The notes beneath the pieces were generated by a model. The model saw nothing but the letters and a program-made list of their open reading frames with translations. It was not told the DNA's origin and did no database searches. Shown one piece after another: positions 1 through 58,765 of a stretch of DNA of 58,765 bases; within the stretch, counting starts at the first letter, position 1, and each line of letters starts with the position of its first letter. Source of the stretch: an uncultured Eubacteriales bacterium. GTDB taxonomy: Bacteria; Bacillota; Clostridia; Oscillospirales; Acutalibacteraceae. The DNA is taken from assembly GCA_964634675.1 (NCBI GenBank), contig CAZWLH010000001.1:1-58765 (forward strand). Reading direction: 5' to 3'. The position numbers were made by a program, and so were the translations under genes.

Positions 1-52
1 TTTTGAGTTGTTTTTTCTATTATTTTTGTTACCTATCTATTGTATCATAACA
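1..52. repeat. Left copy of a perfect 52-bp terminal inverted repeat (partner 58712..58763)
   Basis: Bases 1-52 (TTTTGAGTTGTTTTTTCTATTATTTTTGTTACCTATCTATTGTATCATAACA) are the exact reverse complement of 58712-58763. Identity ends at base 53 / 58711. Confidence 0.95.
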
Positions 53-131
53 GCAAGCTTATTATTGATTGTTCGAAGAAATTTTAAACGGCAAAGCGAA
101 TGCCGCCCCGATAATTCGAGGCGGCAATTGG

Positions 132-953
132 TTACTTCCAATATTCTTTTATAAGATCGCGTGCGTAAACGATATCGGCGATCTGCTTTTCACCGGTTAT
201 CTCACGCTCGATCGTAAGGCTTCCCTCATAACCGAGAGCCTTGAGCTTGGGCAAAAATTCCTTGAAATTGGCCTTACCGTCACCGAAGCGAACCTCACGT
301 CCGAGATTCTTTCCGTCGGTCGGATAAAGTCCGTCCTTCAAGTGAAGGTCACAAACATACTTGCCGATCATATCAAGAGCATCGACGGGATTTGCCTTTC
401 CGTAAAGGATGAGGTTGCCGGTGTCAAGATTGACGCCGACATTGTCGGTGCCGATGTCCTCAATTGCACGCATAAGTACAACGGGGGTCTCCTGACCGGT
501 TTCGAAAAGGAACTTTATGCCCTTTTCTTTGAGCTTGCGGCAGATGCTTCTCAAAGTATATATCGTCTTGATATATCGCTCGTCGGCAGGGTTTTCGGGC
601 ATAAATCCGACGTGAGTTGCCATATTCTTGACACCGATCTTGCCGGCAAATTCGGCGGCAAGCAAAAGGTCCTCGGCACGGTCGGCACGGTATTCGTCGG
701 GAACAAGTCCGAGATCATACTGTCCCTCATAGAAGTTCCAGCTTGTCGGGCCTCTCCAGCCTGCCCAAAGGGTCGAGACCTCAATGCCGGTCTCGGCAAC
801 GGCGGCCTTTATCATCTCGTCATTTTCATCGGTGTAAAGCGAGGTGTCCCATATATTTATCTGGCACGACTGAAGCTCAAGGCTTTTTACCTCACGAAGC
901 TTTGCCGGCAGATCAACACCCTTTGAAAAATTAACAAGAACGCCTATTTTCAT
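132..953 (-). CDS. Sugar phosphate isomerase/epimerase (xylose-isomerase-like TIM barrel)
   Basis: 273-aa ORF with the typical TIM-barrel pattern (HVGF...E..ETG.E....NLDTGNL....). It overlaps the upstream oxidoreductase gene by 4 nt, implying an operon. Confidence 0.85.
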   Translation of the reverse strand: MKIGVLVNFSKGVDLPAKLREVKSLELQSCQINIWDTSLYTDENDEMIKAAVAETGIEVSTLWAGWRGPTSWNFYEGQYDLGLVPDEYRADRAEDLLLAAEFAGKIGVKNMATHVGFMPENPADERYIKTIYTLRSICRKLKEKGIKFLFETGQETPVVLMRAIEDIGTDNVGVNLDTGNLILYGKANPVDALDMIGKYVCDLHLKDGLYPTDGKNLGREVRFGDGKANFKEFLPKLKALGYEGSLTIEREITGEKQIADIVYARDLIKEYWK

Positions 954-1942
954 AATTCGATCACCTTTCCGCCGTTTTCATAGCTCTCTCTGACCTTTTC
1001 GGTAAGCCAAATGTCCTGTTTGGTGCTTTCGAGAGAGTTAACGGTGTTTTCGATACCGTCGGTAATCTGAAGGCAGAGGTATCTCAGCTCCTCGGCCATT
1101 CTGTCCTCCTTGCCGTATTCGACCTTAAAGGCTGCTCCCTCATTCGGGAAAACGGTGATAACGCCGTTATCCATAACAACGGTTGCCTCTTCAAACGCTA
1201 CACGATAGCCCATTTTGAACTGGAAGGTCTTCGAACCACTCCAATCGTCGACCGTCATAACCGAGAAGCCGTCATAGCCGAAGCGGGTATTGATGTTGTC
1301 GTAGCCGTTCTTGACCGAGGAGACCCAACGGGGCTCACCGAAGAGGAAACGGGTCATATCGAGGTCGTGAATGTGGAGGTCAAACTCTATTCCGCCCGAC
1401 TTTTCGGGGTCGTGGTACCACATTTCCCAACCGGTCGGCATACCGCCGAGGCGCTCGAAGTATACATTCTTGACCTTGCCGTATTTGCCGCTGTCGACCA
1501 TCTCCTTGAGCGGAATATACATCGGCTCAAAGCGCAGGCAGAGACCGATCATCATTTTTCGGTCGGCCTTGTTTGCGGCGGCGATCATACGCTCACAGTC
1601 GGCAGTCGACAAAGCCATCGGCTTTTCGCTCATAACGTGAAGGCCCTTTTCAAGGCACTTGATCGCGGTGTCGGCGTGCATATAGGACGGCAGACAGATA
1701 TCGACCGCATCAAGCTCCTCTTTTTCGAGCATTTCGTCGATGCTTGTGTAAAGGTTGATACCGTCCATACTTCCGACGTTGGCGGCACCCAAATTTATTT
1801 CCATATCGGTACCGAACATTTCGGGGCGAATGTCGCATATAGCAACAAGCTTGGAGTCGAAGCCTTCCTTTTCAAGGCGCAAATGTGCGGCTTTGTGCGA
1901 TCTTGCGATACCGCCGAAGCCTATCATACCGAATTTAATCAT
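950..1942 (-). CDS. Gfo/Idh/MocA family NAD(P)-dependent oxidoreductase
   Basis: N-terminal Rossmann motif MIKFGMIGFGGIARSH. Start set at ATG 1942, which has GGAGG 8 nt upstream; the longer ORF to 2005 has no RBS. Confidence 0.85.
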   Translation of the reverse strand: MIKFGMIGFGGIARSHKAAHLRLEKEGFDSKLVAICDIRPEMFGTDMEINLGAANVGSMDGINLYTSIDEMLEKEELDAVDICLPSYMHADTAIKCLEKGLHVMSEKPMALSTADCERMIAAANKADRKMMIGLCLRFEPMYIPLKEMVDSGKYGKVKNVYFERLGGMPTGWEMWYHDPEKSGGIEFDLHIHDLDMTRFLFGEPRWVSSVKNGYDNINTRFGYDGFSVMTVDDWSGSKTFQFKMGYRVAFEEATVVMDNGVITVFPNEGAAFKVEYGKEDRMAEELRYLCLQITDGIENTVNSLESTKQDIWLTEKVRESYENGGKVIEL

Positions 1943-2063
1943 AATTTTTACCTCCGAAGAAAAAAATATTGAATTCTTCCGAAAATATGTTACAATAATT
2001 TTCAAAGAAATGCAGTATCTTTATTTCCGATGTTATTATACTTTTTTCCGAAGGGCTGATCAT

Positions 2064-2954
2064 ATGGAGACTCCTGTTCACGTTAAACTTTCAAGCGGTA
2101 CATCAAACCCGAAAAACACCGTCAATGTTTCACGCATCGTAACTATGTTCTATTATGATTTCACAGCAAGCTACCGCTCGGGGCGTGAATACCACGAATT
2201 TTGGGAGCTTGTTTATGTCGACAGCGGCCACGTTCTGGCCGAGGCCGACGGTGAGACCTTTAAATTGGGACGTGGAGAGGTCATTTTCCACCGGCCGAAC
2301 GAATGTCATTCGGTGAGATGCGACGGTGTCACACCGGCCAACATATTTATAATCACCTTCGTTTGCAAAAGCACGGCTATGAAGCCTTTCGAGAAAAGAA
2401 TATGCCGAGTCCCGGAGTCCTGCAAGGCGCTGCTTTCGACCATCGTTGCCGAAATGCAATCGGCATACGGTGAAAACCCGGGTTGGATAACGCCTAACAC
2501 GGCGGCCGAATACGGTGCCGAGCAGATTATAAAAAACACGCTCGAAATATTCCTTATCGAAATGCTGAGAGCCGAAAGCTCGGTCGGCACTTCGGTTCAG
2601 AAATCGGTGATTTCGGGCGGCGTTAATTTCAGTGAAACCGTGAAGACCGTGATTCGCTATCTTGAGCAAAATATTTACGGCGAAATATCGCTCGACACCG
2701 TTTGCCGCATAACAAATTACGGCAAAAGCCGAATCTGCGAGACCTTCAAAAAGGAAACGGGGAAAACGGTCTCGGAATACTACAACTGCCTTAAAATAAA
2801 TGAAGCTCGATTGCTTATGCGTGAGCAAATTCTCAGCAACGCCCAAATTTCCGACCGGCTCGGCTTTTCGTCACCGCAGTATTTTATAAGAGTTTTCAGA
2901 CAAATCACCGGTATGACCCCGGGAGAGTATAAAAAATCGGTCAAATTCAGGTGA
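2064..2954 (+). CDS. AraC family transcriptional regulator (cupin sensor + AraC HTH)
   Basis: C-terminal AraC HTH (ISDRLGFSSPQYFIRVFRQITGMTPGEYKK). It is divergent from the oxidoreductase/isomerase pair. ATG 2064 was chosen because the first 103 codons of the ORF overlap the divergent gene. Confidence 0.85.
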   Translation: METPVHVKLSSGTSNPKNTVNVSRIVTMFYYDFTASYRSGREYHEFWELVYVDSGHVLAEADGETFKLGRGEVIFHRPNECHSVRCDGVTPANIFIITFVCKSTAMKPFEKRICRVPESCKALLSTIVAEMQSAYGENPGWITPNTAAEYGAEQIIKNTLEIFLIEMLRAESSVGTSVQKSVISGGVNFSETVKTVIRYLEQNIYGEISLDTVCRITNYGKSRICETFKKETGKTVSEYYNCLKINEARLLMREQILSNAQISDRLGFSSPQYFIRVFRQITGMTPGEYKKSVKFR

Positions 2955-3023
2955 CCGACGGGTCGCTGCGGCTTGAAATTCAATTAAAAATTCGATATTT
3001 CCTAAATTTTCCCAAAAAAATGC

Positions 3024-3052
3024 TTGACAAACCGAAAATTGAATAGTATTAT
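3024..3052 (+). promoter_or_regulatory. Sigma-70-type promoter of the feo operon
   Basis: TTGACA (3024-3029), 17-nt spacer, TATTAT (3047-3052), 83 nt upstream of feoA. Confidence 0.55.
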
Positions 3053-3062
3053 ATTAGCCGAG

Positions 3063-3111
3063 GTTAGCGAAAGCTAACTTTTTGAACAGCTTTTGGTTAG
3101 CTTTGCCTAAC
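3063..3111. promoter_or_regulatory. Two tandem GTTAG-N6-CTAAC palindromes (candidate metal-repressor operators O1, O2)
   Basis: O1 is GTTAGcgaaagCTAAC (3063-3078) and O2 is GTTAGctttgcCTAAC (3096-3111). Their centres are 33 bp apart, between the -10 and feoA. The half-sites resemble DtxR/IdeR half-sites (TTAGGTTAG/CTAACCTAA), but the central spacing is longer. Confidence 0.4.
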
Positions 3112-3134
3112 TAAATTGAAAGGATGACACACTT

Positions 3135-3347
3135 ATGATGCCCTTGACACTTGCCTCGGTCGGCGAACAGAACGTTATAAAGCGTATCGGAGGTCAGCCC
3201 GAGGTCAAAAAGCATCTTGAAAATCTCGGTTTTGTTGTCGGAGGCAATGTTACTGTTATAAATATGATAGGCGGCAACCTGATAGTCAACGTTAAAGAAG
3301 CACGTGTGGCCGTCAGCCGTGAAATGGCACAAAAAATCATGATTTGA
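3135..3347 (+). CDS. feoA: FeoA family ferrous iron transport protein
   Basis: 70-aa SH3-like FeoA protein and first gene of the feoA-feoA-feoB operon. Confidence 0.85.
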   Translation: MMPLTLASVGEQNVIKRIGGQPEVKKHLENLGFVVGGNVTVINMIGGNLIVNVKEARVAVSREMAQKIMI

Positions 3348-3380
3348 TTTTTAATGTATATTATTTAAGGAGGTAACGGT

Positions 3381-3602
3381 ATGAAAACACTGAGGGAAGC
3401 CAAGGTCGGCGAAACCGTCAAGGTTTTGAAGCTTACCGGCGAAGGCGCAGTCAAACGCAGAATTATGGATATGGGTATCACCAAGGGCGTTGAGATCTAT
3501 ATTCGTAAGGTTGCTCCGCTTGGAGACCCTGTCGAAATAACGGTCAGAGGCTATGAGCTCTCACTGCGTAAGGCCGATGCGGAAATGATCGAGGTCGAAT
3601 AA
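3381..3602 (+). CDS. feoA: FeoA family ferrous iron transport protein (second copy)
   Basis: 73-aa FeoA-like ORF with AGGAGG RBS upstream. Confidence 0.85.
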   Translation: MKTLREAKVGETVKVLKLTGEGAVKRRIMDMGITKGVEIYIRKVAPLGDPVEITVRGYELSLRKADAEMIEVE

Positions 3603-3609
3603 ACCGCAA

Positions 3610-3631
3610 AAGGGGATCGCCCCTTATTTTT
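3610..3631 (+). terminator. Short terminator/attenuator-like hairpin between feoA2 and feoB
   Basis: AAGGGG-atcg-CCCCTT followed by ATTTTT, starting 8 nt after the feoA2 stop. The stem is only 6 bp, so termination is probably partial. Confidence 0.4.
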
Positions 3632-3641
3632 CAACACAGCA

Positions 3642-3657
3642 GTTAGCCACTGCTAAT
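3642..3657. promoter_or_regulatory. Third GTTAG-N6-CTAAT palindrome (O3) just upstream of feoB
   Basis: GTTAGccactgCTAAT has the same architecture as O1/O2 and lies 20 nt upstream of the feoB start. Confidence 0.35.
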
Positions 3658-3677
3658 CAAAGAAAAGAGGAAAGCAT

Positions 3678-5837
3678 ATGAGTATCAGAATAGCTCTTGC
3701 CGGTAACCCTAACTGCGGCAAGACCACACTGTTTAACGCTCTGACCGGTTCAAACCAGTATGTCGGTAACTGGCCGGGAGTAACGGTAGAGAAAAAAGAG
3801 GGTAAGCTTAAAAAGCATAAGGAAGTGACCATTACCGACCTTCCCGGTATTTATTCCCTCTCCCCCTACACACTTGAGGAGGTCGTCGCAAGAAACTACC
3901 TCATAGGCGAACGTCCCGATGCGATACTTAACATCATCGACGGCACCAACCTTGAAAGAAACCTTTATCTCACAACTCAGCTCACCGAGCTCGGAATCCC
4001 CGTCGTCATTGCAATAAATATGATGGACGTTGTCCGCAAAAACGGTGACAAGATCGACACCGAGCGCCTCAGCGCAGAGCTCGGATGCAAAATTGTCGAA
4101 ATTTCGGCTCTTAAGGGCGACGGAGTTGCCGAAGCCGCCGAGGCCGCTATGGATGCCGCAAGAAACGGCAAAACCGTTCCCATACACACCTTCTCGGGTA
4201 CGGTAGAGCACGCCATTGCCCACATTGAGGAGGCCGCCGTTCATGCAATGCCCGAGGAGCAGCAGCGTTGGTATGCCGTTAAGATTTTTGAGCGCGATGA
4301 CAAGGTTTTGGCACAACTTGCACTTGACAAAATGGTGTCGGATCATATAGAATCGGATATAGCGGCAGTTGAAAAGGAGCTTGACGACGATTCCGAAAGC
4401 ATCATCACCAACGAGCGCTATATTTACATCGGCAATCTTATAAAGAGCTGCTACAAAAAGAAGTCTGCCGGAAAGCTTTCGGTTTCCGATAAGATTGACC
4501 GTATCGTCACCAACCGTATCCTCGCTCTCCCCATCTTCGTCGTTATGATGTGGACAGTATACACCATTTCGATCGGAACCATCGGTGACTGGGTGACCGG
4601 CTTTACCAACGACACCCTCTTCGGTGAGTGGATCGTTCCTGCCGCCACAAGCGGCCTTGAGGCTATCGGTTGTGCAGATTGGCTCGTCGGACTTGTTGCC
4701 GACGGTATTGTCGGCGGTGTCGGAGCTGTTTTAGGCTTCGTTCCTCAGATGCTTATTCTCTTCCTCCTGCTTTCAATGCTTGAGGATTGCGGATATATGT
4801 CACGTGTTGCCTTCATTATGGACCGTATTTTCCGCAAGTTCGGTCTTTCGGGTAAGAGCTTCATCCCGATGCTTGTCGCAACCGGTTGCGGCGTTCCCGG
4901 AATTATGGCATCACGTACCATTGAGCAGGACCGCGACCGCAAAATGACCATTATGACCACTGGCTTTATCCCCTGCGGTGCTAAAATGCCTATCGTCGGA
5001 CTTATCGCAGGCGCACTTTTCGGCGGCAGTGCCTGGATTGCAACCTCGGCTTACTTCATCGGTGTTGCCGCAGTTATCGTTTCGGGTATCATTCTTAAGA
5101 AGACCAAGCCCTTCGCAGGTGATCCGGCTCCCTTTGTTATGGAGCTTCCGGCATACCACGCTCCCGTTCCCTCCAATGTTCTCAGAGCCACCTGGGAACG
5201 CGGCTGGTCGTTCATCAAGCGTGCAGGTACCGTTATTCTTGCCGCAAGTGTTATCATTTGGGTTCTCAATTCGCTTTCGTTCTCGGGCGGCTTCCACTAC
5301 ATAACCGACGACAACGGCGGAAAGTCGATACTTGAAGTTATCGGTGGTGCAATAGCTTGGATATTCAAGCCCTTGGGCTTCGGAAGATGGCAGTCGGCCG
5401 TTGCAACAATACTCGGTCTTGTCGCTAAGGAAGAGGTTGTCGGAACCTTCGGTTCGCTTTCTTCCATGGCAAATGCCGACCTCGCAATGGACGGCGACGC
5501 CACTATGTATGCCACAATTGCCAAGGAATTCTTCGATAACAGCCGTCTCGCCGGCTTCTCCTTCCTCGTGTTCAACCTTCTTTGCGCGCCCTGCTTCGCC
5601 GCAATGGGTGCGATCAAGCGTGAAATGAATAACTGGAAATGGTCGGTATTCGCAATTGCTTATATGTGTGTTTTCGCTTACGCGATTTCTCTCATAATCT
5701 ATCAGCTCGGTCTCCTCATCATTGACGGTGTGTTCGGCATCGGAACCGTTGTTGCCATACTCCTTTTGGCCGGTCTCGTTTATATGCTCTTCCGCCGCAA
5801 CAAGTACAAGGACGACAAGCTGACCTTGAAGGTGTAA
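3678..5837 (+). CDS. feoB: Ferrous iron transporter FeoB (G-domain + polytopic permease)
   Basis: 719 aa. N-terminal GTPase motifs (GNPNCGKTTLFN, DLPG, NMMD) are followed by a multi-TM domain. Confidence 0.95.
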   Translation: MSIRIALAGNPNCGKTTLFNALTGSNQYVGNWPGVTVEKKEGKLKKHKEVTITDLPGIYSLSPYTLEEVVARNYLIGERPDAILNIIDGTNLERNLYLTTQLTELGIPVVIAINMMDVVRKNGDKIDTERLSAELGCKIVEISALKGDGVAEAAEAAMDAARNGKTVPIHTFSGTVEHAIAHIEEAAVHAMPEEQQRWYAVKIFERDDKVLAQLALDKMVSDHIESDIAAVEKELDDDSESIITNERYIYIGNLIKSCYKKKSAGKLSVSDKIDRIVTNRILALPIFVVMMWTVYTISIGTIGDWVTGFTNDTLFGEWIVPAATSGLEAIGCADWLVGLVADGIVGGVGAVLGFVPQMLILFLLLSMLEDCGYMSRVAFIMDRIFRKFGLSGKSFIPMLVATGCGVPGIMASRTIEQDRDRKMTIMTTGFIPCGAKMPIVGLIAGALFGGSAWIATSAYFIGVAAVIVSGIILKKTKPFAGDPAPFVMELPAYHAPVPSNVLRATWERGWSFIKRAGTVILAASVIIWVLNSLSFSGGFHYITDDNGGKSILEVIGGAIAWIFKPLGFGRWQSAVATILGLVAKEEVVGTFGSLSSMANADLAMDGDATMYATIAKEFFDNSRLAGFSFLVFNLLCAPCFAAMGAIKREMNNWKWSVFAIAYMCVFAYAISLIIYQLGLLIIDGVFGIGTVVAILLLAGLVYMLFRRNKYKDDKLTLKV

Positions 5838-5840
5838 AAT

Positions 5841-6005
5841 ATGAACATTCCCACTTTAATAGTATTCGGCGTGGTTTTGGTTGCCGTTGTTGCGGTAGTC
5901 GTAAAGCTCGTCAAGGATAAGAAGAACGGCAGGGGGTCGTGCTCCTGCGGCGGTAACTGCGGAGCCTGCGGCGCTTGCCACGGGAATGACTCCTCTGAAA
6001 AATAA
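5841..6005 (+). CDS. FeoB-associated Cys-rich membrane peptide (54 aa)
   Basis: Not in the ORF track because it is under 60 aa. The ATG lies 3 nt after the feoB stop. It encodes MNIPTLIVFGVVLVAVVAVVVKLVKDKKNGRGSCSCGGNCGACGACHGNDSSEK, one TM helix plus a CxCxxxCxxCxxC tail typical of the FeoB-associated family. Confidence 0.7.
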   Translation: MNIPTLIVFGVVLVAVVAVVVKLVKDKKNGRGSCSCGGNCGACGACHGNDSSEK

Positions 6006-6028
6006 TACAAATTGCTGCTGAAGCCGAT

Positions 6029-6064
6029 GACAGGTCTTACTTGGGATAAGACCTGTCTATTTTT
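6029..6064 (+). terminator. Rho-independent terminator of the feo operon
   Basis: GACAGGTCTTA / TAAGACCTGTC 11-bp stem followed by TATTTTT. Confidence 0.8.
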
Positions 6065-6134
6065 CTAAGATGTACTTGATAAAATGCTCAAAGTGTGTTA
6101 CAATACTTAAAAATCAACCGAAAGGAATGACACT

Positions 6135-6914
6135 ATGCCCGAAAAAGGTAACAATTCGGTTGAGGAGCAAAGAGCACGTCAGCGTGAGTTGATAGAAATG
6201 AAGCGGCAGAAAGAGGCATTCTCCGAGGATCCCGAGCATTATACGCCTGCCGAACAGCCTGCGGCCTATGTTCAGTCGACACGCAGTAAAATCGAAAACT
6301 TTTGGTATTACAGCAAGTTTGTTATAGGGTTTATATTTATCGTTGTCCTTATTTTGACGGTCGGCATCGTTCAGTGCACCGGCAGAACCGATTACGATAT
6401 GACCGTTGTAATGTACTTCAAGACCTATGCCGACAGCACTATGTCGGAAAATCTTGCCACCGTAGCCGAGCAGTATTGCGAGGATGTGAACGGTGACGGT
6501 GCGGTAGAGGTGCTTGTGGTCAATTGCTCTATTCCCGATGATAAACGTTTGAGCGACAGTGATGCGACCAACCGATTGCTCGGTCAGTTTCAGAATGATG
6601 AAGCCATCGTTTATATCGTCGACAAGGGTGCCTATGACGACCTCAAAAACTCATTCGGCGACGATTTTCTTTATTACGGCTTAAATCTTCCCGACCTTGA
6701 AGGCGCCGCCTTTAAGCTCAACGGAACGGTGTTTGACGCGGCCTTTGACACCGTCAGTGAAAATTACACCGCCAACTTCGATTATTACTTGCTGCGCCGT
6801 AATGTTTCCGAAAAATCGACCGCAAACAAGAAAGGCGTTGCAAAGCACATTTCAAATGCCGAAAAATTCATTAAAGCCGTCATCGCAGATCCGTATCTCG
6901 ACGGTGAAAAATAA
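6135..6914 (+). CDS. Hypothetical membrane-anchored protein
   Basis: 259-aa ORF with AAAGGAA RBS, one TM helix (FVIGFIFIVVLILTVGIV) and a TTGATA-17-TACAAT promoter upstream. No family recognised. Confidence 0.6.
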   Translation: MPEKGNNSVEEQRARQRELIEMKRQKEAFSEDPEHYTPAEQPAAYVQSTRSKIENFWYYSKFVIGFIFIVVLILTVGIVQCTGRTDYDMTVVMYFKTYADSTMSENLATVAEQYCEDVNGDGAVEVLVVNCSIPDDKRLSDSDATNRLLGQFQNDEAIVYIVDKGAYDDLKNSFGDDFLYYGLNLPDLEGAAFKLNGTVFDAAFDTVSENYTANFDYYLLRRNVSEKSTANKKGVAKHISNAEKFIKAVIADPYLDGEK

Positions 6915-6950
6915 CAGTCGGTGCACCGCTTTTGCGGTGCACATATATCA

Positions 6951-7027
6951 CCGCTCGTAGCGAAGCCGGATATCGCAGCAGATTCCGATTCTGAAGGACG
7001 GGGGTTCGAATCCCTCCGAGCGGGCCA
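6951..7027 (+). tRNA. tRNA-Arg (anticodon CCG), CCA encoded
   Basis: Manual cloverleaf. The acceptor CCGCTCG/CGAGCGG has 7 perfect bp and the D stem GCGA/TCGC carries a GG loop. The anticodon loop is TT-CCG-AT. The T arm is GGGGG-TTCGAAT-CCCTC, followed by G-CCA. The C1-G72 first pair is atypical. Confidence 0.8.
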
Positions 7028-7030
7028 AAA

Positions 7031-7062
7031 TCGGCAAGCTTCGAAAGAAGCTTGCCGATTTT
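7031..7062 (+). terminator. Rho-independent terminator after tRNA-Arg
   Basis: TCGGCAAGCTTC-gaaa-GAAGCTTGCCGA perfect 12-bp stem followed by TTTT. Confidence 0.85.
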
Positions 7063-7195
7063 ACTTTTTATCTCTTCAGTTTTCTCTGCGAAGCTTGTTT
7101 ATCAGGTAATAAGTAATAGTTTATAGTGAAGAAAGATTTTGCAATGCTCTGATCAATGATTATCACCAAACACCCTCAGCGCGTGATTTAGTTAC

Positions 7196-7232
7196 AAAAA
7201 CAGCCCGAGTCGAACGAATCGACCCGGGCTGT
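7196..7232 (-). terminator. Rho-independent terminator of the 13-kb ABC operon
   Basis: 13-bp stem (CAGCCCGGGTCGA / TCGACTCGGGCTG on the minus strand) followed by TTTTT. The single non-Watson-Crick pair is G-U on the minus strand but A-C on the plus strand. Confidence 0.8.
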
Positions 7233-7243
7233 TTGCTTAATTA

Positions 7244-8650
7244 TCAGTTGTAATTCTGTCTGTCGGAGTTGAGCTTGTTGGTAACAAGTGTGTTGCAGCT
7301 GTCAACGATCTTGTTAACAGTGTTGGCGACAGAGTCAAGAGCGGTCTGAACACCTGCTGCGGGAGCAGACTTAATGGTGCTGTAGATCTTGTTCATATCC
7401 TCGCCTGCTACGGTTGCGGCAGCCTTATCAAAGTTGTGATATCTACCCTCTGCACCGAGGCTTGTGAGGTCATAGTAGAAGTTACCTGCATCGACAGTGA
7501 GGAAGGTGTTGTCAAGGTCATAATTGGCAGGGTCGAGCCAGTAACGGATGAAGTATCCTGCGGCATCGGCGTTTGGAGCCTTCTCAACAATACCGTACAT
7601 ACGAGGAATAGCGGACATCTTAGGCTTCTCGCCTTCCTCAAGAGACGGCAAATAGGTGTAACCGACATCCTCGGGATCCATATTCATAAAGTAACCTGTT
7701 GCCTTAAGTCCGTACGGTCCGCGGATAACGAGAGCGCACTTGCCGGAAGTGAAGGAGGAGAAGCTGCCGTCAAGGAGTCCCTGTTCCTTGGCATCTGCAT
7801 ACCACTGATAGCCCTCGAGCATAACCTTATCGGAGAGGCCGCTTGAGAATCTGCCGGTGTTGATGTCATACTTAACAACAGAAGTACCGAGAGAATCGAT
7901 AAAGATATCCTGTTCGACCAGCATACCCTTATAATCGGTGCCGAGCGACTTAACGTCCTTACAGCACTTAAGCGCATTGTCCCATGTCCATTTTCCCTGA
8001 GCATAGTACTCTTCGGGAGTGGTGAAGCCGTTTTCTTCAAAGAGTCTCTTGTTGTAGAAGGTAAGGTTACCGCCGGTCCAAGGAGTACCGATGGTGTTAA
8101 CCATATAAACGTTGCCTTCAATGGTGAAGCAATCGTTAAGACCGGTGTTCCAAATGGGCTCGTTGAGGTCAACGGTCGAAACTTTGTTGATGGGAGCCGC
8201 GATCTGAAGTGTTACGGGGAAGTTGCCGTCGCCTTCGTTGTTAACGAATACGTCGGGAATATCGCCGGCAGCAATCTTGGTCATAATCTGGCTGACATAG
8301 TTTTCCTGTGGAACGGTAAAGAGAGATACCTTAAGACCGGTATCATCATAGAAGCTGCTGAGCGGAACAGCACCTTCGGTGGTTGTATGATCGATCCAGG
8401 TTGCAAAACGAACTGTTGAGCCCTTAATGGAATCCGAAATTGTTGCATAGGGATCAAAGTTTTCATAACGGGTGCCTGCAGTGCTGACGGTAGGCGCAAT
8501 AACGGTCGTGGGCTTGGATTCACCCGTGCCGGTTGAAGCAACAGAACCGGTATCCTTCTTCTTTTCGTCACCGCCGCATGCGGTCATTACAAATACAAGC
8601 ATAAGTAAAGCCGCGGCTAAACACAATGCTCTTTTGATGCCGTTTTTCAT
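7244..8650 (-). CDS. ABC transporter extracellular solute-binding lipoprotein (carbohydrate, CUT1-like)
   Basis: 468 aa with signal peptide and lipobox (LVFVMTAC-GG). SBP family 1-like sequence with its own AGGAGG RBS. Confidence 0.9.
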   Translation of the reverse strand: MKNGIKRALCLAAALLMLVFVMTACGGDEKKKDTGSVASTGTGESKPTTVIAPTVSTAGTRYENFDPYATISDSIKGSTVRFATWIDHTTTEGAVPLSSFYDDTGLKVSLFTVPQENYVSQIMTKIAAGDIPDVFVNNEGDGNFPVTLQIAAPINKVSTVDLNEPIWNTGLNDCFTIEGNVYMVNTIGTPWTGGNLTFYNKRLFEENGFTTPEEYYAQGKWTWDNALKCCKDVKSLGTDYKGMLVEQDIFIDSLGTSVVKYDINTGRFSSGLSDKVMLEGYQWYADAKEQGLLDGSFSSFTSGKCALVIRGPYGLKATGYFMNMDPEDVGYTYLPSLEEGEKPKMSAIPRMYGIVEKAPNADAAGYFIRYWLDPANYDLDNTFLTVDAGNFYYDLTSLGAEGRYHNFDKAAATVAGEDMNKIYSTIKSAPAAGVQTALDSVANTVNKIVDSCNTLVTNKLNSDRQNYN

Positions 8651-8838
8651 AAAAATTCCTCCTAAAATATAATTGCAATATTACCGCAAAACCGACCCAT
8701 TTATATAATATGCACAAAATCAGGTAATAAATTGCCTAAACATATAATACAGAACAAACCGGATTGCAATAGGTTAGTGAAATTTTCCATCTAAAAAACT
8801 AAACAAATTTCAATCTGGTTTTTTAGCAATATTGACTG

Positions 8839-9846
8839 TTAGCCTGTTATACCGACACGGTCGATACTCTTAACGAACTTCTTCTGAAGTACCAAGTAAA
8901 CAATGAGTATCGGTATGATGAACATAAAGCAGCCTGCCATCATAATGGCAATTCTCAACGGGTCGCTGCCGTCGAGTCTCAAGGTACCCATAGCTTCGGG
9001 CGAGGTGATCTCGCTGAGCTTGACCGCGAGCGGCCAGCTGTCTGCATAGAGGTACATTGACGAAAGTGAATAGTCATTCCAATGCCAAATGAGCGAGAAG
9101 ACCGTTACGGTCGTAATAACAACGCCCGAGGAAGGAAGAGCAATTCTGATGTAGGTCTTGAGCGGGCCCGCACCGTCGATCCAAGCGGCCTCTTCAAGCT
9201 CCTTGGGAAGACCCTTAAAGAACTGAATGTAGATGTAAATGATGATACCCGAACGGATACCGACGCCGAGCACTGCCGGCAGATAGAATGTCCAAACGGA
9301 GTTGAGAACGTTGGGACGTATATCGATTCCGGTGAGCTTATTTATGAGTCCGAGCACGCCTAAGAAGTCGAGCTTTGAGTAGTTCATAAATATCGGCAGC
9401 ATCATCATCTGAGACGGAACGAGGATGAGAAGGAACATAAAGCCCGTCAATATCTTCTTTTCCTTGAACTCAAATCTTGCAAGTCCGTATGCAACAACAG
9501 AGCAGCTTATGATCTGAATACCGGCCGAAACCATTTCGTAAACAAGAGTATTAACGATGGCACTGCCGTATTTCATTATCGACCAGGCATACTTGAAGTT
9601 CTCAACGGTGAGGTCAGAGGTGATCCATACGATAGAGGGGTCATAGAAGGACTCTCTCGATCTGAACGCCGAGCTTATCATATAGAAAAGCGGATAAAGG
9701 ATTATGTATCCAATGGCGATAAGAACAACGTATCTAAGCAACGATACAAACACACTGTTACCCCTGCGGATAGCCTTATATCTTGTCTCGGTGCTTGCGT
9801 TTTTGAAGTTTATGACCCAATTCTTTATCTTAGTGACAATACTCAT
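8839..9846 (-). CDS. Carbohydrate ABC transporter permease (MalG-like)
   Basis: 335 aa, 6 TM, EAA-type loop (KELEEAAWIDGAGPLKTYIRIALP). Confidence 0.9.
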   Translation of the reverse strand: MSIVTKIKNWVINFKNASTETRYKAIRRGNSVFVSLLRYVVLIAIGYIILYPLFYMISSAFRSRESFYDPSIVWITSDLTVENFKYAWSIMKYGSAIVNTLVYEMVSAGIQIISCSVVAYGLARFEFKEKKILTGFMFLLILVPSQMMMLPIFMNYSKLDFLGVLGLINKLTGIDIRPNVLNSVWTFYLPAVLGVGIRSGIIIYIYIQFFKGLPKELEEAAWIDGAGPLKTYIRIALPSSGVVITTVTVFSLIWHWNDYSLSSMYLYADSWPLAVKLSEITSPEAMGTLRLDGSDPLRIAIMMAGCFMFIIPILIVYLVLQKKFVKSIDRVGITG

Positions 9847-10811
9847 CAGCTTCTACCTCCCGTATCCCAACGCTTTAAGAAAGCCTTGGAGATTATAAAC
9901 ATAAGGGCAGCCATGAATACGCCGATTACGATAAAGTAGATCCAAAGCATTGCAGATGCCTTGCCGTAGCTTTCTGCGGCACCCTGCATAAGCGTGTATG
10001 CCTGCGACATAACGATGTTATCCTTAGCAGTTACCAGCTCAACGATGGTGAAGATGATAACAAGGACAAGTGTTCTCGAAAGCATAGGAAGTGTGATGAA
10101 CCAGAACTCTTCCCACTTGGTTGCACCCTCAACCTTGGAAACCTCGTACATTGAGTCGGAGATCGACTGCATACCCGAGATAAAGAGAACTATCTGAATA
10201 CCGCAGTTCCAAATAAGGTTGAAAATGTCATTCAAAAGTCCCGTGAAGAAGGCACCGACCTTTGTCGGCAGAGCGAGCCAGGTCATAATATCCTCGACCT
10301 GGATCATATTTCCGGCAAAGGAGTCGGAAACACCGGAGGAAGAAAGCTCACTCGAGGTGGTCATAAAGAGAATCTGAATAACAACACCCGAAGCGATAAT
10401 AACGGGGAGGAAGTAAAGTCCTCTGAAGAAGATTCTGCCCTTGAACTTTTGGTTGAGCAAAAGTGCAAGAATAAGACTTATGATAACTATAACCGGCAAG
10501 GAGCCTGCCATCGAGCTCAACGATGCGAAAACGTTGTTCTGGAAATCGGCATTTTGGTTCCAAGCATAGTTGAAGTTCTTCAAGCCGGCATACTCAAAGT
10601 GGTATTCACCGCCCGAGAAGCTGACGTCGCAGAAGCCGTAATAGAACGACTGAAAAAGCGGAACCACGAAGAAGAGCAAAAGTCCGATTTCCCAATGGAG
10701 TACGAACAGGCGTCCGTAAGTGCTCTTAAGGGACTCGATACCTTTATGCTTCTTGTGCTTTTTGACGGCATTGGAGGGCGCCGTATTGGTTTTGATCTCA
10801 TCTGCTGTCAT
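9846..10811 (-). CDS. Sugar ABC transporter permease (MalF-like)
   Basis: 321 aa, polytopic, EAA-type loop (YEVSKVEGATKWEEFWFITLP). Confidence 0.9.
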   Translation of the reverse strand: MTADEIKTNTAPSNAVKKHKKHKGIESLKSTYGRLFVLHWEIGLLLFFVVPLFQSFYYGFCDVSFSGGEYHFEYAGLKNFNYAWNQNADFQNNVFASLSSMAGSLPVIVIISLILALLLNQKFKGRIFFRGLYFLPVIIASGVVIQILFMTTSSELSSSGVSDSFAGNMIQVEDIMTWLALPTKVGAFFTGLLNDIFNLIWNCGIQIVLFISGMQSISDSMYEVSKVEGATKWEEFWFITLPMLSRTLVLVIIFTIVELVTAKDNIVMSQAYTLMQGAAESYGKASAMLWIYFIVIGVFMAALMFIISKAFLKRWDTGGRS

Positions 10812-10814
10812 TAC

Positions 10815-13118
10815 TTACACCCCCTTTACCTGATAGCCGCGAGCCGCGACCGTTACATTACCGTCGGTGTAATCGGAGGTTCCGTAGTTAACATATACCG
10901 AAACTCCGTTATCGAAGGTAGTCAATCTTACATTTTCGTTGATGATCTTATGATCGGTTATCTTAGCGCCGCTGACCGAGTCAAAGTAGCTCTTATATCT
11001 GGCAACAGTGGCCTCAATATCGGTACGTACACCCTTTTCAATGGTTTCATTCCAGTAAACCGAGCCGTAGAACACATTCTGTGCGGCGGTGATGAGGTTG
11101 GTATCATACTCACCGACAAGTGTGTAGGTAAGGCCGCTGCCGCTTTCGACTGCCTTCAGAAGGGTCTCGGTCTTGTCGGTCGCAAGGTTGAGCGATGTGC
11201 CCGACATTGAAACGGCACCCTTGAAGACGATCTGATAGAACGGAACGTCGGCTGTTATGAATCTGTACTTTGAAGACTGATTGGGCGTATCATAAACATG
11301 TGTACAAAGTGCCGCCGCATAAGAGTTGGCATCGCTGCCTGCGACCTTATAACCGGAGGTCTTGTAGTTATTGATGATAGCACCGGTCTGATCGTCGGAA
11401 TTGGCTCTCGAGTAATACTGTCTGTCACTGTAATCGGAGTAAGCGATACTCGTCAGCGTGTCAAGGCTGATACCGGGGAGCTTCCAATCCTTAGCGGTCT
11501 CCTTGATATTTGCGGCAACCTCACTGAGCTTTGTGCGCGATACAAGGTAATACTCACGAAGCTTAGTGTCAGGTGTGCGAAGGCTCAACGAGAAATAGTT
11601 GAGCGCAGTGTAGCTTCCGTTAGCCGCATCGGCCTTGCCGAAGGCAGTGGAAACGCCGCCGCCCGATTCGCTGAAGCGAACCATATCAAAGTTGAAATAA
11701 AGGTTTGCGCCGTTTGAATTGCAGTACTTAATAAGTGCCGCAAGGTCGTCCTCATCACCGAATTCACTGTTGATGTCATAATCACCGGCGACGACACCGA
11801 TGTCGTTACCGTTCGAGCCGAAGCCGATGAGATTAACGTTGATGTTGTCAAGTCCGGTTCTGTTCTTGACATCCTCAACAATGGACTTGGCATCCTTAAG
11901 GGTCGTGGCGGCAAGCATCGCGGTGCTCGGAATACCGAAATGGAATTCCTTGGTCTCAATACCGCCGACAAGCTTAAGGTTGAGCAAAGAGTCATTTGAC
12001 TTTTCGGTATTGATGGCGTTGTTCTCGACAAGATAGTCACGGTAGGTCTTCGCCATACCGACATAGCTTGCCTCATCATCATAGAGAGGATAGAAGCCGA
12101 CCTTTATCTCGTCGGGAGTGAAGGCATCGGAGTAAAGCTTGGTCTTGACGATGGTCTGAGTGAAGAGGTTCTGAACGACCTCCTGATAGCCTCTGACTCT
12201 AAACTCGGTGCTGATGTATGAGTAGCCCGTGAGCTTCTGTGCGAGAGCGCCGGTGATGTAAGAATTTTCGGCACCGGATTTAATGATCGCACAAACAGCC
12301 TTGGCGCCGTTGACCGCACCGTAAACCGGCATTCTGACCGTCTCGGTGGGCATCTGATTTTCGAACTGAGTGATGTTGGCATCATGTCCGAAAACGGGAT
12401 CTTCAATGGTGATAGCCGCATCGCGGTTCTCATCCATTATCGGGTTGATAATCGCACCCGAGCCCGAAGGATAGAAGATGTAGTGGTCATCCGAGCTTGT
12501 ATTTGTGTTGGAGACCGAGCAGAAGAACGGAGCAATTATAATGCCGTAGACATTATAAGTTTCGCTTTCCTGTATTCTTGTGGGGTCAACCGAAATGTCA
12601 ACACCCTTGTCGGTCAAGGTAAAGGCAACGGGAACAGTGATCTCACGGTCGGGGAAATAACAGGTCATTTCCAAGCCATTTTCGATCTTTGTGACCGAGA
12701 AAGCCTTTTTGTTGATCGACATAGCCGAAGCGTTGGTCTGATCGGTCAAAAAGTTGGTGGTGTTGTAGTATTTTACGATGATCGGTGACTTGACAAGCGG
12801 ATGAACCGTTGCTGTTTCGCCCTTACCTTCGACCGAATAGTCGTAGGAATTGTTGAGCGACTCCTCGGGGATATAGCTCCACTCAAGGTCTTTTACCTTA
12901 TCGTAAAGGATGACCGTTGTCTTTTCAGCGTTCCAAATAAGACTGTAACGGCTGTTTTCAGCGACACTCGTTGTCTTGAGAACATCAAGCTGCTCAGGCT
13001 TCGAATAAGCCGACTCGGCAGCACGGTTAGGCTCGCCGCATCCCACTCCCAAAAGGAGGAGTGCTGAGCAAAGCAGTAAGCAAAGTGCCGATGAAATAAC
13101 GCGTTTTACTTTATTCAT
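10815..13118 (-). CDS. Large secreted lipoprotein of unknown function (possibly DUF5696-type)
   Basis: 767 aa with signal peptide and lipobox (LLLLGVGC-GE). No catalytic motif recognised. The DUF5696 suggestion is from memory of similar clusters and is not verified. Confidence 0.7.
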   Translation of the reverse strand: MNKVKRVISSALCLLLCSALLLLGVGCGEPNRAAESAYSKPEQLDVLKTTSVAENSRYSLIWNAEKTTVILYDKVKDLEWSYIPEESLNNSYDYSVEGKGETATVHPLVKSPIIVKYYNTTNFLTDQTNASAMSINKKAFSVTKIENGLEMTCYFPDREITVPVAFTLTDKGVDISVDPTRIQESETYNVYGIIIAPFFCSVSNTNTSSDDHYIFYPSGSGAIINPIMDENRDAAITIEDPVFGHDANITQFENQMPTETVRMPVYGAVNGAKAVCAIIKSGAENSYITGALAQKLTGYSYISTEFRVRGYQEVVQNLFTQTIVKTKLYSDAFTPDEIKVGFYPLYDDEASYVGMAKTYRDYLVENNAINTEKSNDSLLNLKLVGGIETKEFHFGIPSTAMLAATTLKDAKSIVEDVKNRTGLDNINVNLIGFGSNGNDIGVVAGDYDINSEFGDEDDLAALIKYCNSNGANLYFNFDMVRFSESGGGVSTAFGKADAANGSYTALNYFSLSLRTPDTKLREYYLVSRTKLSEVAANIKETAKDWKLPGISLDTLTSIAYSDYSDRQYYSRANSDDQTGAIINNYKTSGYKVAGSDANSYAAALCTHVYDTPNQSSKYRFITADVPFYQIVFKGAVSMSGTSLNLATDKTETLLKAVESGSGLTYTLVGEYDTNLITAAQNVFYGSVYWNETIEKGVRTDIEATVARYKSYFDSVSGAKITDHKIINENVRLTTFDNGVSVYVNYGTSDYTDGNVTVAARGYQVKGV

Positions 13119-13133
13119 AATTCTCCTCCTTTA

Positions 13134-15311
13134 TCAGAATAGTTTAAGAATTTCGGAATAGATAGTTGCGATGAATCCGCCGAGCTGCTGGAGCAGAATT
13201 CCGACTGCTATGAGCAGGAAGAGTATGACGGCACAACCCAAAAGTGTGAGCAAGGTGGTTCCGATGAACTTACCGAGCGTGTAATCGTGAACGATCATCG
13301 AGCCGGCGGCCAACATAATGACCGTGTACATTGTACAGATGGTAAGGAGAACCGACAGGAATGCGGCCTCATCGGGAACAAGAATGTTGGTGCAGACGAT
13401 GTAAACGACACTGCCCAAAAGTGACGGTATAAGGCTGTAGCTTATAACGGTGAGAATCTCTTTGATCTTACCCTTTCCGCCGAAGAGCGTACAAACAGCC
13501 CAGTTAGAAAGAGTCCAAAGAATGACGAGACCGGCCGTCTTGACAAGGATGAGCAATGCGTTATAGCTCGAAGGATCGAAGTAGGTGAACGCAAAGCCGC
13601 CCCAGGTCGTTTCGAGAACGTCGAAGACATAGTAAAGGAGAATAATCACAAGGCAAATGGGCACCGAGCAAAGATTCTTTTCCTTGATATCGTGGAAATT
13701 CTCGAACGGATGAGTGAGCATCGTTGTTGCCGCATGAAGCTTATCGTTCTTGACAAATCTCATCTTATGCTTGGTCGAGTAAACAAGCAACACAATAAGC
13801 CCGGCAATAAGGAGCACTGCGATGAGCAATACCCAGGTGAAGTTTTCACGCAACCACTCGGTTCTTATACTGTCGAAGGCGAGAGCATAGGTCTCACGGT
13901 CATAGCCCTGTTCCGCAAGCTCCAAAGCCTTTCTGATGTACTTCTCACCGAGAACGGGATCATCGTTGGTCTGACCCATAACGTAATAAGCCTTAGCAAG
14001 TCCGGCATAAGCGAACTGACAGTTACTGTCGGCACCGAGAACCTCTTCCCACTCTGCAACGGCATCTTCATAGTCACCGACCAAGGTCTTTGACTGAGCC
14101 GACTTAATGAGCTTACCGTGCTCGGTAATGTTGAAAACGGTGAGGGTCTGCTGGCTGTTATCGGTAACCGCAACTGCCTGAGTAAGCTTGTTATAGCTTA
14201 TCGAGCTGGGGTTATAGAAGGTACCGACCTGGTTACCGCCCTTAAGACCGCCGCCGAAGGCGGAAAGCATATTGCAGTCGTTATCATAGATATAAACACG
14301 GCCGTAATATGAGTCGATGATGTACATAAAACCGTCATCATCGGCCGCAATGCCTATAAAGTTCTGGACACGTGCGCTCTTATTTACGGGATCAAGTCCT
14401 ATCTCTTCCTCATCGAAAGAGACATCCTCGGAATCGAGAATATTGCTTCCGCCGGGATTAAGGCGCTTGACCTGCCCTTTTTGGAGAGCACTACCGGTAA
14501 CGGTATAAACGAAGCCTTCGGAATCGACCCAAAGGTCATTGAAGGTGTAAGGCAAGGAACGGGTCATCTCGGCACGCTTTTCATTATTCATAAAAAGTCG
14601 GTTCCAAAGAGCGACCAACGCCTCGGTCACGGTCTGAGCAACGTCGTTCGAGCCGTAGAAGCCGAGGAAAACATCATCAGGCGAATAAAGGATAGCGCCG
14701 TAGTAAGAACCGTTGCTGAGGATATAAACATAACCCTTATGGTCAACGGCAACCTTGATAGGCTGATACTTGAAATCGGTGGGGATAACGTGCGAATCGG
14801 GAAGAGTATAAACTCTTATGAGCTTGCCCTCTGCATCGCACTTGAGAACACGCGCGTTTTGAGTATCGGCAATGAAAACATTTTCGTACTCGTCAACGAA
14901 GATACCCTTTGCTTTGTTGAAGTAGTATCTTACGTCGTTTTCACCGGTGACATAAGAAAATCCGCCGATATTGTTGTAATCCTTATCGAGAATAATAACT
15001 CTCGAAGCACCGCCGTCCAAAACATAGGTGTAACCGGTCACATTGGACACGTGGGTATCCTCAATGGTGGAGGCCGCGGTGCAGCCGAGATCCTGCGAGG
15101 TGAAAACCTTGCCGACCTCGTACATCGGCTTTGTGGGAACTACACGGCGTGTCTGACCGGTGAAGTTTTCCCAAAAGGTGTAAGACTCATAACCGATCTC
15201 ATCGGTCTTTTCGGAAACGGCGGCGACCGACTTTCCCGAAAGAAGCATGAGAACTGCCAAGGTGCAAACGGCAATTCGGGTAAGGAGTCTGCGAATTTTA
15301 ACGTTTTTCAT
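13134..15311 (-). CDS. Signal peptide + six NHL-like beta-propeller blades + TPR + C-terminal Yip1-like 5-TM domain fusion protein
   Basis: Start set at ATG 15311 (MKNVKIRRLL, GGAGG 8 nt upstream). Repeated blade motifs include VFIADTQNARVLK, GYVYILSNGSYYG, GFVYTVTGS, GFMYIIDSYYGRVYIYD and VAVTDNSQQTLTVF. A TPR-like segment (GDYEDAVAEWEEVL...AYAGLAKAYYVMG) follows, then six hydrophobic helices. Confidence 0.7.
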   Translation of the reverse strand: MKNVKIRRLLTRIAVCTLAVLMLLSGKSVAAVSEKTDEIGYESYTFWENFTGQTRRVVPTKPMYEVGKVFTSQDLGCTAASTIEDTHVSNVTGYTYVLDGGASRVIILDKDYNNIGGFSYVTGENDVRYYFNKAKGIFVDEYENVFIADTQNARVLKCDAEGKLIRVYTLPDSHVIPTDFKYQPIKVAVDHKGYVYILSNGSYYGAILYSPDDVFLGFYGSNDVAQTVTEALVALWNRLFMNNEKRAEMTRSLPYTFNDLWVDSEGFVYTVTGSALQKGQVKRLNPGGSNILDSEDVSFDEEEIGLDPVNKSARVQNFIGIAADDDGFMYIIDSYYGRVYIYDNDCNMLSAFGGGLKGGNQVGTFYNPSSISYNKLTQAVAVTDNSQQTLTVFNITEHGKLIKSAQSKTLVGDYEDAVAEWEEVLGADSNCQFAYAGLAKAYYVMGQTNDDPVLGEKYIRKALELAEQGYDRETYALAFDSIRTEWLRENFTWVLLIAVLLIAGLIVLLVYSTKHKMRFVKNDKLHAATTMLTHPFENFHDIKEKNLCSVPICLVIILLYYVFDVLETTWGGFAFTYFDPSSYNALLILVKTAGLVILWTLSNWAVCTLFGGKGKIKEILTVISYSLIPSLLGSVVYIVCTNILVPDEAAFLSVLLTICTMYTVIMLAAGSMIVHDYTLGKFIGTTLLTLLGCAVILFLLIAVGILLQQLGGFIATIYSEILKLF

Positions 15312-15324
15312 TATTCGTTCCTCC

Positions 15325-16281
15325 TTATTCCTTAATACCGGCACTGCTCATGGATTCCATAACGTTGCTCTGCGAAATCATATAAACAACGATAGGCGGA
15401 ATCATAAGAATACAGGTAACAGCCATTGCACTACCCGAACGGGCGATACCGCCTGCGGTGATCTGTCCCATAATGGTAGGCAGCGTTTTGAGAGCCTCGC
15501 TGAAAATCGTACCGCCGGGAACTGCAGCCCAAACATCACGGAAGGTGAAAAGGACAAGTGTCAGCCACATCGGCTTGACGATCGGCATAACGATTCTCCA
15601 GAAAATTCTGAAATATCCGGCACCGTCGATCTTTGCGGCTTCAAGCAGTGCGTTGGGGAGAGCTCCCTCCATATACTGCTTCATAAGGAAGACGCCCATG
15701 GTCGAAGCGAAGTGCGGCAGGATATATACCCAATATGTATCGATAATGTTGATACCAGTATATATAATGTAACGAGGAATATCAAGTGTATATCCGTTAA
15801 AGAGAAGCGAGAACTGAATAATGTAGAAAATGGTTTTCTTGAACTTGATGTTCGACTTGCAGAGAACGAAGGCGGCCATCGAAGCAATGACAACATAGAG
15901 GAAGGTCGTTGTCAAGGTCGTGAACAAGCTGTTGAAAACGTATCTCGAAAGCGGAATACGAAGGTTGGACAAAAGCTCGGGCAATGCCGCATAGTTGGCA
16001 AGAGTCGGACGGTGAACGAAGAAGCGCGGCGGGAAGATCATAATTTCATCCAACGGCTTCAAGGATGTACAAATCGAATAGATAAGCGGCAGGATCGAAA
16101 TACAGCCTGCGGCTATGATAAAGAAGAAGTAGAAGAAGTTGCCGACCTTAGAGCGTGTATAACGCTTGGCCTCGGACTTGGACGAACGTCTGCGCTTGGG
16201 CGCTTTCATATCGTTGACCGAGTCGCGCAGTGCCTTGGCACCGCTCGGCAAAATCAGCTCTTCCTGTTTTTTTCTGAACAT
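15325..16281 (-). CDS. Carbohydrate ABC transporter permease (MalG-like)
   Basis: 318 aa, EAA loop (LLEAAKIDGAGYFRIFWRIVMP). Confidence 0.9.
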   Translation of the reverse strand: MFRKKQEELILPSGAKALRDSVNDMKAPKRRRSSKSEAKRYTRSKVGNFFYFFFIIAAGCISILPLIYSICTSLKPLDEIMIFPPRFFVHRPTLANYAALPELLSNLRIPLSRYVFNSLFTTLTTTFLYVVIASMAAFVLCKSNIKFKKTIFYIIQFSLLFNGYTLDIPRYIIYTGINIIDTYWVYILPHFASTMGVFLMKQYMEGALPNALLEAAKIDGAGYFRIFWRIVMPIVKPMWLTLVLFTFRDVWAAVPGGTIFSEALKTLPTIMGQITAGGIARSGSAMAVTCILMIPPIVVYMISQSNVMESMSSAGIKE

Positions 16282-16296
16282 TGACTTCCCACCTCC

Positions 16297-17214
16297 TTAC
16301 TTTCCTGTCATATTGAGCAGCTTACCGATGAGCAATCGGAAGACGACCATCATCAGGAACAGAATGACCGCAACAGCCGAAGCGTATCCGAGCTCATAAC
16401 GTACCGTACCGAGATCCTGCATATGAGATACTATCGTATCGGCCGCATAGCTGACACTCGGGAAACCGGCAAGCTGAATGGCGATCGCACTTATCGAAAA
16501 TGCACTCGAAATCTGCATGACCGCACTGAAAAGAAGCATATGCTTCATGGTCGGGAGGGTTATGTACCAAAGCTCCTGCCAACGGTTTCTGATACCGTCG
16601 ATAGAGCCGGCCTCATAAAGCTCCTGATTGATATTCTGAAGACCGGAAATGTTGGAAAGGAACGAAACACCCATACTCGACCAAAGCTGAACTGCAATGA
16701 CGATCGGCTTGATGTACTCGGCGGTCGAGAGCCATGTGACAGGCTCGGTGATAAGTCCGAGAGAAAGAAGCGCACTGTTAACGTAGCCGTAGCTATCGCT
16801 CGAGAAAGCGACCTGCCAAATGAAATATGCATTACCGACAAGGGCCGGAGCATAGAACATAAAGGAAAGCAGTGTACGGACAAGGGGTGAAAATTCGTTG
16901 ATGAACCATGCCAAAACGAAGGACATAAAGAATCCGACAGGTCCGCAGATTATAGCGAAGAGCATAGTGTTCTTGAAGACGACGGGGAAAACGTCGTCAT
17001 CAAGGAACATTCTTAGGTAGTTACCGAGTCCCGCAAAGGTCGGTGTGTTGATCATATCGAAGTTCGTAAAGCTCAGAACTATTGAAGAGAGAATGGGCAA
17101 TACGAGGAATATGACGAAGAAAATGAAGAACGGAGCAAGCATAATGTAGGACGGAAGCTGTTCCTGGAGCATTGCTTTGCGTCGGATCTTTTTATAATTT
17201 ATCTGATTTTCCAT
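16297..17214 (-). CDS. Sugar ABC transporter permease (MalF-like)
   Basis: 305 aa, EAA loop (LYEAGSIDGIRNRWQELWYITLP). Confidence 0.9.
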   Translation of the reverse strand: MENQINYKKIRRKAMLQEQLPSYIMLAPFFIFFVIFLVLPILSSIVLSFTNFDMINTPTFAGLGNYLRMFLDDDVFPVVFKNTMLFAIICGPVGFFMSFVLAWFINEFSPLVRTLLSFMFYAPALVGNAYFIWQVAFSSDSYGYVNSALLSLGLITEPVTWLSTAEYIKPIVIAVQLWSSMGVSFLSNISGLQNINQELYEAGSIDGIRNRWQELWYITLPTMKHMLLFSAVMQISSAFSISAIAIQLAGFPSVSYAADTIVSHMQDLGTVRYELGYASAVAVILFLMMVVFRLLIGKLLNMTGK

Positions 17215-17231
17215 TATTACTCTCTCCCTCC

Positions 17232-20200
17232 TTACTTAATTTTTGCGTATTCCGCAATCTTACGTGCAATCTCGTTGTCGGCGACCTCGCCCCACTCGAG
17301 CATTGCGTCTTTTTCGTTGTCCTCACCGTTGAGAACTGCCCAATATGCCTGGTCGATGGCACGGGATACATAGTATCCGCCGGGGAGCTCGGGGAGCTCT
17401 TCGACCTCAGACCACTGATTGAGAAGTATCTCAAGATCGTCGGCATTCCATGAATAGGAGCTGAATGCCTCGATGTTGGCGGTAGCGGTACGGGATACTG
17501 CGCCGAGGATAGACTCAACGTTGTTGTTGTATCTGAGCTGAGTATCGGCGGCGGTCCACCAGCAGAGGAACTGCCAAGCCTCATCCTTATTGGAGGAGCG
17601 CTTTACAACACCGCAACCGGTTCCCGAGCCTGCGATCGAACGGTCAATTGTTCCGTCCTCCTGCATAGTACCGGGAATAGCACATATCTTCCAACGTCCC
17701 TGAATTTCGGGAGCGGCCTGTGTCAACTGTGTATAGGTGGTGTAACCGGCAATTCCCAAAGGAGCGGTACCGGTACGGAAACGGTTATAGAAGTCGATCT
17801 GCTTCTCAATACCGTACTTGGTGTAAAGGTCTGTCCACTTGGTGAAAGCGGAAATTGCTTCACTCGATGTGAGATTGGTCTTGGTGCGTGCATCGTTATA
17901 AAGCTGAACACCGTTCTGAGTCAGGAAGGTGCCGAACAAGTGGAGACTTCCCATACCGGCGTTGACCGTAGTGGTCGAAGCGATCTTGGTATAAGGAATG
18001 TAAGCATCCATATTGTTACGCTGGAGGATGGTTGCCGCATCGAGATAATCGTCCCAGGTCCAACCGAGTCCGTTATTGGCTTCGGTAGGCTCGGCAATTC
18101 CGAGACGTTCGAAGACATCGGTACGGTAGAACATTATAAAGAAGGACTGAGTATCGGGCAAAGCGAAGAGCTGATCGTGGTCGGTGGTTCCGTCATTATA
18201 ATAATAAGGAGTGGCGGCCGACGGCTGGAAGCGCTTCAGGACGGTCTCATAATCGAGAAGATATGTCGAGCCGTCATCGACGGTGGAATACTTGGGATCC
18301 TTTGCCGCCGAGAAGTTGGTCAAATCGTAAAGTGCGCCACGCATACCGAGGTTGACCGGGTCGGTACGGTTAAGGTGCAGCGAAAGGTCGGGATAGTTAC
18401 CGGCAAGAAGACCGTTGACGAGCGAAGCGCTGACAATCTCGAGCTGAACGCCTATTCCGGTCTCATATGTGAACGAGTCCTGAATGAGGTTGCTGAGAAC
18501 CTGTGCCTGGTCACGTCCCCAGTTGACCCAAATTCTCACACTGCCCTTGGCATCTGCGGCAACCGAGCCGCCGATAGAAGTGAAGTCATCGGAGAAGGAA
18601 GCAAAGAAACGCTTGCAGCTGAAGGAAAGCGACTCACCGAAGGAGGCGGTGTTATCCTTGAAGCCCTTCGAAGGAGAAGCCAACTGCATCTGATCGATGT
18701 TGAGCGGCATGGTCTTCATTTCATAGAGCCATGAGCAAACCGTGGTGTAGTTCGAATAGTAGTCGGAAATGTAGTTCTGTGCGGTATACTGATTGTCATA
18801 CATTTCCTTCAATACACGGGCCATATTGTTAAGAGCCGAAATGTACTTACTGCTACGGTCACCCGAGAGAGCTTTCATATCGGAGGAAAGCTTCGTAAGG
18901 TCATTGTAGCAGGAAAGCAAGGTCTCCTGGAAGTTGGGTATCTGTCTGAACAGTTCATAGTCACGGTTTTTATCGGGGGAGTCACTTGTTATCATAATGA
19001 TATCCATATAGGTATCACCGATAACATCGACTATCTCGCTGAGTCTTGAATAGAACTCGGCGGTTTCACCCAAGGTGACTGTGAGGGTAAAGATATGGGT
19101 ACCGGCCTTGAGGAAGAACTTGTAAGGAGCCTTACCGCTGCCGAGCTGCTTGAACTCCCAGCTTGTGCAGTAGTCAAAACGAAGGTTCTTACACTCCTCG
19201 AAGGGCACCTCGCCGTCAATTGCAAGCGAACGGTAGGTAAAGCCGTCGATTATGGTCGCCTGCTTGTAATTAAGACCGAAGGTGTAAAGTCCGTCTTCGG
19301 GGACCGTTACCTTCCAGGTAAGGCTTTCGCCCGGAACCTGCCAGTTGGTCGAGCCGATGTAGTTGAGTATCGACTTAACGGGGCTGTGCGGTGTGATATC
19401 GGGCGAGCTGTTGTCCGACTTGGAGATAAGTGAGTTGGTAGACTTAAGCCAAGCATCCTCACCCTCGAATTCGATAGCGGTACCGGTATAATCGGCAACA
19501 CCCGAGTTGGATGCGGCATAATCCTCGTAAGAGGGGGTTGCGGTAGGTGCCTTCAGTATAATACTTGCAAGGGCGAAGGGCTCATAAACCGACTTAACAG
19601 TGATTTTGTGGGTACCTGCCGTGAGCAGAATCTTGTAGGGGTCGGCAACGACACCTACGGGGTCGACGGCATACTTGGTCACAAACTCACCGTACTCGGC
19701 CTGCTCGGGAGTGAGCTGGTTGCCGAGAGTATCAACACGGATGTTGCCGACCGGATTTTCATAGGTCGAGCCGTTGTTGACAAACATACGGGGAAGCGAC
19801 AGAGCATCAATACCGCTGTAAAGGGTCTTGCCGTCGATCATAACACCGAGCTGTATCGGGCTGGTGCTCTTCTTATCGTCGGAGTCATCTGCGTTACCGC
19901 CGGTCTTATCAAGAGGGAGATAAGTAAAGGCAAGGTTGTAGATGCCGTCCTCGGGAACGTTCACCTCATAGGTGATGCTTCCCTGCTGCTGGAAGGCTTT
20001 ATTGTCCCTCCAAACAAGACATTCCTGCGAAGTCTTCTTCTGATTGACCTCGTCGGTCAATACTTCATAAAGCTCCTTCGAGAGAACGCTTACCGTGCCG
20101 TCTGCACCGACATATTCGCAACCCTCGGCAGTGTAATTGAAGATATCCAATGCGATATCCTTTTTAGCATAGCCGTACTGTGCGATCGATGCAAGATACC

Positions 20201-20369
20201 TTTCATATTCGGCAGATGCGTCGGAGCCGGACGTTGTATTGCCCGAAGAACCCGCGGAGCCTGCGGTGTCGGGTGCCTCGGTCGCGGAAGCGACGGGCAG
20301 AGCAAAAAGCGACACGGCGAGCACGGTCACGAGAACAACGGCCAACATTCGGATTTTACCAGAATTCAT
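17232..20369 (-). CDS. Giant ABC solute-binding protein with two N-terminal CBM-like modules
   Basis: Start set at ATG 20369 (MNSGKIRMLAVVLV..., AAGGTG RBS), giving 1045 aa with a signal peptide. There are two internal repeats (see findings) and a C-terminal ~430-aa SBP family 1-like domain. Confidence 0.85.
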   Translation of the reverse strand: MNSGKIRMLAVVLVTVLAVSLFALPVASATEAPDTAGSAGSSGNTTSGSDASAEYERYLASIAQYGYAKKDIALDIFNYTAEGCEYVGADGTVSVLSKELYEVLTDEVNQKKTSQECLVWRDNKAFQQQGSITYEVNVPEDGIYNLAFTYLPLDKTGGNADDSDDKKSTSPIQLGVMIDGKTLYSGIDALSLPRMFVNNGSTYENPVGNIRVDTLGNQLTPEQAEYGEFVTKYAVDPVGVVADPYKILLTAGTHKITVKSVYEPFALASIILKAPTATPSYEDYAASNSGVADYTGTAIEFEGEDAWLKSTNSLISKSDNSSPDITPHSPVKSILNYIGSTNWQVPGESLTWKVTVPEDGLYTFGLNYKQATIIDGFTYRSLAIDGEVPFEECKNLRFDYCTSWEFKQLGSGKAPYKFFLKAGTHIFTLTVTLGETAEFYSRLSEIVDVIGDTYMDIIMITSDSPDKNRDYELFRQIPNFQETLLSCYNDLTKLSSDMKALSGDRSSKYISALNNMARVLKEMYDNQYTAQNYISDYYSNYTTVCSWLYEMKTMPLNIDQMQLASPSKGFKDNTASFGESLSFSCKRFFASFSDDFTSIGGSVAADAKGSVRIWVNWGRDQAQVLSNLIQDSFTYETGIGVQLEIVSASLVNGLLAGNYPDLSLHLNRTDPVNLGMRGALYDLTNFSAAKDPKYSTVDDGSTYLLDYETVLKRFQPSAATPYYYNDGTTDHDQLFALPDTQSFFIMFYRTDVFERLGIAEPTEANNGLGWTWDDYLDAATILQRNNMDAYIPYTKIASTTTVNAGMGSLHLFGTFLTQNGVQLYNDARTKTNLTSSEAISAFTKWTDLYTKYGIEKQIDFYNRFRTGTAPLGIAGYTTYTQLTQAAPEIQGRWKICAIPGTMQEDGTIDRSIAGSGTGCGVVKRSSNKDEAWQFLCWWTAADTQLRYNNNVESILGAVSRTATANIEAFSSYSWNADDLEILLNQWSEVEELPELPGGYYVSRAIDQAYWAVLNGEDNEKDAMLEWGEVADNEIARKIAEYAKIK

Positions 20370-20469
20370 TTCTTCACCTTCAAAACTAAGATTTAAACAG
20401 CGCCCCTTGCAAGAGCAACAAAGCGGGTTTTGCAGACAAAGTCCCACTCTGCATTATGTTCTGTGTACT

Positions 20470-20498
20470 ATTATCCTACAAACGCTCCGTTTTGTCAA
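20470..20498 (-). promoter_or_regulatory. Sigma-70-type promoter of the 13-kb ABC operon
   Basis: On the minus strand: TTGACA (20498-20493), 17 nt, GATAAT (20475-20470). This implies a ~95-nt leader before ATG 20369. Confidence 0.55.
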
Positions 20499-20771
20499 TA
20501 ACCATTTGTCAAATTTTCACTAAATTCCCTTAATTTTTTTAAAATTTTGTACCAACGCCTATATGCAATATTACTTTTAAACCGTTTAAATTAAGCTTTT
20601 TGTTGTCAATTTGCACAACATCTCCAGTGAAATCCTCGCCCGATGATGAGTGAAATATGAAGAATTTACATAAAACTCACGAAAACTTATTTAAAAACCT
20701 GTCCTTTTACAGCTTATATATATTATGTAAGCTCCGATTTAATGCTGGCAGTGCAATATACCCAAGAGCTA

Positions 20772-20800
20772 TTGACATATCTTTACTGCCGATGTATACT
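20772..20800 (+). promoter_or_regulatory. Sigma-70-type promoter of the lipoprotein gene
   Basis: TTGACA (20772-20777), 17 nt, TATACT (20795-20800). Confidence 0.5.
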
Positions 20801-20865
20801 TTTATCGGTGCAGCCGCACCTATTATTTAACGCCTGACACAGCTTAGGCAGAATGGATCATTATT

Positions 20866-21387
20866 ATGAAAAAAATTGCGGCACTTTTACTCTGTATGGT
20901 TTTACTTCTTTCCTTTGCGGCCTGCGGCGGCGGTTCGAGCGACACCGACGATAAGGATACCGTCAGCACCTCGAGCAAAGCAAACAAGAACGATGACAAG
21001 AGCAACGGCAAAAAGGACGATAAAGAGGATGACAAATCCGAAATTTCGATAACTCTTCCTTCGACCGATGCCGAAAAGGAGATCCAAAAGGCAATCGACG
21101 CCATCAAACCCGAGCTTGACGAGATGAAGGATACCTATGCCGAGCTCGGCCTCAGCGTTGACGTTGAAGCCCGAAACACCGCTTTTGTCTATGTTTTCCG
21201 CTACACTATCGACATTCCCGATGTTAATGCCGTAAAAGAAGCACTTGACGAATCCTTCGACGGTCTCGAGGATACATACCTGTCCATTTTGAGCACCTTT
21301 AAAGCCGAGTGCCCCTCTATCAAGTCGATCGTTCTCGAGTATCAGGCGAAGGACGGCACGGTCATCACCTCTCACGAGTACAAATAA
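20866..21387 (+). CDS. Hypothetical lipoprotein
   Basis: 173 aa with lipobox LLSFAAC-GG and an acidic/lysine-rich linker before a small globular domain. Confidence 0.7.
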   Translation: MKKIAALLLCMVLLLSFAACGGGSSDTDDKDTVSTSSKANKNDDKSNGKKDDKEDDKSEISITLPSTDAEKEIQKAIDAIKPELDEMKDTYAELGLSVDVEARNTAFVYVFRYTIDIPDVNAVKEALDESFDGLEDTYLSILSTFKAECPSIKSIVLEYQAKDGTVITSHEYK

Positions 21388-21401
21388 GCTTATACAAATC
21401 G

Positions 21402-21433
21402 AAAGAGCTTCGGGTGTCCGAAGCTCTTTTTTT
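21402..21433. terminator. Bidirectional terminator between convergent genes
   Basis: AAAGAGCTTCGG-gtgt-CCGAAGCTCTTT perfect 12-bp stem followed by a T-run. Confidence 0.8.
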
Positions 21434-21446
21434 ATCAAAATTCAGC

Positions 21447-22838
21447 TCATTCTGCCTCAAACAGTGCCTTGACCGCAAGGTATGTGTTGTAAACATCAAG
21501 CTTAGATACGACCTCAAAGGGTGCGTGCATCGAAAGCACGGGGACACCGAGGTCGACCGTGTCCACACCGAGGTTGGCGATATACATTGCGACCGTTCCG
21601 CCGCCGCCGAGATCGACCTTGCCGAGCTCACCTGTCTGCCAGGTGACACCGGCCTTGTCGAGAATGCCTCTTATCCACGCCACATACTCGGCCGAAGCAT
21701 CGGACGTGCCGCCCTTGCCTCTTGAACCCGTATATTTGGTGATGACCGCTCCGTAGTTTATGAATGCGGCGTTTTTACGCTCCATGACATCGGGGAAGGT
21801 GGGGTCGAAGGCGGCATTAACATCGGCCGAAAGGCATTTTGAGTTGCGTAAAGCCTTGTATCCGTTTCCGCCCTGCATTGCGGCAAGATCCTCGACGAAG
21901 AATTCCAAAAATGTCGAATTCATACCGGTATTTCCGTCGGAGCCGGTCTCCTCCTTATCGGCAAGCACGGTCAGTGTCGTATATTTTGGAGCCTCGACAT
22001 TAAGTGATGCCATAAGGCAGGGATAGGCGCACACACGGTCGTCGTGGCCGTATGAACCGATCATCGAGCGGTCGAAGCCGATGTCCCTTGGCTTTCCGGC
22101 AGGTACACATTCAAGCTCGGCCGAGAGGAAATCCTCCTCGGTGATACCGTATTTTTCGAAGAGTATATTGAGTATATTGAGCTTGACGAGCTCGCTGCCC
22201 TCATCGTCCTTAAACGGATGGCTTCCGACAAGGATATTCAGCTCCTCGCCTCTTATCAGCTCACCGGGCGTTCTCTTGTACTGATCCTGTGCAAGATGCG
22301 GCAAAAGATCGGTCACGACAAATACCGGCTCGTCGGGCTCCTCTCCTATCGAAACCTCGACCGTTGTTCCGTCCTTTTTGCAGAAAACACCGTGCAGTGC
22401 AAGCGGAACGGTCGTCCACTGATACTTCTTTATGCCACCGTAATAGTGTGTCTTGAAGAGTGCAAGTTCACTGTCCTCATAGAGCGGATTCGGCTTTAAA
22501 TCGAGTCGCGGAGAGTCAATGTGGGCGGCGGCGATACGCACGCCGTTCTCAACCGCCTCGGTACCGATGACAGCAAAGGCCGCCGACTTGCCGCGATTGT
22601 TGACAAACACCTTGTCGCCTACCGAATAAACCTTTGAGCCGTCAAACTCGGTAAAGCCTGCCTGCTTCGCCAAGCGAACCGCCTCTTTAACGCAAAGACG
22701 TTCGGTTTTTCCGACGGTCAGAAAATCGGCATAGCCCTTGCAAAAGGCATCGATATTCTCTTTGTCATAAGACTCCTTGAGCAGGCCGTTCTTTCGACCG
22801 AGAAACAGTTTTTCCTTCAATTCTTTAACATCAAACAT
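21447..22838 (-). CDS. M18 family aminopeptidase
   Basis: 463 aa with M18-like motifs (AAHIDSPRLDLKP, HDDRVCAY, DKEETGS, LSMHAPFE). Confidence 0.85.
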   Translation of the reverse strand: MFDVKELKEKLFLGRKNGLLKESYDKENIDAFCKGYADFLTVGKTERLCVKEAVRLAKQAGFTEFDGSKVYSVGDKVFVNNRGKSAAFAVIGTEAVENGVRIAAAHIDSPRLDLKPNPLYEDSELALFKTHYYGGIKKYQWTTVPLALHGVFCKKDGTTVEVSIGEEPDEPVFVVTDLLPHLAQDQYKRTPGELIRGEELNILVGSHPFKDDEGSELVKLNILNILFEKYGITEEDFLSAELECVPAGKPRDIGFDRSMIGSYGHDDRVCAYPCLMASLNVEAPKYTTLTVLADKEETGSDGNTGMNSTFLEFFVEDLAAMQGGNGYKALRNSKCLSADVNAAFDPTFPDVMERKNAAFINYGAVITKYTGSRGKGGTSDASAEYVAWIRGILDKAGVTWQTGELGKVDLGGGGTVAMYIANLGVDTVDLGVPVLSMHAPFEVVSKLDVYNTYLAVKALFEAE

Positions 22839-22839
22839 A

Positions 22840-23400
22840 TTATTTCTCCTTTCGGGAATATAGCTTTCGATAGTATTTTTCGGCCTTCAGCACCCTGTCA
22901 ACATACTCGGCCGTTTCACTGAACTTTATTTCTTCTCTTTCAAGCCGACCGTTACCGCCGACCCAAGATGCGACGTTGCCGGGCCCTGCGTTATATGCCG
23001 CAAGCACCGCCTGCTTATCGTCGCCGTAAATACCGAACAGATACTTAAGATATGCCGTTCCGTATTCAATATTAACCGACGGTATCGGGCAGTCGGTCTC
23101 AAAGTCACGGTCGCCGTCGCAAAGAAGCTCATTCATATCGTAAAATGTTTCTTCCGTCAGCTGCATAAGACCGACGGCACCTGCCTTTGACCTTGCGTTT
23201 CGGTCAAAGCCGCTTTCGCACCTTATGACCGCCGCTATTAAAAATTTGTCTATTCCGTATTCGGCCGCCTGCCGCTCTATAAGCTCGGAATATTCAAACG
23301 GATATATGTGCCTCAGCGCAAGATTATATCCGATGACGCACAAAACCGCCGCCATAAATATACAGGCAAGCTTTCGCATACAGGAACGCAAAAATTTCAT
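22840..23400 (-). CDS. Lytic transglycosylase (SLT domain), membrane anchored
   Basis: 186 aa with an N-terminal TM helix and SLT catalytic motif (CESGFD...GAVGLMQL...AYNAGPGN). Confidence 0.85.
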   Translation of the reverse strand: MKFLRSCMRKLACIFMAAVLCVIGYNLALRHIYPFEYSELIERQAAEYGIDKFLIAAVIRCESGFDRNARSKAGAVGLMQLTEETFYDMNELLCDGDRDFETDCPIPSVNIEYGTAYLKYLFGIYGDDKQAVLAAYNAGPGNVASWVGGNGRLEREEIKFSETAEYVDRVLKAEKYYRKLYSRKEK

Positions 23401-23987
23401 TATAATTCTCCGAAAATATATGAAATACGGCTTAAAAAGGTTGCTTCGTCACCGTCATTCACGATTATATGAGGTGTTCGGTCAAAATAGAAGCTGTCGG
23501 GCTTTGAAGCCTTAAGCCTTTGGTCGGCCTGTTCATCGGTCAAGCAGTCACGTGCGATTATACGCTCTCTTCTGATATTTTGCGGACAAATCACTGCGAT
23601 CACGGCATCGCACATACTGTCGATTCCGCTTTCAAACAGTGTCGGAGCATCAAGCAAAAGCAGCTCCGTGCCGCCCGACCTATATTCATTTGCCATTGAA
23701 ACAATGCGCTTCGAAATGAAGGGCAACATTATGGAATTGAGCTTTTCGGTAGACTCACCGTCCTTAAATGCCGCTGCCGCAAGAGCCTTTCGGTCAAGCG
23801 TTCCGTCAGAGCATATAATACCGCTTCCGAACACATCACTCAGCGTTTTCAGCAACAGGCTTCCCTTTTCGGTCACCTCACGTGCCACCTTGTCGCAGTC
23901 GATCACCTTAAAGCCGTTTTTCTCGGCAAAGCGTGCAACGGTGGTTTTGCCGCTGCCCGTAGGGCCGGTCAAGCCGATTATTTTCAT
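23400..23987 (-). CDS. coaE: Dephospho-CoA kinase
   Basis: 195 aa with P-loop MKIIGLTGPTGSGKTT. It overlaps its neighbours by 1 and 4 nt. Confidence 0.9.
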   Translation of the reverse strand: MKIIGLTGPTGSGKTTVARFAEKNGFKVIDCDKVAREVTEKGSLLLKTLSDVFGSGIICSDGTLDRKALAAAAFKDGESTEKLNSIMLPFISKRIVSMANEYRSGGTELLLLDAPTLFESGIDSMCDAVIAVICPQNIRRERIIARDCLTDEQADQRLKASKPDSFYFDRTPHIIVNDGDEATFLSRISYIFGEL

Positions 23988-25015
23988 AAGCTTATTACCT
24001 CAAAGGCGGCGGCTCTGATAAGTCGGTTATACACCGCCAAGCCGACACCGTCCTTAGAAGGCACACGTGAATAGCAAAGCTTGCAGCCGCGGCGGTCAAG
24101 CTCACGCAAGGCATCAAAAAGCACTGCGGCTTGCTCGGCTCCGTCCTCCTTTCGACCGAAGGAAACGGTCGGGACATCGAAAAGCGACTCCTCGCCCTCG
24201 AATACAAGGGCGAAAACGCCGTCAGCCTTGTTTGCGGCCACGTATTCGGCAAAGCGGTCAAGCTCGCCCTCAAGCATAACAACACGCGCCTTGGGCGAAT
24301 AGTGCTTGTATTTCATACCGGGTGAGGCCACGGGTTTGCCCTTTTCGGGCTCGGACAGCACCGCCTTGTCGACAACTATGTCGGGCAAAACCTCCCGTAG
24401 CTGTTCTAAGGTGACTCCACCCGGTCTTAAGAGCCGAGGCGGCTCACAGCAAAGCGAGACAACGGTCGATTCAAGTCCCACCTCACAATTATGTGACATT
24501 ATGACCGCATCTATTCTTCCGTCGAGATCGAAAAGCACGTGCTCGGCTGTTGTCGGACTCGGAGAACCCGAAAGATTTGCCGACGGTGCCGCAAGCGGAA
24601 GACCGCAGGCCTCGATAAGCCCTCTTGCGACCGGGTCGGACGGCATACGAACGGCCACCGTGTCAAGTCCTGCACTGACCGAGGCCAGTACCCTTTCGCC
24701 CCGCGGCAATACCATCGTAAACGGGCCGGGCCAAAATTTTTCGGCGCACTGCCGTGCCTTTTCGGGAATATTCGCCACAAGTCCTTCAAGCATTTCGGTA
24801 TTGCTTATATGAACTATCAGCGGATTGTCCTGCGGACGTCCCTTCGCCGAAAATATATCGGCGACCGCCTTTTCGTCAAAGGTATTTGCGGCAAGACCGT
24901 AAACCGTTTCGGTGGGCATAGCCACCAATCCGCCGTTTTTAAGAATCTCGGCGGCTCTTTCAAGCGCTTGCCTGTCCTTTTTCGTGTCGTATACCTCAAG
25001 TCGCTCGGTCAACAT
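23984..25015 (-). CDS. tsaC: L-threonylcarbamoyladenylate synthase (Sua5/YwlC type, with Sua5 C-terminal domain)
   Basis: 343 aa with YrdC-domain motifs (PTETVYGLAAN, KGRPQDNPLIVH, APSANLSG). Confidence 0.9.
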   Translation of the reverse strand: MLTERLEVYDTKKDRQALERAAEILKNGGLVAMPTETVYGLAANTFDEKAVADIFSAKGRPQDNPLIVHISNTEMLEGLVANIPEKARQCAEKFWPGPFTMVLPRGERVLASVSAGLDTVAVRMPSDPVARGLIEACGLPLAAPSANLSGSPSPTTAEHVLFDLDGRIDAVIMSHNCEVGLESTVVSLCCEPPRLLRPGGVTLEQLREVLPDIVVDKAVLSEPEKGKPVASPGMKYKHYSPKARVVMLEGELDRFAEYVAANKADGVFALVFEGEESLFDVPTVSFGRKEDGAEQAAVLFDALRELDRRGCKLCYSRVPSKDGVGLAVYNRLIRAAAFEVISL

Positions 25016-25027
25016 ATAAAAATCTCC

Positions 25028-26110
25028 TTAATTCTGCTGTGCTTCCTGTGCTTTGAGCATTTCGGTTCGGTAATGCGTTATCAACGCATCGATTATATCG
25101 TCAAGATCTCCGTTCATTATTTGATCAAGCTTGTAAAGCGTAAGTCCTATTCGGTGATCGGTCATTCTGCCCTGCGGAAAATTATAGGTTCTGATGCGCT
25201 CCGAACGGTCGCCCGTTCCGACCTGTGAACGTCGGTCCTCGGCCTCGGCCTCGGCCTGTTCGGCCATCATTCTTTCATAAAGTCTTGAGCGCAGCACCTT
25301 CATTGCCTTATCCTTGTTCTTGTACTGACTTCGCTCGTCCTGACATTCAACAACAAGTCCCGTCGGAAGGTGTGTGATACGGATGGCCGACTCTGTTTTG
25401 TTGACGTGCTGGCCGCCTGCACCGCCCGAGCGGTAGGTGTCGATTTGCAGATCCTTGGGATTTATCTCAAGCTCGACCTCCTCGGCTTCGGGCAAAACAG
25501 CGACCGTCACGGTAGAGGTGTGTATTCTGCCCTGCGTTTCGGTTTCGGGAACGCGCTGAACACGGTGCACTCCGCTTTCGTATTTCATTCTCGAGTATGC
25601 ACCTGTACCCTCGATCATAAAGCTTATTTCCTTATATCCGCCGAGCTCGGTCTCACTTGCACCGACGGTCTCGACCCTCCAATGCTTCGACTCGGCATAC
25701 ATCGTGTACATTCTTGTGAGACTTGCGGCAAAAAGTGCCGCCTCTTCTCCGCCTGCGCCTCCTCTGATCTCAACGATAACATTCCGGCCGTCGTTCGGAT
25801 CCTTAGGCAAGAGCAGTATCTTTATCTCATCGGCAAGCTCGGCCATGCGGGCTTTTGCCGCCTTGTGCTCCTCATCGGCAAGCTCCTTCAGCTCCTTGTC
25901 CGACTCGGCCGACTGCAATATTTCCAAGGCTCCGTTCATATCCGACTCTGCCTGCTTGTAGCTTCTGAAGGCTTCGACCAGCGGCTCGAGATTTCGATAC
26001 TCCTTCATAAGGTCGGTGAGCAGTGCGGTATCCGAAATAACGGTCGGATCGGTCATTTTAAGACCTATTTCCTCATACCGTCTTTCGACTGATTCTAAAT
26101 TTTCAAACAT
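25028..26110 (-). CDS. prfA: Peptide chain release factor 1
   Basis: 360 aa with the GGQ motif ([21 protein letters not shown]) and the RF1 PxT-region context. Confidence 0.95.
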
Positions 26111-26111
26111 A

Positions 26112-26294
26112 CTACTGTTCCTTTATTATCTGTTTAATATTTTTTTCGGCCTTATGTCTCGGCACCATTACCTCGTGTCCGCAGCCCGTACAGCGGAGCT
26201 TAAAATCCATACCCGAGCGCAAAACATAAAAAGTATTGCTTCCGCAGGGGTGTTGCTTTTTCATTATCAGCTTATCTCCGACCGAAACATCCAT
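26112..26294 (-). CDS. DUF951 family small zinc-ribbon-like protein
   Basis: 60 aa: [67 protein letters not shown] lies 8 nt upstream of ATG 26294. The 200-aa ORF in the track is an upstream extension across a terminator. Confidence 0.75.
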
Positions 26295-26318
26295 AAAAAA
26301 CGCTCCTTCAATAGACAT

Positions 26319-26354
26319 AAAAAAGGATATGGCGACCCGACGGACACCATATCC
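26319..26354 (-). terminator. Rho-independent terminator after jag
   Basis: On the minus strand: GGATATGG...CCATATCC 8-bp stem followed by TTTTTT. Confidence 0.7.
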
Positions 26355-26427
26355 ATATAGGCCGACAACGTCAACCCGAGGCGGCAGCCCAAAAGGCAGG
26401 CTCGCCTTATTATTGAGGTAATTCGGC

Positions 26428-27450
26428 TTATTTAAGCTTGCCGTAAAGCTTTGTACCGTCGGTTTCCTTCGGCTTTGCCGGAGCTGTTGCCTCACCCTCG
26501 GCAGGGCGCTGTGCTCTCGGACGGCCGGAACCGTTTCTGCGGTCGCCTCTGTATCCGCGATTGCCGCGGTTAGCTCTGTCGGAACGCTCATCATAGGGGC
26601 GGAACTGCTTGCCCTCGGGAATGATGACGACACGGCGGCTTGAGCCGTCGCCGACCGAGGTAGAGGAAACACCCTCGATATTCTGAACGGCCGTGTGGAT
26701 AATTCTGCGCTCATAAGGATTCATCGGCTCCAGCGAACGGCTGCGGCCGGTACGAAGCACCTGACCTGCGGTTCTCTTGGCCAAGGCCTCCAAAGTCGAC
26801 TCACGCTTTTCACGGTAATTGCCGATATCGATAACAACACGGTAGTAACCGCCGCCGTTTTCGTTGGCAACAAGCGATGCAAGGTACTGAAGTGCATCCA
26901 AGGTCTCGCCGCGGCGACCGATTATAACACCAAGCTTGTCGCTTCCCTCAAGAACTATCTTAGAACCGCTCTCGATCTCGCAAACGGTGGCATTGACATC
27001 CTCACAGCCGAGCTTTTTCAAGACCTCGGAAAGATAGGCATATGCCTTTCCTGCCTGAGAGTCGGCCGGTACTTCGGAGGCCGGAACGCCTGCCGGCTCG
27101 GCCTTAGGTGCGGCTTCGGTCTTTTCGCTTTCGGCCGTAACGGGCTTTGCTTCACGCTCTGCCTTGGACTTTTCACGGCGCTCGGGACGGGCGTTGTTTT
27201 CCTTATTGTGACGCTTTTCCTTCTTTGCGGGAGCCTCGGCACCCTCTACGTATGCCTTGACCTTTGCATCGGCTCCGCCGAAGAGACCCAAAACCTTCTT
27301 TTTCGGGAAGGCAAGAACCTCAAACTGTACATCCTCATCCAAGCCTGCACAAAGCTTGGCAACTGCATCTTCACGTGCGGCCTCGACGGTTGCGCCGACA
27401 CCGATTGCTTCCTTGATAATCAATTTACTTCCTCCTCCGGGAACGGACAT
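26428..27450 (-). CDS. jag: Jag/KhpB RNA-binding protein (Jag_N + KH + R3H) with long linker and RG-rich tail
   Basis: KH/R3H motifs are present (IIGRRGETLDALQYL; MNPYERRIIHTAV). ATG 27450 abuts the yidC stop. TTG 27423, preceded by GGAGGAGG, is the more likely true start (MIIKEAIGVGATVEAAR). Confidence 0.85.
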   Translation of the reverse strand: MSVPGGGSKLIIKEAIGVGATVEAAREDAVAKLCAGLDEDVQFEVLAFPKKKVLGLFGGADAKVKAYVEGAEAPAKKEKRHNKENNARPERREKSKAEREAKPVTAESEKTEAAPKAEPAGVPASEVPADSQAGKAYAYLSEVLKKLGCEDVNATVCEIESGSKIVLEGSDKLGVIIGRRGETLDALQYLASLVANENGGGYYRVVIDIGNYREKRESTLEALAKRTAGQVLRTGRSRSLEPMNPYERRIIHTAVQNIEGVSSTSVGDGSSRRVVIIPEGKQFRPYDERSDRANRGNRGYRGDRRNGSGRPRAQRPAEGEATAPAKPKETDGTKLYGKLK

Positions 27451-28608
27451 TTATTCAGCATTGCCGTTTTCGGCACGGGCAATGATTTCATTTTCCTTCT
27501 TTGCTCGGGCAATTATACCCTTAGCCTGCTCTCTCGCATTTACGACGGCAGGACCGTAGAACACCTGAGTTACTATTTGTATGCAGCCCGAAACAAGACT
27601 CGAGCACGCCCAATAGAAGCCGACGGCGCAGGGGAAGCCGAAGGCGATATAAAGTGAGAACAACGGCATAACTATCATCATAGCCATCATATTCGGAGCC
27701 TCGGGATTGGCCTTCTTCTGAAGCATCGAGGTTATGATACCCGTAAGCAGTGATGCTGCAAACGAAGCCAACGGAATAAGCCAGCTTATTTGGAAGCCCT
27801 TAATGATATTCCAAGAGAAATCCGGTGTTTCACGAAGATCTATTCCGAAAAGATTGAAGCTGATCTTGTTAAGCTTAGACATATCGCCCTTGTTAGCCTT
27901 GAAGACCTCGGCGATTACCGGCTCATACTTTTCATTGTCGGGATTCAGATATGTAGCGATCTCAACCTCTCTCGTCAAACGGCTCTTGGTGATCTTGCTC
28001 TTTGCGGCATCGACACCGCTGCCGGTCTTATGGCCGTCGGCAATATCACTGAGGATCGAAAGCTTCGCATAGTATGCGGCATCGTGGCCGTTGCCGTTGC
28101 GATCTGCCATGGCAATGACCTCGGGGTCCTCAAGCTTTGCCGAGAGACCGAGGGCTTCCCATTCGGCATCCGAAAGAACAGATTCCTTGTCACCTTCGAC
28201 AACACGTACGTATGAAGTCCATTCGCCTGCGGCGTTAAGCGCAGACTTTTCAACACCCGCAACATAGGTGAACGGGCTCATTATGGCGTAGTAAACGCCC
28301 ATCATAATTATAAGGCGGATTATCATGGGCATACAACCGCCGCCCATTGAAATCCCTTCCTTATTGTAAAGCTCCTGCATGGCCATACTGTATTTCTGGC
28401 GGTCGTCGCCGTACTTTTTCTTCAGTGCGTCAAGCTTGTGCTTGATCTTGGCCTGCTTGGCAGTCGATTTCTGTGTTTTAAGAGTAAGCGGAAGCATAAC
28501 CAGGTTAACGAGTATTGTGAAAACCAATACCGATATCGCAAAGTTATGTCCGAACAGCATACTCAGCTTTGAGAGGATCCAGCCCATAGGCTCGCTAATA
28601 AAACTCAT
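27451..28608 (-). CDS. yidC: YidC/Oxa1 family membrane protein insertase (with ~160-aa extracytoplasmic insertion)
   Basis: 385 aa. It has conserved TM1-C1 coiled coil-TM2 and C-terminal TM3-5 (MMIVMPLFSLYIAFGFPCAVGFYWACSSL), and sits in the rnpA-yidD-yidC-jag context. Confidence 0.9.
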   Translation of the reverse strand: MSFISEPMGWILSKLSMLFGHNFAISVLVFTILVNLVMLPLTLKTQKSTAKQAKIKHKLDALKKKYGDDRQKYSMAMQELYNKEGISMGGGCMPMIIRLIIMMGVYYAIMSPFTYVAGVEKSALNAAGEWTSYVRVVEGDKESVLSDAEWEALGLSAKLEDPEVIAMADRNGNGHDAAYYAKLSILSDIADGHKTGSGVDAAKSKITKSRLTREVEIATYLNPDNEKYEPVIAEVFKANKGDMSKLNKISFNLFGIDLRETPDFSWNIIKGFQISWLIPLASFAASLLTGIITSMLQKKANPEAPNMMAMMIVMPLFSLYIAFGFPCAVGFYWACSSLVSGCIQIVTQVFYGPAVVNAREQAKGIIARAKKENEIIARAENGNAE

Positions 28609-28617
28609 GGCAATTCC

Positions 28618-28899
28618 TTACTTCCGACCGTTTGCTTTGTCGGATAAAAATTCAGTGTCTTTTAAGTTTCGGCCCTTTTTTCTTTTCTTTAAGGGCACGG
28701 GATCATAGCCGCCCTTGCAGGCGGGATTGCACCGACATATTCGCCACACCGTAAGCCCGAAGCCGACCACAGCGCCTCTTTCCCTAAATGCCTCTATCGC
28801 ATACTGCGAGCAGGTCGGACTGAAGCGGCAGCACGGCGGCTTAAGCGGCGATATAAACCTTCGGTAAAGCTTTACCAGTGCAATAAATAAGTATTTCAT
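28618..28899 (-). CDS. yidD: Membrane protein insertion efficiency factor YidD
   Basis: 93 aa with the conserved motif YRRFISPLKPPCCRFSPTCSQYAIEA...RCNP...GYDPVP. Confidence 0.85.
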   Translation of the reverse strand: MKYLFIALVKLYRRFISPLKPPCCRFSPTCSQYAIEAFRERGAVVGFGLTVWRICRCNPACKGGYDPVPLKKRKKGRNLKDTEFLSDKANGRK

Positions 28900-29243
28900 T
28901 TGTCATCCGACGGAATAAGTCCGCCTGCTTTAAGATGCTTTTTCATAACAGACGCCACATCGTAGCTTTTTGCCGCAACGGTTCTTGACCGTGCGACAAA
29001 AACAATATCCGCTCCGCCGCAGTCGACCGATCCGAAGCATTCTCTTGCGGCGGCTTCGATAACACGGCGAGCGCGATTTCGCTCAACGGCACCTCCGACC
29101 TTCTTGCCGGTGGTTATGCCGTAGCGTATGAGACCTCTTCTGTTCGGGATGATGTATGTAACCAGCAACGGATGCACCTGCGATTTTCCTCTGCCGTAAA
29201 GACGCCTGAAATCCTTATTAAGATTAAGCTTAACAGCGTCCAT
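28896..29243 (-). CDS. rnpA: Ribonuclease P protein component
   Basis: Start set at ATG 29243 (MDAVKLNLNKDFRRLYGRGK), giving 115 aa. It follows rpmH as in most bacteria. Confidence 0.9.
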   Translation of the reverse strand: MDAVKLNLNKDFRRLYGRGKSQVHPLLVTYIIPNRRGLIRYGITTGKKVGGAVERNRARRVIEAAARECFGSVDCGGADIVFVARSRTVAAKSYDVASVMKKHLKAGGLIPSDDK

Positions 29244-29298
29244 TTTCACCCTTCCGTTCAACCTCAAATTTATGAAAGGTCACATAAGTGACCTTTCA

Positions 29299-29433
29299 TC
29301 AGTAGGTAAGGCTCTGTCTGCCCTTTGCTCTGCGGCGGGCAAGTACCTTGCGGCCGTTGGCGGTGGACATTCTCTTGCGGAAGCCGTGCTCCTTCATTCT
29401 GTGGAGCTTCTTGGGCTGATATGTTCTCTTCAT
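29299..29433 (-). CDS. rpmH: 50S ribosomal protein L34
   Basis: 44 aa, [44 protein letters not shown], with GGAGTG RBS. Confidence 0.95.
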
Positions 29434-29519
29434 CTGTTTCACTCCTTTTTTCGGTACGTGAGGCAATCCCAAAGCTTTAAAAAGCAAAAACATTTTGGGA
29501 CATAACCTATCAAGTTAGA

Positions 29520-29549
29520 ATTATAACTCAATTATTGCCCTTCTGTCAA
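29520..29549 (-). promoter_or_regulatory. Sigma-70-type promoter of rpmH-rnpA-yidD-yidC-jag
   Basis: On the minus strand: TTGACA (29549-29544), 18 nt, TATAAT (29525-29520). Confidence 0.6.
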
Positions 29550-29580
29550 CATAATTTTTTCGTTTATTCCGTTTTTTTAT

Positions 29581-29612
29581 AAAAAAATTCTGTGTTTTAG
29601 GCTTTAACACAG
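29581..29612 (-). terminator. Rho-independent terminator after the XRE gene
   Basis: On the minus strand: CTGTGTT-aaagcctaa-AACACAG followed by AATTTTTTT. Confidence 0.65.
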
Positions 29613-29628
29613 TAAAACTTCGGGAAAT

Positions 29629-30027
29629 TTATTTCAAAGTCGCCGCCTGCTCGAGTTCCTGAGCCGATATCGTGAGCTTTGAAAGCATAATTCCGGTCGC
29701 AAGCTCAACGGCATCCAACAGCCGCTCCTTAACCTCGCTGCTCATCGGAGCTCCGTTTACAAGAATTCCTCCGTGCTTAAAGCGGTCGCTCATTTCCTTT
29801 ATAATATCCGAGGCTTCTCTCGAAAACGGACCGACACCGAGCAGACTGTCGGCCGAAACCGAAAAAATACCACATAGCTTTATCAGCATCGTGCCGTCGG
29901 GACACCGTCTTCCCTGCTCATACATTCCGACGGTGCTCGGAGCGACCTCCAAAAGCTTGGCAAGCTCAACTTGAGTCATTCCGGCTCTCATTCTCAGGAA
30001 TTTTATCCTGCTGCCGATCTGCTTCAT
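29629..30027 (-). CDS. XRE family helix-turn-helix transcriptional regulator
   Basis: Start set at ATG 30027 (MKQIGSRIKFLRMRAGMTQVELAKLLEVAPSTVGMYEQGRRCP), giving 132 aa. It has a Cro/C1-type HTH and a ~65-aa C-terminal domain. Confidence 0.8.
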   Translation of the reverse strand: MKQIGSRIKFLRMRAGMTQVELAKLLEVAPSTVGMYEQGRRCPDGTMLIKLCGIFSVSADSLLGVGPFSREASDIIKEMSDRFKHGGILVNGAPMSSEVKERLLDAVELATGIMLSKLTISAQELEQAATLK

Positions 30028-30238
30028 ATAAATAACAAGTCCTTTCAAAGCGGTATGACAACACCGTCTTTCTTCGGCAACCTCTTGCCTGTCTTTCATT
30101 ATTATAATACCACACGGCGAGCTTATTTTCAACGATTTTCGTTTGTAGCTTTTACTATATTTTGGCAACAAGTTTGCTCTAACGTTTGTACAATAATTAG
30201 TCAATTACACGAAATGTGTGATTTTCGACAAAATTTCC

Positions 30239-30267
30239 TTGATTTTATACCTATGCCGTGCTAATAT
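30239..30267 (+). promoter_or_regulatory. Sigma-70-type promoter of the small-ORF/sigma-like pair
   Basis: TTGATT (30239-30244), 17 nt, TAATAT (30262-30267). The palindrome ACACgaaatGTGT lies about 30 nt upstream. Confidence 0.45.
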
Positions 30268-30326
30268 TTGAGCATAAGGAATGCCAATTTTTGGTATTTT
30301 CGATATTAAACACGGAGGTAATACCA

Positions 30327-30539
30327 ATGGATCTATTCACGCTCGGACAACAATACCTTTACCGCGCCGATGAACTGCTCGGGAAAATACACAGTCTGAA
30401 CTCGCAGATACGGCTGCTCAGCGGCAACGAAAGGATCCTTATGCAACGCAGAATAACATCGCTTTATACCGATGCCGCCAACTGCCGCAACTGTGCAAAG
30501 CGGCTTATGAATTACCGCGAAAAGGAGCAAAGCAAATGA
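30327..30539 (+). CDS. Small hypothetical coiled-coil protein (70 aa)
   Basis: ATG 30327 has GGAGG 8 nt upstream. Its stop overlaps the next start (ATGA), so the two are translationally coupled to the sigma-like gene. Confidence 0.55.
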   Translation: MDLFTLGQQYLYRADELLGKIHSLNSQIRLLSGNERILMQRRITSLYTDAANCRNCAKRLMNYREKEQSK

Positions 30540-30850
30540 CAAGGACGACCTTCAGTCTTGAGATTTTCGGCGACCGTTTGCCGATTTCCGATATCTATGA
30601 GCACGGAACCAACGAAAAGCGTATCCGCCTTATGAAAGCACTTCTGAGAAAGGCGATGACCTCCGAGCTGACCGAAAAGCAGTATACGATCGTCAACGAA
30701 TTTTATTTCAACGGCGCCTCGGTCACCGAAATCGCCGAAAAGTACGGCGTCAGCAAATCCACAGTTTCACGCCATTTAAGTCGGGCAAGAGACCGCTTAA
30801 AGTGCGTTATGAAGTACGGAATGTTCCCATTATGGGCAGATGACACCTGA
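30536..30850 (+). CDS. Sigma-70 region-4-like helix-turn-helix DNA-binding protein
   Basis: 104 aa. LTEKQYTIVNEFYFNGASVTEIAEKYGVSKSTVSRHLSRARDRL matches the region 4.2 / YlxM-like HTH pattern. Confidence 0.7.
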   Translation: MTRTTFSLEIFGDRLPISDIYEHGTNEKRIRLMKALLRKAMTSELTEKQYTIVNEFYFNGASVTEIAEKYGVSKSTVSRHLSRARDRLKCVMKYGMFPLWADDT

Positions 30851-30915
30851 GCTTAATTTTAAAAACACAACGGCACACCTCAGTTATGAGGTGTGCCGAG
30901 CGAATAATCCGATAT

Positions 30916-31602
30916 TTAAAGCAGATAAAGTCCCGAATCGAGCACCGCAAATTCTCTGCCGTCAACACGGATGTATCTGTGCACGGGCTCATCGAAGGAT
31001 GCACGCTCACGCACGGTATAGGTCTTCATATTGACCTCGAGAATATTCTGTGCCTTGGAGTTGCAAACAACAAGCTGACCCTCCGGCTCGTTTATCCAAA
31101 GTCCCTTGGGACCCGAGAATGAAGAATCATTTGAGCCGCCGATTCTCAGCTCCTCACGCATGGTGCGGAGGTTAAAGCGGATAAGCGCATTGCGGTCGGG
31201 GAAGGATGCCCACAGTGTGTGACCCTCGTGTGCGACCGCCGAGGGGCCGCAATCCTTATATCTTATGGTGCCCTGCCACTCGGTAAAGCCGTCACGGTCG
31301 ACTATTTTGGCATCGCCCTCCTTAGTGACGATGAAAACACCGCCGCCGTCAAGCTTGGCACAGCTGCAGGTTATAAATTCACTCGACTGCAGACCGACCT
31401 TGGGATATACCTCACCGAATTTGATAAATTCATAGTCGGCACGTGTTCTGCTCGAAACGGTACCGTCGTCAAGCTGAACCGATTTATAGGAGACAACTAT
31501 TTTGTCCTCGACCTCATTGCGGCGGTAAACAACTATAAAACCGCCGTCAAAATCAAGTATATCATATATATCATCGGAAAATAACTTCTTCACTTTACAC
31601 AT
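30916..31602 (-). CDS. Hypothetical protein, beta-propeller-like, no signal peptide
   Basis: ORF trimmed to ATG 31602; GTG 31593 has better RBS spacing. It is beta-strand rich with repeated G-hydrophobic blade-like segments. No family recognised. Confidence 0.55.
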   Translation of the reverse strand: MCKVKKLFSDDIYDILDFDGGFIVVYRRNEVEDKIVVSYKSVQLDDGTVSSRTRADYEFIKFGEVYPKVGLQSSEFITCSCAKLDGGGVFIVTKEGDAKIVDRDGFTEWQGTIRYKDCGPSAVAHEGHTLWASFPDRNALIRFNLRTMREELRIGGSNDSSFSGPKGLWINEPEGQLVVCNSKAQNILEVNMKTYTVRERASFDEPVHRYIRVDGREFAVLDSGLYLL

Positions 31603-31865
31603 TCCTTCTAAAAACTCATATTTATTACATTGTAGCCTAAAACTCTTCGGATTGCAACGGCGATTTTGAAATTTCTCAACATTTTTTTGCTTTATGCGAC
31701 AAAGAGTCATCGAAAAGCCGCAGAAAGCAATAACTTTTCGGTGTCCCGATCGGCTTTTCGGCATAAAATGTATCAAAGTCGGAAAAAATCCGATTAAACC
31801 TTAAACCCGACGGCAAAAATATAAACGCAAGCAAATCAGACCTAAAACAGGAGAGTGAAACCCAA

Positions 31866-32216
31866 GTGACAGTTAAAAGAGGCGACATTTATTATGCAGA
31901 CCTAAGTCCCGTCGTCGGCTCCGAGCAGGGAGGAATACGTCCAGTACTTATCGTTCAAAACGACATCGGAAACAAATTCAGTCCGACGGTCATTGCGGCC
32001 GCCATAACAAGTCAGCGCGGCAAAACCGATCTTCCGACCCATATTAAGGTCAACGCCGACGGTTGCGGTCTGTCAAAGGATTCGATAGTCCTGCTCGAGC
32101 AGGTACGTACGATAGACAAGCAGCGGCTTAAGGAAAAAATGGGCAGTCTTGACACCGGCTCTATGAACCGGATCGACAGAGCGCTGTCGGTGAGCTTCGG
32201 CCTCGACGGATTTTAA
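31866..32216 (+). CDS. mazF: Type II toxin MazF/PemK family endoribonuclease (NdoA/EndoA-like)
   Basis: 116 aa with a GTG start and AGGAGAG RBS. The N-terminus VKRGDIYYADLSPVVGSEQGGIRPVLIVQNDIGNKFSPT closely resembles my recollection of Bacillus subtilis NdoA. Confidence 0.9.
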   Translation: MTVKRGDIYYADLSPVVGSEQGGIRPVLIVQNDIGNKFSPTVIAAAITSQRGKTDLPTHIKVNADGCGLSKDSIVLLEQVRTIDKQRLKEKMGSLDTGSMNRIDRALSVSFGLDGF

Positions 32217-32258
32217 CTGCGGCTTCCCGAGCATTGCGTTCGGGAAGCTTTTTACCGA

Positions 32259-33023
32259 TCAATCCTTTTTCTGCTGCTTCAGCCAGATTTTCATAACGAG
32301 CTTATGCGGCAAAAGCTTTGTGAGCAGCACTTGGAAGCGTATCGAAGCACCGCAGACCGAAACATCCTTGGATTTTTTCATATCACGCAGTGCTCGCTCA
32401 ACGACCTGCTCGGGAGTGAAAAATTTATTGTAGTAGGTTATAACGCTTTCATCGGTCACCGCACGGTCAAAAAACTCGGTTTTGACCCAGCTGGGACAAA
32501 CCGCCATCATCTTGATGCCGCTTTTGCGAAGCTCGGCATTGACGGCTCTTGTGAACGAGAGCACAAATGCCTTGGTCGCACCGTAAACGCCGATATACGG
32601 CACCGGCTGAAATGACGAAAGCGAATCGACCTGATATACCTCGGAGCCTTCTTTAAGATAAGGCATTGTCAGATAGGTCATTGCGACCAGTGCTTTGTCG
32701 TTGAGATCGATCATACCGAGCTGTTCCGACAGCGGAATGTCGGTAAAGGCACCGAATTTGCCGTATCCGCCCGCATTGACGAGCACTCCGACCTCGGGCG
32801 AATACTTTTCCAAAAGTGCTTTGTACTCATCAAGCGATTCCTGCTTTGTGAGATCCAACGGCAGACATCTTACCTCACACGGAAGCTCATCCTTAAGCGA
32901 ATTCAGTCGGTCGGCACGTCTTGCGATGACCCAAACCTCATCAAAGCTTTGAGCGTTACATATACGGCGTGCGAACTCACGTCCCATTCCGCTCGATGCA
33001 CCTGTAAATACGGCTATTCTCAT
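32259..33023 (-). CDS. SDR family oxidoreductase
   Basis: 254 aa with TGASSGMG cofactor motif and YGATK catalytic motif. Confidence 0.9.
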   Translation of the reverse strand: MRIAVFTGASSGMGREFARRICNAQSFDEVWVIARRADRLNSLKDELPCEVRCLPLDLTKQESLDEYKALLEKYSPEVGVLVNAGGYGKFGAFTDIPLSEQLGMIDLNDKALVAMTYLTMPYLKEGSEVYQVDSLSSFQPVPYIGVYGATKAFVLSFTRAVNAELRKSGIKMMAVCPSWVKTEFFDRAVTDESVITYYNKFFTPEQVVERALRDMKKSKDVSVCGASIRFQVLLTKLLPHKLVMKIWLKQQKKD

Positions 33024-34909
33024 TTCACGTCACCTCGCTGCTTTTCGAGATAGATCAGAAGCACGGTTATATCGGCAGGACTTACTCCCGATATTCTCGA
33101 TGCCTGACCTATACTCGAGGGCATTATTTTTTTCAGTTTTTCAACGGCTTCAAGTCTTAAGCCTTTTATATCGTCATAGCAAATATCTTCGGGCAGCTTG
33201 CGGCCTTCAAGTCTCTCGGTCTCACGCACCTGAGCCGCCTGCCGCTCGATATAGCCCGAATACTTTATCTCGGTCTCGACCCTTTCGGCAATCTCTTCGG
33301 GCAGAGTCGGACGGTCGGTATCAAACGGTGCAAGGCAAAAATAATCAAGCTGAGGACGTCTTATGAGATCGGAAAGCCTCACACCTGTCTTTATGGGAAC
33401 CGTACCCTTTTCGGAAAGCAGTGAATTCAAGCCGTCGCTCGGCGGCAGGAACTTGCTTTCCACCCTTAAAAACTCTGCGTTTTTCAGTCGGAGACGTTCT
33501 TTAAAGGCTTCGTAGTCCTCACTTTTCAAAAGTCCTATCTCATAGCCTATCGGACTCAGGCGTTCGTCGGCATTGTCCTGTCTCAGCAAAAGTCGGTACT
33601 CCGAGCGTGAGGTCATCATTCTGTACGGGTCTGAGCACCCCTTGGTGCAAAGATCGTCGATAAGCGTGCCGATATACGAGCCGGAACGCGGCAATACCAA
33701 CGGCTCTTTGCCCTTAACCTTTAAGGCGGCATTTATTCCGGCAACAAGTCCCTGTGCCGCCGCCTCCTCATAGCCCGAGGAGCCGTTAAACTGACCTGCG
33801 CCGAACAGTCCGTCACAAGACTTGACCTCAAGCGTGGTCTTAAGCGCCAACGGGTCGATGCAGGAATACTCTATTGCATAAGCATTACGCATAACCTGCA
33901 CGTTTTCAAGACCCTTAATGGTTCTGTAAAACTCTATTTGCACTTCCTCGGGGAGCGATGACGACATTCCCTGCAAATACATCTCCTCCGTATCGGCTCC
34001 GCAGGGCTCGATAAAGAGCTGGTGTCTCTGCTTGTCGGCAAAACGGACTATTTTATCCTCAAGGCTCGGGCAGTATCTCGGCCCAACACCCTCGATAACA
34101 CCGGCATAAAGCGGCGAACGGTGCAGATTTTTGAGGATGACCTCCTTGGTTTTGTCGTTTGTATACGAAATATAGCATACCGCACCGTTGTTGACGGTTT
34201 TCGGATCGGTAGTAAAGCTGAACGGGGTGACGGTCTCGTCGCCGGGCTGTACCTCAAGCTCGGAAAAATCTATGCTTGAGCGCAGGACCCTTGCCGGAGT
34301 CCCCGTTTTGAACCGTCTGAGCGGAAGTCCCAATTTCAATAAGCTTTCTTCAAGTCCAACCGACGGAAACATTCCGTCGGGTCCGCTTTCATAGTTGACC
34401 TCACCGACGTATATCCGCCCCTTAAGATAAGTCCCCGTTGCAAGAATAACGGTCTTCGAAACATATTCGGCACCGAGCTTGGTAATGCAGTGCCAACCGT
34501 CGTCACTGCGGCCGATATCGGTGATCTCGGCCTGTCTTAAATGCAGATTTTCGGTGGTCTCAAGCGTATGCTTCATAACCGCCGCATAGGCACGTCGGTC
34601 GACCTGAGCACGCAGACTGTGAACGGCGGGTCCCTTTCCGCGATTGAGCATTCGGTTTTGTATCGTGGTCTTATCGGCGGCCTTTCCCATCTCGCCGCCC
34701 AAGGCATCTATCTCACGCACAAGGTGACCCTTTGCGGTACCGCCTATCGAAGGATTGCAGGGCATATTTCCCACGGCGTCCATATTTATCGTAAATATCG
34801 CCGTTTTACAGCCCATTCTTGCGGCGGCCAAAGCCGCCTCGATACCGGCGTGACCCGCACCGATAACCGTAACATCATAGTTTCCGGCAAAATAACTCAT
34901 TTTCTTCAC
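33020..34909 (-). CDS. mnmG: tRNA uridine-5-carboxymethylaminomethyl(34) synthesis enzyme MnmG (GidA)
   Basis: 629 aa with FAD motif VIGAGHAGIEAA and conserved GidA blocks. Confidence 0.95.
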   Translation of the reverse strand: MKKMSYFAGNYDVTVIGAGHAGIEAALAAARMGCKTAIFTINMDAVGNMPCNPSIGGTAKGHLVREIDALGGEMGKAADKTTIQNRMLNRGKGPAVHSLRAQVDRRAYAAVMKHTLETTENLHLRQAEITDIGRSDDGWHCITKLGAEYVSKTVILATGTYLKGRIYVGEVNYESGPDGMFPSVGLEESLLKLGLPLRRFKTGTPARVLRSSIDFSELEVQPGDETVTPFSFTTDPKTVNNGAVCYISYTNDKTKEVILKNLHRSPLYAGVIEGVGPRYCPSLEDKIVRFADKQRHQLFIEPCGADTEEMYLQGMSSSLPEEVQIEFYRTIKGLENVQVMRNAYAIEYSCIDPLALKTTLEVKSCDGLFGAGQFNGSSGYEEAAAQGLVAGINAALKVKGKEPLVLPRSGSYIGTLIDDLCTKGCSDPYRMMTSRSEYRLLLRQDNADERLSPIGYEIGLLKSEDYEAFKERLRLKNAEFLRVESKFLPPSDGLNSLLSEKGTVPIKTGVRLSDLIRRPQLDYFCLAPFDTDRPTLPEEIAERVETEIKYSGYIERQAAQVRETERLEGRKLPEDICYDDIKGLRLEAVEKLKKIMPSSIGQASRISGVSPADITVLLIYLEKQRGDVK

Positions 34910-36271
34910 CTATTTTCCGACACAGAATTTTTCAAACACCTTGTTGGCCACCTCGACCGTGACTCGCTCACCCGTAAGCTCCATAAGAGCCGACAGTGCA
35001 TCATCTGTCAAAACGCCGACCGCATCGACCGTAACACCGCTTCGCAGAGCCGATATCGCCTCGGTCACCGAGCCGAGCGCCCTTTTTGCACAGTCTCGCT
35101 GACGCTCGTTGAGGTATACCGCGGCATCACCGCCGAGCGATGCGGTTCCCGTAACGGTCTTTACCGCCGAAACAAATTCTTCGAGCCCCGTGCCCTCCTT
35201 TGCCGACATAACGACATACGGCATTTCCAAGGCTTCCCGGTCAATGCTTTGCGAAAAGCCCTTATCCGATTTGTTCAGCACCGCAACCGACGGTCGCTGT
35301 GCCGCAAACCTTAAAAGCTCCCTGTCACAGTCGGTCAATTCTCCGCTTCCGTCAATGACCGCTATCACAAGGTCGGCCGATTCGAGCCGATCGCGCGTCA
35401 GCCTGACACCGAGCTGCTCTATTTCGTCGTCACTGTCTCTGAGTCCGGCGGTATCGCTGACCCTCAGAACAATATCCTGTAAGGTGACGGTTTCTTCTAT
35501 TATATCACGTGTTGTGCCGGCTATCGGAGTGACTATCGAACGTTCAAAGCCCGAAAGCAGATTCATCAGGGTCGATTTCCCCGCATTCGGCGAACCGGCG
35601 ATAACGGTGTTTATGCCGTGCTTTATCATCCGCCCCGTGTCATAATCCCGGCAAAGTCGGCAAAGCTCCGTTTCTGCATCACAGAGCATAGCTTCAAGCC
35701 CGTCTATTCCGCTGAATTCCGGCTCCTCATCGGGATAGTCGGAAAACGCCGCAACCGTTGCCGCCGCAAAGGTAAGCGCTTCCTTGACCTTTGTACACTT
35801 TTTGGAAATCGCACCCTGCTTTACCGCCATAGATGCACGCAGGGCCTGCTCGCCGTCGGCCGAAATAATATCCATTACCGCTTCGGCTTCGGCAAGATCC
35901 ATTTTTCCGTTTTCAAAGGCCCTTCTCGTAAACTCACCCTTTTCCGCCATCACGGCACCGGCATCAAGCACGGTACGGAGCACCTTTTTCACAACATATT
36001 CTCCGCCGTGCACCGACAGCTCTACCGTATCCTCACCTGTGTAGCTTTTCGGTGCTCTGAACACCAAAGCAACGGCCTCATCGGTTTTTTCGCCGTTTGA
36101 GACGATATATCCGAAAAGAGCGGTATATCCCTTTTGGTCGCAAAGCTTCTTGGAGGACACCGAACAAAAGACCCTGTCGGCCGTTTCTATCGCTCGGTCG
36201 CCCGATATTCTGATTATTCCTATTCCGCCGCTGCCCGACGGAGTTGCGACTGCGGCAACCGTTCTGCTCAT
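34910..36271 (-). CDS. mnmE: tRNA modification GTPase MnmE (TrmE)
   Basis: 453 aa with G-domain motifs (GSPNAGKSTLMN, DTAG, NKSD) and a C-terminal CVGK. Confidence 0.95.
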   Translation of the reverse strand: MSRTVAAVATPSGSGGIGIIRISGDRAIETADRVFCSVSSKKLCDQKGYTALFGYIVSNGEKTDEAVALVFRAPKSYTGEDTVELSVHGGEYVVKKVLRTVLDAGAVMAEKGEFTRRAFENGKMDLAEAEAVMDIISADGEQALRASMAVKQGAISKKCTKVKEALTFAAATVAAFSDYPDEEPEFSGIDGLEAMLCDAETELCRLCRDYDTGRMIKHGINTVIAGSPNAGKSTLMNLLSGFERSIVTPIAGTTRDIIEETVTLQDIVLRVSDTAGLRDSDDEIEQLGVRLTRDRLESADLVIAVIDGSGELTDCDRELLRFAAQRPSVAVLNKSDKGFSQSIDREALEMPYVVMSAKEGTGLEEFVSAVKTVTGTASLGGDAAVYLNERQRDCAKRALGSVTEAISALRSGVTVDAVGVLTDDALSALMELTGERVTVEVANKVFEKFCVGK

Positions 36272-36417
36272 TTTTCATCCTACCTTTGAAAATATATGTA
36301 ACGCTCTATTATACACCTTTGTTCCCGATAAAGTCAATCAAAAGCGACGATTATTCGCACCGTTTTGACAATTTTTTCGAAACCGCAAGTCTTAATACCA
36401 AACTTTTAAATTGGGTA

Positions 36418-36446
36418 TTGTAAATTTTAAAGCTTTAGTGTAAAAT
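36418..36446 (+). promoter_or_regulatory. Sigma-70-type promoter of lepA
   Basis: TTGTAA (36418-36423), 17 nt, TAAAAT (36441-36446) with TG at -15/-14. Confidence 0.45.
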
Positions 36447-36522
36447 ATAGAGTGATGAAATATATACTTAAATATTCGGCTGACTAAAGTTTGATCGGTC
36501 GAATCGTATTAAAGGAGCAACA

Positions 36523-38328
36523 ATGTCAATACCACAGAAACGCATCAGAAATTTTTGCATAATAGCTCACATCGACCACGGCAAATCGACCTTGGCCGAC
36601 CGCCTGCTTGAGCATACCGAAACGGTTGCCGAGCGTGATATGGAGGATCAGCTTCTTGACAGCATGGAGCTTGAGAGGGAACGCGGAATCACCATTAAAT
36701 CCCACGCCGTCACCCTTTATTATAAGGACTCGGACGGTCTTGAATACGAATTCAACCTGATCGACACTCCCGGACACGTCGACTTCAACTATGAGGTCTC
36801 AAGGTCTTTGGCGGCCTGCGAGGGTGCAATACTCATCGTCGATGCCTCACAGGGCATTGAAGCGCAGACCCTTGCCAACACATATCTGGCGGTCGACCAC
36901 GGTCTTGAGCTTTTGCCGGTCGTCAATAAGATCGACCTGCCGAGTGCCGACCCCGAGCGTGTGCGCCGTGACATTGAGGACGTTATCGGCATTGAAGCGG
37001 CCGATGCACCGCTCATTTCGGCAAAAAACGACATAAATATTCCCGAAGTGCTTCATCAGATAGTCACCCGGATACCTGCTCCGACGGGAGATAAGGACAA
37101 GCCGCTCAAGGCGCTGATATTCGACTCCTACTATGATGCTTATAAGGGTGTTATAGTATACTTCCGTGTTATGGAGGGTGAGGTTCACCCCGGTATGACC
37201 ATAAAAATGATGGCTACAGGTGCCGAATTCGACGTTGTCGAGGTCGGAAGAAAGCGCGGCAACGTGATGACACCCTGCTCTTCGCTTTCGGCAGGTGAGG
37301 TCGGCTATATCGCCGCTTCGATAAAGAATGTCGCAGATGCACGTGTCGGTGACACGCTGACCGATGCCGCCCGTCCCGCCGCAGAGCCGCTCGACGGCTA
37401 TCGCAAGGTAAATCCCGTGGTTTTCTGCGGTATATACCCTGCCGACGGCGCACATTACACCGACCTTCGTGAAGCTTTGGAAAAGCTTCAGCTCAACGAT
37501 GCATCACTGCTCTTTGAAGCCGAAACCTCGGGTGCTCTCGGCTTCGGCTTCAGATGCGGCTTCTTGGGACTTCTTCATATGGAGATAATTCAGGAGCGCC
37601 TGGAGCGTGAATACAACCTTGACCTTGTCACCACCGCACCGAGTGTTGAGTATAAGTTCGAGCTTACAACGGGTGAGACCGTCACGGTCGCAAACCCGAC
37701 CAACTATCCCGACCCTGCGACCATTACCTGCGCTTTGGAGCCGGTGGCCGACGTCAATATATACAGCCCGAGTGAATATGTCGGTGCTATAATGGGTCTT
37801 TGCCAGGAGCGCCGGGGCGAATACATCGGTATGAACTATATCGGTGACCGTGTCGATATGCACTATATTTTGCCGGTCGGCGAAATCGTTTATGACTTCT
37901 TCGATGCCCTCAAGTCACGTACAAGGGGCTATGCCAGCTATGATTACGAGATAAAGGAGTACCGTCCCTCGAAGCTTGTGAAGCTTGACGTTCTGCTTGC
38001 AGGCGACGTTGTCGATGCACTTTCCTTCATAGTTCATTCCGACAACGCATATGCACGTGCAAGACGTATCGCCGAAAAGCTTAAGGACTATATTCCCCGT
38101 CAGCTCTTCGAGGTTCCGATACAGGTCGCCGTCGGCGGCAAAATAATTGCGCGCGAGACCGTCAAGGCAATGCGTAAGGATGTTCTGGCCAAGTGCTACG
38201 GCGGTGACATCACACGAAAGAAGAAGCTTCTCGAAAAGCAGAAGGAAGGCAAAAAGCGTATGCGTCAGCTGGGCTCGGTCGAGGTTCCGCAGGAGGCGTT
38301 TATGGCCGTTCTTAAGCTTGACGAATAA
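36523..38328 (+). CDS. lepA: Translation elongation factor 4 (LepA)
   Basis: 601 aa with motifs [20 protein letters not shown] and DTPGHVDF, plus the LepA C-terminal domain. Confidence 0.95.
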
Positions 38329-38435
38329 ATTTCTTTGCGATATTTTAAAATTTTTCAAAAAAATTAACAGATTATCTTTATTATTTTCCCGTAATGGTGT
38401 AAAATAGTAACGATAAGTTTTGTAGGGGTGGAATT

Positions 38436-38783
38436 ATGGCAAACAAAATAAGGATAACGGTCGGAGGTATCGACTACATAATTTCGTCGCAGGATGACGA
38501 GACCTATGTTCGCAAGATAGGCGACGAGCTTAATACAAAGCTTGATTCGCTGGCTCGAAGCAATCCGTATCTTTCAACGGCGATGGTCGCTATCCTTGCG
38601 GCACTCGACTATCTTGATTCTTCGAAAAAGGCAACTGCGGCCATCGAAGAGGTCAAGGCCGATCTTAAAAGCACCTCGGAGGAGCTTGCCTGTGCACGTC
38701 TTGAGATCGACGGCGCAAGGCGTGAGATCGAACGTCTTAACCGTGAGAACCGTCAGCTTCGCATAGGTAAGAGCGCATTATGA
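38436..38783 (+). CDS. zapA: Cell division protein ZapA
   Basis: 115 aa with a ZapA-like N-terminal domain (IRITVGGIDYIISSQDDETYVRKIG) and a C-terminal coiled coil. Confidence 0.8.
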   Translation: MANKIRITVGGIDYIISSQDDETYVRKIGDELNTKLDSLARSNPYLSTAMVAILAALDYLDSSKKATAAIEEVKADLKSTSEELACARLEIDGARREIERLNRENRQLRIGKSAL

Positions 38784-40840
38784 CCGAGGTTTTAGCACCT
38801 GCCGGAACGTCCGAGGCCTTTAACGCCGCAGTCTTATCGGGAGCCGATGCGGTCTACTTCGGTGCAGGCTCATTCAACGCGCGCCGAAACGCAAAAAACT
38901 TCACCGACGAAGAAATGCGCCGTTGTGTGGAATTTGCAAGAATAAGAGGGGTCAAAACCTATCTTACACTTAATACACTTACAGCCAACAGTGAACTGTC
39001 GGCTGCTCTTGCAGTTGCCGAAAAAGCGGCCGAAATCGGTGTTGATGCACTCATCGTGCAGGATTTGGGGCTGATAAGGCTTTTGAGACGTCATCTTCCG
39101 AATATGCCGTTGCACGCCTCGACTCAAATGTCGGTGCACAGTGCCGATGCCCTGAGACCTCTTGCCGAAATGGGCTTTGAGCGTGTCGTTATCGCAAGAG
39201 AATGTGACAAAAGCACGATTTCATCGATATGCAAAACGGCAAAAGAGCTCGGCATGGAGGTCGAAGCCTTCATCCACGGTGCTCTTTGTATGTGCCTTTC
39301 GGGACAGTGCTATTTGAGCAGTTTGCTCGGCGGACGAAGCGGCAACCGCGGCCTTTGCGCTCAGCCATGCCGCCTGCCCTTCGCCGTCAGCGGCGGCACG
39401 GGCAACGATCTTAGCCTTAAGGATATGAGCCTCATTTCGCATATCGGTGAAATGGCCGATATGGGTGTCACCTCGTTTAAAATCGAAGGCCGTATGAAGC
39501 GGCCGGAATATGTTGCGGCAGCTGTCACCGCAGTGCGAGCCGCGGCCGACGGGAAAGCCGTTCCTTCCGAGGTTTCGGAGCTTTTATCGGGTCTTTTCTC
39601 GAGGAGCGGACACACCGACGGCTACTATTTCGGGAAAACCGGCCGTGATATGTTCGGTATCCGCACCGATGCGGACGAAAAGCTCGCTGCCAAAAGCATA
39701 AACGCCGCACACGAGCTTTACCGCCGTGAGACCGGCCGTGTCGTCCTTTCGGCCGAGTTTGAGGCGTTAAAGGATAAACCCTTTTGCCTCACTCTTTCCG
39801 ACGGACGGAACACCGTTTCGGTGTCGGGCACCGTTCCGAGAACTGCCGAAAGCCGACCGCTCTGTGCTTCCTTTGTTGCAGAAAAGCTTCAAAAAAGCGG
39901 AGGAACTCCTTATACCGTTGAACATGTCGGTTGCCGAATCGGCGACGGTCTTTCGGTCGGCGGCTCGGAGCTCAACGCCGCAAAAAGAGAGGCCTTTGAA
40001 AAAATGTCGGCGCTCCGTGCGGCTGCCGATCGTACCCGTTTAAACGGCAGCACGGTATCAAGCTTTTCTCTGCCCGACCGCCGTATTTCAAATGCACTGC
40101 CGAAGCGCATCGCACGCTTTGCACGTGCAGAGCAGCTATGCGGCTCACTTGACGGTTTGTCGGCGATAATCCTGCCCGTTGAATGTGATTTCGAGGCCGT
40201 AAAGCACTGTGATATTCCCGTTTTGGCCGAGCTTCCGAGAGGTGTTATGCACAGCACCGCAAAATATGAGGAGCTTTTGACAAAGGCCAAGCAATCGGGC
40301 GTAAGGGCCGCCGTTTGCGGCAATCTCGCAGCGTTTGAAACGGCTCGGCGTGTCGGTATTGCAACCGTTGCCGATTTCGGAATGAACATATATAACACTG
40401 TGTCACTCGAAGCCGTTGCCGAAATGGGCGCTTCGGCCGCAGCACTGTCCTTCGAAATGTCACTGTCACAAGCCGTTCGTTGCGGCACCGATATGCCGAA
40501 GGGGATCATTTCCTACGGACGGCTGCCGCTTATGCTCTTCAAAAACTGCCCCGGCAAAAACGGCCGCGGCTGTAAGGAGTGCGGCGGTCACTGTGAGCTT
40601 TCTGACCGCAAGGGTATAAGCTTCCCCGTTATGTGCCGAGGTGAATTTTCCGAGCTGTTCAACTCCCGTCCCGTTTGGATGTTCGACCGCCGTGCCGAAA
40701 TGCGCGGTCTCGACTTTGAAATACTGTATTTTACCGACGAAGCCCCAGAGCGCTGTGCCCGTGTTTTGACTCTCGGCACTTCGGATTCGTCACCCGATGT
40801 TGATTTCACTCGCGGTCTTTACTACCGTGAAGTGTTTTAG
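38780..40840 (+). CDS. U32 family peptidase-like protein (long form)
   Basis: 686 aa with U32 signature regions (EVEAFIHGALCMCLSGQCYLSS; SGNRGLCAQPCR). It overlaps zapA by 4 nt. Confidence 0.85.
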   Translation: MTEVLAPAGTSEAFNAAVLSGADAVYFGAGSFNARRNAKNFTDEEMRRCVEFARIRGVKTYLTLNTLTANSELSAALAVAEKAAEIGVDALIVQDLGLIRLLRRHLPNMPLHASTQMSVHSADALRPLAEMGFERVVIARECDKSTISSICKTAKELGMEVEAFIHGALCMCLSGQCYLSSLLGGRSGNRGLCAQPCRLPFAVSGGTGNDLSLKDMSLISHIGEMADMGVTSFKIEGRMKRPEYVAAAVTAVRAAADGKAVPSEVSELLSGLFSRSGHTDGYYFGKTGRDMFGIRTDADEKLAAKSINAAHELYRRETGRVVLSAEFEALKDKPFCLTLSDGRNTVSVSGTVPRTAESRPLCASFVAEKLQKSGGTPYTVEHVGCRIGDGLSVGGSELNAAKREAFEKMSALRAAADRTRLNGSTVSSFSLPDRRISNALPKRIARFARAEQLCGSLDGLSAIILPVECDFEAVKHCDIPVLAELPRGVMHSTAKYEELLTKAKQSGVRAAVCGNLAAFETARRVGIATVADFGMNIYNTVSLEAVAEMGASAAALSFEMSLSQAVRCGTDMPKGIISYGRLPLMLFKNCPGKNGRGCKECGGHCELSDRKGISFPVMCRGEFSELFNSRPVWMFDRRAEMRGLDFEILYFTDEAPERCARVLTLGTSDSSPDVDFTRGLYYREVF

Positions 40841-40858
40841 AAAAAAGAGGTAATAGAA

Positions 40859-42769
40859 ATGGAAAAGAAAAGCTTTAAGGCCGAATCGGAACGCCTACTC
40901 GACCTTATGATCAACTCGATCTACACCAACAAGGATATCTTCCTGCGTGAGATCATCTCCAATGCGAGCGATGCCGTCGACAAGCTCCACTACATCTCGC
41001 TGACCGATGAATCGGTTCGTGAAAAGTGCGGAGAATTCGGCATAAGCATCAAGCTCGACAAGGAAGCCCGCACGATAACCGTTTCGGATAACGGTATCGG
41101 TATGGACGGCAAGGAAATCGAGGAAAACCTCGGTACTATTGCCAAAAGCGGTTCGCTCACCTTCAAAAAGGAGCTTGCCGAAAAGGAAAATGCCGAAAAC
41201 GGCAGTGCCGATATCATCGGTCAGTTCGGTGTCGGCTTCTACTCCGCATTTATGGTTGCCGACGAGGTCACCGTCATAACCAAAAAGTACAACAGCGACA
41301 CTGCCTATAAGTGGGTAAGCTCAGGCTGCGACGGCTATACCGTCACCGAATGTGAAAAGGACGGCTGCGGTACCGACATCATTATGCACATAAAGCCCGA
41401 TACCGACGACGAAAAATATTCGGAACATCTTGATTCCTACCGCATAAGCGGACTTATCAAGCAGTATTCGGACTATATCCGCTATCCGATAAAGGCCGAG
41501 GTCGAAAGAACCGAAAATACCGCCGCAGAGGGTGAAGAGCCCAAGTACGAAACGGTCAAAAGAATCGAGACCCTCAACAGTATGGTGCCGATCTGGCAGC
41601 GTCCCAAGTCGGAGGTTTCGGACGAGGAATGCAACCGTTATTACAAGGATAAGTTTATGGACTTTTCCGACCCGATGCTCACCGTCCGTGTCAACGCCGA
41701 CGGACTTGTTTCGTATAAGGCAATGCTTTTCATCCCCTCAAAGGTGCCCTACGGATATTTCACCAAGGAATTCGAAAAGGGCTTGCAGCTTTATTCCTCG
41801 GGCGTTTTGATAATGGACAAATGCGAACAGCTTTTGCCCGACCATTTCCGTTTTGTCAAGGGTGTTGTCGACACTCAGGATCTGTCGCTCAACATTTCGA
41901 GAGAAATGCTTCAGAACGACCGTCAGCTTAAAACAATCGCCCAAAGCATCGAAAAGAAGATAAAATCCGAGCTTAAAAAGCTTTTGGAGAATGACCCCGA
42001 AAAGTATGCGGAATTCTGGAAAAACTTCGGTATTCAGATAAAATACGGCGTTGTAAGCGATTACGGTCTGCACAAGGATGCCGTTATGGATCTGCTTGTT
42101 TTCCGTTCCTCCGATTCCGATAAGTTCACCACATTAAAGGACTATGTCGGACGTATGAAGGAGGAGCAGAAGTATATCTACTATGCCTGCGGCGAAAGTG
42201 CCGAAAAAATCGCGGCTCTGCCCCAAACCGAGCTTTGCCGTGACAAGGGTTATGAGATGCTTTATCTCACCGACGATGTCGACGAATTTGTCGTAAACGG
42301 CATCGGAAAATTCGAGGATAAGGAATTCAAGGCGGTTGATGCCGAGGATTCGGGACTGCTTTCCGACGAAGAGAAAAAGAAGTCCGATGAGATCAGAGAG
42401 TCCAACAAGGAGCTTTGCGAATTCGTCAAAAACGCCGTCGGCGACGAAATAGCCTCCTGCGTTGTGTCCGACAAGCTCAAAACGCACCCCGTATTCCTTT
42501 CGACCACCGGCTCCGTAACCCTTGAAATGGAGAAATACTTCGCCATGATGCCCGGTGACGAGCAGAAGCCCAAGGCCGAAAAGGTGCTTGAGCTCAACCC
42601 CGAGCACCCGATCTTCGAGACCTTGAAAAACGCCTTCGAAACCGATAAGGACAAAGCCGAAAAACTCGCTAAAATACTGAGTGCACAGGCAAGACTCATT
42701 GCAGGTCTGCCGGTATCGGATGCGGTCGGCTACTGCGATTCGGTATGCGACATTTTGGCCGGTAAATAA
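40859..42769 (+). CDS. htpG: Molecular chaperone HtpG (Hsp90)
   Basis: 636 aa with motifs FLRELISNASDA and GQFGVGFYSAF. Confidence 0.95.
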   Translation: MEKKSFKAESERLLDLMINSIYTNKDIFLREIISNASDAVDKLHYISLTDESVREKCGEFGISIKLDKEARTITVSDNGIGMDGKEIEENLGTIAKSGSLTFKKELAEKENAENGSADIIGQFGVGFYSAFMVADEVTVITKKYNSDTAYKWVSSGCDGYTVTECEKDGCGTDIIMHIKPDTDDEKYSEHLDSYRISGLIKQYSDYIRYPIKAEVERTENTAAEGEEPKYETVKRIETLNSMVPIWQRPKSEVSDEECNRYYKDKFMDFSDPMLTVRVNADGLVSYKAMLFIPSKVPYGYFTKEFEKGLQLYSSGVLIMDKCEQLLPDHFRFVKGVVDTQDLSLNISREMLQNDRQLKTIAQSIEKKIKSELKKLLENDPEKYAEFWKNFGIQIKYGVVSDYGLHKDAVMDLLVFRSSDSDKFTTLKDYVGRMKEEQKYIYYACGESAEKIAALPQTELCRDKGYEMLYLTDDVDEFVVNGIGKFEDKEFKAVDAEDSGLLSDEEKKKSDEIRESNKELCEFVKNAVGDEIASCVVSDKLKTHPVFLSTTGSVTLEMEKYFAMMPGDEQKPKAEKVLELNPEHPIFETLKNAFETDKDKAEKLAKILSAQARLIAGLPVSDAVGYCDSVCDILAGK

Positions 42770-42771
42770 TT

Positions 42772-43032
42772 ATGGGACTGTATATCAGATATTTTATAAT
42801 TTGGCTTCTGTTTATGGCAATGATTGCCGCAGTTGCCTTGATCGTTCCTAAAATTTCCAAGCCGATCGAGCGCTGGATAAACGAAAAGCGCCGCAAAATG
42901 CATTCCGAGCGTGAAGAAGAGCAGTGCGAACAGCCCTCTCTCGCCGAATTTCTGGCAGCCGCCGACACCGTCGAGGAAAAAGCTTCGGAAGGTGCGGAAG
43001 AAAACCGAAGCTCTTGCGAAGGACTTCGGTAA
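42772..43032 (+). CDS. Small hypothetical membrane protein
   Basis: 86 aa with one N-terminal TM helix and an acidic tail. The ATG lies 2 nt after the htpG stop and there is no clear RBS. Confidence 0.4.
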   Translation: MGLYIRYFIIWLLFMAMIAAVALIVPKISKPIERWINEKRRKMHSEREEEQCEQPSLAEFLAAADTVEEKASEGAEENRSSCEGLR

Positions 43033-43077
43033 AAGTATGTTTATTTCGTCTCCCGCGGGTAACAATACCCATGGGAG

Positions 43078-43308
43078 ATGATTTTTTTGAGCAAAAAACA
43101 AGCTGAAAACGGCAAACGGCCCATAGCCGCTCCGTCGGCCGAGCCGTTTTACGGTCAACCGGCAACGGCCGAGGATGTTGTAAACAAATACGGCACCTAT
43201 AATATCCAGCCGACCGCCGACACCGATGATTTTTTCCCGACAATAGCCGAAGGGATGCCTCGGGGTGGCTTTTCAACCGTTGAGCCGACCGAAACACCCC
43301 GCAAATAA
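43078..43308 (+). CDS. Small hypothetical protein
   Basis: 76-aa ORF. TTG 43087 has better RBS spacing (GGGAG, 9 nt). No family recognised. Confidence 0.4.
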   Translation: MIFLSKKQAENGKRPIAAPSAEPFYGQPATAEDVVNKYGTYNIQPTADTDDFFPTIAEGMPRGGFSTVEPTETPRK

Positions 43309-43310
43309 GG

Positions 43311-43358
43311 AAAGCCTTTCGGACGAGTGCAGCTTGCACTTTACCGAAAGGCCTTTTT
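43311..43358. terminator. Terminator hairpin between convergent genes
   Basis: AAAGCCTTTCGG ... CCGAAAGGCC outer stem with an inner GTGCA-gct-TGCAC stem, followed by TTTTT. Confidence 0.65.
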
Positions 43359-43369
43359 AATTTCTAAAA

Positions 43370-43840
43370 TCAAATGTTGTCTTCAATACTTAAATTTCGC
43401 ATATTTTCGCTGATGCTCTCAAGAGCCTTATAGAAAAGCTCACGCTGAGTTTCCGAAAGGTTTCTTCCACCGAGCTCAACTGCGTGCTCGACCGAATGAC
43501 GCATTTCCTCGGCAACACGTGTTCCCTCAACGGTCAACTTGATTTTCGCACGGTAGAGGCTTTTGCCGGTAACGCTTTCACGTTCGGCAAGACCCTTTTC
43601 CTCAAGAGTCGCAAGTGCTCTCGAAACATCGGCCTTGTTTTTATCGCAGGCCTTGCCGAGATCGACCGAATTAAGTCCTTCCGGATTGCGGTAAAGTGCC
43701 ATCAAATATTGAATAAATGCACCCTTTAAACCGTACTTTTTCATTGCCTTGGCGGCAATCTGGCGCCAATAGCGGTTTATTTCTATTACAGCACCCGTAA
43801 ATCTTTCGAATCTGTCAAAACTGTTGGTCATTGTTAACAC
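43370..43840 (-). CDS. MarR family transcriptional regulator
   Basis: 156 aa with a winged HTH (LNSVDLGKACDKNKADVSRALATLEEKGLAERE). Confidence 0.85.
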   Translation of the reverse strand: MLTMTNSFDRFERFTGAVIEINRYWRQIAAKAMKKYGLKGAFIQYLMALYRNPEGLNSVDLGKACDKNKADVSRALATLEEKGLAERESVTGKSLYRAKIKLTVEGTRVAEEMRHSVEHAVELGGRNLSETQRELFYKALESISENMRNLSIEDNI

Positions 43841-43880
43841 TCCTAAAGAGGCACGCTTTTTTCGTCACCCCTTATGTGAC

Positions 43881-43916
43881 ATAATACCGCAAAATTGTTG
43901 ATTTGTCAACAATTTT
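43881..43916 (-). promoter_or_regulatory. marR promoter overlapped by a 26-bp palindrome (candidate MarR operator)
   Basis: On the minus strand: TTGACA (43909-43904), 17 nt, TATTAT (43886-43881). The palindrome AAAATTGTTGA-tttg-TCAACAATTTT (43891-43916) covers the -35. Confidence 0.55.
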
Positions 43917-43979
43917 CGACAAAAATATCACGCTTTGTATCACACTTTCGGTCACAGGTTGAGAAATATGCGAAACACA

Positions 43980-44651
43980 TCATTTTGCACGGCGTTTATT
44001 TTTGGATCTTAGGGTGCACACCGCCGAAAGAGTGAAGAAAAATACCGTCACCGCACCCGAAAACACGGTTACTGCGGCATTCTTTTTCAGTTCCTCGGTG
44101 TGCTTCTTTATCATTCCGCGCATTACGGCGTTGTCGGAATTGTATTTTTCCATGGTTTCGAAGAAGCCGTGAGCCGCCTCCTCATCGCCCTCGTCCCGGG
44201 CCGAGACCCAAAGCGAATAATACTCCTCATACAAGACCTTATTGTTGACAAAGTTCCCGTCGGTTCTTATCGAATGGCGCTTGTAGGCATAGTGTCCGCA
44301 AAAGCCGGCAAAGCAAAGCGTTATCGCAAATGACAGCACGGTAAATCCGGTCAGCATAACACGAACCGCACCCTTTTCGGCGAACAGACACCTTAAACGA
44401 TAAAAAAGATACCTCACGGTATAAAACATCGGCAACGGCTCCTTGCCGCTCATTTCGGCCTCTGCGTATCGGCGCTTGACCGCACCTGCCAAAAGCACGC
44501 CCGTCACAAACGGCACGCAGGCCGCAAAAAAAACTATTATCGCAACATTGCTGCCGAAATACATTATTATCATGGTCACAAGCATCACTGCGGCCGAAAG
44601 CAAGGCCAATATAACACCCGAAATATACCAAAAGTTCTTTTTATAGCCCAT
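43980..44651 (-). CDS. Hypothetical polytopic membrane protein
   Basis: Start set at ATG 44651 (AAGAGG 8 nt upstream), giving 223 aa with about 4 TM helices. It lies upstream of marR on the same strand. Confidence 0.55.
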   Translation of the reverse strand: MGYKKNFWYISGVILALLSAAVMLVTMIIMYFGSNVAIIVFFAACVPFVTGVLLAGAVKRRYAEAEMSGKEPLPMFYTVRYLFYRLRCLFAEKGAVRVMLTGFTVLSFAITLCFAGFCGHYAYKRHSIRTDGNFVNNKVLYEEYYSLWVSARDEGDEEAAHGFFETMEKYNSDNAVMRGMIKKHTEELKKNAAVTVFSGAVTVFFFTLSAVCTLRSKNKRRAK

Positions 44652-44775
44652 TTTTTGAACCTCTTTTATCACTGTTTCGTCCTATTGTACCACACAATCG
44701 CACCGATTTGAAACGTTTTTTCGAAAATTTACACTGTGTTAATAAAAAATATTGCTTTGCGAAACAAAAAAAGTG

Positions 44776-44804
44776 TTGTATATAGAACAAAAGTTTGGTA
44801 CAAT
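44776..44804 (+). promoter_or_regulatory. Sigma-70-type promoter with an SOS (LexA) box in the spacer
   Basis: TTGTAT (44776-44781), 17 nt, TACAAT (44799-44804). GAACAAAAGTTT (44785-44796) fits the Firmicutes LexA/Cheo core GAAC-N4-GTT(C/T). Confidence 0.6.
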
Positions 44805-44863
44805 ATAGTAAAATATATATATAAACGGCAAGCTGTATATTCTTGACGGCTGAAGGAGTAAAA

Positions 44864-45529
44864 ATGGACAGTATCACTGTAAATGAGCTTTATTCGCTCG
44901 ATAAAACAATAGCCTCCGAGCTTTTCTTGGGCAAAACATATCCTTGGGAGGTCTTGCCCTTTATTAAGGAATTTATTCCGAAGCTCGGTGCGACACTTGA
45001 CCCCGAGGTTTTCGATAAGGTCTGCGATGACGTTTGGATAGCCAAAAGCGCCAAGGTCTTTCCGTCGGCATACATTGCAGGTCCCTGTATAATCGATGAA
45101 GGTACAGAGATACGCCACTGTGCCTTTATAAGAGGCAGTGCGATAATCGGCAAGTCGGCAGTTGTCGGCAATTCGACCGAGGTCAAAAACGCCGTCATCT
45201 TCGACTGTGTTCAGATACCTCACTATAACTATGTCGGCGATTCGGTTTTGGGCTACCGCTCACATATGGGTGCCGGCTCTATAACCTCCAACGTCAAATC
45301 CGACAAGACACTTGTCAAGGTTTCGGCAAACGGTCAGCGCATTGAGACCGGAATGAAAAAGTTCGGTGCCATGCTCGGCGATTTTGTCGAGGTCGGCTGC
45401 GGCTCGGTGCTCAATCCCGGCACGGTCATAGGAAAGAACAGCAACGTCTATCCGCTTTCGTCGGTAAGGGGAACCGTTCCGGCAAACAGTATTTACAAAA
45501 AAGCGGGAGAGGTTGCCGAAAAGCACTGA
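44864..45529 (+). CDS. Left-handed beta-helix (hexapeptide-repeat) protein, GlmU C-terminal-like
   Basis: Start set at ATG 44864 (GAAGGAG RBS), giving 221 aa. It has repeated [LIV]-G-x-x-x-x hexapeptides (IGKSAVVGNSTEVKNAVI..., VGCGSVLNPGTVIGKNSNV). Confidence 0.75.
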   Translation: MDSITVNELYSLDKTIASELFLGKTYPWEVLPFIKEFIPKLGATLDPEVFDKVCDDVWIAKSAKVFPSAYIAGPCIIDEGTEIRHCAFIRGSAIIGKSAVVGNSTEVKNAVIFDCVQIPHYNYVGDSVLGYRSHMGAGSITSNVKSDKTLVKVSANGQRIETGMKKFGAMLGDFVEVGCGSVLNPGTVIGKNSNVYPLSSVRGTVPANSIYKKAGEVAEKH

Positions 45530-45542
45530 CGGCGGAAATTAT

Positions 45543-46094
45543 ATGGAAGTTTGGGACATACTTGACAGAAACGGTCAACCCATAGGCAAGACGGTCGAAC
45601 GAAGACGGGTCTGCCTTGCCAAGGGCGAATATCATCTTGTGGTGCACATATGGGTGCTCGGCAGCGACGGACGTGTGCTCATCCAACGGCGAAGCTTTGA
45701 CAAACCGCTGATGCCCGGCGAATGGGCGGCTATCGGCGGCAGTGCCGTGTCGGGCGAAACGGCCGAGGTCGCCGCCTGCCGTGAGCTTTGCGAGGAAATG
45801 GGCATTGAGGCAAGCGAATCCGAGCTTAAGCTTATCAAGCATATGGTTCGTAAGAATTCGATACTCAACATATTCTTGGTCTGCAAGACCCTCCCGGTAT
45901 CCGAGTTAAAGCTCCAGGCCGAGGAGGTCAGCGAAGCCAAATGGGTGCATCGAAACAAGCTTCGCCAAATGATAAAAAACGGCGAATTTCACAATTACGG
46001 CAAAGAATATTTTGAAGCGGTATTTGCGGCCTTTGACCGAAAATCCGCCCAAAGACGGAGAAAAAGAAAAAATGAATCAAGAAACAGAAAATAA
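45543..46094 (+). CDS. NUDIX hydrolase
   Basis: Nudix box GGSAVSGETAEVAACRELCEEMGI. Start set at ATG 45543 (MEVWDILDRNGQ). Confidence 0.85.
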   Translation: MEVWDILDRNGQPIGKTVERRRVCLAKGEYHLVVHIWVLGSDGRVLIQRRSFDKPLMPGEWAAIGGSAVSGETAEVAACRELCEEMGIEASESELKLIKHMVRKNSILNIFLVCKTLPVSELKLQAEEVSEAKWVHRNKLRQMIKNGEFHNYGKEYFEAVFAAFDRKSAQRRRKRKNESRNRK

Positions 46095-47037
46095 GCAGTG
46101 CCCTATATGCAAAGGCTATCTTTTCGAGGACGATGACGTTGTCGTCTGCCCCGTTTGCGGCGCTCCGCACCACAGAGATTGCTGGCAAACGGTCGGCCAT
46201 TGCGGTCTTGAGACCGATCACGGCACCGACCGTCAGTATGATAAGGCGGCTGCCAAGGCCGAAGAAGCTGCCGAAAAAGAGCGCAGCGAATCACGCGAGT
46301 GCGCCTATTGCGGACGGCTTTCCAACTCGCACGACGGCAACTTCTGCCCATACTGCGGACAGGCATATGACAACGGACGCCCCCACTCGCAAAGGGGCAA
46401 TGCACCTCACGTGTTTGTCGGCGGTATGCCGTTTAACGAAAATTCCTACGGCGGAATACCCAAGGACTCGAAGATCGAGGATGTAAAGGTCGAGCACATC
46501 GGCAAGTTTGTCGGCAGCAACGCACACCGTTATGTTCCGCGCTTTGCCGCTCTCAACAAGCACAGCAAGGGCTCTTGGAACTGGGCGGCCTTTTTGTCGC
46601 CGGAAGCTTGGTGCTTCTCGAGAAAAATGTATTTTCAGGGCGCTGTATTTCTTATACTCGCCATAGCGGCCGGTCTTTGTGCGTATCCGCTTGAGGTTGA
46701 GCTTGCACAGTTCTTGTCAGAGCAGGGCACTACCGCCTCTTACGGCACCTATAATCTCTTGATGAACAATATCGGCGAATTCAGCCTTTTATCAATAATT
46801 ATGGCGGTTGTAAGCACGGTACTGAGCCTTGTGCCCAAAATAATTTGCGGCAGAATGGGCGATTGGATGTACCGCAGCTTCACCTTGGACAGCGTTCGCA
46901 AGATCACCTCCGACGGTGAAGTCGAGGATCTTGATGCGACACTGCTTTCAAAGGGCAATGTAAGCCTGTGGCTTGCCGCTTTGATACTTTTCGTTTCAAG
47001 CTATTTGCCTCAGCTTATCGCAAGTATGCTATGGTAG
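46072..47037 (+). CDS. Zinc-ribbon/RING-like + DUF2628-like membrane protein
   Basis: Start set at ATG 46072 (GGAGAAAAAG RBS). It has the N-terminal motif CPICKG...CPVCGAPHHRDCW and a second C..C...C..C ribbon. The C-terminal segment WNWAAFLSPEAWCFSRKMY plus TM helices is typical of DUF2628. Confidence 0.7.
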   Translation: MNQETENKQCPICKGYLFEDDDVVVCPVCGAPHHRDCWQTVGHCGLETDHGTDRQYDKAAAKAEEAAEKERSESRECAYCGRLSNSHDGNFCPYCGQAYDNGRPHSQRGNAPHVFVGGMPFNENSYGGIPKDSKIEDVKVEHIGKFVGSNAHRYVPRFAALNKHSKGSWNWAAFLSPEAWCFSRKMYFQGAVFLILAIAAGLCAYPLEVELAQFLSEQGTTASYGTYNLLMNNIGEFSLLSIIMAVVSTVLSLVPKIICGRMGDWMYRSFTLDSVRKITSDGEVEDLDATLLSKGNVSLWLAALILFVSSYLPQLIASMLW

Positions 47038-47056
47038 CACTAAAGGAGGACGAGAT

Positions 47057-47929
47057 ATGATAAGAAAAGCCATTATCCCTGCGGCGGGGCTCGGAACACG
47101 TGTATTACCTGCATCGAAGGCGGTTCCGAAAGAGATGCTCCCGATAGTTGACAAGCCCGCAATACAGTATATTGTCGAAGAGGCGGTTGCCTCGGGTATT
47201 ACCGATATCCTTATAATCACCAACCGCGGAAAGGGTGTTATCGAGGATCACTTCGACCACTCCTTTGAGCTTGAGCATTTGTTGGCACAGCGCGGCGGCA
47301 AGGAGGACGTTTTGTCCGAGCTTAAGTCGGTCGCCAAGATGGCCAACATCTATTTCATAAGACAGAAAGAGGCAAAGGGTCTCGGTCACGCCGTGCTTTG
47401 CGCCAAAAGCTTTGTGCAGGATGAGCCGTTTGCGGTTATGTACGGTGACGACGTCATTATCAACAACAGCGACCCCGTTATAGGTCAGGTTGCACGTGCC
47501 TTTGACCGATACGGCAAATGTGCTGTCGGAATAAAAGAGGTCTCCGAAGAGCAGATCGTAAAATACAGCTCTATGAAGATCTCAAATCTCAACGATAACG
47601 TTTACGCTATCGACGATATGATCGAAAAGCCTTCGCTCGACAAGATATTTTCACTTTATTCCATACTCGGCCGCTGCGTGCTGACCCCCGATATTTTCGA
47701 CATTCTCGCAACCATTCCCACAGGTGCCGGCGGTGAGCTTCAGCTTACCGATGCCATGGCCGTTATGGCTCGCAAAAGCGGTATGGTCGGCGTTGATTTC
47801 GTCGGCACAAGATACGATATGGGCAACAAATTCGGCATATTGAAGGCCAACATTGAGGTCGGGCTCAATCACCCCGACGTCGGTGACGAGCTGAGAGCCT
47901 ATATCAAGAAAATAGCCTCCGAAATATAA
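47057..47929 (+). CDS. galU: UTP--glucose-1-phosphate uridylyltransferase
   Basis: 290 aa with motifs KAIIPAAGLGTRVLPASKAVPKEMLPIVDKP and VMYGDD. Confidence 0.95.
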   Translation: MIRKAIIPAAGLGTRVLPASKAVPKEMLPIVDKPAIQYIVEEAVASGITDILIITNRGKGVIEDHFDHSFELEHLLAQRGGKEDVLSELKSVAKMANIYFIRQKEAKGLGHAVLCAKSFVQDEPFAVMYGDDVIINNSDPVIGQVARAFDRYGKCAVGIKEVSEEQIVKYSSMKISNLNDNVYAIDDMIEKPSLDKIFSLYSILGRCVLTPDIFDILATIPTGAGGELQLTDAMAVMARKSGMVGVDFVGTRYDMGNKFGILKANIEVGLNHPDVGDELRAYIKKIASEI

Positions 47930-47945
47930 AACAGAGGGTGATATT

Positions 47946-48542
47946 TTGTCAAAATCAGCTCTTACCGAAAAGCAGAAAACGGTGTATTCTTATCTGCAAA
48001 AGACTTTGAGAAATTCGTATGTGCCCACAGTGAGAGAAATCTGTGAAGCGACCGGTATCCGCTCGACCTCTACCGTTCATGCGGCACTTGAGGCGCTTGC
48101 CGAGCAAGGCTATATCACGAGGAATTCAAACTCATCACGCAGTATAAGGCTTTCGGGTATGTCGGATTCGGCGATGGTTCCGATAGTCGGTAAGGTCACC
48201 GCCGGCAACCCGATTTTGGCGGTTGAGGAAATAGAAGGCTATATTCCCTACCCCATCTCCTCGGAGCGGTCGGACGGTGTTTTTGCCCTGCGTGTCAGCG
48301 GACTCAGTATGAGAGATGCCGGCATTTTGGACGGTGACATTATTTTTGCCGACCGAAATATGATCGGCCGTGACGGCGATATAGTCGTCGCTTTGATCGG
48401 CGAAGAGGCCACGGTCAAAAGACTTATTATGAAACGCGGCGAAAAGCCGTATCTGCAACCCGAAAATCCCGATTTCGACCCAATCTATCCGGAATTTATG
48501 GCAATTCTCGGCCGCGTGGTCGGAAGCTACAGAAAGTATTAG
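47946..48542 (+). CDS. lexA: LexA repressor
   Basis: 198 aa with a TTG start (GAGGGTG RBS). It has an N-terminal winged HTH, an AG cleavage site (VTAGNP), and Ser/Lys dyad context ([10 protein letters not shown]...VKRL). Confidence 0.9.
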
Positions 48543-48543
48543 T

Positions 48544-48984
48544 ATGAAAAAGGTTTACATTTTTACCGACGGTGCCTGCTCGGGCAATCCGGGCCCGGGC
48601 GGTTGGGGTGCCGTGCTCCGCTTCGGTGAGGCCGAGAAGGAGCTTTCGGGCTTCTGCGACGGCACAACCAACAACCGTATGGAGCTTACCGCCTGCATAA
48701 AAGCACTGCAATGCTTAAAAGAACCCTGCGAGGTGGTGCTGACCACCGATTCACAGTATGTCGTGAACGGCATAACCAAGGGCTGGGCTGTGTCGTGGCG
48801 GCGAAACGGTTGGAAAAAGTCCGATAAAAAGCCGGCTCTTAACTCCGACCTTTGGGCAGAGCTTTTGTCACTTTGCGAGACCCACGCCGTCACCTTCAAT
48901 TGGATAAAGGGTCACGCCGGTCACGAAGAAAACGAACGGTGCGACCGACTTGCGGTTGCCGAGTATACAAAGCATTTGAAATAG
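48544..48984 (+). CDS. rnhA: Ribonuclease HI
   Basis: 146 aa with motifs [27 protein letters not shown] and [12 protein letters not shown]. The start lies 1 nt after the lexA stop. Confidence 0.9.
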
Positions 48985-49065
48985 TGCAAAATCCACGGCA
49001 GTCGCTTTAACATTTAATGACGTGGAAATCGAAAGGTGTTTTATTCGATTTCCGTTCATTATATA

Positions 49066-49110
49066 GGGGTCAGTTCGCAAAATCCTGACCTAAAATAAAA
49101 CTACGGAGGA
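49066..49110 (+). promoter_or_regulatory. Candidate preQ1-I riboswitch (translational) upstream of queT
   Basis: P1 is GGTCAG/CTGACC (49068-49073 / 49085-49090). The loop TTCGCAAAATC ends in C and is followed by the A-rich tail TAAAATAAAACTA, then CGGAGG (SD). This layout parallels the Bacillus and Thermoanaerobacter preQ1-I aptamers as I recall them. Loop UCG can pair with CGG of the SD. Confidence 0.55.
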
Positions 49111-49116
49111 AATTTT

Positions 49117-49653
49117 ATGAGATCCACGCAAACGCTGTCACAAAAAGCCGTGACGGCGGCTCTTATTGCCGCCGCCTATGCTGTTCTCACCTATTTGTCT
49201 GCGGCAATGTGGCTTGCCTACGGAAGCATCCAGTTCCGACTTTCCGAGGCGCTGAACGTGCTTGCTCTGTTCACACCGGCGGCTGTACCGGGGCTTACGT
49301 TGGGCTGTGTGCTCGGTAATATTACAAGTCCGTTCGGCCCGATCGATATTCTGAGCGGTGCCGCCGCAACCTGCCTTTCAGCGGTATGCATAAGGCTTTT
49401 GTCAAAGCTTCCGCTTCGCTCCCTGCCGTTCCTTGCCGTTTTGCCGCCCGTCATTTTCAATGCGGTAACGGTGGGACTTGTCGCAACGGTCTTTTTGCCC
49501 GAGGGAGTGACTCTTTTCGGCTTTTTCCTGTCGGCCGGTGAGGTCGCTTTGGGTGAGGCGACGGTATGCACGGCATTGGGCGTTCCGCTGTATTACATAA
49601 TCAAAAAACGCTTCGGTGCACTGTTTCGCACCGATAACAGAGGTAGAAAATGA
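49117..49653 (+). CDS. queT: QueT family queuosine-precursor transporter
   Basis: 178 aa, polytopic, with QueT-like motifs (IQFRLSEALNVLALFTPAAVPGLTLGCVLGN). Confidence 0.8.
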   Translation: MRSTQTLSQKAVTAALIAAAYAVLTYLSAAMWLAYGSIQFRLSEALNVLALFTPAAVPGLTLGCVLGNITSPFGPIDILSGAAATCLSAVCIRLLSKLPLRSLPFLAVLPPVIFNAVTVGLVATVFLPEGVTLFGFFLSAGEVALGEATVCTALGVPLYYIIKKRFGALFRTDNRGRK

Positions 49654-50885
49654 AAAAGGTTCTGATAGTCGGCGGCGGTGCCGCAGGACTTATGGCAGGC
49701 TATGCCGCCGCAGCCTGCGGAGCAAGGGTCACCGTGCTTGAACGCAATGCACGCCCGGCGAGAAAGGTTATGATAACCGGAAAGGGACGTTGTAACGTCA
49801 CAAACAACACCGATGTGAACGGTCTTGTCGCTTCGGTTCCAGACGGCGGACGGTTTCTTTATTCGGCCTTCGGCGGTTGGTCGTCGGAGGACACTATGCG
49901 TTTCTTCGAGGATTTCGGCGTTCCGCTCAAAACCGAGCGTGGCAACCGTGTTTTTCCCGTCAGCGACAAGGCGGTCGACATAGTCGATGCACTCGTCAAG
50001 GCGGTAAGATCGGTCGGTGCCGATATACTTTGTGAGCGTGTTACCTCGGTTTCGCAAGACGGTGACGGCTTCTCGGTTCTCACCGAAAGCGGAAAATTCT
50101 TCGAAGCCGACTCGGTCATAATTGCGACAGGAGGTCTTTCTTACCCCACGACCGGCTCAACGGGCGACGGATATGCGTTTGCAAAAGCTGTGGGGCACCG
50201 TGTCACCTCTTTGAGACCTTCACTTGTGCCCTTGAACGTTGCCGAGGGATGGTGCTCGTCCGTTCAGGGACTGAGCTTGAAAAACATCGGCGTAAGGGTG
50301 CTTAAAGAAGGCTCTTCAAAGCCGGCTTTTTCCGATTTCGGTGAGCTTATGTTCACACATTACGGACTGTCGGGACCTGTCATTCTCAGTGCCTCGGCCT
50401 ATATAAAGGAGCCGAAAGCGCAGACACATACCGTCGTTATCGACTTAAAGCCTGCCTTAACGGTAGAAAAGCTCGACGAACGCATTTGCCGTGATTTCGA
50501 AAAATTCAACAATAAAATTTTTCTCAATTCACTCGGTGATCTGCTTCCGAGAAAGCTTATTCCCGTCATCGTCAAGCTGTCACGCATAGAACCGACCGCA
50601 AAGGTCAATCAAATAACGCGTGAGCAAAGACGCGGCTTGGCCGAGCTTTTGAAATCACTGACACTGACCGTTACCGATTTTAGGCCGATAGATGAAGCCA
50701 TTGTCACAAAGGGCGGTGTCGCACTCACCGAAATAAGCCCCAAAACTATGGAGTCGAAGCTCGTTAAGGGTCTTTATTTCGCAGGTGAGGTGCTCGATGT
50801 CGATGCATTCACGGGTGGCTTCAATCTTCAAATTGCTTTTTCCACGGGCTATGCCGCAGGATCGGCGGCAGGAAGCCTTTACTAA
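49650..50885 (+). CDS. NAD(P)/FAD-dependent oxidoreductase (HI0933/BaiN-like flavoprotein)
   Basis: 411 aa with motifs VLIVGGGAAGLMAG and ITGKGRCNVTN, plus the C-terminal AGEVLDVDAFTGGFNLQ. Confidence 0.85.
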   Translation: MKKVLIVGGGAAGLMAGYAAAACGARVTVLERNARPARKVMITGKGRCNVTNNTDVNGLVASVPDGGRFLYSAFGGWSSEDTMRFFEDFGVPLKTERGNRVFPVSDKAVDIVDALVKAVRSVGADILCERVTSVSQDGDGFSVLTESGKFFEADSVIIATGGLSYPTTGSTGDGYAFAKAVGHRVTSLRPSLVPLNVAEGWCSSVQGLSLKNIGVRVLKEGSSKPAFSDFGELMFTHYGLSGPVILSASAYIKEPKAQTHTVVIDLKPALTVEKLDERICRDFEKFNNKIFLNSLGDLLPRKLIPVIVKLSRIEPTAKVNQITREQRRGLAELLKSLTLTVTDFRPIDEAIVTKGGVALTEISPKTMESKLVKGLYFAGEVLDVDAFTGGFNLQIAFSTGYAAGSAAGSLY

Positions 50886-50903
50886 AATATTGGGGGATTT
50901 TTT

Positions 50904-51587
50904 ATGTCAGAGAAAACTAATGCAATAGCCATTGACGGGCCTGCCGGTGCCGGCAAAAGCACTATTGCGAGAGCAGCGGCCGAAAAGCTCGGCTATATTT
51001 ATGTCGACACGGGTGCCCTTTACCGCACGGTAGCTTACAGCGTGCTTTGCGAGGGCATTGACCCCGAAGACGGTGATGCCGTGGCACGGCATCTGAACGG
51101 TATTTCGGTCGACCTTAAATATATCGACGGCGAGCAAAGGGTATTTCTCAACAACGAAGACGTTTCAAAGCTCATAAGAACCCCGACCGTCGCAATGACC
51201 GCCTCGAAAACCTCGGCAAATCCGAAGGTAAGAGAGTTTCTTTTGGATCTTCAGCGCTCGATAGCCGCCGAAAACAATGTTGTAATGGACGGACGTGACA
51301 TTGCCACGGTCGTTTTGCCCGATGCAAAAGTCAAGATTTTCCTGACCGCAAGTGCCGAGGTCAGGGCGCGCCGTCGCTTTGACGAGCTGAAGCTGAAGGG
51401 CACCGAGATAAGCTTTGATGAGGTGCTTAAGGATATAAAGCTTCGTGACGAGCAGGATATGAACCGCCCGGTGGCTCCGCTTAAGCCTGCCGACGGCTCG
51501 GTCACGGTCGACACCTCGGAGCTTAACCTTGAGCAGTCGATCGAGGCTTTGCTGAAGGTTATTAAAGAAGCACTTGAACGGGAGTAA
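50904..51587 (+). CDS. cmk: Cytidylate kinase
   Basis: 227 aa with motifs IAIDGPAGAGKST and DGRD. Confidence 0.95.
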   Translation: MSEKTNAIAIDGPAGAGKSTIARAAAEKLGYIYVDTGALYRTVAYSVLCEGIDPEDGDAVARHLNGISVDLKYIDGEQRVFLNNEDVSKLIRTPTVAMTASKTSANPKVREFLLDLQRSIAAENNVVMDGRDIATVVLPDAKVKIFLTASAEVRARRRFDELKLKGTEISFDEVLKDIKLRDEQDMNRPVAPLKPADGSVTVDTSELNLEQSIEALLKVIKEALERE

Positions 51588-51590
51588 GCG

Positions 51591-53567
51591 ATGAGTGAGA
51601 TAATTCTGGCTTCGACGGCCGGCTTCTGCTTCGGCGTGAACCGTGCGGTCGAAATGGTCGAAAAGCTTTTGTCCGACGGTAAGAAGGTTGCCACCTTAGG
51701 CCCGATAATCCATAATCCTCAGCTTGTTGCCGAGCTTGAGGCGAGGGGTGCCCGGATAGTAAGTGACCCCGAGGAAGTGAAAAGCGGCGAGATACTCGTC
51801 CTTCGCTCACACGGAGTTGCACTCGAGGTTGTCGAAAAGGCGGCTCGACTCAACGTCGAAACGGCCGATGCGACCTGCCCCTTTGTCGCAAAGATACATA
51901 AGCTCGTCGCCGAAGCGGGTGAGCTCGGCAGAACGGTTTTGATAGCCGGCGACAAAAATCACAAGGAGGTCGAGGGCATAATCGGCCACTGCAAGGGGCC
52001 TTATTATGTTTTCGCAAATGAGCAAGAGCTTGAAAATTTGTGTAATTCGGGCGAAATTTCACCCGAAACCGAGGTTACTGCGGTCTCTCAGACCACTTTT
52101 AACACGGAACTTTGGAAAAAGTGTCAAAAAATTTTAAAAAAACTCTATACAAATGCGAAAATTTTTGATACAATATGTAATGCTACTTCGAAAAGACAGC
52201 AGGAAGCATATGATCTGGCATCACGCTGTGATGTTATGATCGTCGTCGGCGGTAAGCACAGCTCCAACACGTGCAAGCTTGCGCAGGTTTGCAGCGATGT
52301 GTGCAGAAGGACGGTTCACGTTGAAACCGCAGCCGAGCTTGACCGAGAGATGATCGCCGATGCGTGCCTTATCGGAGTTGCGGCCGGGGCTTCAACGCCG
52401 TCCGGTATAATAAAGGAGGTTCTAAACACCATGCAAGAAATGCAGAGCCCTGCAATGCAGGAAACAATCAACGATGAAATGTCTTTCGAGGAGATGCTTA
52501 ACGCAACCGAAAGCAGTTCAAATACAGACCAGAAGGTAAAGGGCATCGTTCTCGCCGTCAACCCGACCGAGATTCAGGTGGATATCTGCAGAAAACATAC
52601 CGGTTATGTCACCGCCGCCGAGTTCTCCAACGATCCGTCCGTTAAGCTTACCGAGGCTGTTAAGGTCGGAGATGAGCTTGACCTCATCATTATGCGCACT
52701 AACGATCAGGAAGGCACCGTAATGCTTTCCAAGAAGCGCTTTGACGCCATTGCAGGCTGGGACAAGGTTCTTGCCGCAAAGGAAAGCGAAGAGGTCATTG
52801 AGGCTACTGTTGCCGATGTCGTAAAGGGCGGCGTTGTCGCTTTCTATGAAGGCATCAGAGTTTTCATTCCGGCTTCTCAGGCCACCCTTTCGAGAAACGA
52901 CGATCTCGAAGCATTGAAGGGTCAGCCCATTAAGTTCCGCATCATCGAAATCGGCCAGCGTCGCCGTGTTATCGGCTCGGCACGTGCCGTTTTGAAGGAG
53001 CAGAAGAGCGCAGCAGAAGAGAAGTTCTGGTCAAGCGTTGCCGTCGGCGACCGCTTCACCGGTACCGTTAAGTCCATCACCGGCTACGGCGCATTCGTAG
53101 ACCTCGGCGGTGTTGACGGAATGGTTCACATTTCCGAGCTCTCCTGGGAGCGCATCAAGCATCCTTCCGAGGTCGTTAAGGTCGGAGATACCCTCGACGT
53201 ATATGTCAAGGCTATCGACGAAGAGAAGAAGAAGATATCTCTCGGCTACAAGAAGGCCGACGAGAATCCTTGGGAAATCTTTAAAGCAAAGTATGCCGTC
53301 GGCGATGTTGTCACCGTTAAGATCGTAAGTATGACTACATACGGTGCATTTGCAAGAATCATCGCAGGCGTTGACGGCCTTATCCACATTTCTCAGATCG
53401 CTGACCGCCGTATCGAGAAGCCCGGCGACGAGCTTACCGTAGGTCAGGAAGTCAATGCAAAGATCATCGACATCGATCTTGACAAGAAGCGTGTAAGCCT
53501 TTCTATCCGTGCTCTCATCGAGAAGAGCGAGGATGCAGAGGAAACCGCCGAAGCAACCGAGGAATAA
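51591..53567 (+). CDS. ispH: Bifunctional 4-hydroxy-3-methylbut-2-enyl diphosphate reductase (IspH) / ribosomal protein S1-like
   Basis: 658 aa. The N-terminal ~280 aa is IspH/LytB (GFCFGVNRAV, ATCPFV, NTCKL). The C-terminal part carries four S1 domains (GYGAFVDLGGVDGMVHISE etc.). Confidence 0.9.
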   Translation: MSEIILASTAGFCFGVNRAVEMVEKLLSDGKKVATLGPIIHNPQLVAELEARGARIVSDPEEVKSGEILVLRSHGVALEVVEKAARLNVETADATCPFVAKIHKLVAEAGELGRTVLIAGDKNHKEVEGIIGHCKGPYYVFANEQELENLCNSGEISPETEVTAVSQTTFNTELWKKCQKILKKLYTNAKIFDTICNATSKRQQEAYDLASRCDVMIVVGGKHSSNTCKLAQVCSDVCRRTVHVETAAELDREMIADACLIGVAAGASTPSGIIKEVLNTMQEMQSPAMQETINDEMSFEEMLNATESSSNTDQKVKGIVLAVNPTEIQVDICRKHTGYVTAAEFSNDPSVKLTEAVKVGDELDLIIMRTNDQEGTVMLSKKRFDAIAGWDKVLAAKESEEVIEATVADVVKGGVVAFYEGIRVFIPASQATLSRNDDLEALKGQPIKFRIIEIGQRRRVIGSARAVLKEQKSAAEEKFWSSVAVGDRFTGTVKSITGYGAFVDLGGVDGMVHISELSWERIKHPSEVVKVGDTLDVYVKAIDEEKKKISLGYKKADENPWEIFKAKYAVGDVVTVKIVSMTTYGAFARIIAGVDGLIHISQIADRRIEKPGDELTVGQEVNAKIIDIDLDKKRVSLSIRALIEKSEDAEETAEATEE

Positions 53568-53579
53568 TTGCAGTTTAGA

Positions 53580-53632
53580 GGGTGAGCGGCAGGCACCGTG
53601 CTTTGCGGTGCCTTAGCCGTTTACCCTTTTTT
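53580..53632 (+). terminator. Rho-independent terminator after ispH-rpsA
   Basis: Long compound stem GGGTGAGCGGC-AGGCACCG...CGGTGCCT-GCCGTTTACCC, with two G-U pairs valid only on the plus strand, followed by TTTTTT. Confidence 0.85.
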
Positions 53633-53692
53633 AAATTCCGGTGCCTTTGCCGGAACCGCCGTTACGGTAATTTAATTTTATGAGGTGACATA

Positions 53693-54436
53693 ATGACTAA
53701 CACGAAAGCCGCAGGTAAAATTTTGGGCATGATGCTGTTTACCGCATTTCTGTGTATGTTCGTACAGTTTTCGTTCCACTTTATGCTGAAGAGCTTTGCG
53801 ACCGAGGTCGTCGGTTACGAGGTTCACCGCGTTTCTGAGGACGGAAGCTCCGAGGATCTCGGATTCATAGATAAATCGGAAAAGCCCGCAAACCCCGAGA
53901 ATAATATGAAATATGTTTCGGTTTTTTCCGAGATGCCCAAGAGCGCCAAGGCCGTCGAGGTCGTTTTAAGCACCGTTTTCAGCTTAGGCATACTTTTCTG
54001 CACCACAGGCTCGGTTCTTGCCGATATTGCGGCGAAGGATCGCAACAACTGCGACTTCAACGGTGCAGAGCACAATAAAAACAGGGGACTCATTATCGGA
54101 CTTATCACTGCCGTTCCGCTTTTTGTTTTATACCTTGCGACCCTTATTCTTCGGTTCTTGCCGTCGAGCAATGCCGCAAATTGGTATTTCTGGGTCTATC
54201 GCTTCATTGTTTTGGGCCCCGTCAAGCCCATAAATGACGTGATAACGAATTCTGCAACGCAGCTGACAAAGGTTTCGCTTTCGTGGACGGTTTTCCATAT
54301 TGCTTATCTGCTGCTTTTCGTTTTGTTCTGCTACCTGATGTACCGCATATGCTACAACGAGGACTCCGTTTTGGCAAAGCTGCTTTACAAAAGCAAAAGA
54401 CAGGACAGTAATACAAGAAGATTGGGTGGCCGCTGA
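53693..54436 (+). CDS. Hypothetical polytopic membrane protein
   Basis: 247 aa with about 5 TM helices. Its stop overlaps the next start (TGATG). Confidence 0.55.
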   Translation: MTNTKAAGKILGMMLFTAFLCMFVQFSFHFMLKSFATEVVGYEVHRVSEDGSSEDLGFIDKSEKPANPENNMKYVSVFSEMPKSAKAVEVVLSTVFSLGILFCTTGSVLADIAAKDRNNCDFNGAEHNKNRGLIIGLITAVPLFVLYLATLILRFLPSSNAANWYFWVYRFIVLGPVKPINDVITNSATQLTKVSLSWTVFHIAYLLLFVLFCYLMYRICYNEDSVLAKLLYKSKRQDSNTRRLGGR

Positions 54437-55248
54437 TGGGACTTTTTCAAAAGAATTATGACAAGCCCGGCAAGGGCGTTTCGAAAAACGAGCCTCAAAA
54501 AAGAGGATTTTTTCGCTTTTTCGAGCTTTATTTTCGCAATTTCTGGATGCTGATATCTTCCCAGCTCTGGATGGTGCTGTTGTGTATTCCCGTTTTGTCC
54601 ACGGGACTCGGACAGGTCGGTATGGCTTATATCTGCCGTATGGCGGCAAGAGACAAGCACGTTTTCGTAACCTCCGACTTTTTCGGCACAATAAAGAAGA
54701 ACTGGAAAAAGGCTTTGCCGCTCGGTATTATAAACACTCTTATCGGTGTGATAATCGCCGCCGATATCTATGTCCTTTACATTTTTTGGACACAAGACAT
54801 CATTAGCAAGACCTGGGGTGCGATAATCTTCGCCGTTACGATGTTCTTCTTCACTATGTTCAGCTTTGCGAAGTTCTATCAGTACACACTTATGATTACC
54901 TTTGATTTCAAGCTGAAAACTATTTTCAAAAACTCCTGGCTTTTCGCCACGCTCGGAATAAAGCATAATATCATAGTCGGTATAGTGCTCTCACTTTGCT
55001 ATATTGCGGCTTTTTGGTTGATAATCATAAATCCGACCATCGGAATTACGCTGACTGTACTGCTCGGAGTCTTCATTTTCCCTTCGTTCCGTGCTTTTCT
55101 CATTCAGTATAACGTTTTCCCCGAGATCAAAAGGTACATAATCGATCCCTATTACGAGGAGCATCCCGATGAGGATATCGAAAAGCGCCGTGATTTGGGA
55201 CTGATTGAGGAGGAGCCCGAGGAAGCCGTCTTTGATGACGACAAATAG
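54436..55248 (+). CDS. YesL/DUF624 family membrane protein
   Basis: 270 aa. The N-terminus (...GFFRFFELYFRNFWMLISSQLWMVLLCIPVLSTG) is typical of DUF624. Confidence 0.7.
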   Translation: MGLFQKNYDKPGKGVSKNEPQKRGFFRFFELYFRNFWMLISSQLWMVLLCIPVLSTGLGQVGMAYICRMAARDKHVFVTSDFFGTIKKNWKKALPLGIINTLIGVIIAADIYVLYIFWTQDIISKTWGAIIFAVTMFFFTMFSFAKFYQYTLMITFDFKLKTIFKNSWLFATLGIKHNIIVGIVLSLCYIAAFWLIIINPTIGITLTVLLGVFIFPSFRAFLIQYNVFPEIKRYIIDPYYEEHPDEDIEKRRDLGLIEEEPEEAVFDDDK

Positions 55249-55250
55249 GC

Positions 55251-56528
55251 TCAAAGCGAAAGCTTTCTTATATTGAACATATTCGACAGTATGCGCCAAT
55301 TCTGCTCATAAAAGCTGTTTATTGTCCAATAGCTCACTCCGCCGAGCCCCAAGTCGTTGATAAAACCCAAGCGTTCGGCGGTGCTGCGCGCATTTTCGAA
55401 CCACACGATATGCTCGGCTCCGTTTCGTTCATACTCGAAAAAGGGTGCTCTTGCGGTGTTTGAAAATTTTATTTCGGAGCCTGTTTCATAAGCCAGGCGC
55501 TCGGCTCCGTTTATTGTCAGAACACGGGCAGGGCGACCCTCCTCGAACGGCAGTGTCCAATCATAGCCGTAGTTCGGCATACCCATAAGTATTTTTTCGC
55601 TCGGTATTTCGGACACCGCATATGACAGAACGCGTTTGACCTCGGTGTAGGGAGCTACTGCCATAGGCGGCCCGTATAAATAGCCCCATTCATAGGTCAT
55701 TGCAACCGTGTAATCGACCGTCGAGCCGTGGAACGAATAATCGTGTGCCTCATAAAGTCTGCCCGCTTGGGATGAAGACACCTTCGGTGCCAAGGCTGTC
55801 GACAAAATGAGTCCGTTCTGCACGGCGGCTTCGCTCAACCGTTTTAAAAACTCATTATATGCTCCCCTGTCGTCGGCATAGAGATATTCGAAATCAATGT
55901 TGATTCCGCTGTAACCCTTGCGCACAGCCGTCGAGATAATACTGCCGATGAGGTTTTTTGAAGCTTCCGCACTTTCGAGCACCGCTCGTGCCGTGTCACC
56001 GTTGAAGCCGCCACTGTCGGTGTTGGTTATCACGATTATCGGTGCGACACCGGCCGCTTTTGCGGCGGCGATGACACGTGTGTCGTCTGCTCCGACAAGA
56101 CTTCCGTCGGGATTTATACTGTATGAAAAGACCGACAGATAGGTAAGATACGGCAGTGTGCTTTGGAGCACATTTTCCGAAATGCTCGGATAAGCATAGC
56201 CGTTGACCGATATTGTCCTTTTGGCAAGCCGACCGTCGGGTACTGCTATCACCTGCCCGGGATAAATCGTATACGGCGACCGCAGCTCTCTGTTGGCGGC
56301 CTTTATGTCATCGAGTGTGACCCCGTAATGCGAGGCTATACTGTAAAGCGACTCTCCCTCGGACACGGTGTGCAATACTCCGCTTATCGGAATCAGTACA
56401 TCCTGCCCCACCGACAGTCTGTCGGGGTCGTAAAGACCGTTGAAGCGTTCTGTCTCAGACGTTGTCACCCCGAATTTTCTGCCTATATTATACAGCGTGT
56501 CTCCGCTTTTTGCAGTGTATATTATCAC
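55251..56528 (-). CDS. Two LysM domains + glycoside hydrolase family 18 domain (YaaH/SleL-like)
   Basis: 425 aa with a GTG start. It has two LysM repeats (YTAKSGDTLYNIGRKFGV; HTVSEGESLYSIASHYGV) and the GH18 motif GINIDFEY. Confidence 0.85.
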   Translation of the reverse strand: MIIYTAKSGDTLYNIGRKFGVTTSETERFNGLYDPDRLSVGQDVLIPISGVLHTVSEGESLYSIASHYGVTLDDIKAANRELRSPYTIYPGQVIAVPDGRLAKRTISVNGYAYPSISENVLQSTLPYLTYLSVFSYSINPDGSLVGADDTRVIAAAKAAGVAPIIVITNTDSGGFNGDTARAVLESAEASKNLIGSIISTAVRKGYSGINIDFEYLYADDRGAYNEFLKRLSEAAVQNGLILSTALAPKVSSSQAGRLYEAHDYSFHGSTVDYTVAMTYEWGYLYGPPMAVAPYTEVKRVLSYAVSEIPSEKILMGMPNYGYDWTLPFEEGRPARVLTINGAERLAYETGSEIKFSNTARAPFFEYERNGAEHIVWFENARSTAERLGFINDLGLGGVSYWTINSFYEQNWRILSNMFNIRKLSL

Positions 56529-56602
56529 TGTACCACTCCCTAACCTTAATTTTCTGTCTATATTTATGCAAAAAAATTTCCGATATTAACCGGAGGTAAA
56601 AT

Positions 56603-57307
56603 ATGAAGCTCCCACTCAATTTAATAACCGACGGCTGCAAGGATTTTCTTGAGCTTGATTCGCTTGCCTTGTCAAGACTTGAAAAGTATGCCGAAATTTT
56701 GGTTGAATGGAACGAAAAAATAAATCTGACCGCCATAACCGACCCCGAGGGAATTGCCGCAAAGCATTTTCTCGACTGTCTTATGATATTCAAATATGCC
56801 GATATCGAAAACGGTGCTTCGGTCATCGACATCGGCACCGGTGCAGGATTTCCTGGCGTTGTTATGAAGATCGCACGTCCCGATATCAAGCTCACACTTA
56901 TGGATTCCTTGCAAAAGCGTATAAACTTTCTCGAAACGCTTTGCGCCGAGCTTGAATTGCCCGTGACTGCGGTTCATTCCCGTGCCGAGGATGTTCCGAG
57001 CGGTATGCGTGAGGCATATGACGTTGCGGTGGCAAGAGCGGTTGCCAATATGCGTGTGCTTTCCGAATACTGTATTCCTTATGTTAAGCCGAGCGGCCGT
57101 TTCATTGCTATGAAGGGAGCATCGGCCGAGACCGAAGCTCTTGAGGCTTCGAAGGCTGTTTCACTGCTCGGCGGCAAGATCGAGGCCACCGACTGCTTCA
57201 CTCTCGGCGAATACGGTGAAAGAGGAATAATCACCGTGAAAAAGATATCACAAACTCCGACAAAATATCCGAGAAATGCCGGAAAAATCTCAAAACAACC
57301 CCTATAA
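56603..57307 (+). CDS. rsmG: 16S rRNA (guanine527-N7)-methyltransferase RsmG (GidB)
   Basis: 234 aa with the SAM motif VIDIGTGAGFPG and GGAGG RBS. Confidence 0.9.
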   Translation: MKLPLNLITDGCKDFLELDSLALSRLEKYAEILVEWNEKINLTAITDPEGIAAKHFLDCLMIFKYADIENGASVIDIGTGAGFPGVVMKIARPDIKLTLMDSLQKRINFLETLCAELELPVTAVHSRAEDVPSGMREAYDVAVARAVANMRVLSEYCIPYVKPSGRFIAMKGASAETEALEASKAVSLLGGKIEATDCFTLGEYGERGIITVKKISQTPTKYPRNAGKISKQPL

Positions 57308-57316
57308 TTTGTCGAA

Positions 57317-57341
57317 TCGGGCGGAATTCCGTCCGATTTTT
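57317..57341 (+). terminator. Rho-independent terminator after rsmG
   Basis: TCGGGCGG-aatt-CCGTCCGA (one G-U pair) followed by TTTTT. Confidence 0.75.
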
Positions 57342-57355
57342 GTTTATCATTTTAC

Positions 57356-57384
57356 TTGATTTTATTTCCAAATTATGGTAATAT
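57356..57384 (+). promoter_or_regulatory. Sigma-70-type promoter of noc
   Basis: TTGATT (57356-57361), 17 nt, TAATAT (57379-57384). Its position excludes ATG 57385 as the start codon. Confidence 0.5.
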
Positions 57385-57414
57385 ATGCTTGCAGTCGGGA
57401 GGAGGACAAGGGAT

Positions 57415-58251
57415 ATGCTGTTAGACCGAAAAAGAAACGACCGCAAGCTGATAAGTCTGTCGCCTGACAACATATCTCCGTCACCGTTTCAGCCGAGACG
57501 CGAGTTCGACTATTATGAGCTTTTGGAGCTTGCCTCGAGCATTCAGCGAAACGGACTCATTCAGCCGATGACCGTCAGACGTGTCGGTGACCGATATGAG
57601 CTGATATCGGGAGAACGTCGGCTGAGAGCCAGCGTTATGGCAGGTCTTAAAACGGTTCCCTGCATACTTGTCACCGCCGGCGACCGTGAGTGCTCGCTTA
57701 TGTGTCTAATCGAAAACATTCAGCGCACCGACCTGAGCTTTTTCGAGGAAGCCGACGGAATAAAGCGGCTTATGGAGGAGTTTTCGCTGACACAGCAGGA
57801 GGTTGCCGAAAAGCTCTCTATGGCGCAGTCGACACTTTCGAATAAGCTTCGCTTGCTGCGGCTGACGCCCGAGCAGCGAACACGCATAACCGCAGGAAAT
57901 CTCACTGAACGGCACGCACGTGCGTTTATCCGTCTGCCCGAGGAGCGGCGTGACGAGGTAATCAACCGCTGCCTTGCCGAGCAGCTGTCGCTCAGCGAGA
58001 CCGAAGCCTTGGTCGATACCATCGTTTCCCCTGCTCCCACAAAGCCGCAAAGCGAGCGCAAAGGCTCGGTCGGCGATATAAGGATTTTCACCAACAGCAT
58101 CACAAAAATAATAGGAAGCATGAGAAAATCGGGTGTTGAAGCCACCTCGAGAAAAAGCGAGACCGAAAGCTATATTGAATACACCATAACCATTCCCAAG
58201 CTTCGCACAAGGCAGGAGACCAAGACTTCAGCCTTCGATATGACGGTATAG
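57415..58251 (+). CDS. noc: ParB-family nucleoid occlusion protein (Noc-like)
   Basis: Start set at ATG 57415 (GGAGGAGGA 8 nt upstream), giving 278 aa. It has ParB box motifs (ELISGERRLRA, LIENIQR) and an HTH. The C-terminal ...YIEYTITIPK resembles the Bacillus Noc C-terminus as I recall it. It directly follows rsmG, as noc does in Firmicutes. Confidence 0.8.
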   Translation: MLLDRKRNDRKLISLSPDNISPSPFQPRREFDYYELLELASSIQRNGLIQPMTVRRVGDRYELISGERRLRASVMAGLKTVPCILVTAGDRECSLMCLIENIQRTDLSFFEEADGIKRLMEEFSLTQQEVAEKLSMAQSTLSNKLRLLRLTPEQRTRITAGNLTERHARAFIRLPEERRDEVINRCLAEQLSLSETEALVDTIVSPAPTKPQSERKGSVGDIRIFTNSITKIIGSMRKSGVEATSRKSETESYIEYTITIPKLRTRQETKTSAFDMTV

Positions 58252-58291
58252 CCGTCTTTGAAAATGCCCACCCATATTCATCCCCATACAA

Positions 58292-58338
58292 CCGACAACC
58301 GTCGTGCCCTTCCTCGGGTGCGGCGGTTGTCGGCTTTT
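58292..58338 (+). terminator. Rho-independent terminator after noc
   Basis: CCGACAACCG (58292-58301) pairs with CGGTTGTCGG (58324-58333) and is followed by CTTTT. The loop is large (22 nt). Confidence 0.6.
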
Positions 58339-58677
58339 GTTGGTGTCTTTAGACGTGGAAACAAACCCTCGGTTCTACCGGGGGGATAGAAAACTTAGCG
58401 AAGCGCACTCTTGCCTCCCCTTGTCAGGGGAGGTGGCTGCGGCAAAGCCGCAGACGGAAGGGTAGTTAACAGCATCTCTCCCTCAGTCTCGCTACCGCTC
58501 GCCGGCTTCCTCGTCAGAGGGAACCAAGAAAAGCTGAAAACATTACCCGTTTGCGGGTGGCAGTGCAATTGATGCAATAATAAAGTTCAGTGGCCCCTTT
58601 AAGGAGATGCGCCGGTAATAACCCCTTATAGGGGGGTAGAGCAAGCCACCGTTGAACCGGTGGCTTTGATTTAATTT
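58339..58677 (+). ncRNA. Candidate structured non-coding RNA (~330 nt) of unknown class, ending in an intrinsic terminator
   Basis: There is no credible ORF on either strand. Six GC-rich hairpins sit in 330 nt: 58366-58384, 58414-58433, 58437-58453, 58545-58558, 58621-58637 and 58644-58665. The last is followed by TTGATTTAATTT. Two stems contain G-U pairs that would be A-C on the minus strand. Confidence 0.35.
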
Positions 58678-58711
58678 GAGATAAAAGAAATAACAAAACG
58701 GGTAAAAAACA

Positions 58712-58763
58712 TGTTATGATACAATAGATAGGTAACAAAAATAATAGAAAAAACAACTCAAAA
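58712..58763. repeat. Right copy of the perfect 52-bp terminal inverted repeat (partner 1..52)
   Basis: It is the exact reverse complement of bases 1-52. Only 2 further bases (GT) follow before the window ends. Confidence 0.95.
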
Positions 58764-58765
58764 GT

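Follow-up and report, generated by a model that had tools for sequence, protein, structure and literature searches.

In Firmicutes, CUT1 sugar importers (MalEFG/MsmEFG) combine MalE-like solute-binding proteins (SBPs) with MalF/MalG-type BPD_transp_1 permeases bearing EAA loops, and share an ATPase (MsmK/MsmX/UgpC) that is usually encoded elsewhere. The gpPULs are defined loosely by content, with no fixed architecture, and their definition requires a regulator (Sheridan et al. 2016, PMC5320581). The Sus-like utilisomes of Bacteroidota (SusCD with surface glycan-binding proteins and glycosidases) couple surface capture and surface cleavage to import. Lastly, YknWXYZ of Bacillus offers a precedent for a bacterial Yip1-domain membrane protein that is encoded and needed within an ABC transporter operon, where YknW acts as an assembly factor for the transporter (PMC4887032).

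The window analysed here, which denotes the whole 58.8-kb stretch of DNA and comes from an uncultured Acutalibacteraceae bacterium, contains an operon that is one copy of a cassette widespread in Gram-positive gut and soil bacteria. The cassette shares its SBPs, permeases and EAA loops with the CUT1 importers but departs from them in combining four permeases of two ancient lineages in one operon, in a 1045-aa SBP with two CBM-like domains and a helical bundle but no lipid anchor, and in three obligatory extras (NHL-TPR, Yip1 and DUF5696), whereas the second SBP is optional. Like the gpPULs it links a surface enzyme candidate with an ABC transport system, is accompanied in other copies by GH genes and by regulators of AraC or two-component type, and is present in genomes in multiple divergent copies; unlike them it has a rigid seven-gene core across Bacillota classes. 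Because the window copy has no regulator, cytoplasmic glycosidase or ATPase nearby, it falls outside the formal gpPUL definition. The utilisomes resemble it in surface capture, surface cleavage, coupled import and diversification into many paralogues, but share no homologous component with it, and the cassette's hosts have neither an outer membrane nor SusC/SusD. As the initial annotation had supposed, the searchable literature holds no description, functional or otherwise, of the cassette as a unit, and DUF5696 had no mention in the literature searched.

Eight ORFs occupy 7244-20369 of the minus strand (to which all gene and domain coordinates below refer) between one sigma-70-type promoter and one terminator. 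Their order and the intergenic gaps calculated from ORF coordinates (17, 15, 13, 15, 3, -1 and 188 nt, 5' to 3') matched the initial annotation exactly, and neighbouring genes are separated by no more than 17 nt throughout the seven-gene core. The promoter and terminator, previously described as good and strong, were borne out: the former (TTGACA-17-GATAAT, 20470..20498, minus strand), assigned by consensus match at 11/12 positions, was the top-scoring minus-strand match across 6-22 kb, and the latter (7196..7232, minus strand; CAGCCCGGGUCGA-loop-UCGACUCGGGCUG, then U5) forms a hairpin of -29.5 kcal/mol (z = -7.96; 0/200 shuffles fold as well) with a T-run directly 3' of it. No cre-like site was found near the promoter, and no Rfam match indicated a leader RNA there. 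The 188-nt AT-rich spacer ahead of the last gene (8651..8838, minus strand) likewise gave no Rfam match and contains no minus-strand promoter-like or terminator-like site; in related loci the corresponding spacer ranges from about 25 to 530 nt. The gaps, single promoter and single terminator together suggest that the eight genes are co-transcribed. The operon is flanked on one side by tRNA-Arg, an ORF of no assigned family and FeoB, and on the other by a DUF4854 gene and an M18 aminopeptidase. A separate housekeeping run (coaE, sua5) contains an SLT transglycosylase gene 2.4 kb upstream of the promoter. The operon had already been noted to have no ATPase gene, and an ABC ATPase (Walker A plus LSGGQ) proved to be absent from the entire window.

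We compared the operon with 80 related loci, of which 72 were complete and 8 were cut by contig ends. The invariant unit comprised seven genes, namely the giant SBP, two permeases, the NHL-TPR-Yip1 protein, the DUF5696 protein and two further permeases. This core was collinear in 72/72 complete loci, the 8 truncated loci agreed with it as well, DUF5696 identity reached down to 32%, and the same order was seen in four distant lineages, represented by Paenibacillus xylanexedens and P. cellulosilyticus, Butyrivibrio fibrisolvens D1T, a Lachnospiraceae MAG and Haloplasma contractile. Yip1 and DUF5696 genes do adjoin ABC permeases in other Firmicutes, as the initial annotation had stated, and its proposal of a single conserved functional unit gained support.

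The first gene encodes SBP1 (17232..20369), a non-lipoprotein SBP of 1045 aa whose ATG start is preceded by GAAGGAGAGG; the open frame extends to a GTG at 20447, giving a 1071-aa alternative. An N-terminal hydrophobic helix and Ser/Gly/Thr linker (aa 1-50) are followed by two CBM6/35-like beta-sandwiches (aa 72-273, 19551-20156; aa 299-432, 19074-19475), a helical bundle (aa 436-593) and a MalE-like oligosaccharide-binding domain (aa ~600-1045, 17235-18572). Pfam SBP_bac_8/1 matches were confined to aa ~630-945, and CBM_6 and CBM_35 matches in both sandwiches of SBP1 homologues fell just below threshold. The AF2 model (pLDDT 85) matched sophoro-oligosaccharide, cycloalternan and cellodextrin SBPs and MalE3 in Foldseek (E about 1e-17). 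No Cys occurs in the first 60 residues, and just 9/120 homologues have a lipobox. SBP2 (7244..8650; 468 aa; Pfam SBP_bac_1/8), encoded last, is a lipoprotein (lipobox MTAC, Cys25). A homologue was located within 10 kb in 41/80 loci, in a census of close SBP2 homologues only, and was missing from some loci (L082, L002 and L003) even though the contig runs well past the cassette. SBP2 is therefore an optional component, and two complete importers are not the conserved design.

All four permeases gave Pfam BPD_transp_1 matches and retain an EAA-type ATPase-coupling loop. Permease 1a (16297..17214; 305 aa) is MalF/UgpA-like (BPD_transp_1 38 bits; UgpA/GlcT-like NCBIfam matches; loop EAGSIDG), and permease 1b (15325..16281; 318 aa) is MalG/UgpE-like (UgpE/GlcU-like NCBIfam matches) with a canonical loop (EAAKIDGAG). 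Permease 2a (9846..10811; 321 aa), which starts 3 nt past the DUF5696 stop codon, has MalG/UgpA/MalF-like NCBIfam matches, a BPD_transp_1 score of 23.7 bits that lies below the Pfam cut-off, and a degenerate loop (EVSKVEGA); permease 2b (8839..9846; 335 aa; BPD_transp_1 48 bits), which overlaps it by 1 nt, has a canonical one (EAAWIDGAG). Permeases 1a and 1b were the most conserved parts of the cassette, each with a median identity of 67% over the 80 loci, compared with 35-45% for the extracellular parts. The two importer modules had initially been called duplicated, which did not hold: across partial alignments permease 2a is only about 35% identical to 1a (49 residues) and 2b only 22% identical to 1b. 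The two pairs are ancient and distinct and not the products of duplication.

Between the permease pairs lies the NHL-TPR-Yip1 fusion (13134..15311; 725 aa from ATG, with the open frame extending to a GTG at 15344). It consists of an N-terminal signal or anchor sequence, an external six-bladed NHL propeller (aa ~45-410, 14082-15179), a TPR region (aa ~411-490), a TM helix (aa 492-512) and a five-TM Yip1 domain (aa 531-698, 13218-13721). Pfam matched Yip1 (54.5 bits against a cut-off of 28.6) and NHL/SGL for the propeller, PDB sequence matches were to NHL propellers (TRIM71, PknD sensor) and consensus TPRs, and the TM segments were supported by hydropathy. The operon had been described as encoding two large extracytoplasmic proteins, but this one is a polytopic membrane protein whose propeller lies outside and is not simply extracytoplasmic. 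In P. xylanexedens, Haloplasma, Butyrivibrio and the Lachnospiraceae MAG, NHL-TPR and Yip1 are encoded by two genes side by side, and their fusion here indicates that both parts work together. One might speculate that the protein is a scaffold. In YknWXYZ the partner YknYZ exports a peptide toxin and is of MacB type; in the cassette the partners are type I sugar importers, and the Yip1 domain either is fused to an external NHL propeller and TPR arm or is encoded next to them.

We consider, with moderate confidence, that the cassette is a Gram-positive machine for surface glycan capture, cleavage and import that uses a shared CUT1 ATPase encoded elsewhere. A cell-surface capture or processing role, suggested from gene order in the initial annotation, fits both the folds and the genes that neighbour the cassette in other genomes. 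In this scheme SBP1, held at the membrane, would grip a polymeric or large oligomeric glycan by its two CBM6/35-like sandwiches and trap released oligosaccharide in its MalE-like domain, while the membrane-tethered DUF5696 lipoprotein, with its retaining alpha-glycosidase fold, would cut or trim the captured glycan. The NHL propeller and TPR arm, projecting from the Yip1 membrane domain, would serve as an organiser, holding together the enzyme, the permeases and the non-lipidated SBP1, much as YknW modulates YknXYZ assembly. Two different CUT1-type permease dimers may then import two product classes, the second served by SBP2 where present, with energy presumably drawn from a shared MsmK/UgpC-type ATPase elsewhere in the genome; what is observed of this last step is that the window has no ATPase gene.

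The variable presence of SBP2 bears on how these parts are arranged. About half of the loci lack it, whereas none lacks the second permease pair, and DUF5696 and permeases 2a and 2b are translationally coupled through their gaps of 3 and -1 nt. One reading of this, which we regard as unlikely, is that all seven core proteins are joined in a single physical assembly in which DUF5696 or SBP1 feeds pair 2 directly without an SBP of its own. The need of the non-lipidated SBP1 for a partner or anchor, the pattern of NHL/Yip1 fusion and fission, and the unusual constraint on permease pair 1 would all be consistent with such an assembly. In that case the cassette would correspond, in Gram-positive cells, to the Bacteroidota utilisome and not to two ordinary importers. 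However, type I ABC importers are known to require a binding protein, and a second SBP could be encoded elsewhere, given that the census covered close SBP2 homologues only.

The cleavage step of the capture-cleavage-import scheme depends on the 767-aa DUF5696 lipoprotein (10815..13118; Pfam DUF5696 E = 9e-128; lipobox GVGC, Cys27). Its AF2 model (pLDDT 88.8, pTM 0.89) comprises an N-terminal beta-sandwich (aa ~50-346), a (beta/alpha)8 barrel (aa ~379-716, 10971-11984) and a C-terminal beta-sandwich (aa ~720-765), the three-domain architecture of GH129/GH101 and of the GH36/GH31 alpha-glycosidase superfamily. The best Foldseek matches were GH129 (5opq, E = 1.5e-33; NagBb, E = 2e-24) and GH101 (E about 1e-19), followed by GH36 and then GH31, with TM-scores of 0.66-0.72 (up to 0.72 normalised to target). 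The absence of a recognisable glycosidase, as first annotated, thus stands for sequence HMMs but not for structure. Sequence identity to these families is only 9-14%: GH-family HMMs gave no significant match (1/32 members matched Glyco_hydro_129, at E = 0.11), a PDB profile search gave no relevant match, and hhalign against GH36 returned a probability of 0.1%. In 32 clostridial homologues, down to 33% identity, D562, N598 and E658 of the barrel were invariant (32/32 each), D478 was Asp in 31 and Glu in 1, D624 was Asp in 29, Glu in 2 and Ser in 1, and position 596 was Asp or Glu in 25/32 (true protein numbering, which is alignment/model numbering plus 1). The model predicts a GH129/GH101-like glycosidase which differs from GH129/GH101 in being a lipoprotein encoded within a transporter operon, with catalytic residues that are candidates only.

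DUF5696 could instead be a non-catalytic, SusE/F-like glycan-binding pseudo-enzyme, so that the cassette captures and imports oligosaccharides released by others. We consider this improbable. The lack of a sequence-level link to any GH family would fit, as would the position equivalent to the GH101/GH129 acid/base, which is only 78% acidic, and the separate GH16-like lipoproteins and secreted GH16/dockerin proteins that accompany many cassette copies. In HMM alignments the Haloplasma and Paenibacillus homologues do not retain the candidate catalytic Asp residues; Asn takes the place of the candidate nucleophile in Haloplasma and Asp478 is not conserved, although at 21-24% identity these alignments are unreliable. 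Against this, the invariance or near-invariance of the five barrel residues among clostridial homologues and the retention of the whole glycosidase architecture at high model confidence argue for catalysis, and no alternative enzyme candidate accompanies the window copy.

The neighbourhoods of other copies bear on the kind of glycan handled. A recognised glycosidase gene occurred within 10 kb in 38/80 loci (GH16-like lipoprotein 31, GH36 8, GH2 9, GH3 5, GH63-like 6), showing that the lack of extra glycosidases is a feature of the window copy and not of the cassette. The same applies to regulators: none lies within or adjoining the operon in the window, as annotated, yet AraC-type regulators were found near 8 of the 80 loci in the BLAST census, or 21 by looser clustering. 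One locus (L086) contains the full set of AraC, GH16, cassette and SBP2, the Butyrivibrio copy has a histidine kinase, response regulator and GH43 alongside, and the P. cellulosilyticus copy lies directly 3' of a co-oriented ugpC-type ATPase gene. Several genomes have 2-3 divergent copies, and such multiplicity is typical of polysaccharide utilisation systems. The Haloplasma cassette, by contrast, adjoins NamZ, glucosaminidase, SpoIID, a beta-lactamase-fold protein and GHL10, which could mean that the cassette recycles or turns over glycan from the host cell's envelope or from neighbouring bacteria and does not forage dietary polysaccharide; the window copy, with no sugar-catabolic or regulatory neighbours and with the SLT gene upstream, would be compatible with this. 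We think it very improbable, since most of the informative neighbourhoods (GH36, GH2, GH3, GH43, GH16 with dockerin, AraC) indicate plant or dietary glycans, copies are multiple and divergent, and the SLT gene belongs to its own housekeeping run. Finally, a chance juxtaposition of two unrelated importers and two unrelated surface proteins that share no function, for which only the 188-nt gap ahead of SBP2 speaks, is effectively refuted by the synteny census, in which order and orientation were identical in 80/80 loci and the distant lineages, and by the short core gaps.

The cassette at 7244-20498 on the minus strand is a real, conserved and undescribed system. The best-supported reading, that of a machine for surface glycan capture, cleavage and import, draws on the observed folds, lipoprotein status, coupling loops, strict synteny, carbohydrate-related neighbours and lack of an ATPase gene in the window. 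Eight ORFs follow one another on this strand, and recomputation with the most plausible start codons gave gaps of 17, 15, 13, 15, 3, -1 and 188 nt, identical to those in the initial annotation. The gene for SBP1, the larger solute-binding protein, most likely starts at an ATG at 20369 (1045 aa; GAA GGA GAG GAA ATG, Shine-Dalgarno-like upstream of the start), and the NHL-TPR-Yip1 gene most likely starts at an ATG at 15311 (725 aa). The promoter and terminator proposed at the two ends were also borne out: a promoter-like site, TTGACA-17-GATAAT (20498-20470, minus strand), was the best minus-strand match in the region, and the hairpin at 7196-7232 (-29.5 kcal/mol, z = -8) was followed by a U-run. 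From this layout we infer that the eight genes are co-transcribed. An Rfam scan of 6.9-21 kb returned a tRNA alone, and no cre (CcpA) site was found near the promoter, the window-wide count of cre matches being not above chance. A perfect palindromic cre-like sequence, TGTAACCGGTCACA, lies at 15029-15042 within the NHL-TPR-Yip1 coding region.

Conservation of the cassette was assessed in a DUF5696 profile scan in which a single genome represented each GTDB species; it identified 344 relatives, and the best 80 loci were compared. All 80 came from Acutalibacteraceae, Oscillospiraceae, Ruminococcaceae or unclassified Clostridia MAGs, with ruminant, rabbit, chicken and human guts as gut sources, which assigns the window to an uncultured member of the Acutalibacteraceae. 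The seven-gene core, which is the cassette without the smaller solute-binding protein SBP2, was complete, collinear and co-oriented in 72 loci; the other eight reached contig ends, and there were no exceptions. The same core order recurred in five distant organisms: Paenibacillus xylanexedens, Haloplasma contractile, a Lachnospiraceae MAG, Butyrivibrio fibrisolvens D1T (on megaplasmid pNP243) and P. cellulosilyticus (on one of its replicons). Homologues of the central proteins are co-localised with ABC permeases in 72 of 72 complete loci and beyond. The cassette occurs in Oscillospirales, Lachnospiraceae, Paenibacillus and Haloplasma, and the central proposal of the initial annotation, an undescribed conserved system, holds after correction on four points (a glycosidase-fold protein, no duplicated modules, an optional SBP2 and a bareness confined to this copy). 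Over the 80 loci, the window proteins were matched at a median identity of 67% for permease pair 1, 49-53% for permease pair 2, 45% for SBP1, 42% for NHL-TPR-Yip1 and 35% for DUF5696. Several MAGs carried two or three divergent copies of the cassette. Across the paralogous cassettes of the 80 loci, pair 1 (15325-17214) was far more conserved than the other parts, which is unusual for a substrate-specific importer.

Profile searches with Pfam and NCBIfam assigned all eight proteins, as two SBP_bac_1/8 proteins, four BPD_transp_1 permeases, a Yip1 protein with NHL-type repeats and a DUF5696 protein. Both SBP1 and SBP2 had the SBP_bac_1/8 matches of the MalE-like (cluster B) binding proteins of CUT1 importers. 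The SBP1 model (pLDDT 85) began with an N-terminal hydrophobic helix and a disordered Ser/Gly/Thr linker, which were followed by two beta-sandwiches, a helical bundle and a C-terminal MalE-like domain whose best structural matches were oligosaccharide-binding proteins. Pfam returned no matches to the first 600 residues, searched as three N-terminal segments; homologues of SBP1 gave matches just below threshold to CBM_6 in sandwich 1 and to CBM_35 in sandwich 2. The predicted fold and these near-threshold matches suggest that the sandwiches are CBM-like, and as such they may bind glycan. A lipobox was present in only 9 of 120 SBP1 family members. The four permeases, of which two passed the Pfam cut-off and two fell just short of it, had MalF/MalG/UgpA/UgpE-like matches in NCBIfam, and all four retained the EAA-type coupling loop expected of CUT1 permeases. 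Pairs 1 and 2 shared only 22-35% identity, over partial alignments, and are therefore ancient and distinct; the duplication of importer modules originally proposed does not fit these values, and a recent duplication was rejected. The two pairs would import two classes of product. Nor are two complete importer modules a fixed design, because a close homologue of SBP2 was present in only 41 of 80 related loci and SBP2 was truly missing from some long contigs; the invariant unit is thus one giant SBP with four permeases.

The NHL-TPR-Yip1 protein opens with a signal or anchor sequence, followed by an external propeller, TPR repeats, a transmembrane helix and a Yip1 membrane domain. Its Yip1 (PF04893) match scored 54.5 bits against a cut-off of 28.6 and covered profile positions 3-170 of 173, with transmembrane segments clustered by hydropathy across residues ~547-705, in keeping with the five-TM core of the family; PDB sequence matches confirmed the NHL propeller and TPR repeats. 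In four of the five distant organisms NHL-TPR and Yip1 were encoded by separate neighbouring genes, and they were fused in P. cellulosilyticus and the window, a fusion-fission pattern which argues that the two parts work together. YknW, a Yip1-family protein, modulates assembly of YknXYZ (PMC4887032), and by analogy NHL-TPR-Yip1 may act as an organiser. A rival to the reading of the cassette as a capture, cleavage and import machine is one supercomplex fed by the enzyme, with no dedicated binding protein for permease pair 2. In its full form, which we regard as rather improbable, the seven-gene core would be one membrane assembly, a Gram-positive 'utilisome': Yip1 would organise two different permease dimers, the non-lipidated SBP1 and DUF5696 would be held by the NHL propeller and TPR arm, DUF5696 would found a new glycoside hydrolase family, and pair 2 would be fed by the enzyme or by SBP1.

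Within the machine for capture, cleavage and import, the cleavage step would fall to the DUF5696 lipoprotein. Its membership of PF18952 was clear (427.8 bits against a cut-off of 25.6, E = 9e-128, spanning 609 of 612 profile positions), and all 32 aligned homologues matched the same family. The protein carries a lipobox, GVGC, with Cys27, and a Cys was found in the N-terminal region of 119 of 120 homologues. A confident AlphaFold2 model based on the 32 homologues (pLDDT 88.8, pTM 0.89) predicted a (beta/alpha)8 barrel between an N-terminal and a C-terminal beta-sandwich, the arrangement of GH129 and GH101. The top Foldseek match in the PDB was the GH129 3,6-anhydro-D-galactosidase 5opq (E = 1.5e-33), followed by the GH129 alpha-N-acetylgalactosaminidase NagBb (5wzn; E = 2e-24, TM-score 0.72), GH101 endo-alpha-GalNAc-ases (E about 1e-19), and then GH36 alpha-galactosidases and GH31 enzymes, all of them retaining alpha-glycosidases. 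Sequence comparison gave a different answer. The window protein had no Pfam match to Glyco_hydro_129 or Glyco_hydro_101 and no PDB sequence match, single-sequence and profile searches of the PDB alike returning nothing relevant; at E ≤ 10 the sole related Pfam match among the 32 homologues was one to Glyco_hydro_129 at E = 0.11. Since the modelled fold agrees with GH129/GH101 and the sequence does not, the protein should not be filed as a member of either family.

The opposing view, that DUF5696 is non-catalytic, was weighed against conservation in the barrel. D478, Y560, D562, N598, D624 and E658 were invariant or nearly so in the clostridial clade; among the homologues D562 was invariant, D624 was acidic in 31 of 32 and position 596 was acidic in 25 of 32. 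The spacing of these acidic residues resembles that of GH101. In the Paenibacillus and Haloplasma proteins the barrel residues were not clearly kept, in an HMM alignment too divergent to decide the matter (21-24% identity). Alignment of the DUF5696 profile by hhalign to a GH36 alignment built from neighbouring genes had a probability of 0.1%; its one pairing was of the helix-strand that ends in D478 with the 'VLDD' strand of GH36, and for this reason it could not be used to map catalytic residues. In the best-supported reading DUF5696 would be catalytic, with acidic barrel residues as candidates for nucleophile and acid/base. The family is large: at 50% identity (E ≤ 1e-3), public data yield 5574 clusters.

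Carbohydrate-related genes neighbour many other copies of the cassette. A GH16-like lipoprotein of ~490 aa adjoined 31 of 80 loci (within L016-L075), in most cases just upstream of SBP1 and in the same orientation; examples are L029, 1374-2834, and a complete locus, L086, 3725-5221. It was not found in the window copy. A large secreted GH16/dockerin protein occurred in 15 of 80 loci; a giant Flg_new and CBM_4_9 surface protein in 13, all in the window's own subclade; a GH36 alpha-galactosidase directly downstream in 8; and GH2, GH3 and GH63-like genes in 9, 5 and 6, respectively. AraC-type regulators were counted in 8 of 80 loci by BLAST census and in 21 of 80 by looser clustering. L086 reads AraC, GH16, SBP1, two permeases, NHL-TPR-Yip1, DUF5696, two permeases, SBP2 and giant surface protein. 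The Butyrivibrio copy is accompanied by a histidine kinase, a response regulator and GH43, and the P. xylanexedens copy by a sensor SBP together with a histidine kinase, an AraC-type response regulator and GH43s. The initial annotation had described a locus with neither regulator nor glycosidase: no regulator was found between 6135 and 21387 and no GH sequence match was obtained, but DUF5696 has a predicted glycosidase fold, and the bareness is specific to the window copy rather than a trait of the system.

The gene context of two distant copies may hint at their substrates. The Haloplasma cassette (L085, AFNU02000008.1, 1-22895) lies amid genes for GHL10, a beta-lactamase-fold protein, a glucosaminidase, SpoIID, NamZ and DUF624. 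Haloplasma contractile is a wall-less organism, and the context suggests that its copy scavenges cell-wall glycans of other bacteria. NamZ, glucosaminidase and SpoIID in this locus also favour a further rival, recycling of envelope glycans; most of the informative neighbourhoods of other copies, with GH16, GH36 and GH43 genes, speak instead for plant or dietary glycans. Chance adjacency of the genes is effectively excluded by their synteny. Downstream of the P. cellulosilyticus cassette (L089, NZ_CP054609.1, 3648-25271) are four LLM-class flavin-dependent oxidoreductases, an NADPH-dependent oxidoreductase, aldo/keto reductases and two more SBPs, a set similar to monooxygenase pathways for organosulfonates or sulfo-sugars; the glycan handled by this copy may therefore be sulfonated or unusual in some other way. 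Among the copies examined, this one alone had an ATPase gene within its operon, of ugpC type and directly before SBP1. A motif scan found no ABC ATPase anywhere in the window, as the initial annotation had held for the operon, and none within 10 kb of the 80 related loci; in Firmicutes that rely on a shared ATPase, its gene normally lies elsewhere. The P. cellulosilyticus ugpC is the one direct hint at which ATPase would power the system.

In its manner of working, the cassette resembles a CUT1 ABC importer, by its binding proteins and permeases, embedded in a Gram-positive polysaccharide utilisation locus (gpPUL). A gpPUL is defined as a locus with at least one enzyme that degrades polysaccharide, a system for carbohydrate transport and a transcriptional regulator (Sheridan et al. 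2016, PMC5320581). The window copy contains the transport system, and its only candidate enzyme is DUF5696, with its modelled GH fold; lacking a regulator, it falls outside the formal definition, and other copies fall within it. Neither a TonB-dependent receptor nor a SusD family match was found in the eight proteins or their flanks, which sets the cassette apart from the Sus-like PULs of Bacteroidota. Such ABC-importer-based glycan utilisation systems are known; new here is the fixed accessory architecture.

The searched literature, available without subscription, did not mention DUF5696 or PF18952, and searches on DUF5696, on Yip1 with ABC, SBP or NHL, and on pNP243 found no functional study. 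A 2026 review of bacterial glycoside transporters mentioned neither Yip1, NHL nor any DUF accessory protein, and RefSeq names were limited to 'NHL repeat-containing protein', 'YIP1 family protein' and 'DUF5696 domain-containing protein'. Firmicutes play a major part in fibre degradation in the gut and rumen, yet how they capture glycans at the surface is poorly understood when set against the Sus systems of Bacteroidota. If the proposed role is true, it would probably add a new glycosidase family, give bacterial Yip1 and NHL proteins their first role in sugar uptake, and offer a defined, recurring architecture by which thousands of "hypothetical" operons could be annotated. Growable type strains with the cassette are B. 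fibrisolvens D1T (WAA20_RS20505-20550; DUF5696 protein WP_073386913.1) and P. cellulosilyticus KACC 14175.

The flanks of the window copy bear no relation to the cassette. On one side lie tRNA-Arg(CCG) (6951-7062, plus strand), whose own strong terminator (7027-7062) is convergent with that of the cassette, an unknown 259-aa ORF (6135-6914, plus strand) with no Pfam match, and FeoB. On the other are a divergent DUF4854 gene (20772-21387, plus strand; 173 aa) with its own 11-of-12 sigma-70-like promoter (20772-20800), and then M18 aminopeptidase, SLT, coaE and sua5. An AT-rich intergenic region of ~500 nt is common to the DUF4854 and cassette promoters. DUF4854 was not conserved beside the cassette in relatives, where enolase sits upstream. 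The AraC-like ORF nearest to the operon (~1755-2954, plus strand; HTH at about 2658-2936) is separated from it by FeoB, the 259-aa ORF and the tRNA, and is divergent from genes for a GFO/IDH/MocA oxidoreductase and a xylose-isomerase-like TIM-barrel protein (132-2005, minus strand). Together, 132-2954 make up a small catabolic unit of sugar or inositol type that probably has no connection with the cassette. On the plus strand, GC skew is of opposite sign in 7000-20500 and 20500-36000, all genes of both blocks being on the minus strand. Cassette codons favour C/T endings (C3 0.34-0.40, A3 0.10-0.15), as do those of FeoB, and this pyrimidine-ending bias explains the reversed skew; GC3 of the cassette genes equals that of their neighbours, and horizontal transfer was therefore rejected. 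The skew and codon data point to a class of codon usage, that of membrane, secreted or highly expressed genes, rather than to foreign DNA.

Follow-up and report, generated by a model that had tools for sequence, protein, structure and literature searches.

What is a protein that joins a predicted extracellular β-propeller to a Yip1-type membrane domain doing amid the permeases of ABC importers in a gut bacterium? Human and livestock guts harbor many Oscillospirales, among them the Acutalibacteraceae and Ruminococcaceae, which degrade fiber and host glycans and for the most part have not been cultured. Much less is known about how glycans are captured at their Gram-positive surface than about the Sus-like systems of Bacteroidota. 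We examined this question for one such gene, here called gene D, in a window of 58,765 nucleotides (the whole stretch of DNA that was analyzed) from an uncultured member of the Acutalibacteraceae. Several lines of evidence indicate that its product is probably an accessory part of complex-carbohydrate capture and import in gut Clostridia.

Gene D is read on the minus strand from an ATG at 15311 that follows an AAGGAGG Shine-Dalgarno sequence. A longer form starting at a GTG at 15344 is unneeded given this strong signal, and it is also ruled out by the homologs, which begin at the equivalent methionine. The plus-strand open reading frames at 13692-14093, 14481-15335, and 15247-16284 overlap minus-strand genes whose products have hundreds of homologs and were therefore treated as noncoding shadows. 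On each side, 13 to 15 nt separate gene D from the adjacent gene. A preliminary description of the locus had claimed a fusion of a signal peptide, a six-bladed NHL-like propeller, a TPR segment, and a Yip1-like membrane domain. Pfam, PDB sequence searches, an AlphaFold2 model (pLDDT, 80.6), and Foldseek confirmed this overall architecture, and the three repeat peptides quoted in the description were all found in the gene D product (residues 145-159, 193-209, and 327-343). The parts of the protein and the neighboring genes are listed in Table 1.

Table 1. Gene D, the parts of its product, and the surrounding cassette, in window coordinates.
Feature	Coordinates	Strand	Basis
Promoter-like site TTGACA-17-GATAAT upstream of gene A	20470..20498	-	Consensus match only
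Gene A, substrate-binding protein of about 1045 aa: two CBM35-like modules, helical region, SBP domain	17232..20369	-	SBP_bac_1/8
Gene B, ABC importer permease	16297..17214	-	BPD_transp_1, above cut-off
Gene C, ABC importer permease	15325..16281	-	BPD_transp_1 23.5 bits, just below cut-off; synteny in all loci
Gene D, 725-aa protein: signal peptide, NHL propeller, TPR-like segment, TM1, Yip1 domain	13134..15311	-	ORF and domain matches
Sec-type signal peptide, gene D residues 1-31	15219..15311	-	Hydropathy; model helix 4-27
Six-bladed NHL-type β-propeller, gene D residues 40-395	14127..15194	-	Pfam, PDB search, model, Foldseek, repeat layout
Four helices forming two TPR-like hairpins, gene D residues 396-470	13902..14126	-	Model; weak HMM matches
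Stalk helix continuous with TM1 (491-513), gene D residues 471-514	13770..13901	-	Model, hydropathy
Basic cytoplasmic loop with conserved HPF...K.K motif, gene D residues 515-547	13671..13769	-	7 K+R
Five-TM Yip1 domain, gene D residues 548-725	13137..13670	-	PF04893 and model
Gene E, 767-aa DUF5696 lipoprotein	10815..13118	-	PF18952, E 9e-128
Gene F, ABC importer permease	9846..10811	-	BPD_transp_1 23.7 bits, just below cut-off; synteny
Gene G, ABC importer permease	8839..9846	-	BPD_transp_1 E 1.2e-12, above cut-off; synteny
Gene H, 468-aa lipoprotein substrate-binding protein	7244..8650	-	SBP_bac_1/8; lipobox MTAC/GG
Palindromic hairpin, 16-bp stem, between convergent genes	7027..7062		Sequence

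Hydropathy bears out the signal peptide at the N terminus of the gene D product, which has a basic n-region, a hydrophobic core, a predicted cleavage site at SVAA/VS, and no lipobox; in the model, its helix is followed by a low-confidence linker. Only 5 of 81 homologs carry a lipobox-like motif. The six repeats with an NHL pattern were laid out at residues 78-398, and the model shows six blades of four strands each; between blades 3 and 4 lies a helical insertion (residues 222-254) modeled with low confidence. The most conserved stretch, residues 176-225, lies in blade 3. PDB sequence searches matched the NHL domains of Thin, PknD, TRIM2, and TRIM71 (E 4e-7 to 1e-5), and Foldseek aligned the modeled propeller with the six-bladed NHL domains of Thin, TRIM71, and TRIM2 at E 5e-16, with target-normalized TM-scores of 0.78 to 0.81. 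In Pfam, the propeller matches SGL (30.1 bits; cut-off, 26.3) and SdiA-regulated (24.1 bits; cut-off, 21), both clan relatives of NHL (clan CL0186). Through fold, PDB, and clan matches, the NHL-type assignment is thus significant; NHL itself (PF01436), however, stays below threshold in the gene D product (15.5 bits; cut-off, 20), and relatives reach up to 52 bits.

The segment described as TPR-like fared less evenly. Four helices are modeled at residues 397-411, 414-427, 432-448, and 452-468, and one relative (P0304) matches TPR_19 at 26.8 bits, above the cut-off of 25. In gene D itself, however, HMM support is weak (TPR_19, E 0.054, 14.3 bits), as are matches to designed TPR proteins in the PDB (E 0.1 to 0.8). 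The TPR assignment for gene D is therefore a weak one that relies on family-level evidence.

Family members of about 900 to 1030 aa bear additional ectodomain insertions. A CBM4/22-like insert was suspected in these larger relatives, and Pfam gave it no support, finding no CBM in their insertions.

Following the hairpins, the stalk and TM1 form a single modeled helix (residues 472-514). TM1 has a hydropathy peak of 3.08 and runs from outside to inside, leading into a basic loop in which H534, P535, F539, K543, and K545 are conserved. This loop is also the split site in some relatives, and stand-alone Yip1 proteins begin there. The Yip1 family PF04893 matches residues 531-698 significantly (E 2e-14, 54.2 bits; cut-off, 28.6) over profile positions 3-170 of 173, a membership that is at the domain level only, and a precomputed Yip1 hit accompanies all 120 homologs listed. 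In the model, the five helices of the domain span residues 550-569, 585-609, 616-643, 646-675, and 679-724. Hydropathy and the model together thus uphold the proposed succession of a TM helix, a basic loop, and five more TM helices.

Which side of the membrane does the propeller face? In the predicted topology, the cytoplasmic loops hold 11 lysine and arginine residues and the outside loops hold 1, in keeping with the positive-inside rule, and the cytoplasmic parts are only loops of at most 36 residues. Because of the signal peptide, this 11:1 bias, and split relatives whose NHL-TPR protein stops just past the single TM1 helix with a basic tail, the propeller and the TPR-like hairpins are predicted to be extracellular, carried by a helical stalk that passes into TM1. 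The extracellular placement of the propeller given in the preliminary description is supported to the same degree.

The operon map places gene D between two permease pairs, as had been claimed, within a cassette of eight genes. A substrate-binding protein and two BPD_transp_1 permeases are present twice (genes A, B, and C and genes F, G, and H), so that the cassette encodes two binding-protein-dependent importers. The start of gene A, at MNSGK, was set by comparison with homologs; its product has a Sec signal and no lipobox, and a lipobox-like motif is present in 4 of 75 gene A homologs and absent from the other 71. By comparison, 41 of 43 gene H homologs and at least 47 of 78 gene E homologs have a lipobox. 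Across loci, the permease encoded by gene B is 59 to 91% identical. The promoter-like site upstream of gene A agrees with the consensus at 11 of 12 positions, the best match in the region, and the hairpin downstream of gene H is likely a bidirectional terminator that closes the operon. Gene D is predicted from the sequence to be cotranscribed with the other seven cassette genes in a fixed order. No ABC_tran protein occurs among the open reading frames of at least 200 aa in the 58.7-kb window, and no ABC ATPase gene occurs in the cassettes of relatives either. Presumably, the importers share an ATPase whose gene lies elsewhere; the absence of one here fits with a shared enzyme of the MsmX/MsmK type.

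Relatives of the Yip1 part form 1,316 clusters at 50% identity, and the gene D protein occurs in at least 390 species-level genomes, with nearly all of the 80 loci listed belonging to Acutalibacteraceae/Oscillospiraceae-type gut MAGs. The preliminary description called the fusion unusual. It is indeed uncharacterized, and the source names of the family clusters are "hypothetical protein" throughout, with no functional name; nevertheless, it is not rare, for most members of this large family in gut Oscillospirales have this form. Its suggestion that gene D acts with the flanking permeases is strongly supported by gene order: A-B-C-D-E-F-G(-H) recurs in 85 of 85 related loci, with gene D identity down to 39%. 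Departures from this order fall mostly at contig ends, and the rest reflect gene H below the detection threshold. Around cassettes elsewhere are genes for GH16, GH36, GH38, and GH78 enzymes, dockerin-bearing proteins, and AraC regulators.

Additional evidence comes from loci in which gene D is divided. In L086, L087, and L088, two abutting genes within the same cassette encode a 488- to 499-aa NHL(+TPR)-TM1 protein and a 204- to 214-aa Yip1 protein, and even in the rearranged L087, the NHL, Yip1, and DUF5696 genes remain contiguous. Separate but abutting genes for the two parts constitute Rosetta-stone evidence that both work together. Moreover, the two halves are under comparable constraint, since distant relatives are 45% identical in the propeller and 48% in the Yip1 part.

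Some genomes carry the cassette two or three times. In such MAGs, the gene D copies are 42 to 55% identical to each other, compared with 45 to 54% for the large substrate-binding protein (gene A) and 57 to 73% for permeases B and C. Such per-cassette divergence speaks for a dedicated, coevolving partner and against a general factor. Distance-matrix correlations with the shared signal removed gave the highest values for the D ectodomain with the N-terminal part of A (0.28 to 0.37) and, among the highest, with E (0.28 to 0.30), while the D membrane part correlated best with the SBP domain of A (0.37) and with B (0.31); this mirror-tree grouping is confounded by rate classes (extracellular versus membrane) and is thus suggestive and of little weight.

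We consider the downstream DUF5696 gene, and not the permeases alone, to be the closest genetic partner of gene D. The model of its product (pLDDT, 89.7) consists of a β-sandwich, a TIM barrel, and a second β-sandwich, and Foldseek matched it to ZgGH129 (5opq; E 1.4e-33) and NagBb (5wzn; E 1e-25; TM-score, 0.72 to 0.74) and then to GH101, GH36, and GH31. C27 is conserved among homologs, and in the barrel region, the acidic residues D478, D562, D624, and E658 are invariant or nearly so. This model thus predicts for DUF5696 the fold of GH129/GH101 α-glycosidases. Single-sequence and profile searches of the PDB, however, returned nothing significant, neither GH129 nor GH101; gene E therefore does not group with GH129 by sequence, and what it shares with GH129 and GH101 is a predicted three-domain fold, at the fold level only. 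Our literature search found nothing on DUF5696 (PF18952).

How do known systems compare? The literature that we searched held no description of the gene D family or of a propeller-TPR-Yip1 cassette and, on bacterial Yip1 proteins, only YknW and gene-cluster mentions. In Bacillus subtilis, the Yip1-family protein YknW is reported to touch the permease as well as an extracellular partner and thereby to modulate how the YknXYZ ABC transporter complex assembles (PMC4887032). YknW and D are both bacterial, polytopic Yip1 membrane proteins encoded in ABC-transporter operons, and neither is itself an ABC component; the link of D to its transporters is a genetic one. However, YknW lacks an ectodomain and partners with a MacB-type exporter and a membrane-fusion protein, whereas D has about 470 extracellular residues and sits between two type I sugar importers. 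Eukaryotic Yip1/YIPF proteins bind Rab GTPases and take part in trafficking between the ER and the Golgi (for a review, see PMC6682643). They share with D the family PF04893 and a predicted layout of a cytoplasmic N-terminal segment, five TM helices, and a C terminus on the far side; D differs in having a large ectodomain and one more TM helix ahead of the domain. To our knowledge, the Rab GTPase and vesicle-trafficking partners of Yip1 are absent from bacteria.

The propellers of TRIM71, TRIM2, Brat, Thin, and PknD share the six-bladed fold with D. Those of Brat and TRIM71 are intracellular RNA-binding domains of eukaryotes, whereas the propeller of D is predicted to be extracellular. As a whole, the cassette resembles Gram-positive CUT1-type loci in its SBP_bac_1/8 proteins, MalF/G-type permeases, and surface glycosidase-like lipoprotein and, in relatives, in its AraC regulators and secreted GH16, GH36, and GH38 enzymes. 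Nevertheless, the literature that we searched describes no such Gram-positive locus with a propeller-TPR-Yip1 protein, with DUF5696, or with a fixed order of eight genes that includes two importers.

We propose that gene D encodes an accessory or scaffold subunit that is specific to its cassette and belongs to a twin ABC importer of glycans, a reading that we hold to be evenly poised between right and wrong. The context is one of glycan use, as evidenced by the CBM35-like modules of A and the GH129/GH101/GH36/GH31-like fold of E. The glycan-uptake machine would be a Gram-positive one made of two complete binding-protein-dependent ABC importers. The Yip1 bundle would pack sideways against the transmembrane domains of the permeases, as YknW, the one bacterial Yip1 protein known to have been studied, does with the YknYZ transporter and its extracellular partner YknX, and the TPR/NHL ectodomain would serve as a docking platform above the membrane, holding the large substrate-binding protein, the DUF5696 enzyme, and/or the glycan chain beside both importers. 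The large substrate-binding protein would be a candidate for such tethering, as it appears to have no lipid anchor, unlike E and H, the other two exported proteins. As a result, the capture, trimming, and import of one glycan could be physically coupled.

Other roles for the propeller must be weighed against this proposal. D could be a surface glycan-binding protein, with a lectin-like propeller and a Yip1 part that is a mere anchor making no transporter contact, much as SusE/F-type or SGBP proteins capture polysaccharide at the surface in Bacteroidota. The predicted extracellular location, the glycan-use context, the additional insertions of the larger family members, and the divergence of D between paralogous cassettes, which is about that of the CBM-bearing substrate-binding protein and is expected of a specificity determinant, are all consistent with this role. 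Yet one TM helix suffices as an anchor, and the split NHL proteins already have one; a five-TM Yip1 gene nonetheless always adjoins the split NHL gene, and the Yip1 part is conserved at least as strongly as the propeller. Considering also that no CBM or lectin family in Pfam matches the propeller or the insertions, we find this role unlikely. A catalytic role, in which the propeller modifies the substrate before import as a lactonase-, lyase-, or esterase-like enzyme, is the least probable of the readings considered here. Enzymes of such kinds occur in the six-bladed SGL/strictosidine-synthase/PAL superfamily, and the match to SGL (SMP-30/gluconolactonase) exceeds its cut-off; however, it is limited to residues 133-175, about one blade, and is typical of cross-matching within a clan. 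Likewise, NCBIfam searches with D, E, and A gave as their sole match a partial one in D to ScyF, an NHL protein of scytonemin biosynthesis (E 5e-17), but its 62 bits are far from the cut-off of 350. Each blade has invariant Asp residues, but these are part of the structural NHL "h-x-h-D" motif, and the top structural matches are noncatalytic NHL binding domains. We also know of no CAZyme family with the fold type of this propeller.

Alternatively, D might be a sensor of extracellular glycan that gates or regulates the importers, or an assembly or quality control factor that aids the insertion or assembly of permeases and lipoproteins, rather than a stable subunit. The sensor domain of PknD, matched at E 6e-7, is likewise an extracytoplasmic NHL propeller tethered by a TM helix. 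PknD, however, couples its propeller to a cytoplasmic kinase, whereas D, with its short cytoplasmic loops, has no output domain, and a sensor function is judged unlikely for this reason despite the match. Moreover, the cassettes contain no kinase or response regulator, and their regulators, where present, are AraC/cupin-type proteins of the cytoplasm, which would respond to sugar after its import. An assembly function finds a precedent in YknW, reported to modulate complex assembly (PMC4887032); against this, the presence of one D per cassette speaks against a general assembly factor. Taken together, we regard a sensory or assembly role as distinctly improbable.

The scaffold proposal itself faces counterpoints. 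The signal peptide of gene A might remain uncleaved and act as an anchor, making a tether needless, and the analogy to YknW crosses from an exporter to importers. Also, NHL propellers in related superfamilies can bind small ligands or be catalytic, and the best Pfam match within the propeller of D is to the lactonase-type SGL family. A bolder version of the scaffold proposal, in which D is the organizing center of a "utilisome," with Yip1 bridging both importers and the TPR/NHL part tethering A and E, seems to us rather doubtful, if still worth entertaining. In such a single stable complex, one polysaccharide chain would be captured, cut, and fed to two transporters.

Understanding this cassette would matter for two uncharacterized proteins at once, DUF5696 and the propeller-TPR-Yip1 protein. 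Should D act as a scaffold that links an enzyme and binding proteins to two importers, then it would represent a new type of ABC-importer subunit. The bacterial Yip1 domain would gain a concrete job, and DUF5696 would be a candidate for a new family of glycoside hydrolases. Should the "utilisome" version hold, D would define a new class of accessory subunit, and its Yip1 domain would have a first molecular role in nutrient uptake.

Sequence and structural analysis bore out the central features of the gene D protein. Reading the minus strand mechanically gives an ORF at 13134-15344 that starts at GTG, and the ATG at 15311, with AAGGAGG upstream at the right spacing, yields the 725-aa protein, in which every peptide quoted in the preliminary description is found. 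At the domain level, this protein is a member of the Yip1 and NHL-propeller families. The claimed Yip1 domain is recognized by Pfam at residues 531-698 (E 2e-14; 54.2 bits, cut-off 28.6), and the claimed NHL-type repeats can be laid out as six units within residues 78-398, with a pattern approximating h-x-h-D...G-x-h-Y-h-h-D. The propeller region passes the Pfam cut-offs for SGL (30.1 bits, cut-off 26.3) and SdiA-regulated (24.1 bits, cut-off 21), and NHL itself reaches 15.5 bits, under its cut-off of 20. A PDB sequence search matched the propeller to the NHL domains of Thin, PknD, TRIM2, and TRIM71 (E 4e-7 to 6e-5). Moreover, in the AlphaFold2 model (49 homologues as input; mean pLDDT 80.6), the signal peptide is an N-terminal helix, the propeller has six blades of four strands each and an insertion at 222-254 modeled with low confidence, residues 397-468 fold into four helices paired as two hairpins, and a single long helix (472-514) turns into TM1, followed by five further transmembrane (TM) helices. 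Foldseek aligned the model with six-bladed NHL domains at E 5e-16 and target-normalized TM-scores of 0.78-0.81. The proposed combination of propeller, TPR-like segment, and Yip1 holds overall, with the TPR label as its weakest element: gene D matches TPR_19 only weakly (E 0.054), and relatives pass the Pfam cut-offs for both TPR_19 (26.8 bits) and NHL (52 bits).

Three independent lines of evidence predict that the propeller is extracellular, as had been proposed. The N-terminus carries a Sec-type signal without a lipobox; lysine and arginine total 11 in the predicted cytoplasmic loops versus 1 in the predicted outside loops; and in split relatives, the NHL-TPR protein ends in a stalk, one TM helix, and a short basic tail, and the next gene opens with the cytoplasmic loop's conserved HPF motif. 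It follows from this topology that the Yip1 part would be laid out like eukaryotic Yip1 proteins, with the N-terminus in, five TM helices, and the C-terminus out.

The genetic setting of gene D is a cassette of eight tightly packed minus-strand genes, separated by 3-17 nt or overlapping, except for 188 nt ahead of gene H. As the preliminary description stated, gene D sits between two permease pairs, B/C before it and, beyond E, F/G after it. The best promoter-like site of the region lies directly upstream of gene A, and a 16-bp palindromic hairpin follows gene H. No ABC ATPase was found among the scanned window ORFs of at least 200 aa, and the genes on either side of the cassette, FeoB and an M18 aminopeptidase among them, have unrelated housekeeping roles.

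Features of the window, with protein identities between paralogous cassettes of one same MAG (SBP, substrate-binding protein)
Feature	Product	Coordinates	Strand	Remark	Paralogue identity
Gene A	Big SBP, ~1045 aa	17232-20369	-	First in cassette	45-54%
Genes B, C	Permeases		-	Between A and D	57-73%
Gene D	NHL/TPR-like/Yip1 protein, 725 aa	13134-15311	-	Fourth in cassette	42-55%
Gene E	DUF5696 protein, 767 aa	10815-13118	-	PF18952, E 9e-128	34-45%
Gene F	Permease		-	After E	38-53%
Gene G	Permease		-	After E	47-61%
Gene H	Lipoprotein SBP		-	Last in cassette	32-35%
ORF	247 aa	53693-54436	+	No Pfam match
DUF624	Membrane protein	54436-55248	+	After the 247-aa ORF
ORF	230-286 aa	6135-6914	+	No Pfam match at thresholds used
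ORF	230-286 aa	2130-2846	-	No Pfam match at thresholds used
ORF	230-286 aa	30916-31776	-	No Pfam match at thresholds used
ORF	230-286 aa	43980-44672	-	No Pfam match at thresholds used

The family is large. Clustering at 90% leaves at least 788 relatives of the full-length protein, of which the best 120 matches listed are all 700-774 aa long, all with Yip1 and most with precomputed NHL matches; none of these 120 bears a functional name, and the source-database entries looked up always read "hypothetical protein." With the Yip1 part alone as the query, 1,316 clusters at 50% identity were retrieved at E <= 1e-3 and 866 at E <= 1e-10; the best matches are mostly 690-740 aa, some reach ~820-1030 aa, and ~15-20 of the best 150 are short. 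Five relatives of ~900-1030 aa (P0263, P0304, P0316, P0368, and P0377) have big ectodomain insertions or an added N-terminal region, in which a Pfam search recognized no family. Scanning one genome per GTDB species by two peptide patterns, a procedure that gives a lower bound, confirmed at least 390 gene D loci. Nearly all of the 80 that were kept are in MAGs of ruminant, human, or other gut origin that bear the label Acutalibacteraceae, Oscillospiraceae, Ruminococcaceae, or Clostridia, and several MAGs hold two to three gene D copies. Also, tblastn of the eight window proteins recovered the order A-B-C-D-E-F-G(-H) in 85/85 loci; most departures are explained by truncation at contig ends, and in the others gene H scored too low to be detected. 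The Pfam-labelled gene calls of L001, L004, and L005 bear out this order.

Stand-alone Yip1 proteins (204-214 aa) are complete genes. In loci L086 and L088, a 494-499-aa NHL(+TPR) gene abuts the Yip1 gene, and DUF5696 follows, in the same twin-importer cassette. In L087, where the NHL protein has 488 aa, the cassette is rearranged, yet NHL, Yip1, and DUF5696 are contiguous. Given these split neighbors, the window fusion therefore joins two proteins that are kept adjacent elsewhere, a Rosetta-stone relationship. DUF5696 is the tightest genetic partner of the NHL/Yip1 pair. The L087 cassette (6882-19835) runs SBP, NHL, Yip1, DUF5696, two permeases, big SBP, and two permeases; its NHL and Yip1 genes are separate but overlap. 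The cassette adjoins a 1208-aa protein that faintly matches ricin-B lectin, as well as Big_2/FIVAR surface proteins.

The DUF5696 protein, gene E, was modeled confidently (pLDDT 89.7, pTM 0.89) as a TIM barrel between an N-terminal and a C-terminal beta-sandwich. It has no detectable sequence similarity to any solved structure in the PDB. Foldseek ranked GH129 first (ZgGH129, 5opq, E 1.4e-33; the alpha-N-acetylgalactosaminidase NagBb, ~1e-25, TM-score 0.72-0.74), followed by GH101, GH36, and GH31. C27, in a lipobox-like context, and the acidic barrel-region residues D478, D562, D624, and E658 are fully or almost fully conserved across homologues. Fold, C27, and acidic residues together make DUF5696 a candidate lipoprotein glycosidase and, judging from the model, a candidate new glycoside hydrolase family. 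Gene A comprises two N-terminal CBM35-like modules, a helical region, and an SBP domain; a profile search matched the CBM35 of 5x7g (E 2e-5), and Pfam CBM_35 matches 6/18 homologues. Elsewhere, the cassette neighbors GH16, GH36, GH38, and GH78 enzymes, with dockerin or Listeria-Bacteroides repeats on some of the GH16 proteins, as well as AraC-type regulators and a CE2-like esterase that Pfam matches weakly. These partner domains and neighbors therefore point to glycan utilization. Dockerin-bearing proteins flank several cassettes, including a GH16-dockerin fusion (L040 13894-16803, L050 3116-5107, and others), and cellulosome-like "mucinolysomes" have been described in genomes first labelled Acutalibacteraceae (2025 preprint, 10.1101/2025.10.14.682383).

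Among distant relatives of gene D, the propeller (45% identity) and the Yip1 part (48%) are under similar constraint, and conservation peaks in blade 3 (residues 176-225). The paralogue identities (see the table) indicate that gene D co-diverges with its own cassette; by this sequence measure, its behavior is that of the extracellular parts, which presumably bear specificity, and not that of a shared general factor. Several MAGs hold the whole cassette in two to three diverged copies (L034/L040/L045, L041/L043/L074, L075/L082, L052/L080, and others), which suggests that the paralogous cassettes serve different substrates. After removal of the common signal in a mirror-tree analysis, the gene D ectodomain groups with the gene A N-terminal region and E, and the membrane part groups with the gene A SBP domain and permease B; this hints weakly at the partners of gene D, because rate classes could give the same pattern.

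The tools or their predictions directly give the domain composition and outside topology of gene D, its place in the operon, the strict synteny, the fused and split forms, and the glycan-related partners, and from genomic context and one analogy we infer a mechanism. We propose, with confidence about evenly balanced, that gene D is an accessory or scaffold subunit of the cassette. Its Yip1 bundle would touch the permease transmembrane domains, and its TPR/NHL ectodomain, built from typical macromolecule-binding modules, would serve as a platform on which the big SBP, the DUF5696 enzyme, and/or glycan dock. Gene D may thereby tether gene A, whose Sec signal is of the ordinary kind, with an AxA-type site and no lipobox; lipobox-like motifs occur in 4/75 gene A homologues versus 41/43 for H and at least 47/78 for E. 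With its lipid anchor missing, gene A would have a concrete and testable need for a tether.

Gene D might instead be purely a surface glycan-binding protein anchored by Yip1, but the five-TM Yip1 gene is retained also in relatives whose NHL protein already carries a TM helix, and we consider this unlikely. A sensor or transient assembly factor is more doubtful still; as a sensor, gene D would have to act without any cytoplasmic output domain. That the propeller is itself catalytic seems highly improbable. The closest working likeness to the accessory or scaffold subunit is YknW, the only studied bacterial Yip1 protein and an accessory of the YknXYZ ABC transporter, which reportedly modulates assembly by contacting both the permease and YknX, its extracellular partner (PMC4887032). 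Like YknW, gene D would be a non-ABC membrane accessory of an ABC system; it differs by its large ectodomain and its association with importers.

Other parts of the window also drew attention. DUF624 is a YesL-like integral membrane family, frequent in sugar ABC operons, and the window's DUF624 protein may be another uncharacterized accessory membrane protein. Cumulative GC skew peaks near 20 kb with a minimum at ~36-44 kb, and the genes change orientation at ~36.3-36.5 kb, from mnmE (-) to lepA (+). With yidC, jag, mnmG, mnmE, and parB present, a replication origin may lie within the window; dnaA was not noticed.

Overall, the cassette resembles Gram-positive polysaccharide utilization loci, but it has two importers, a Yip1 protein, DUF5696, and a fixed arrangement. 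A literature search found no paper on the gene D architecture, DUF5696, or the cassette. The gene D architecture is real, widespread, uncharacterized, and experimentally tractable.
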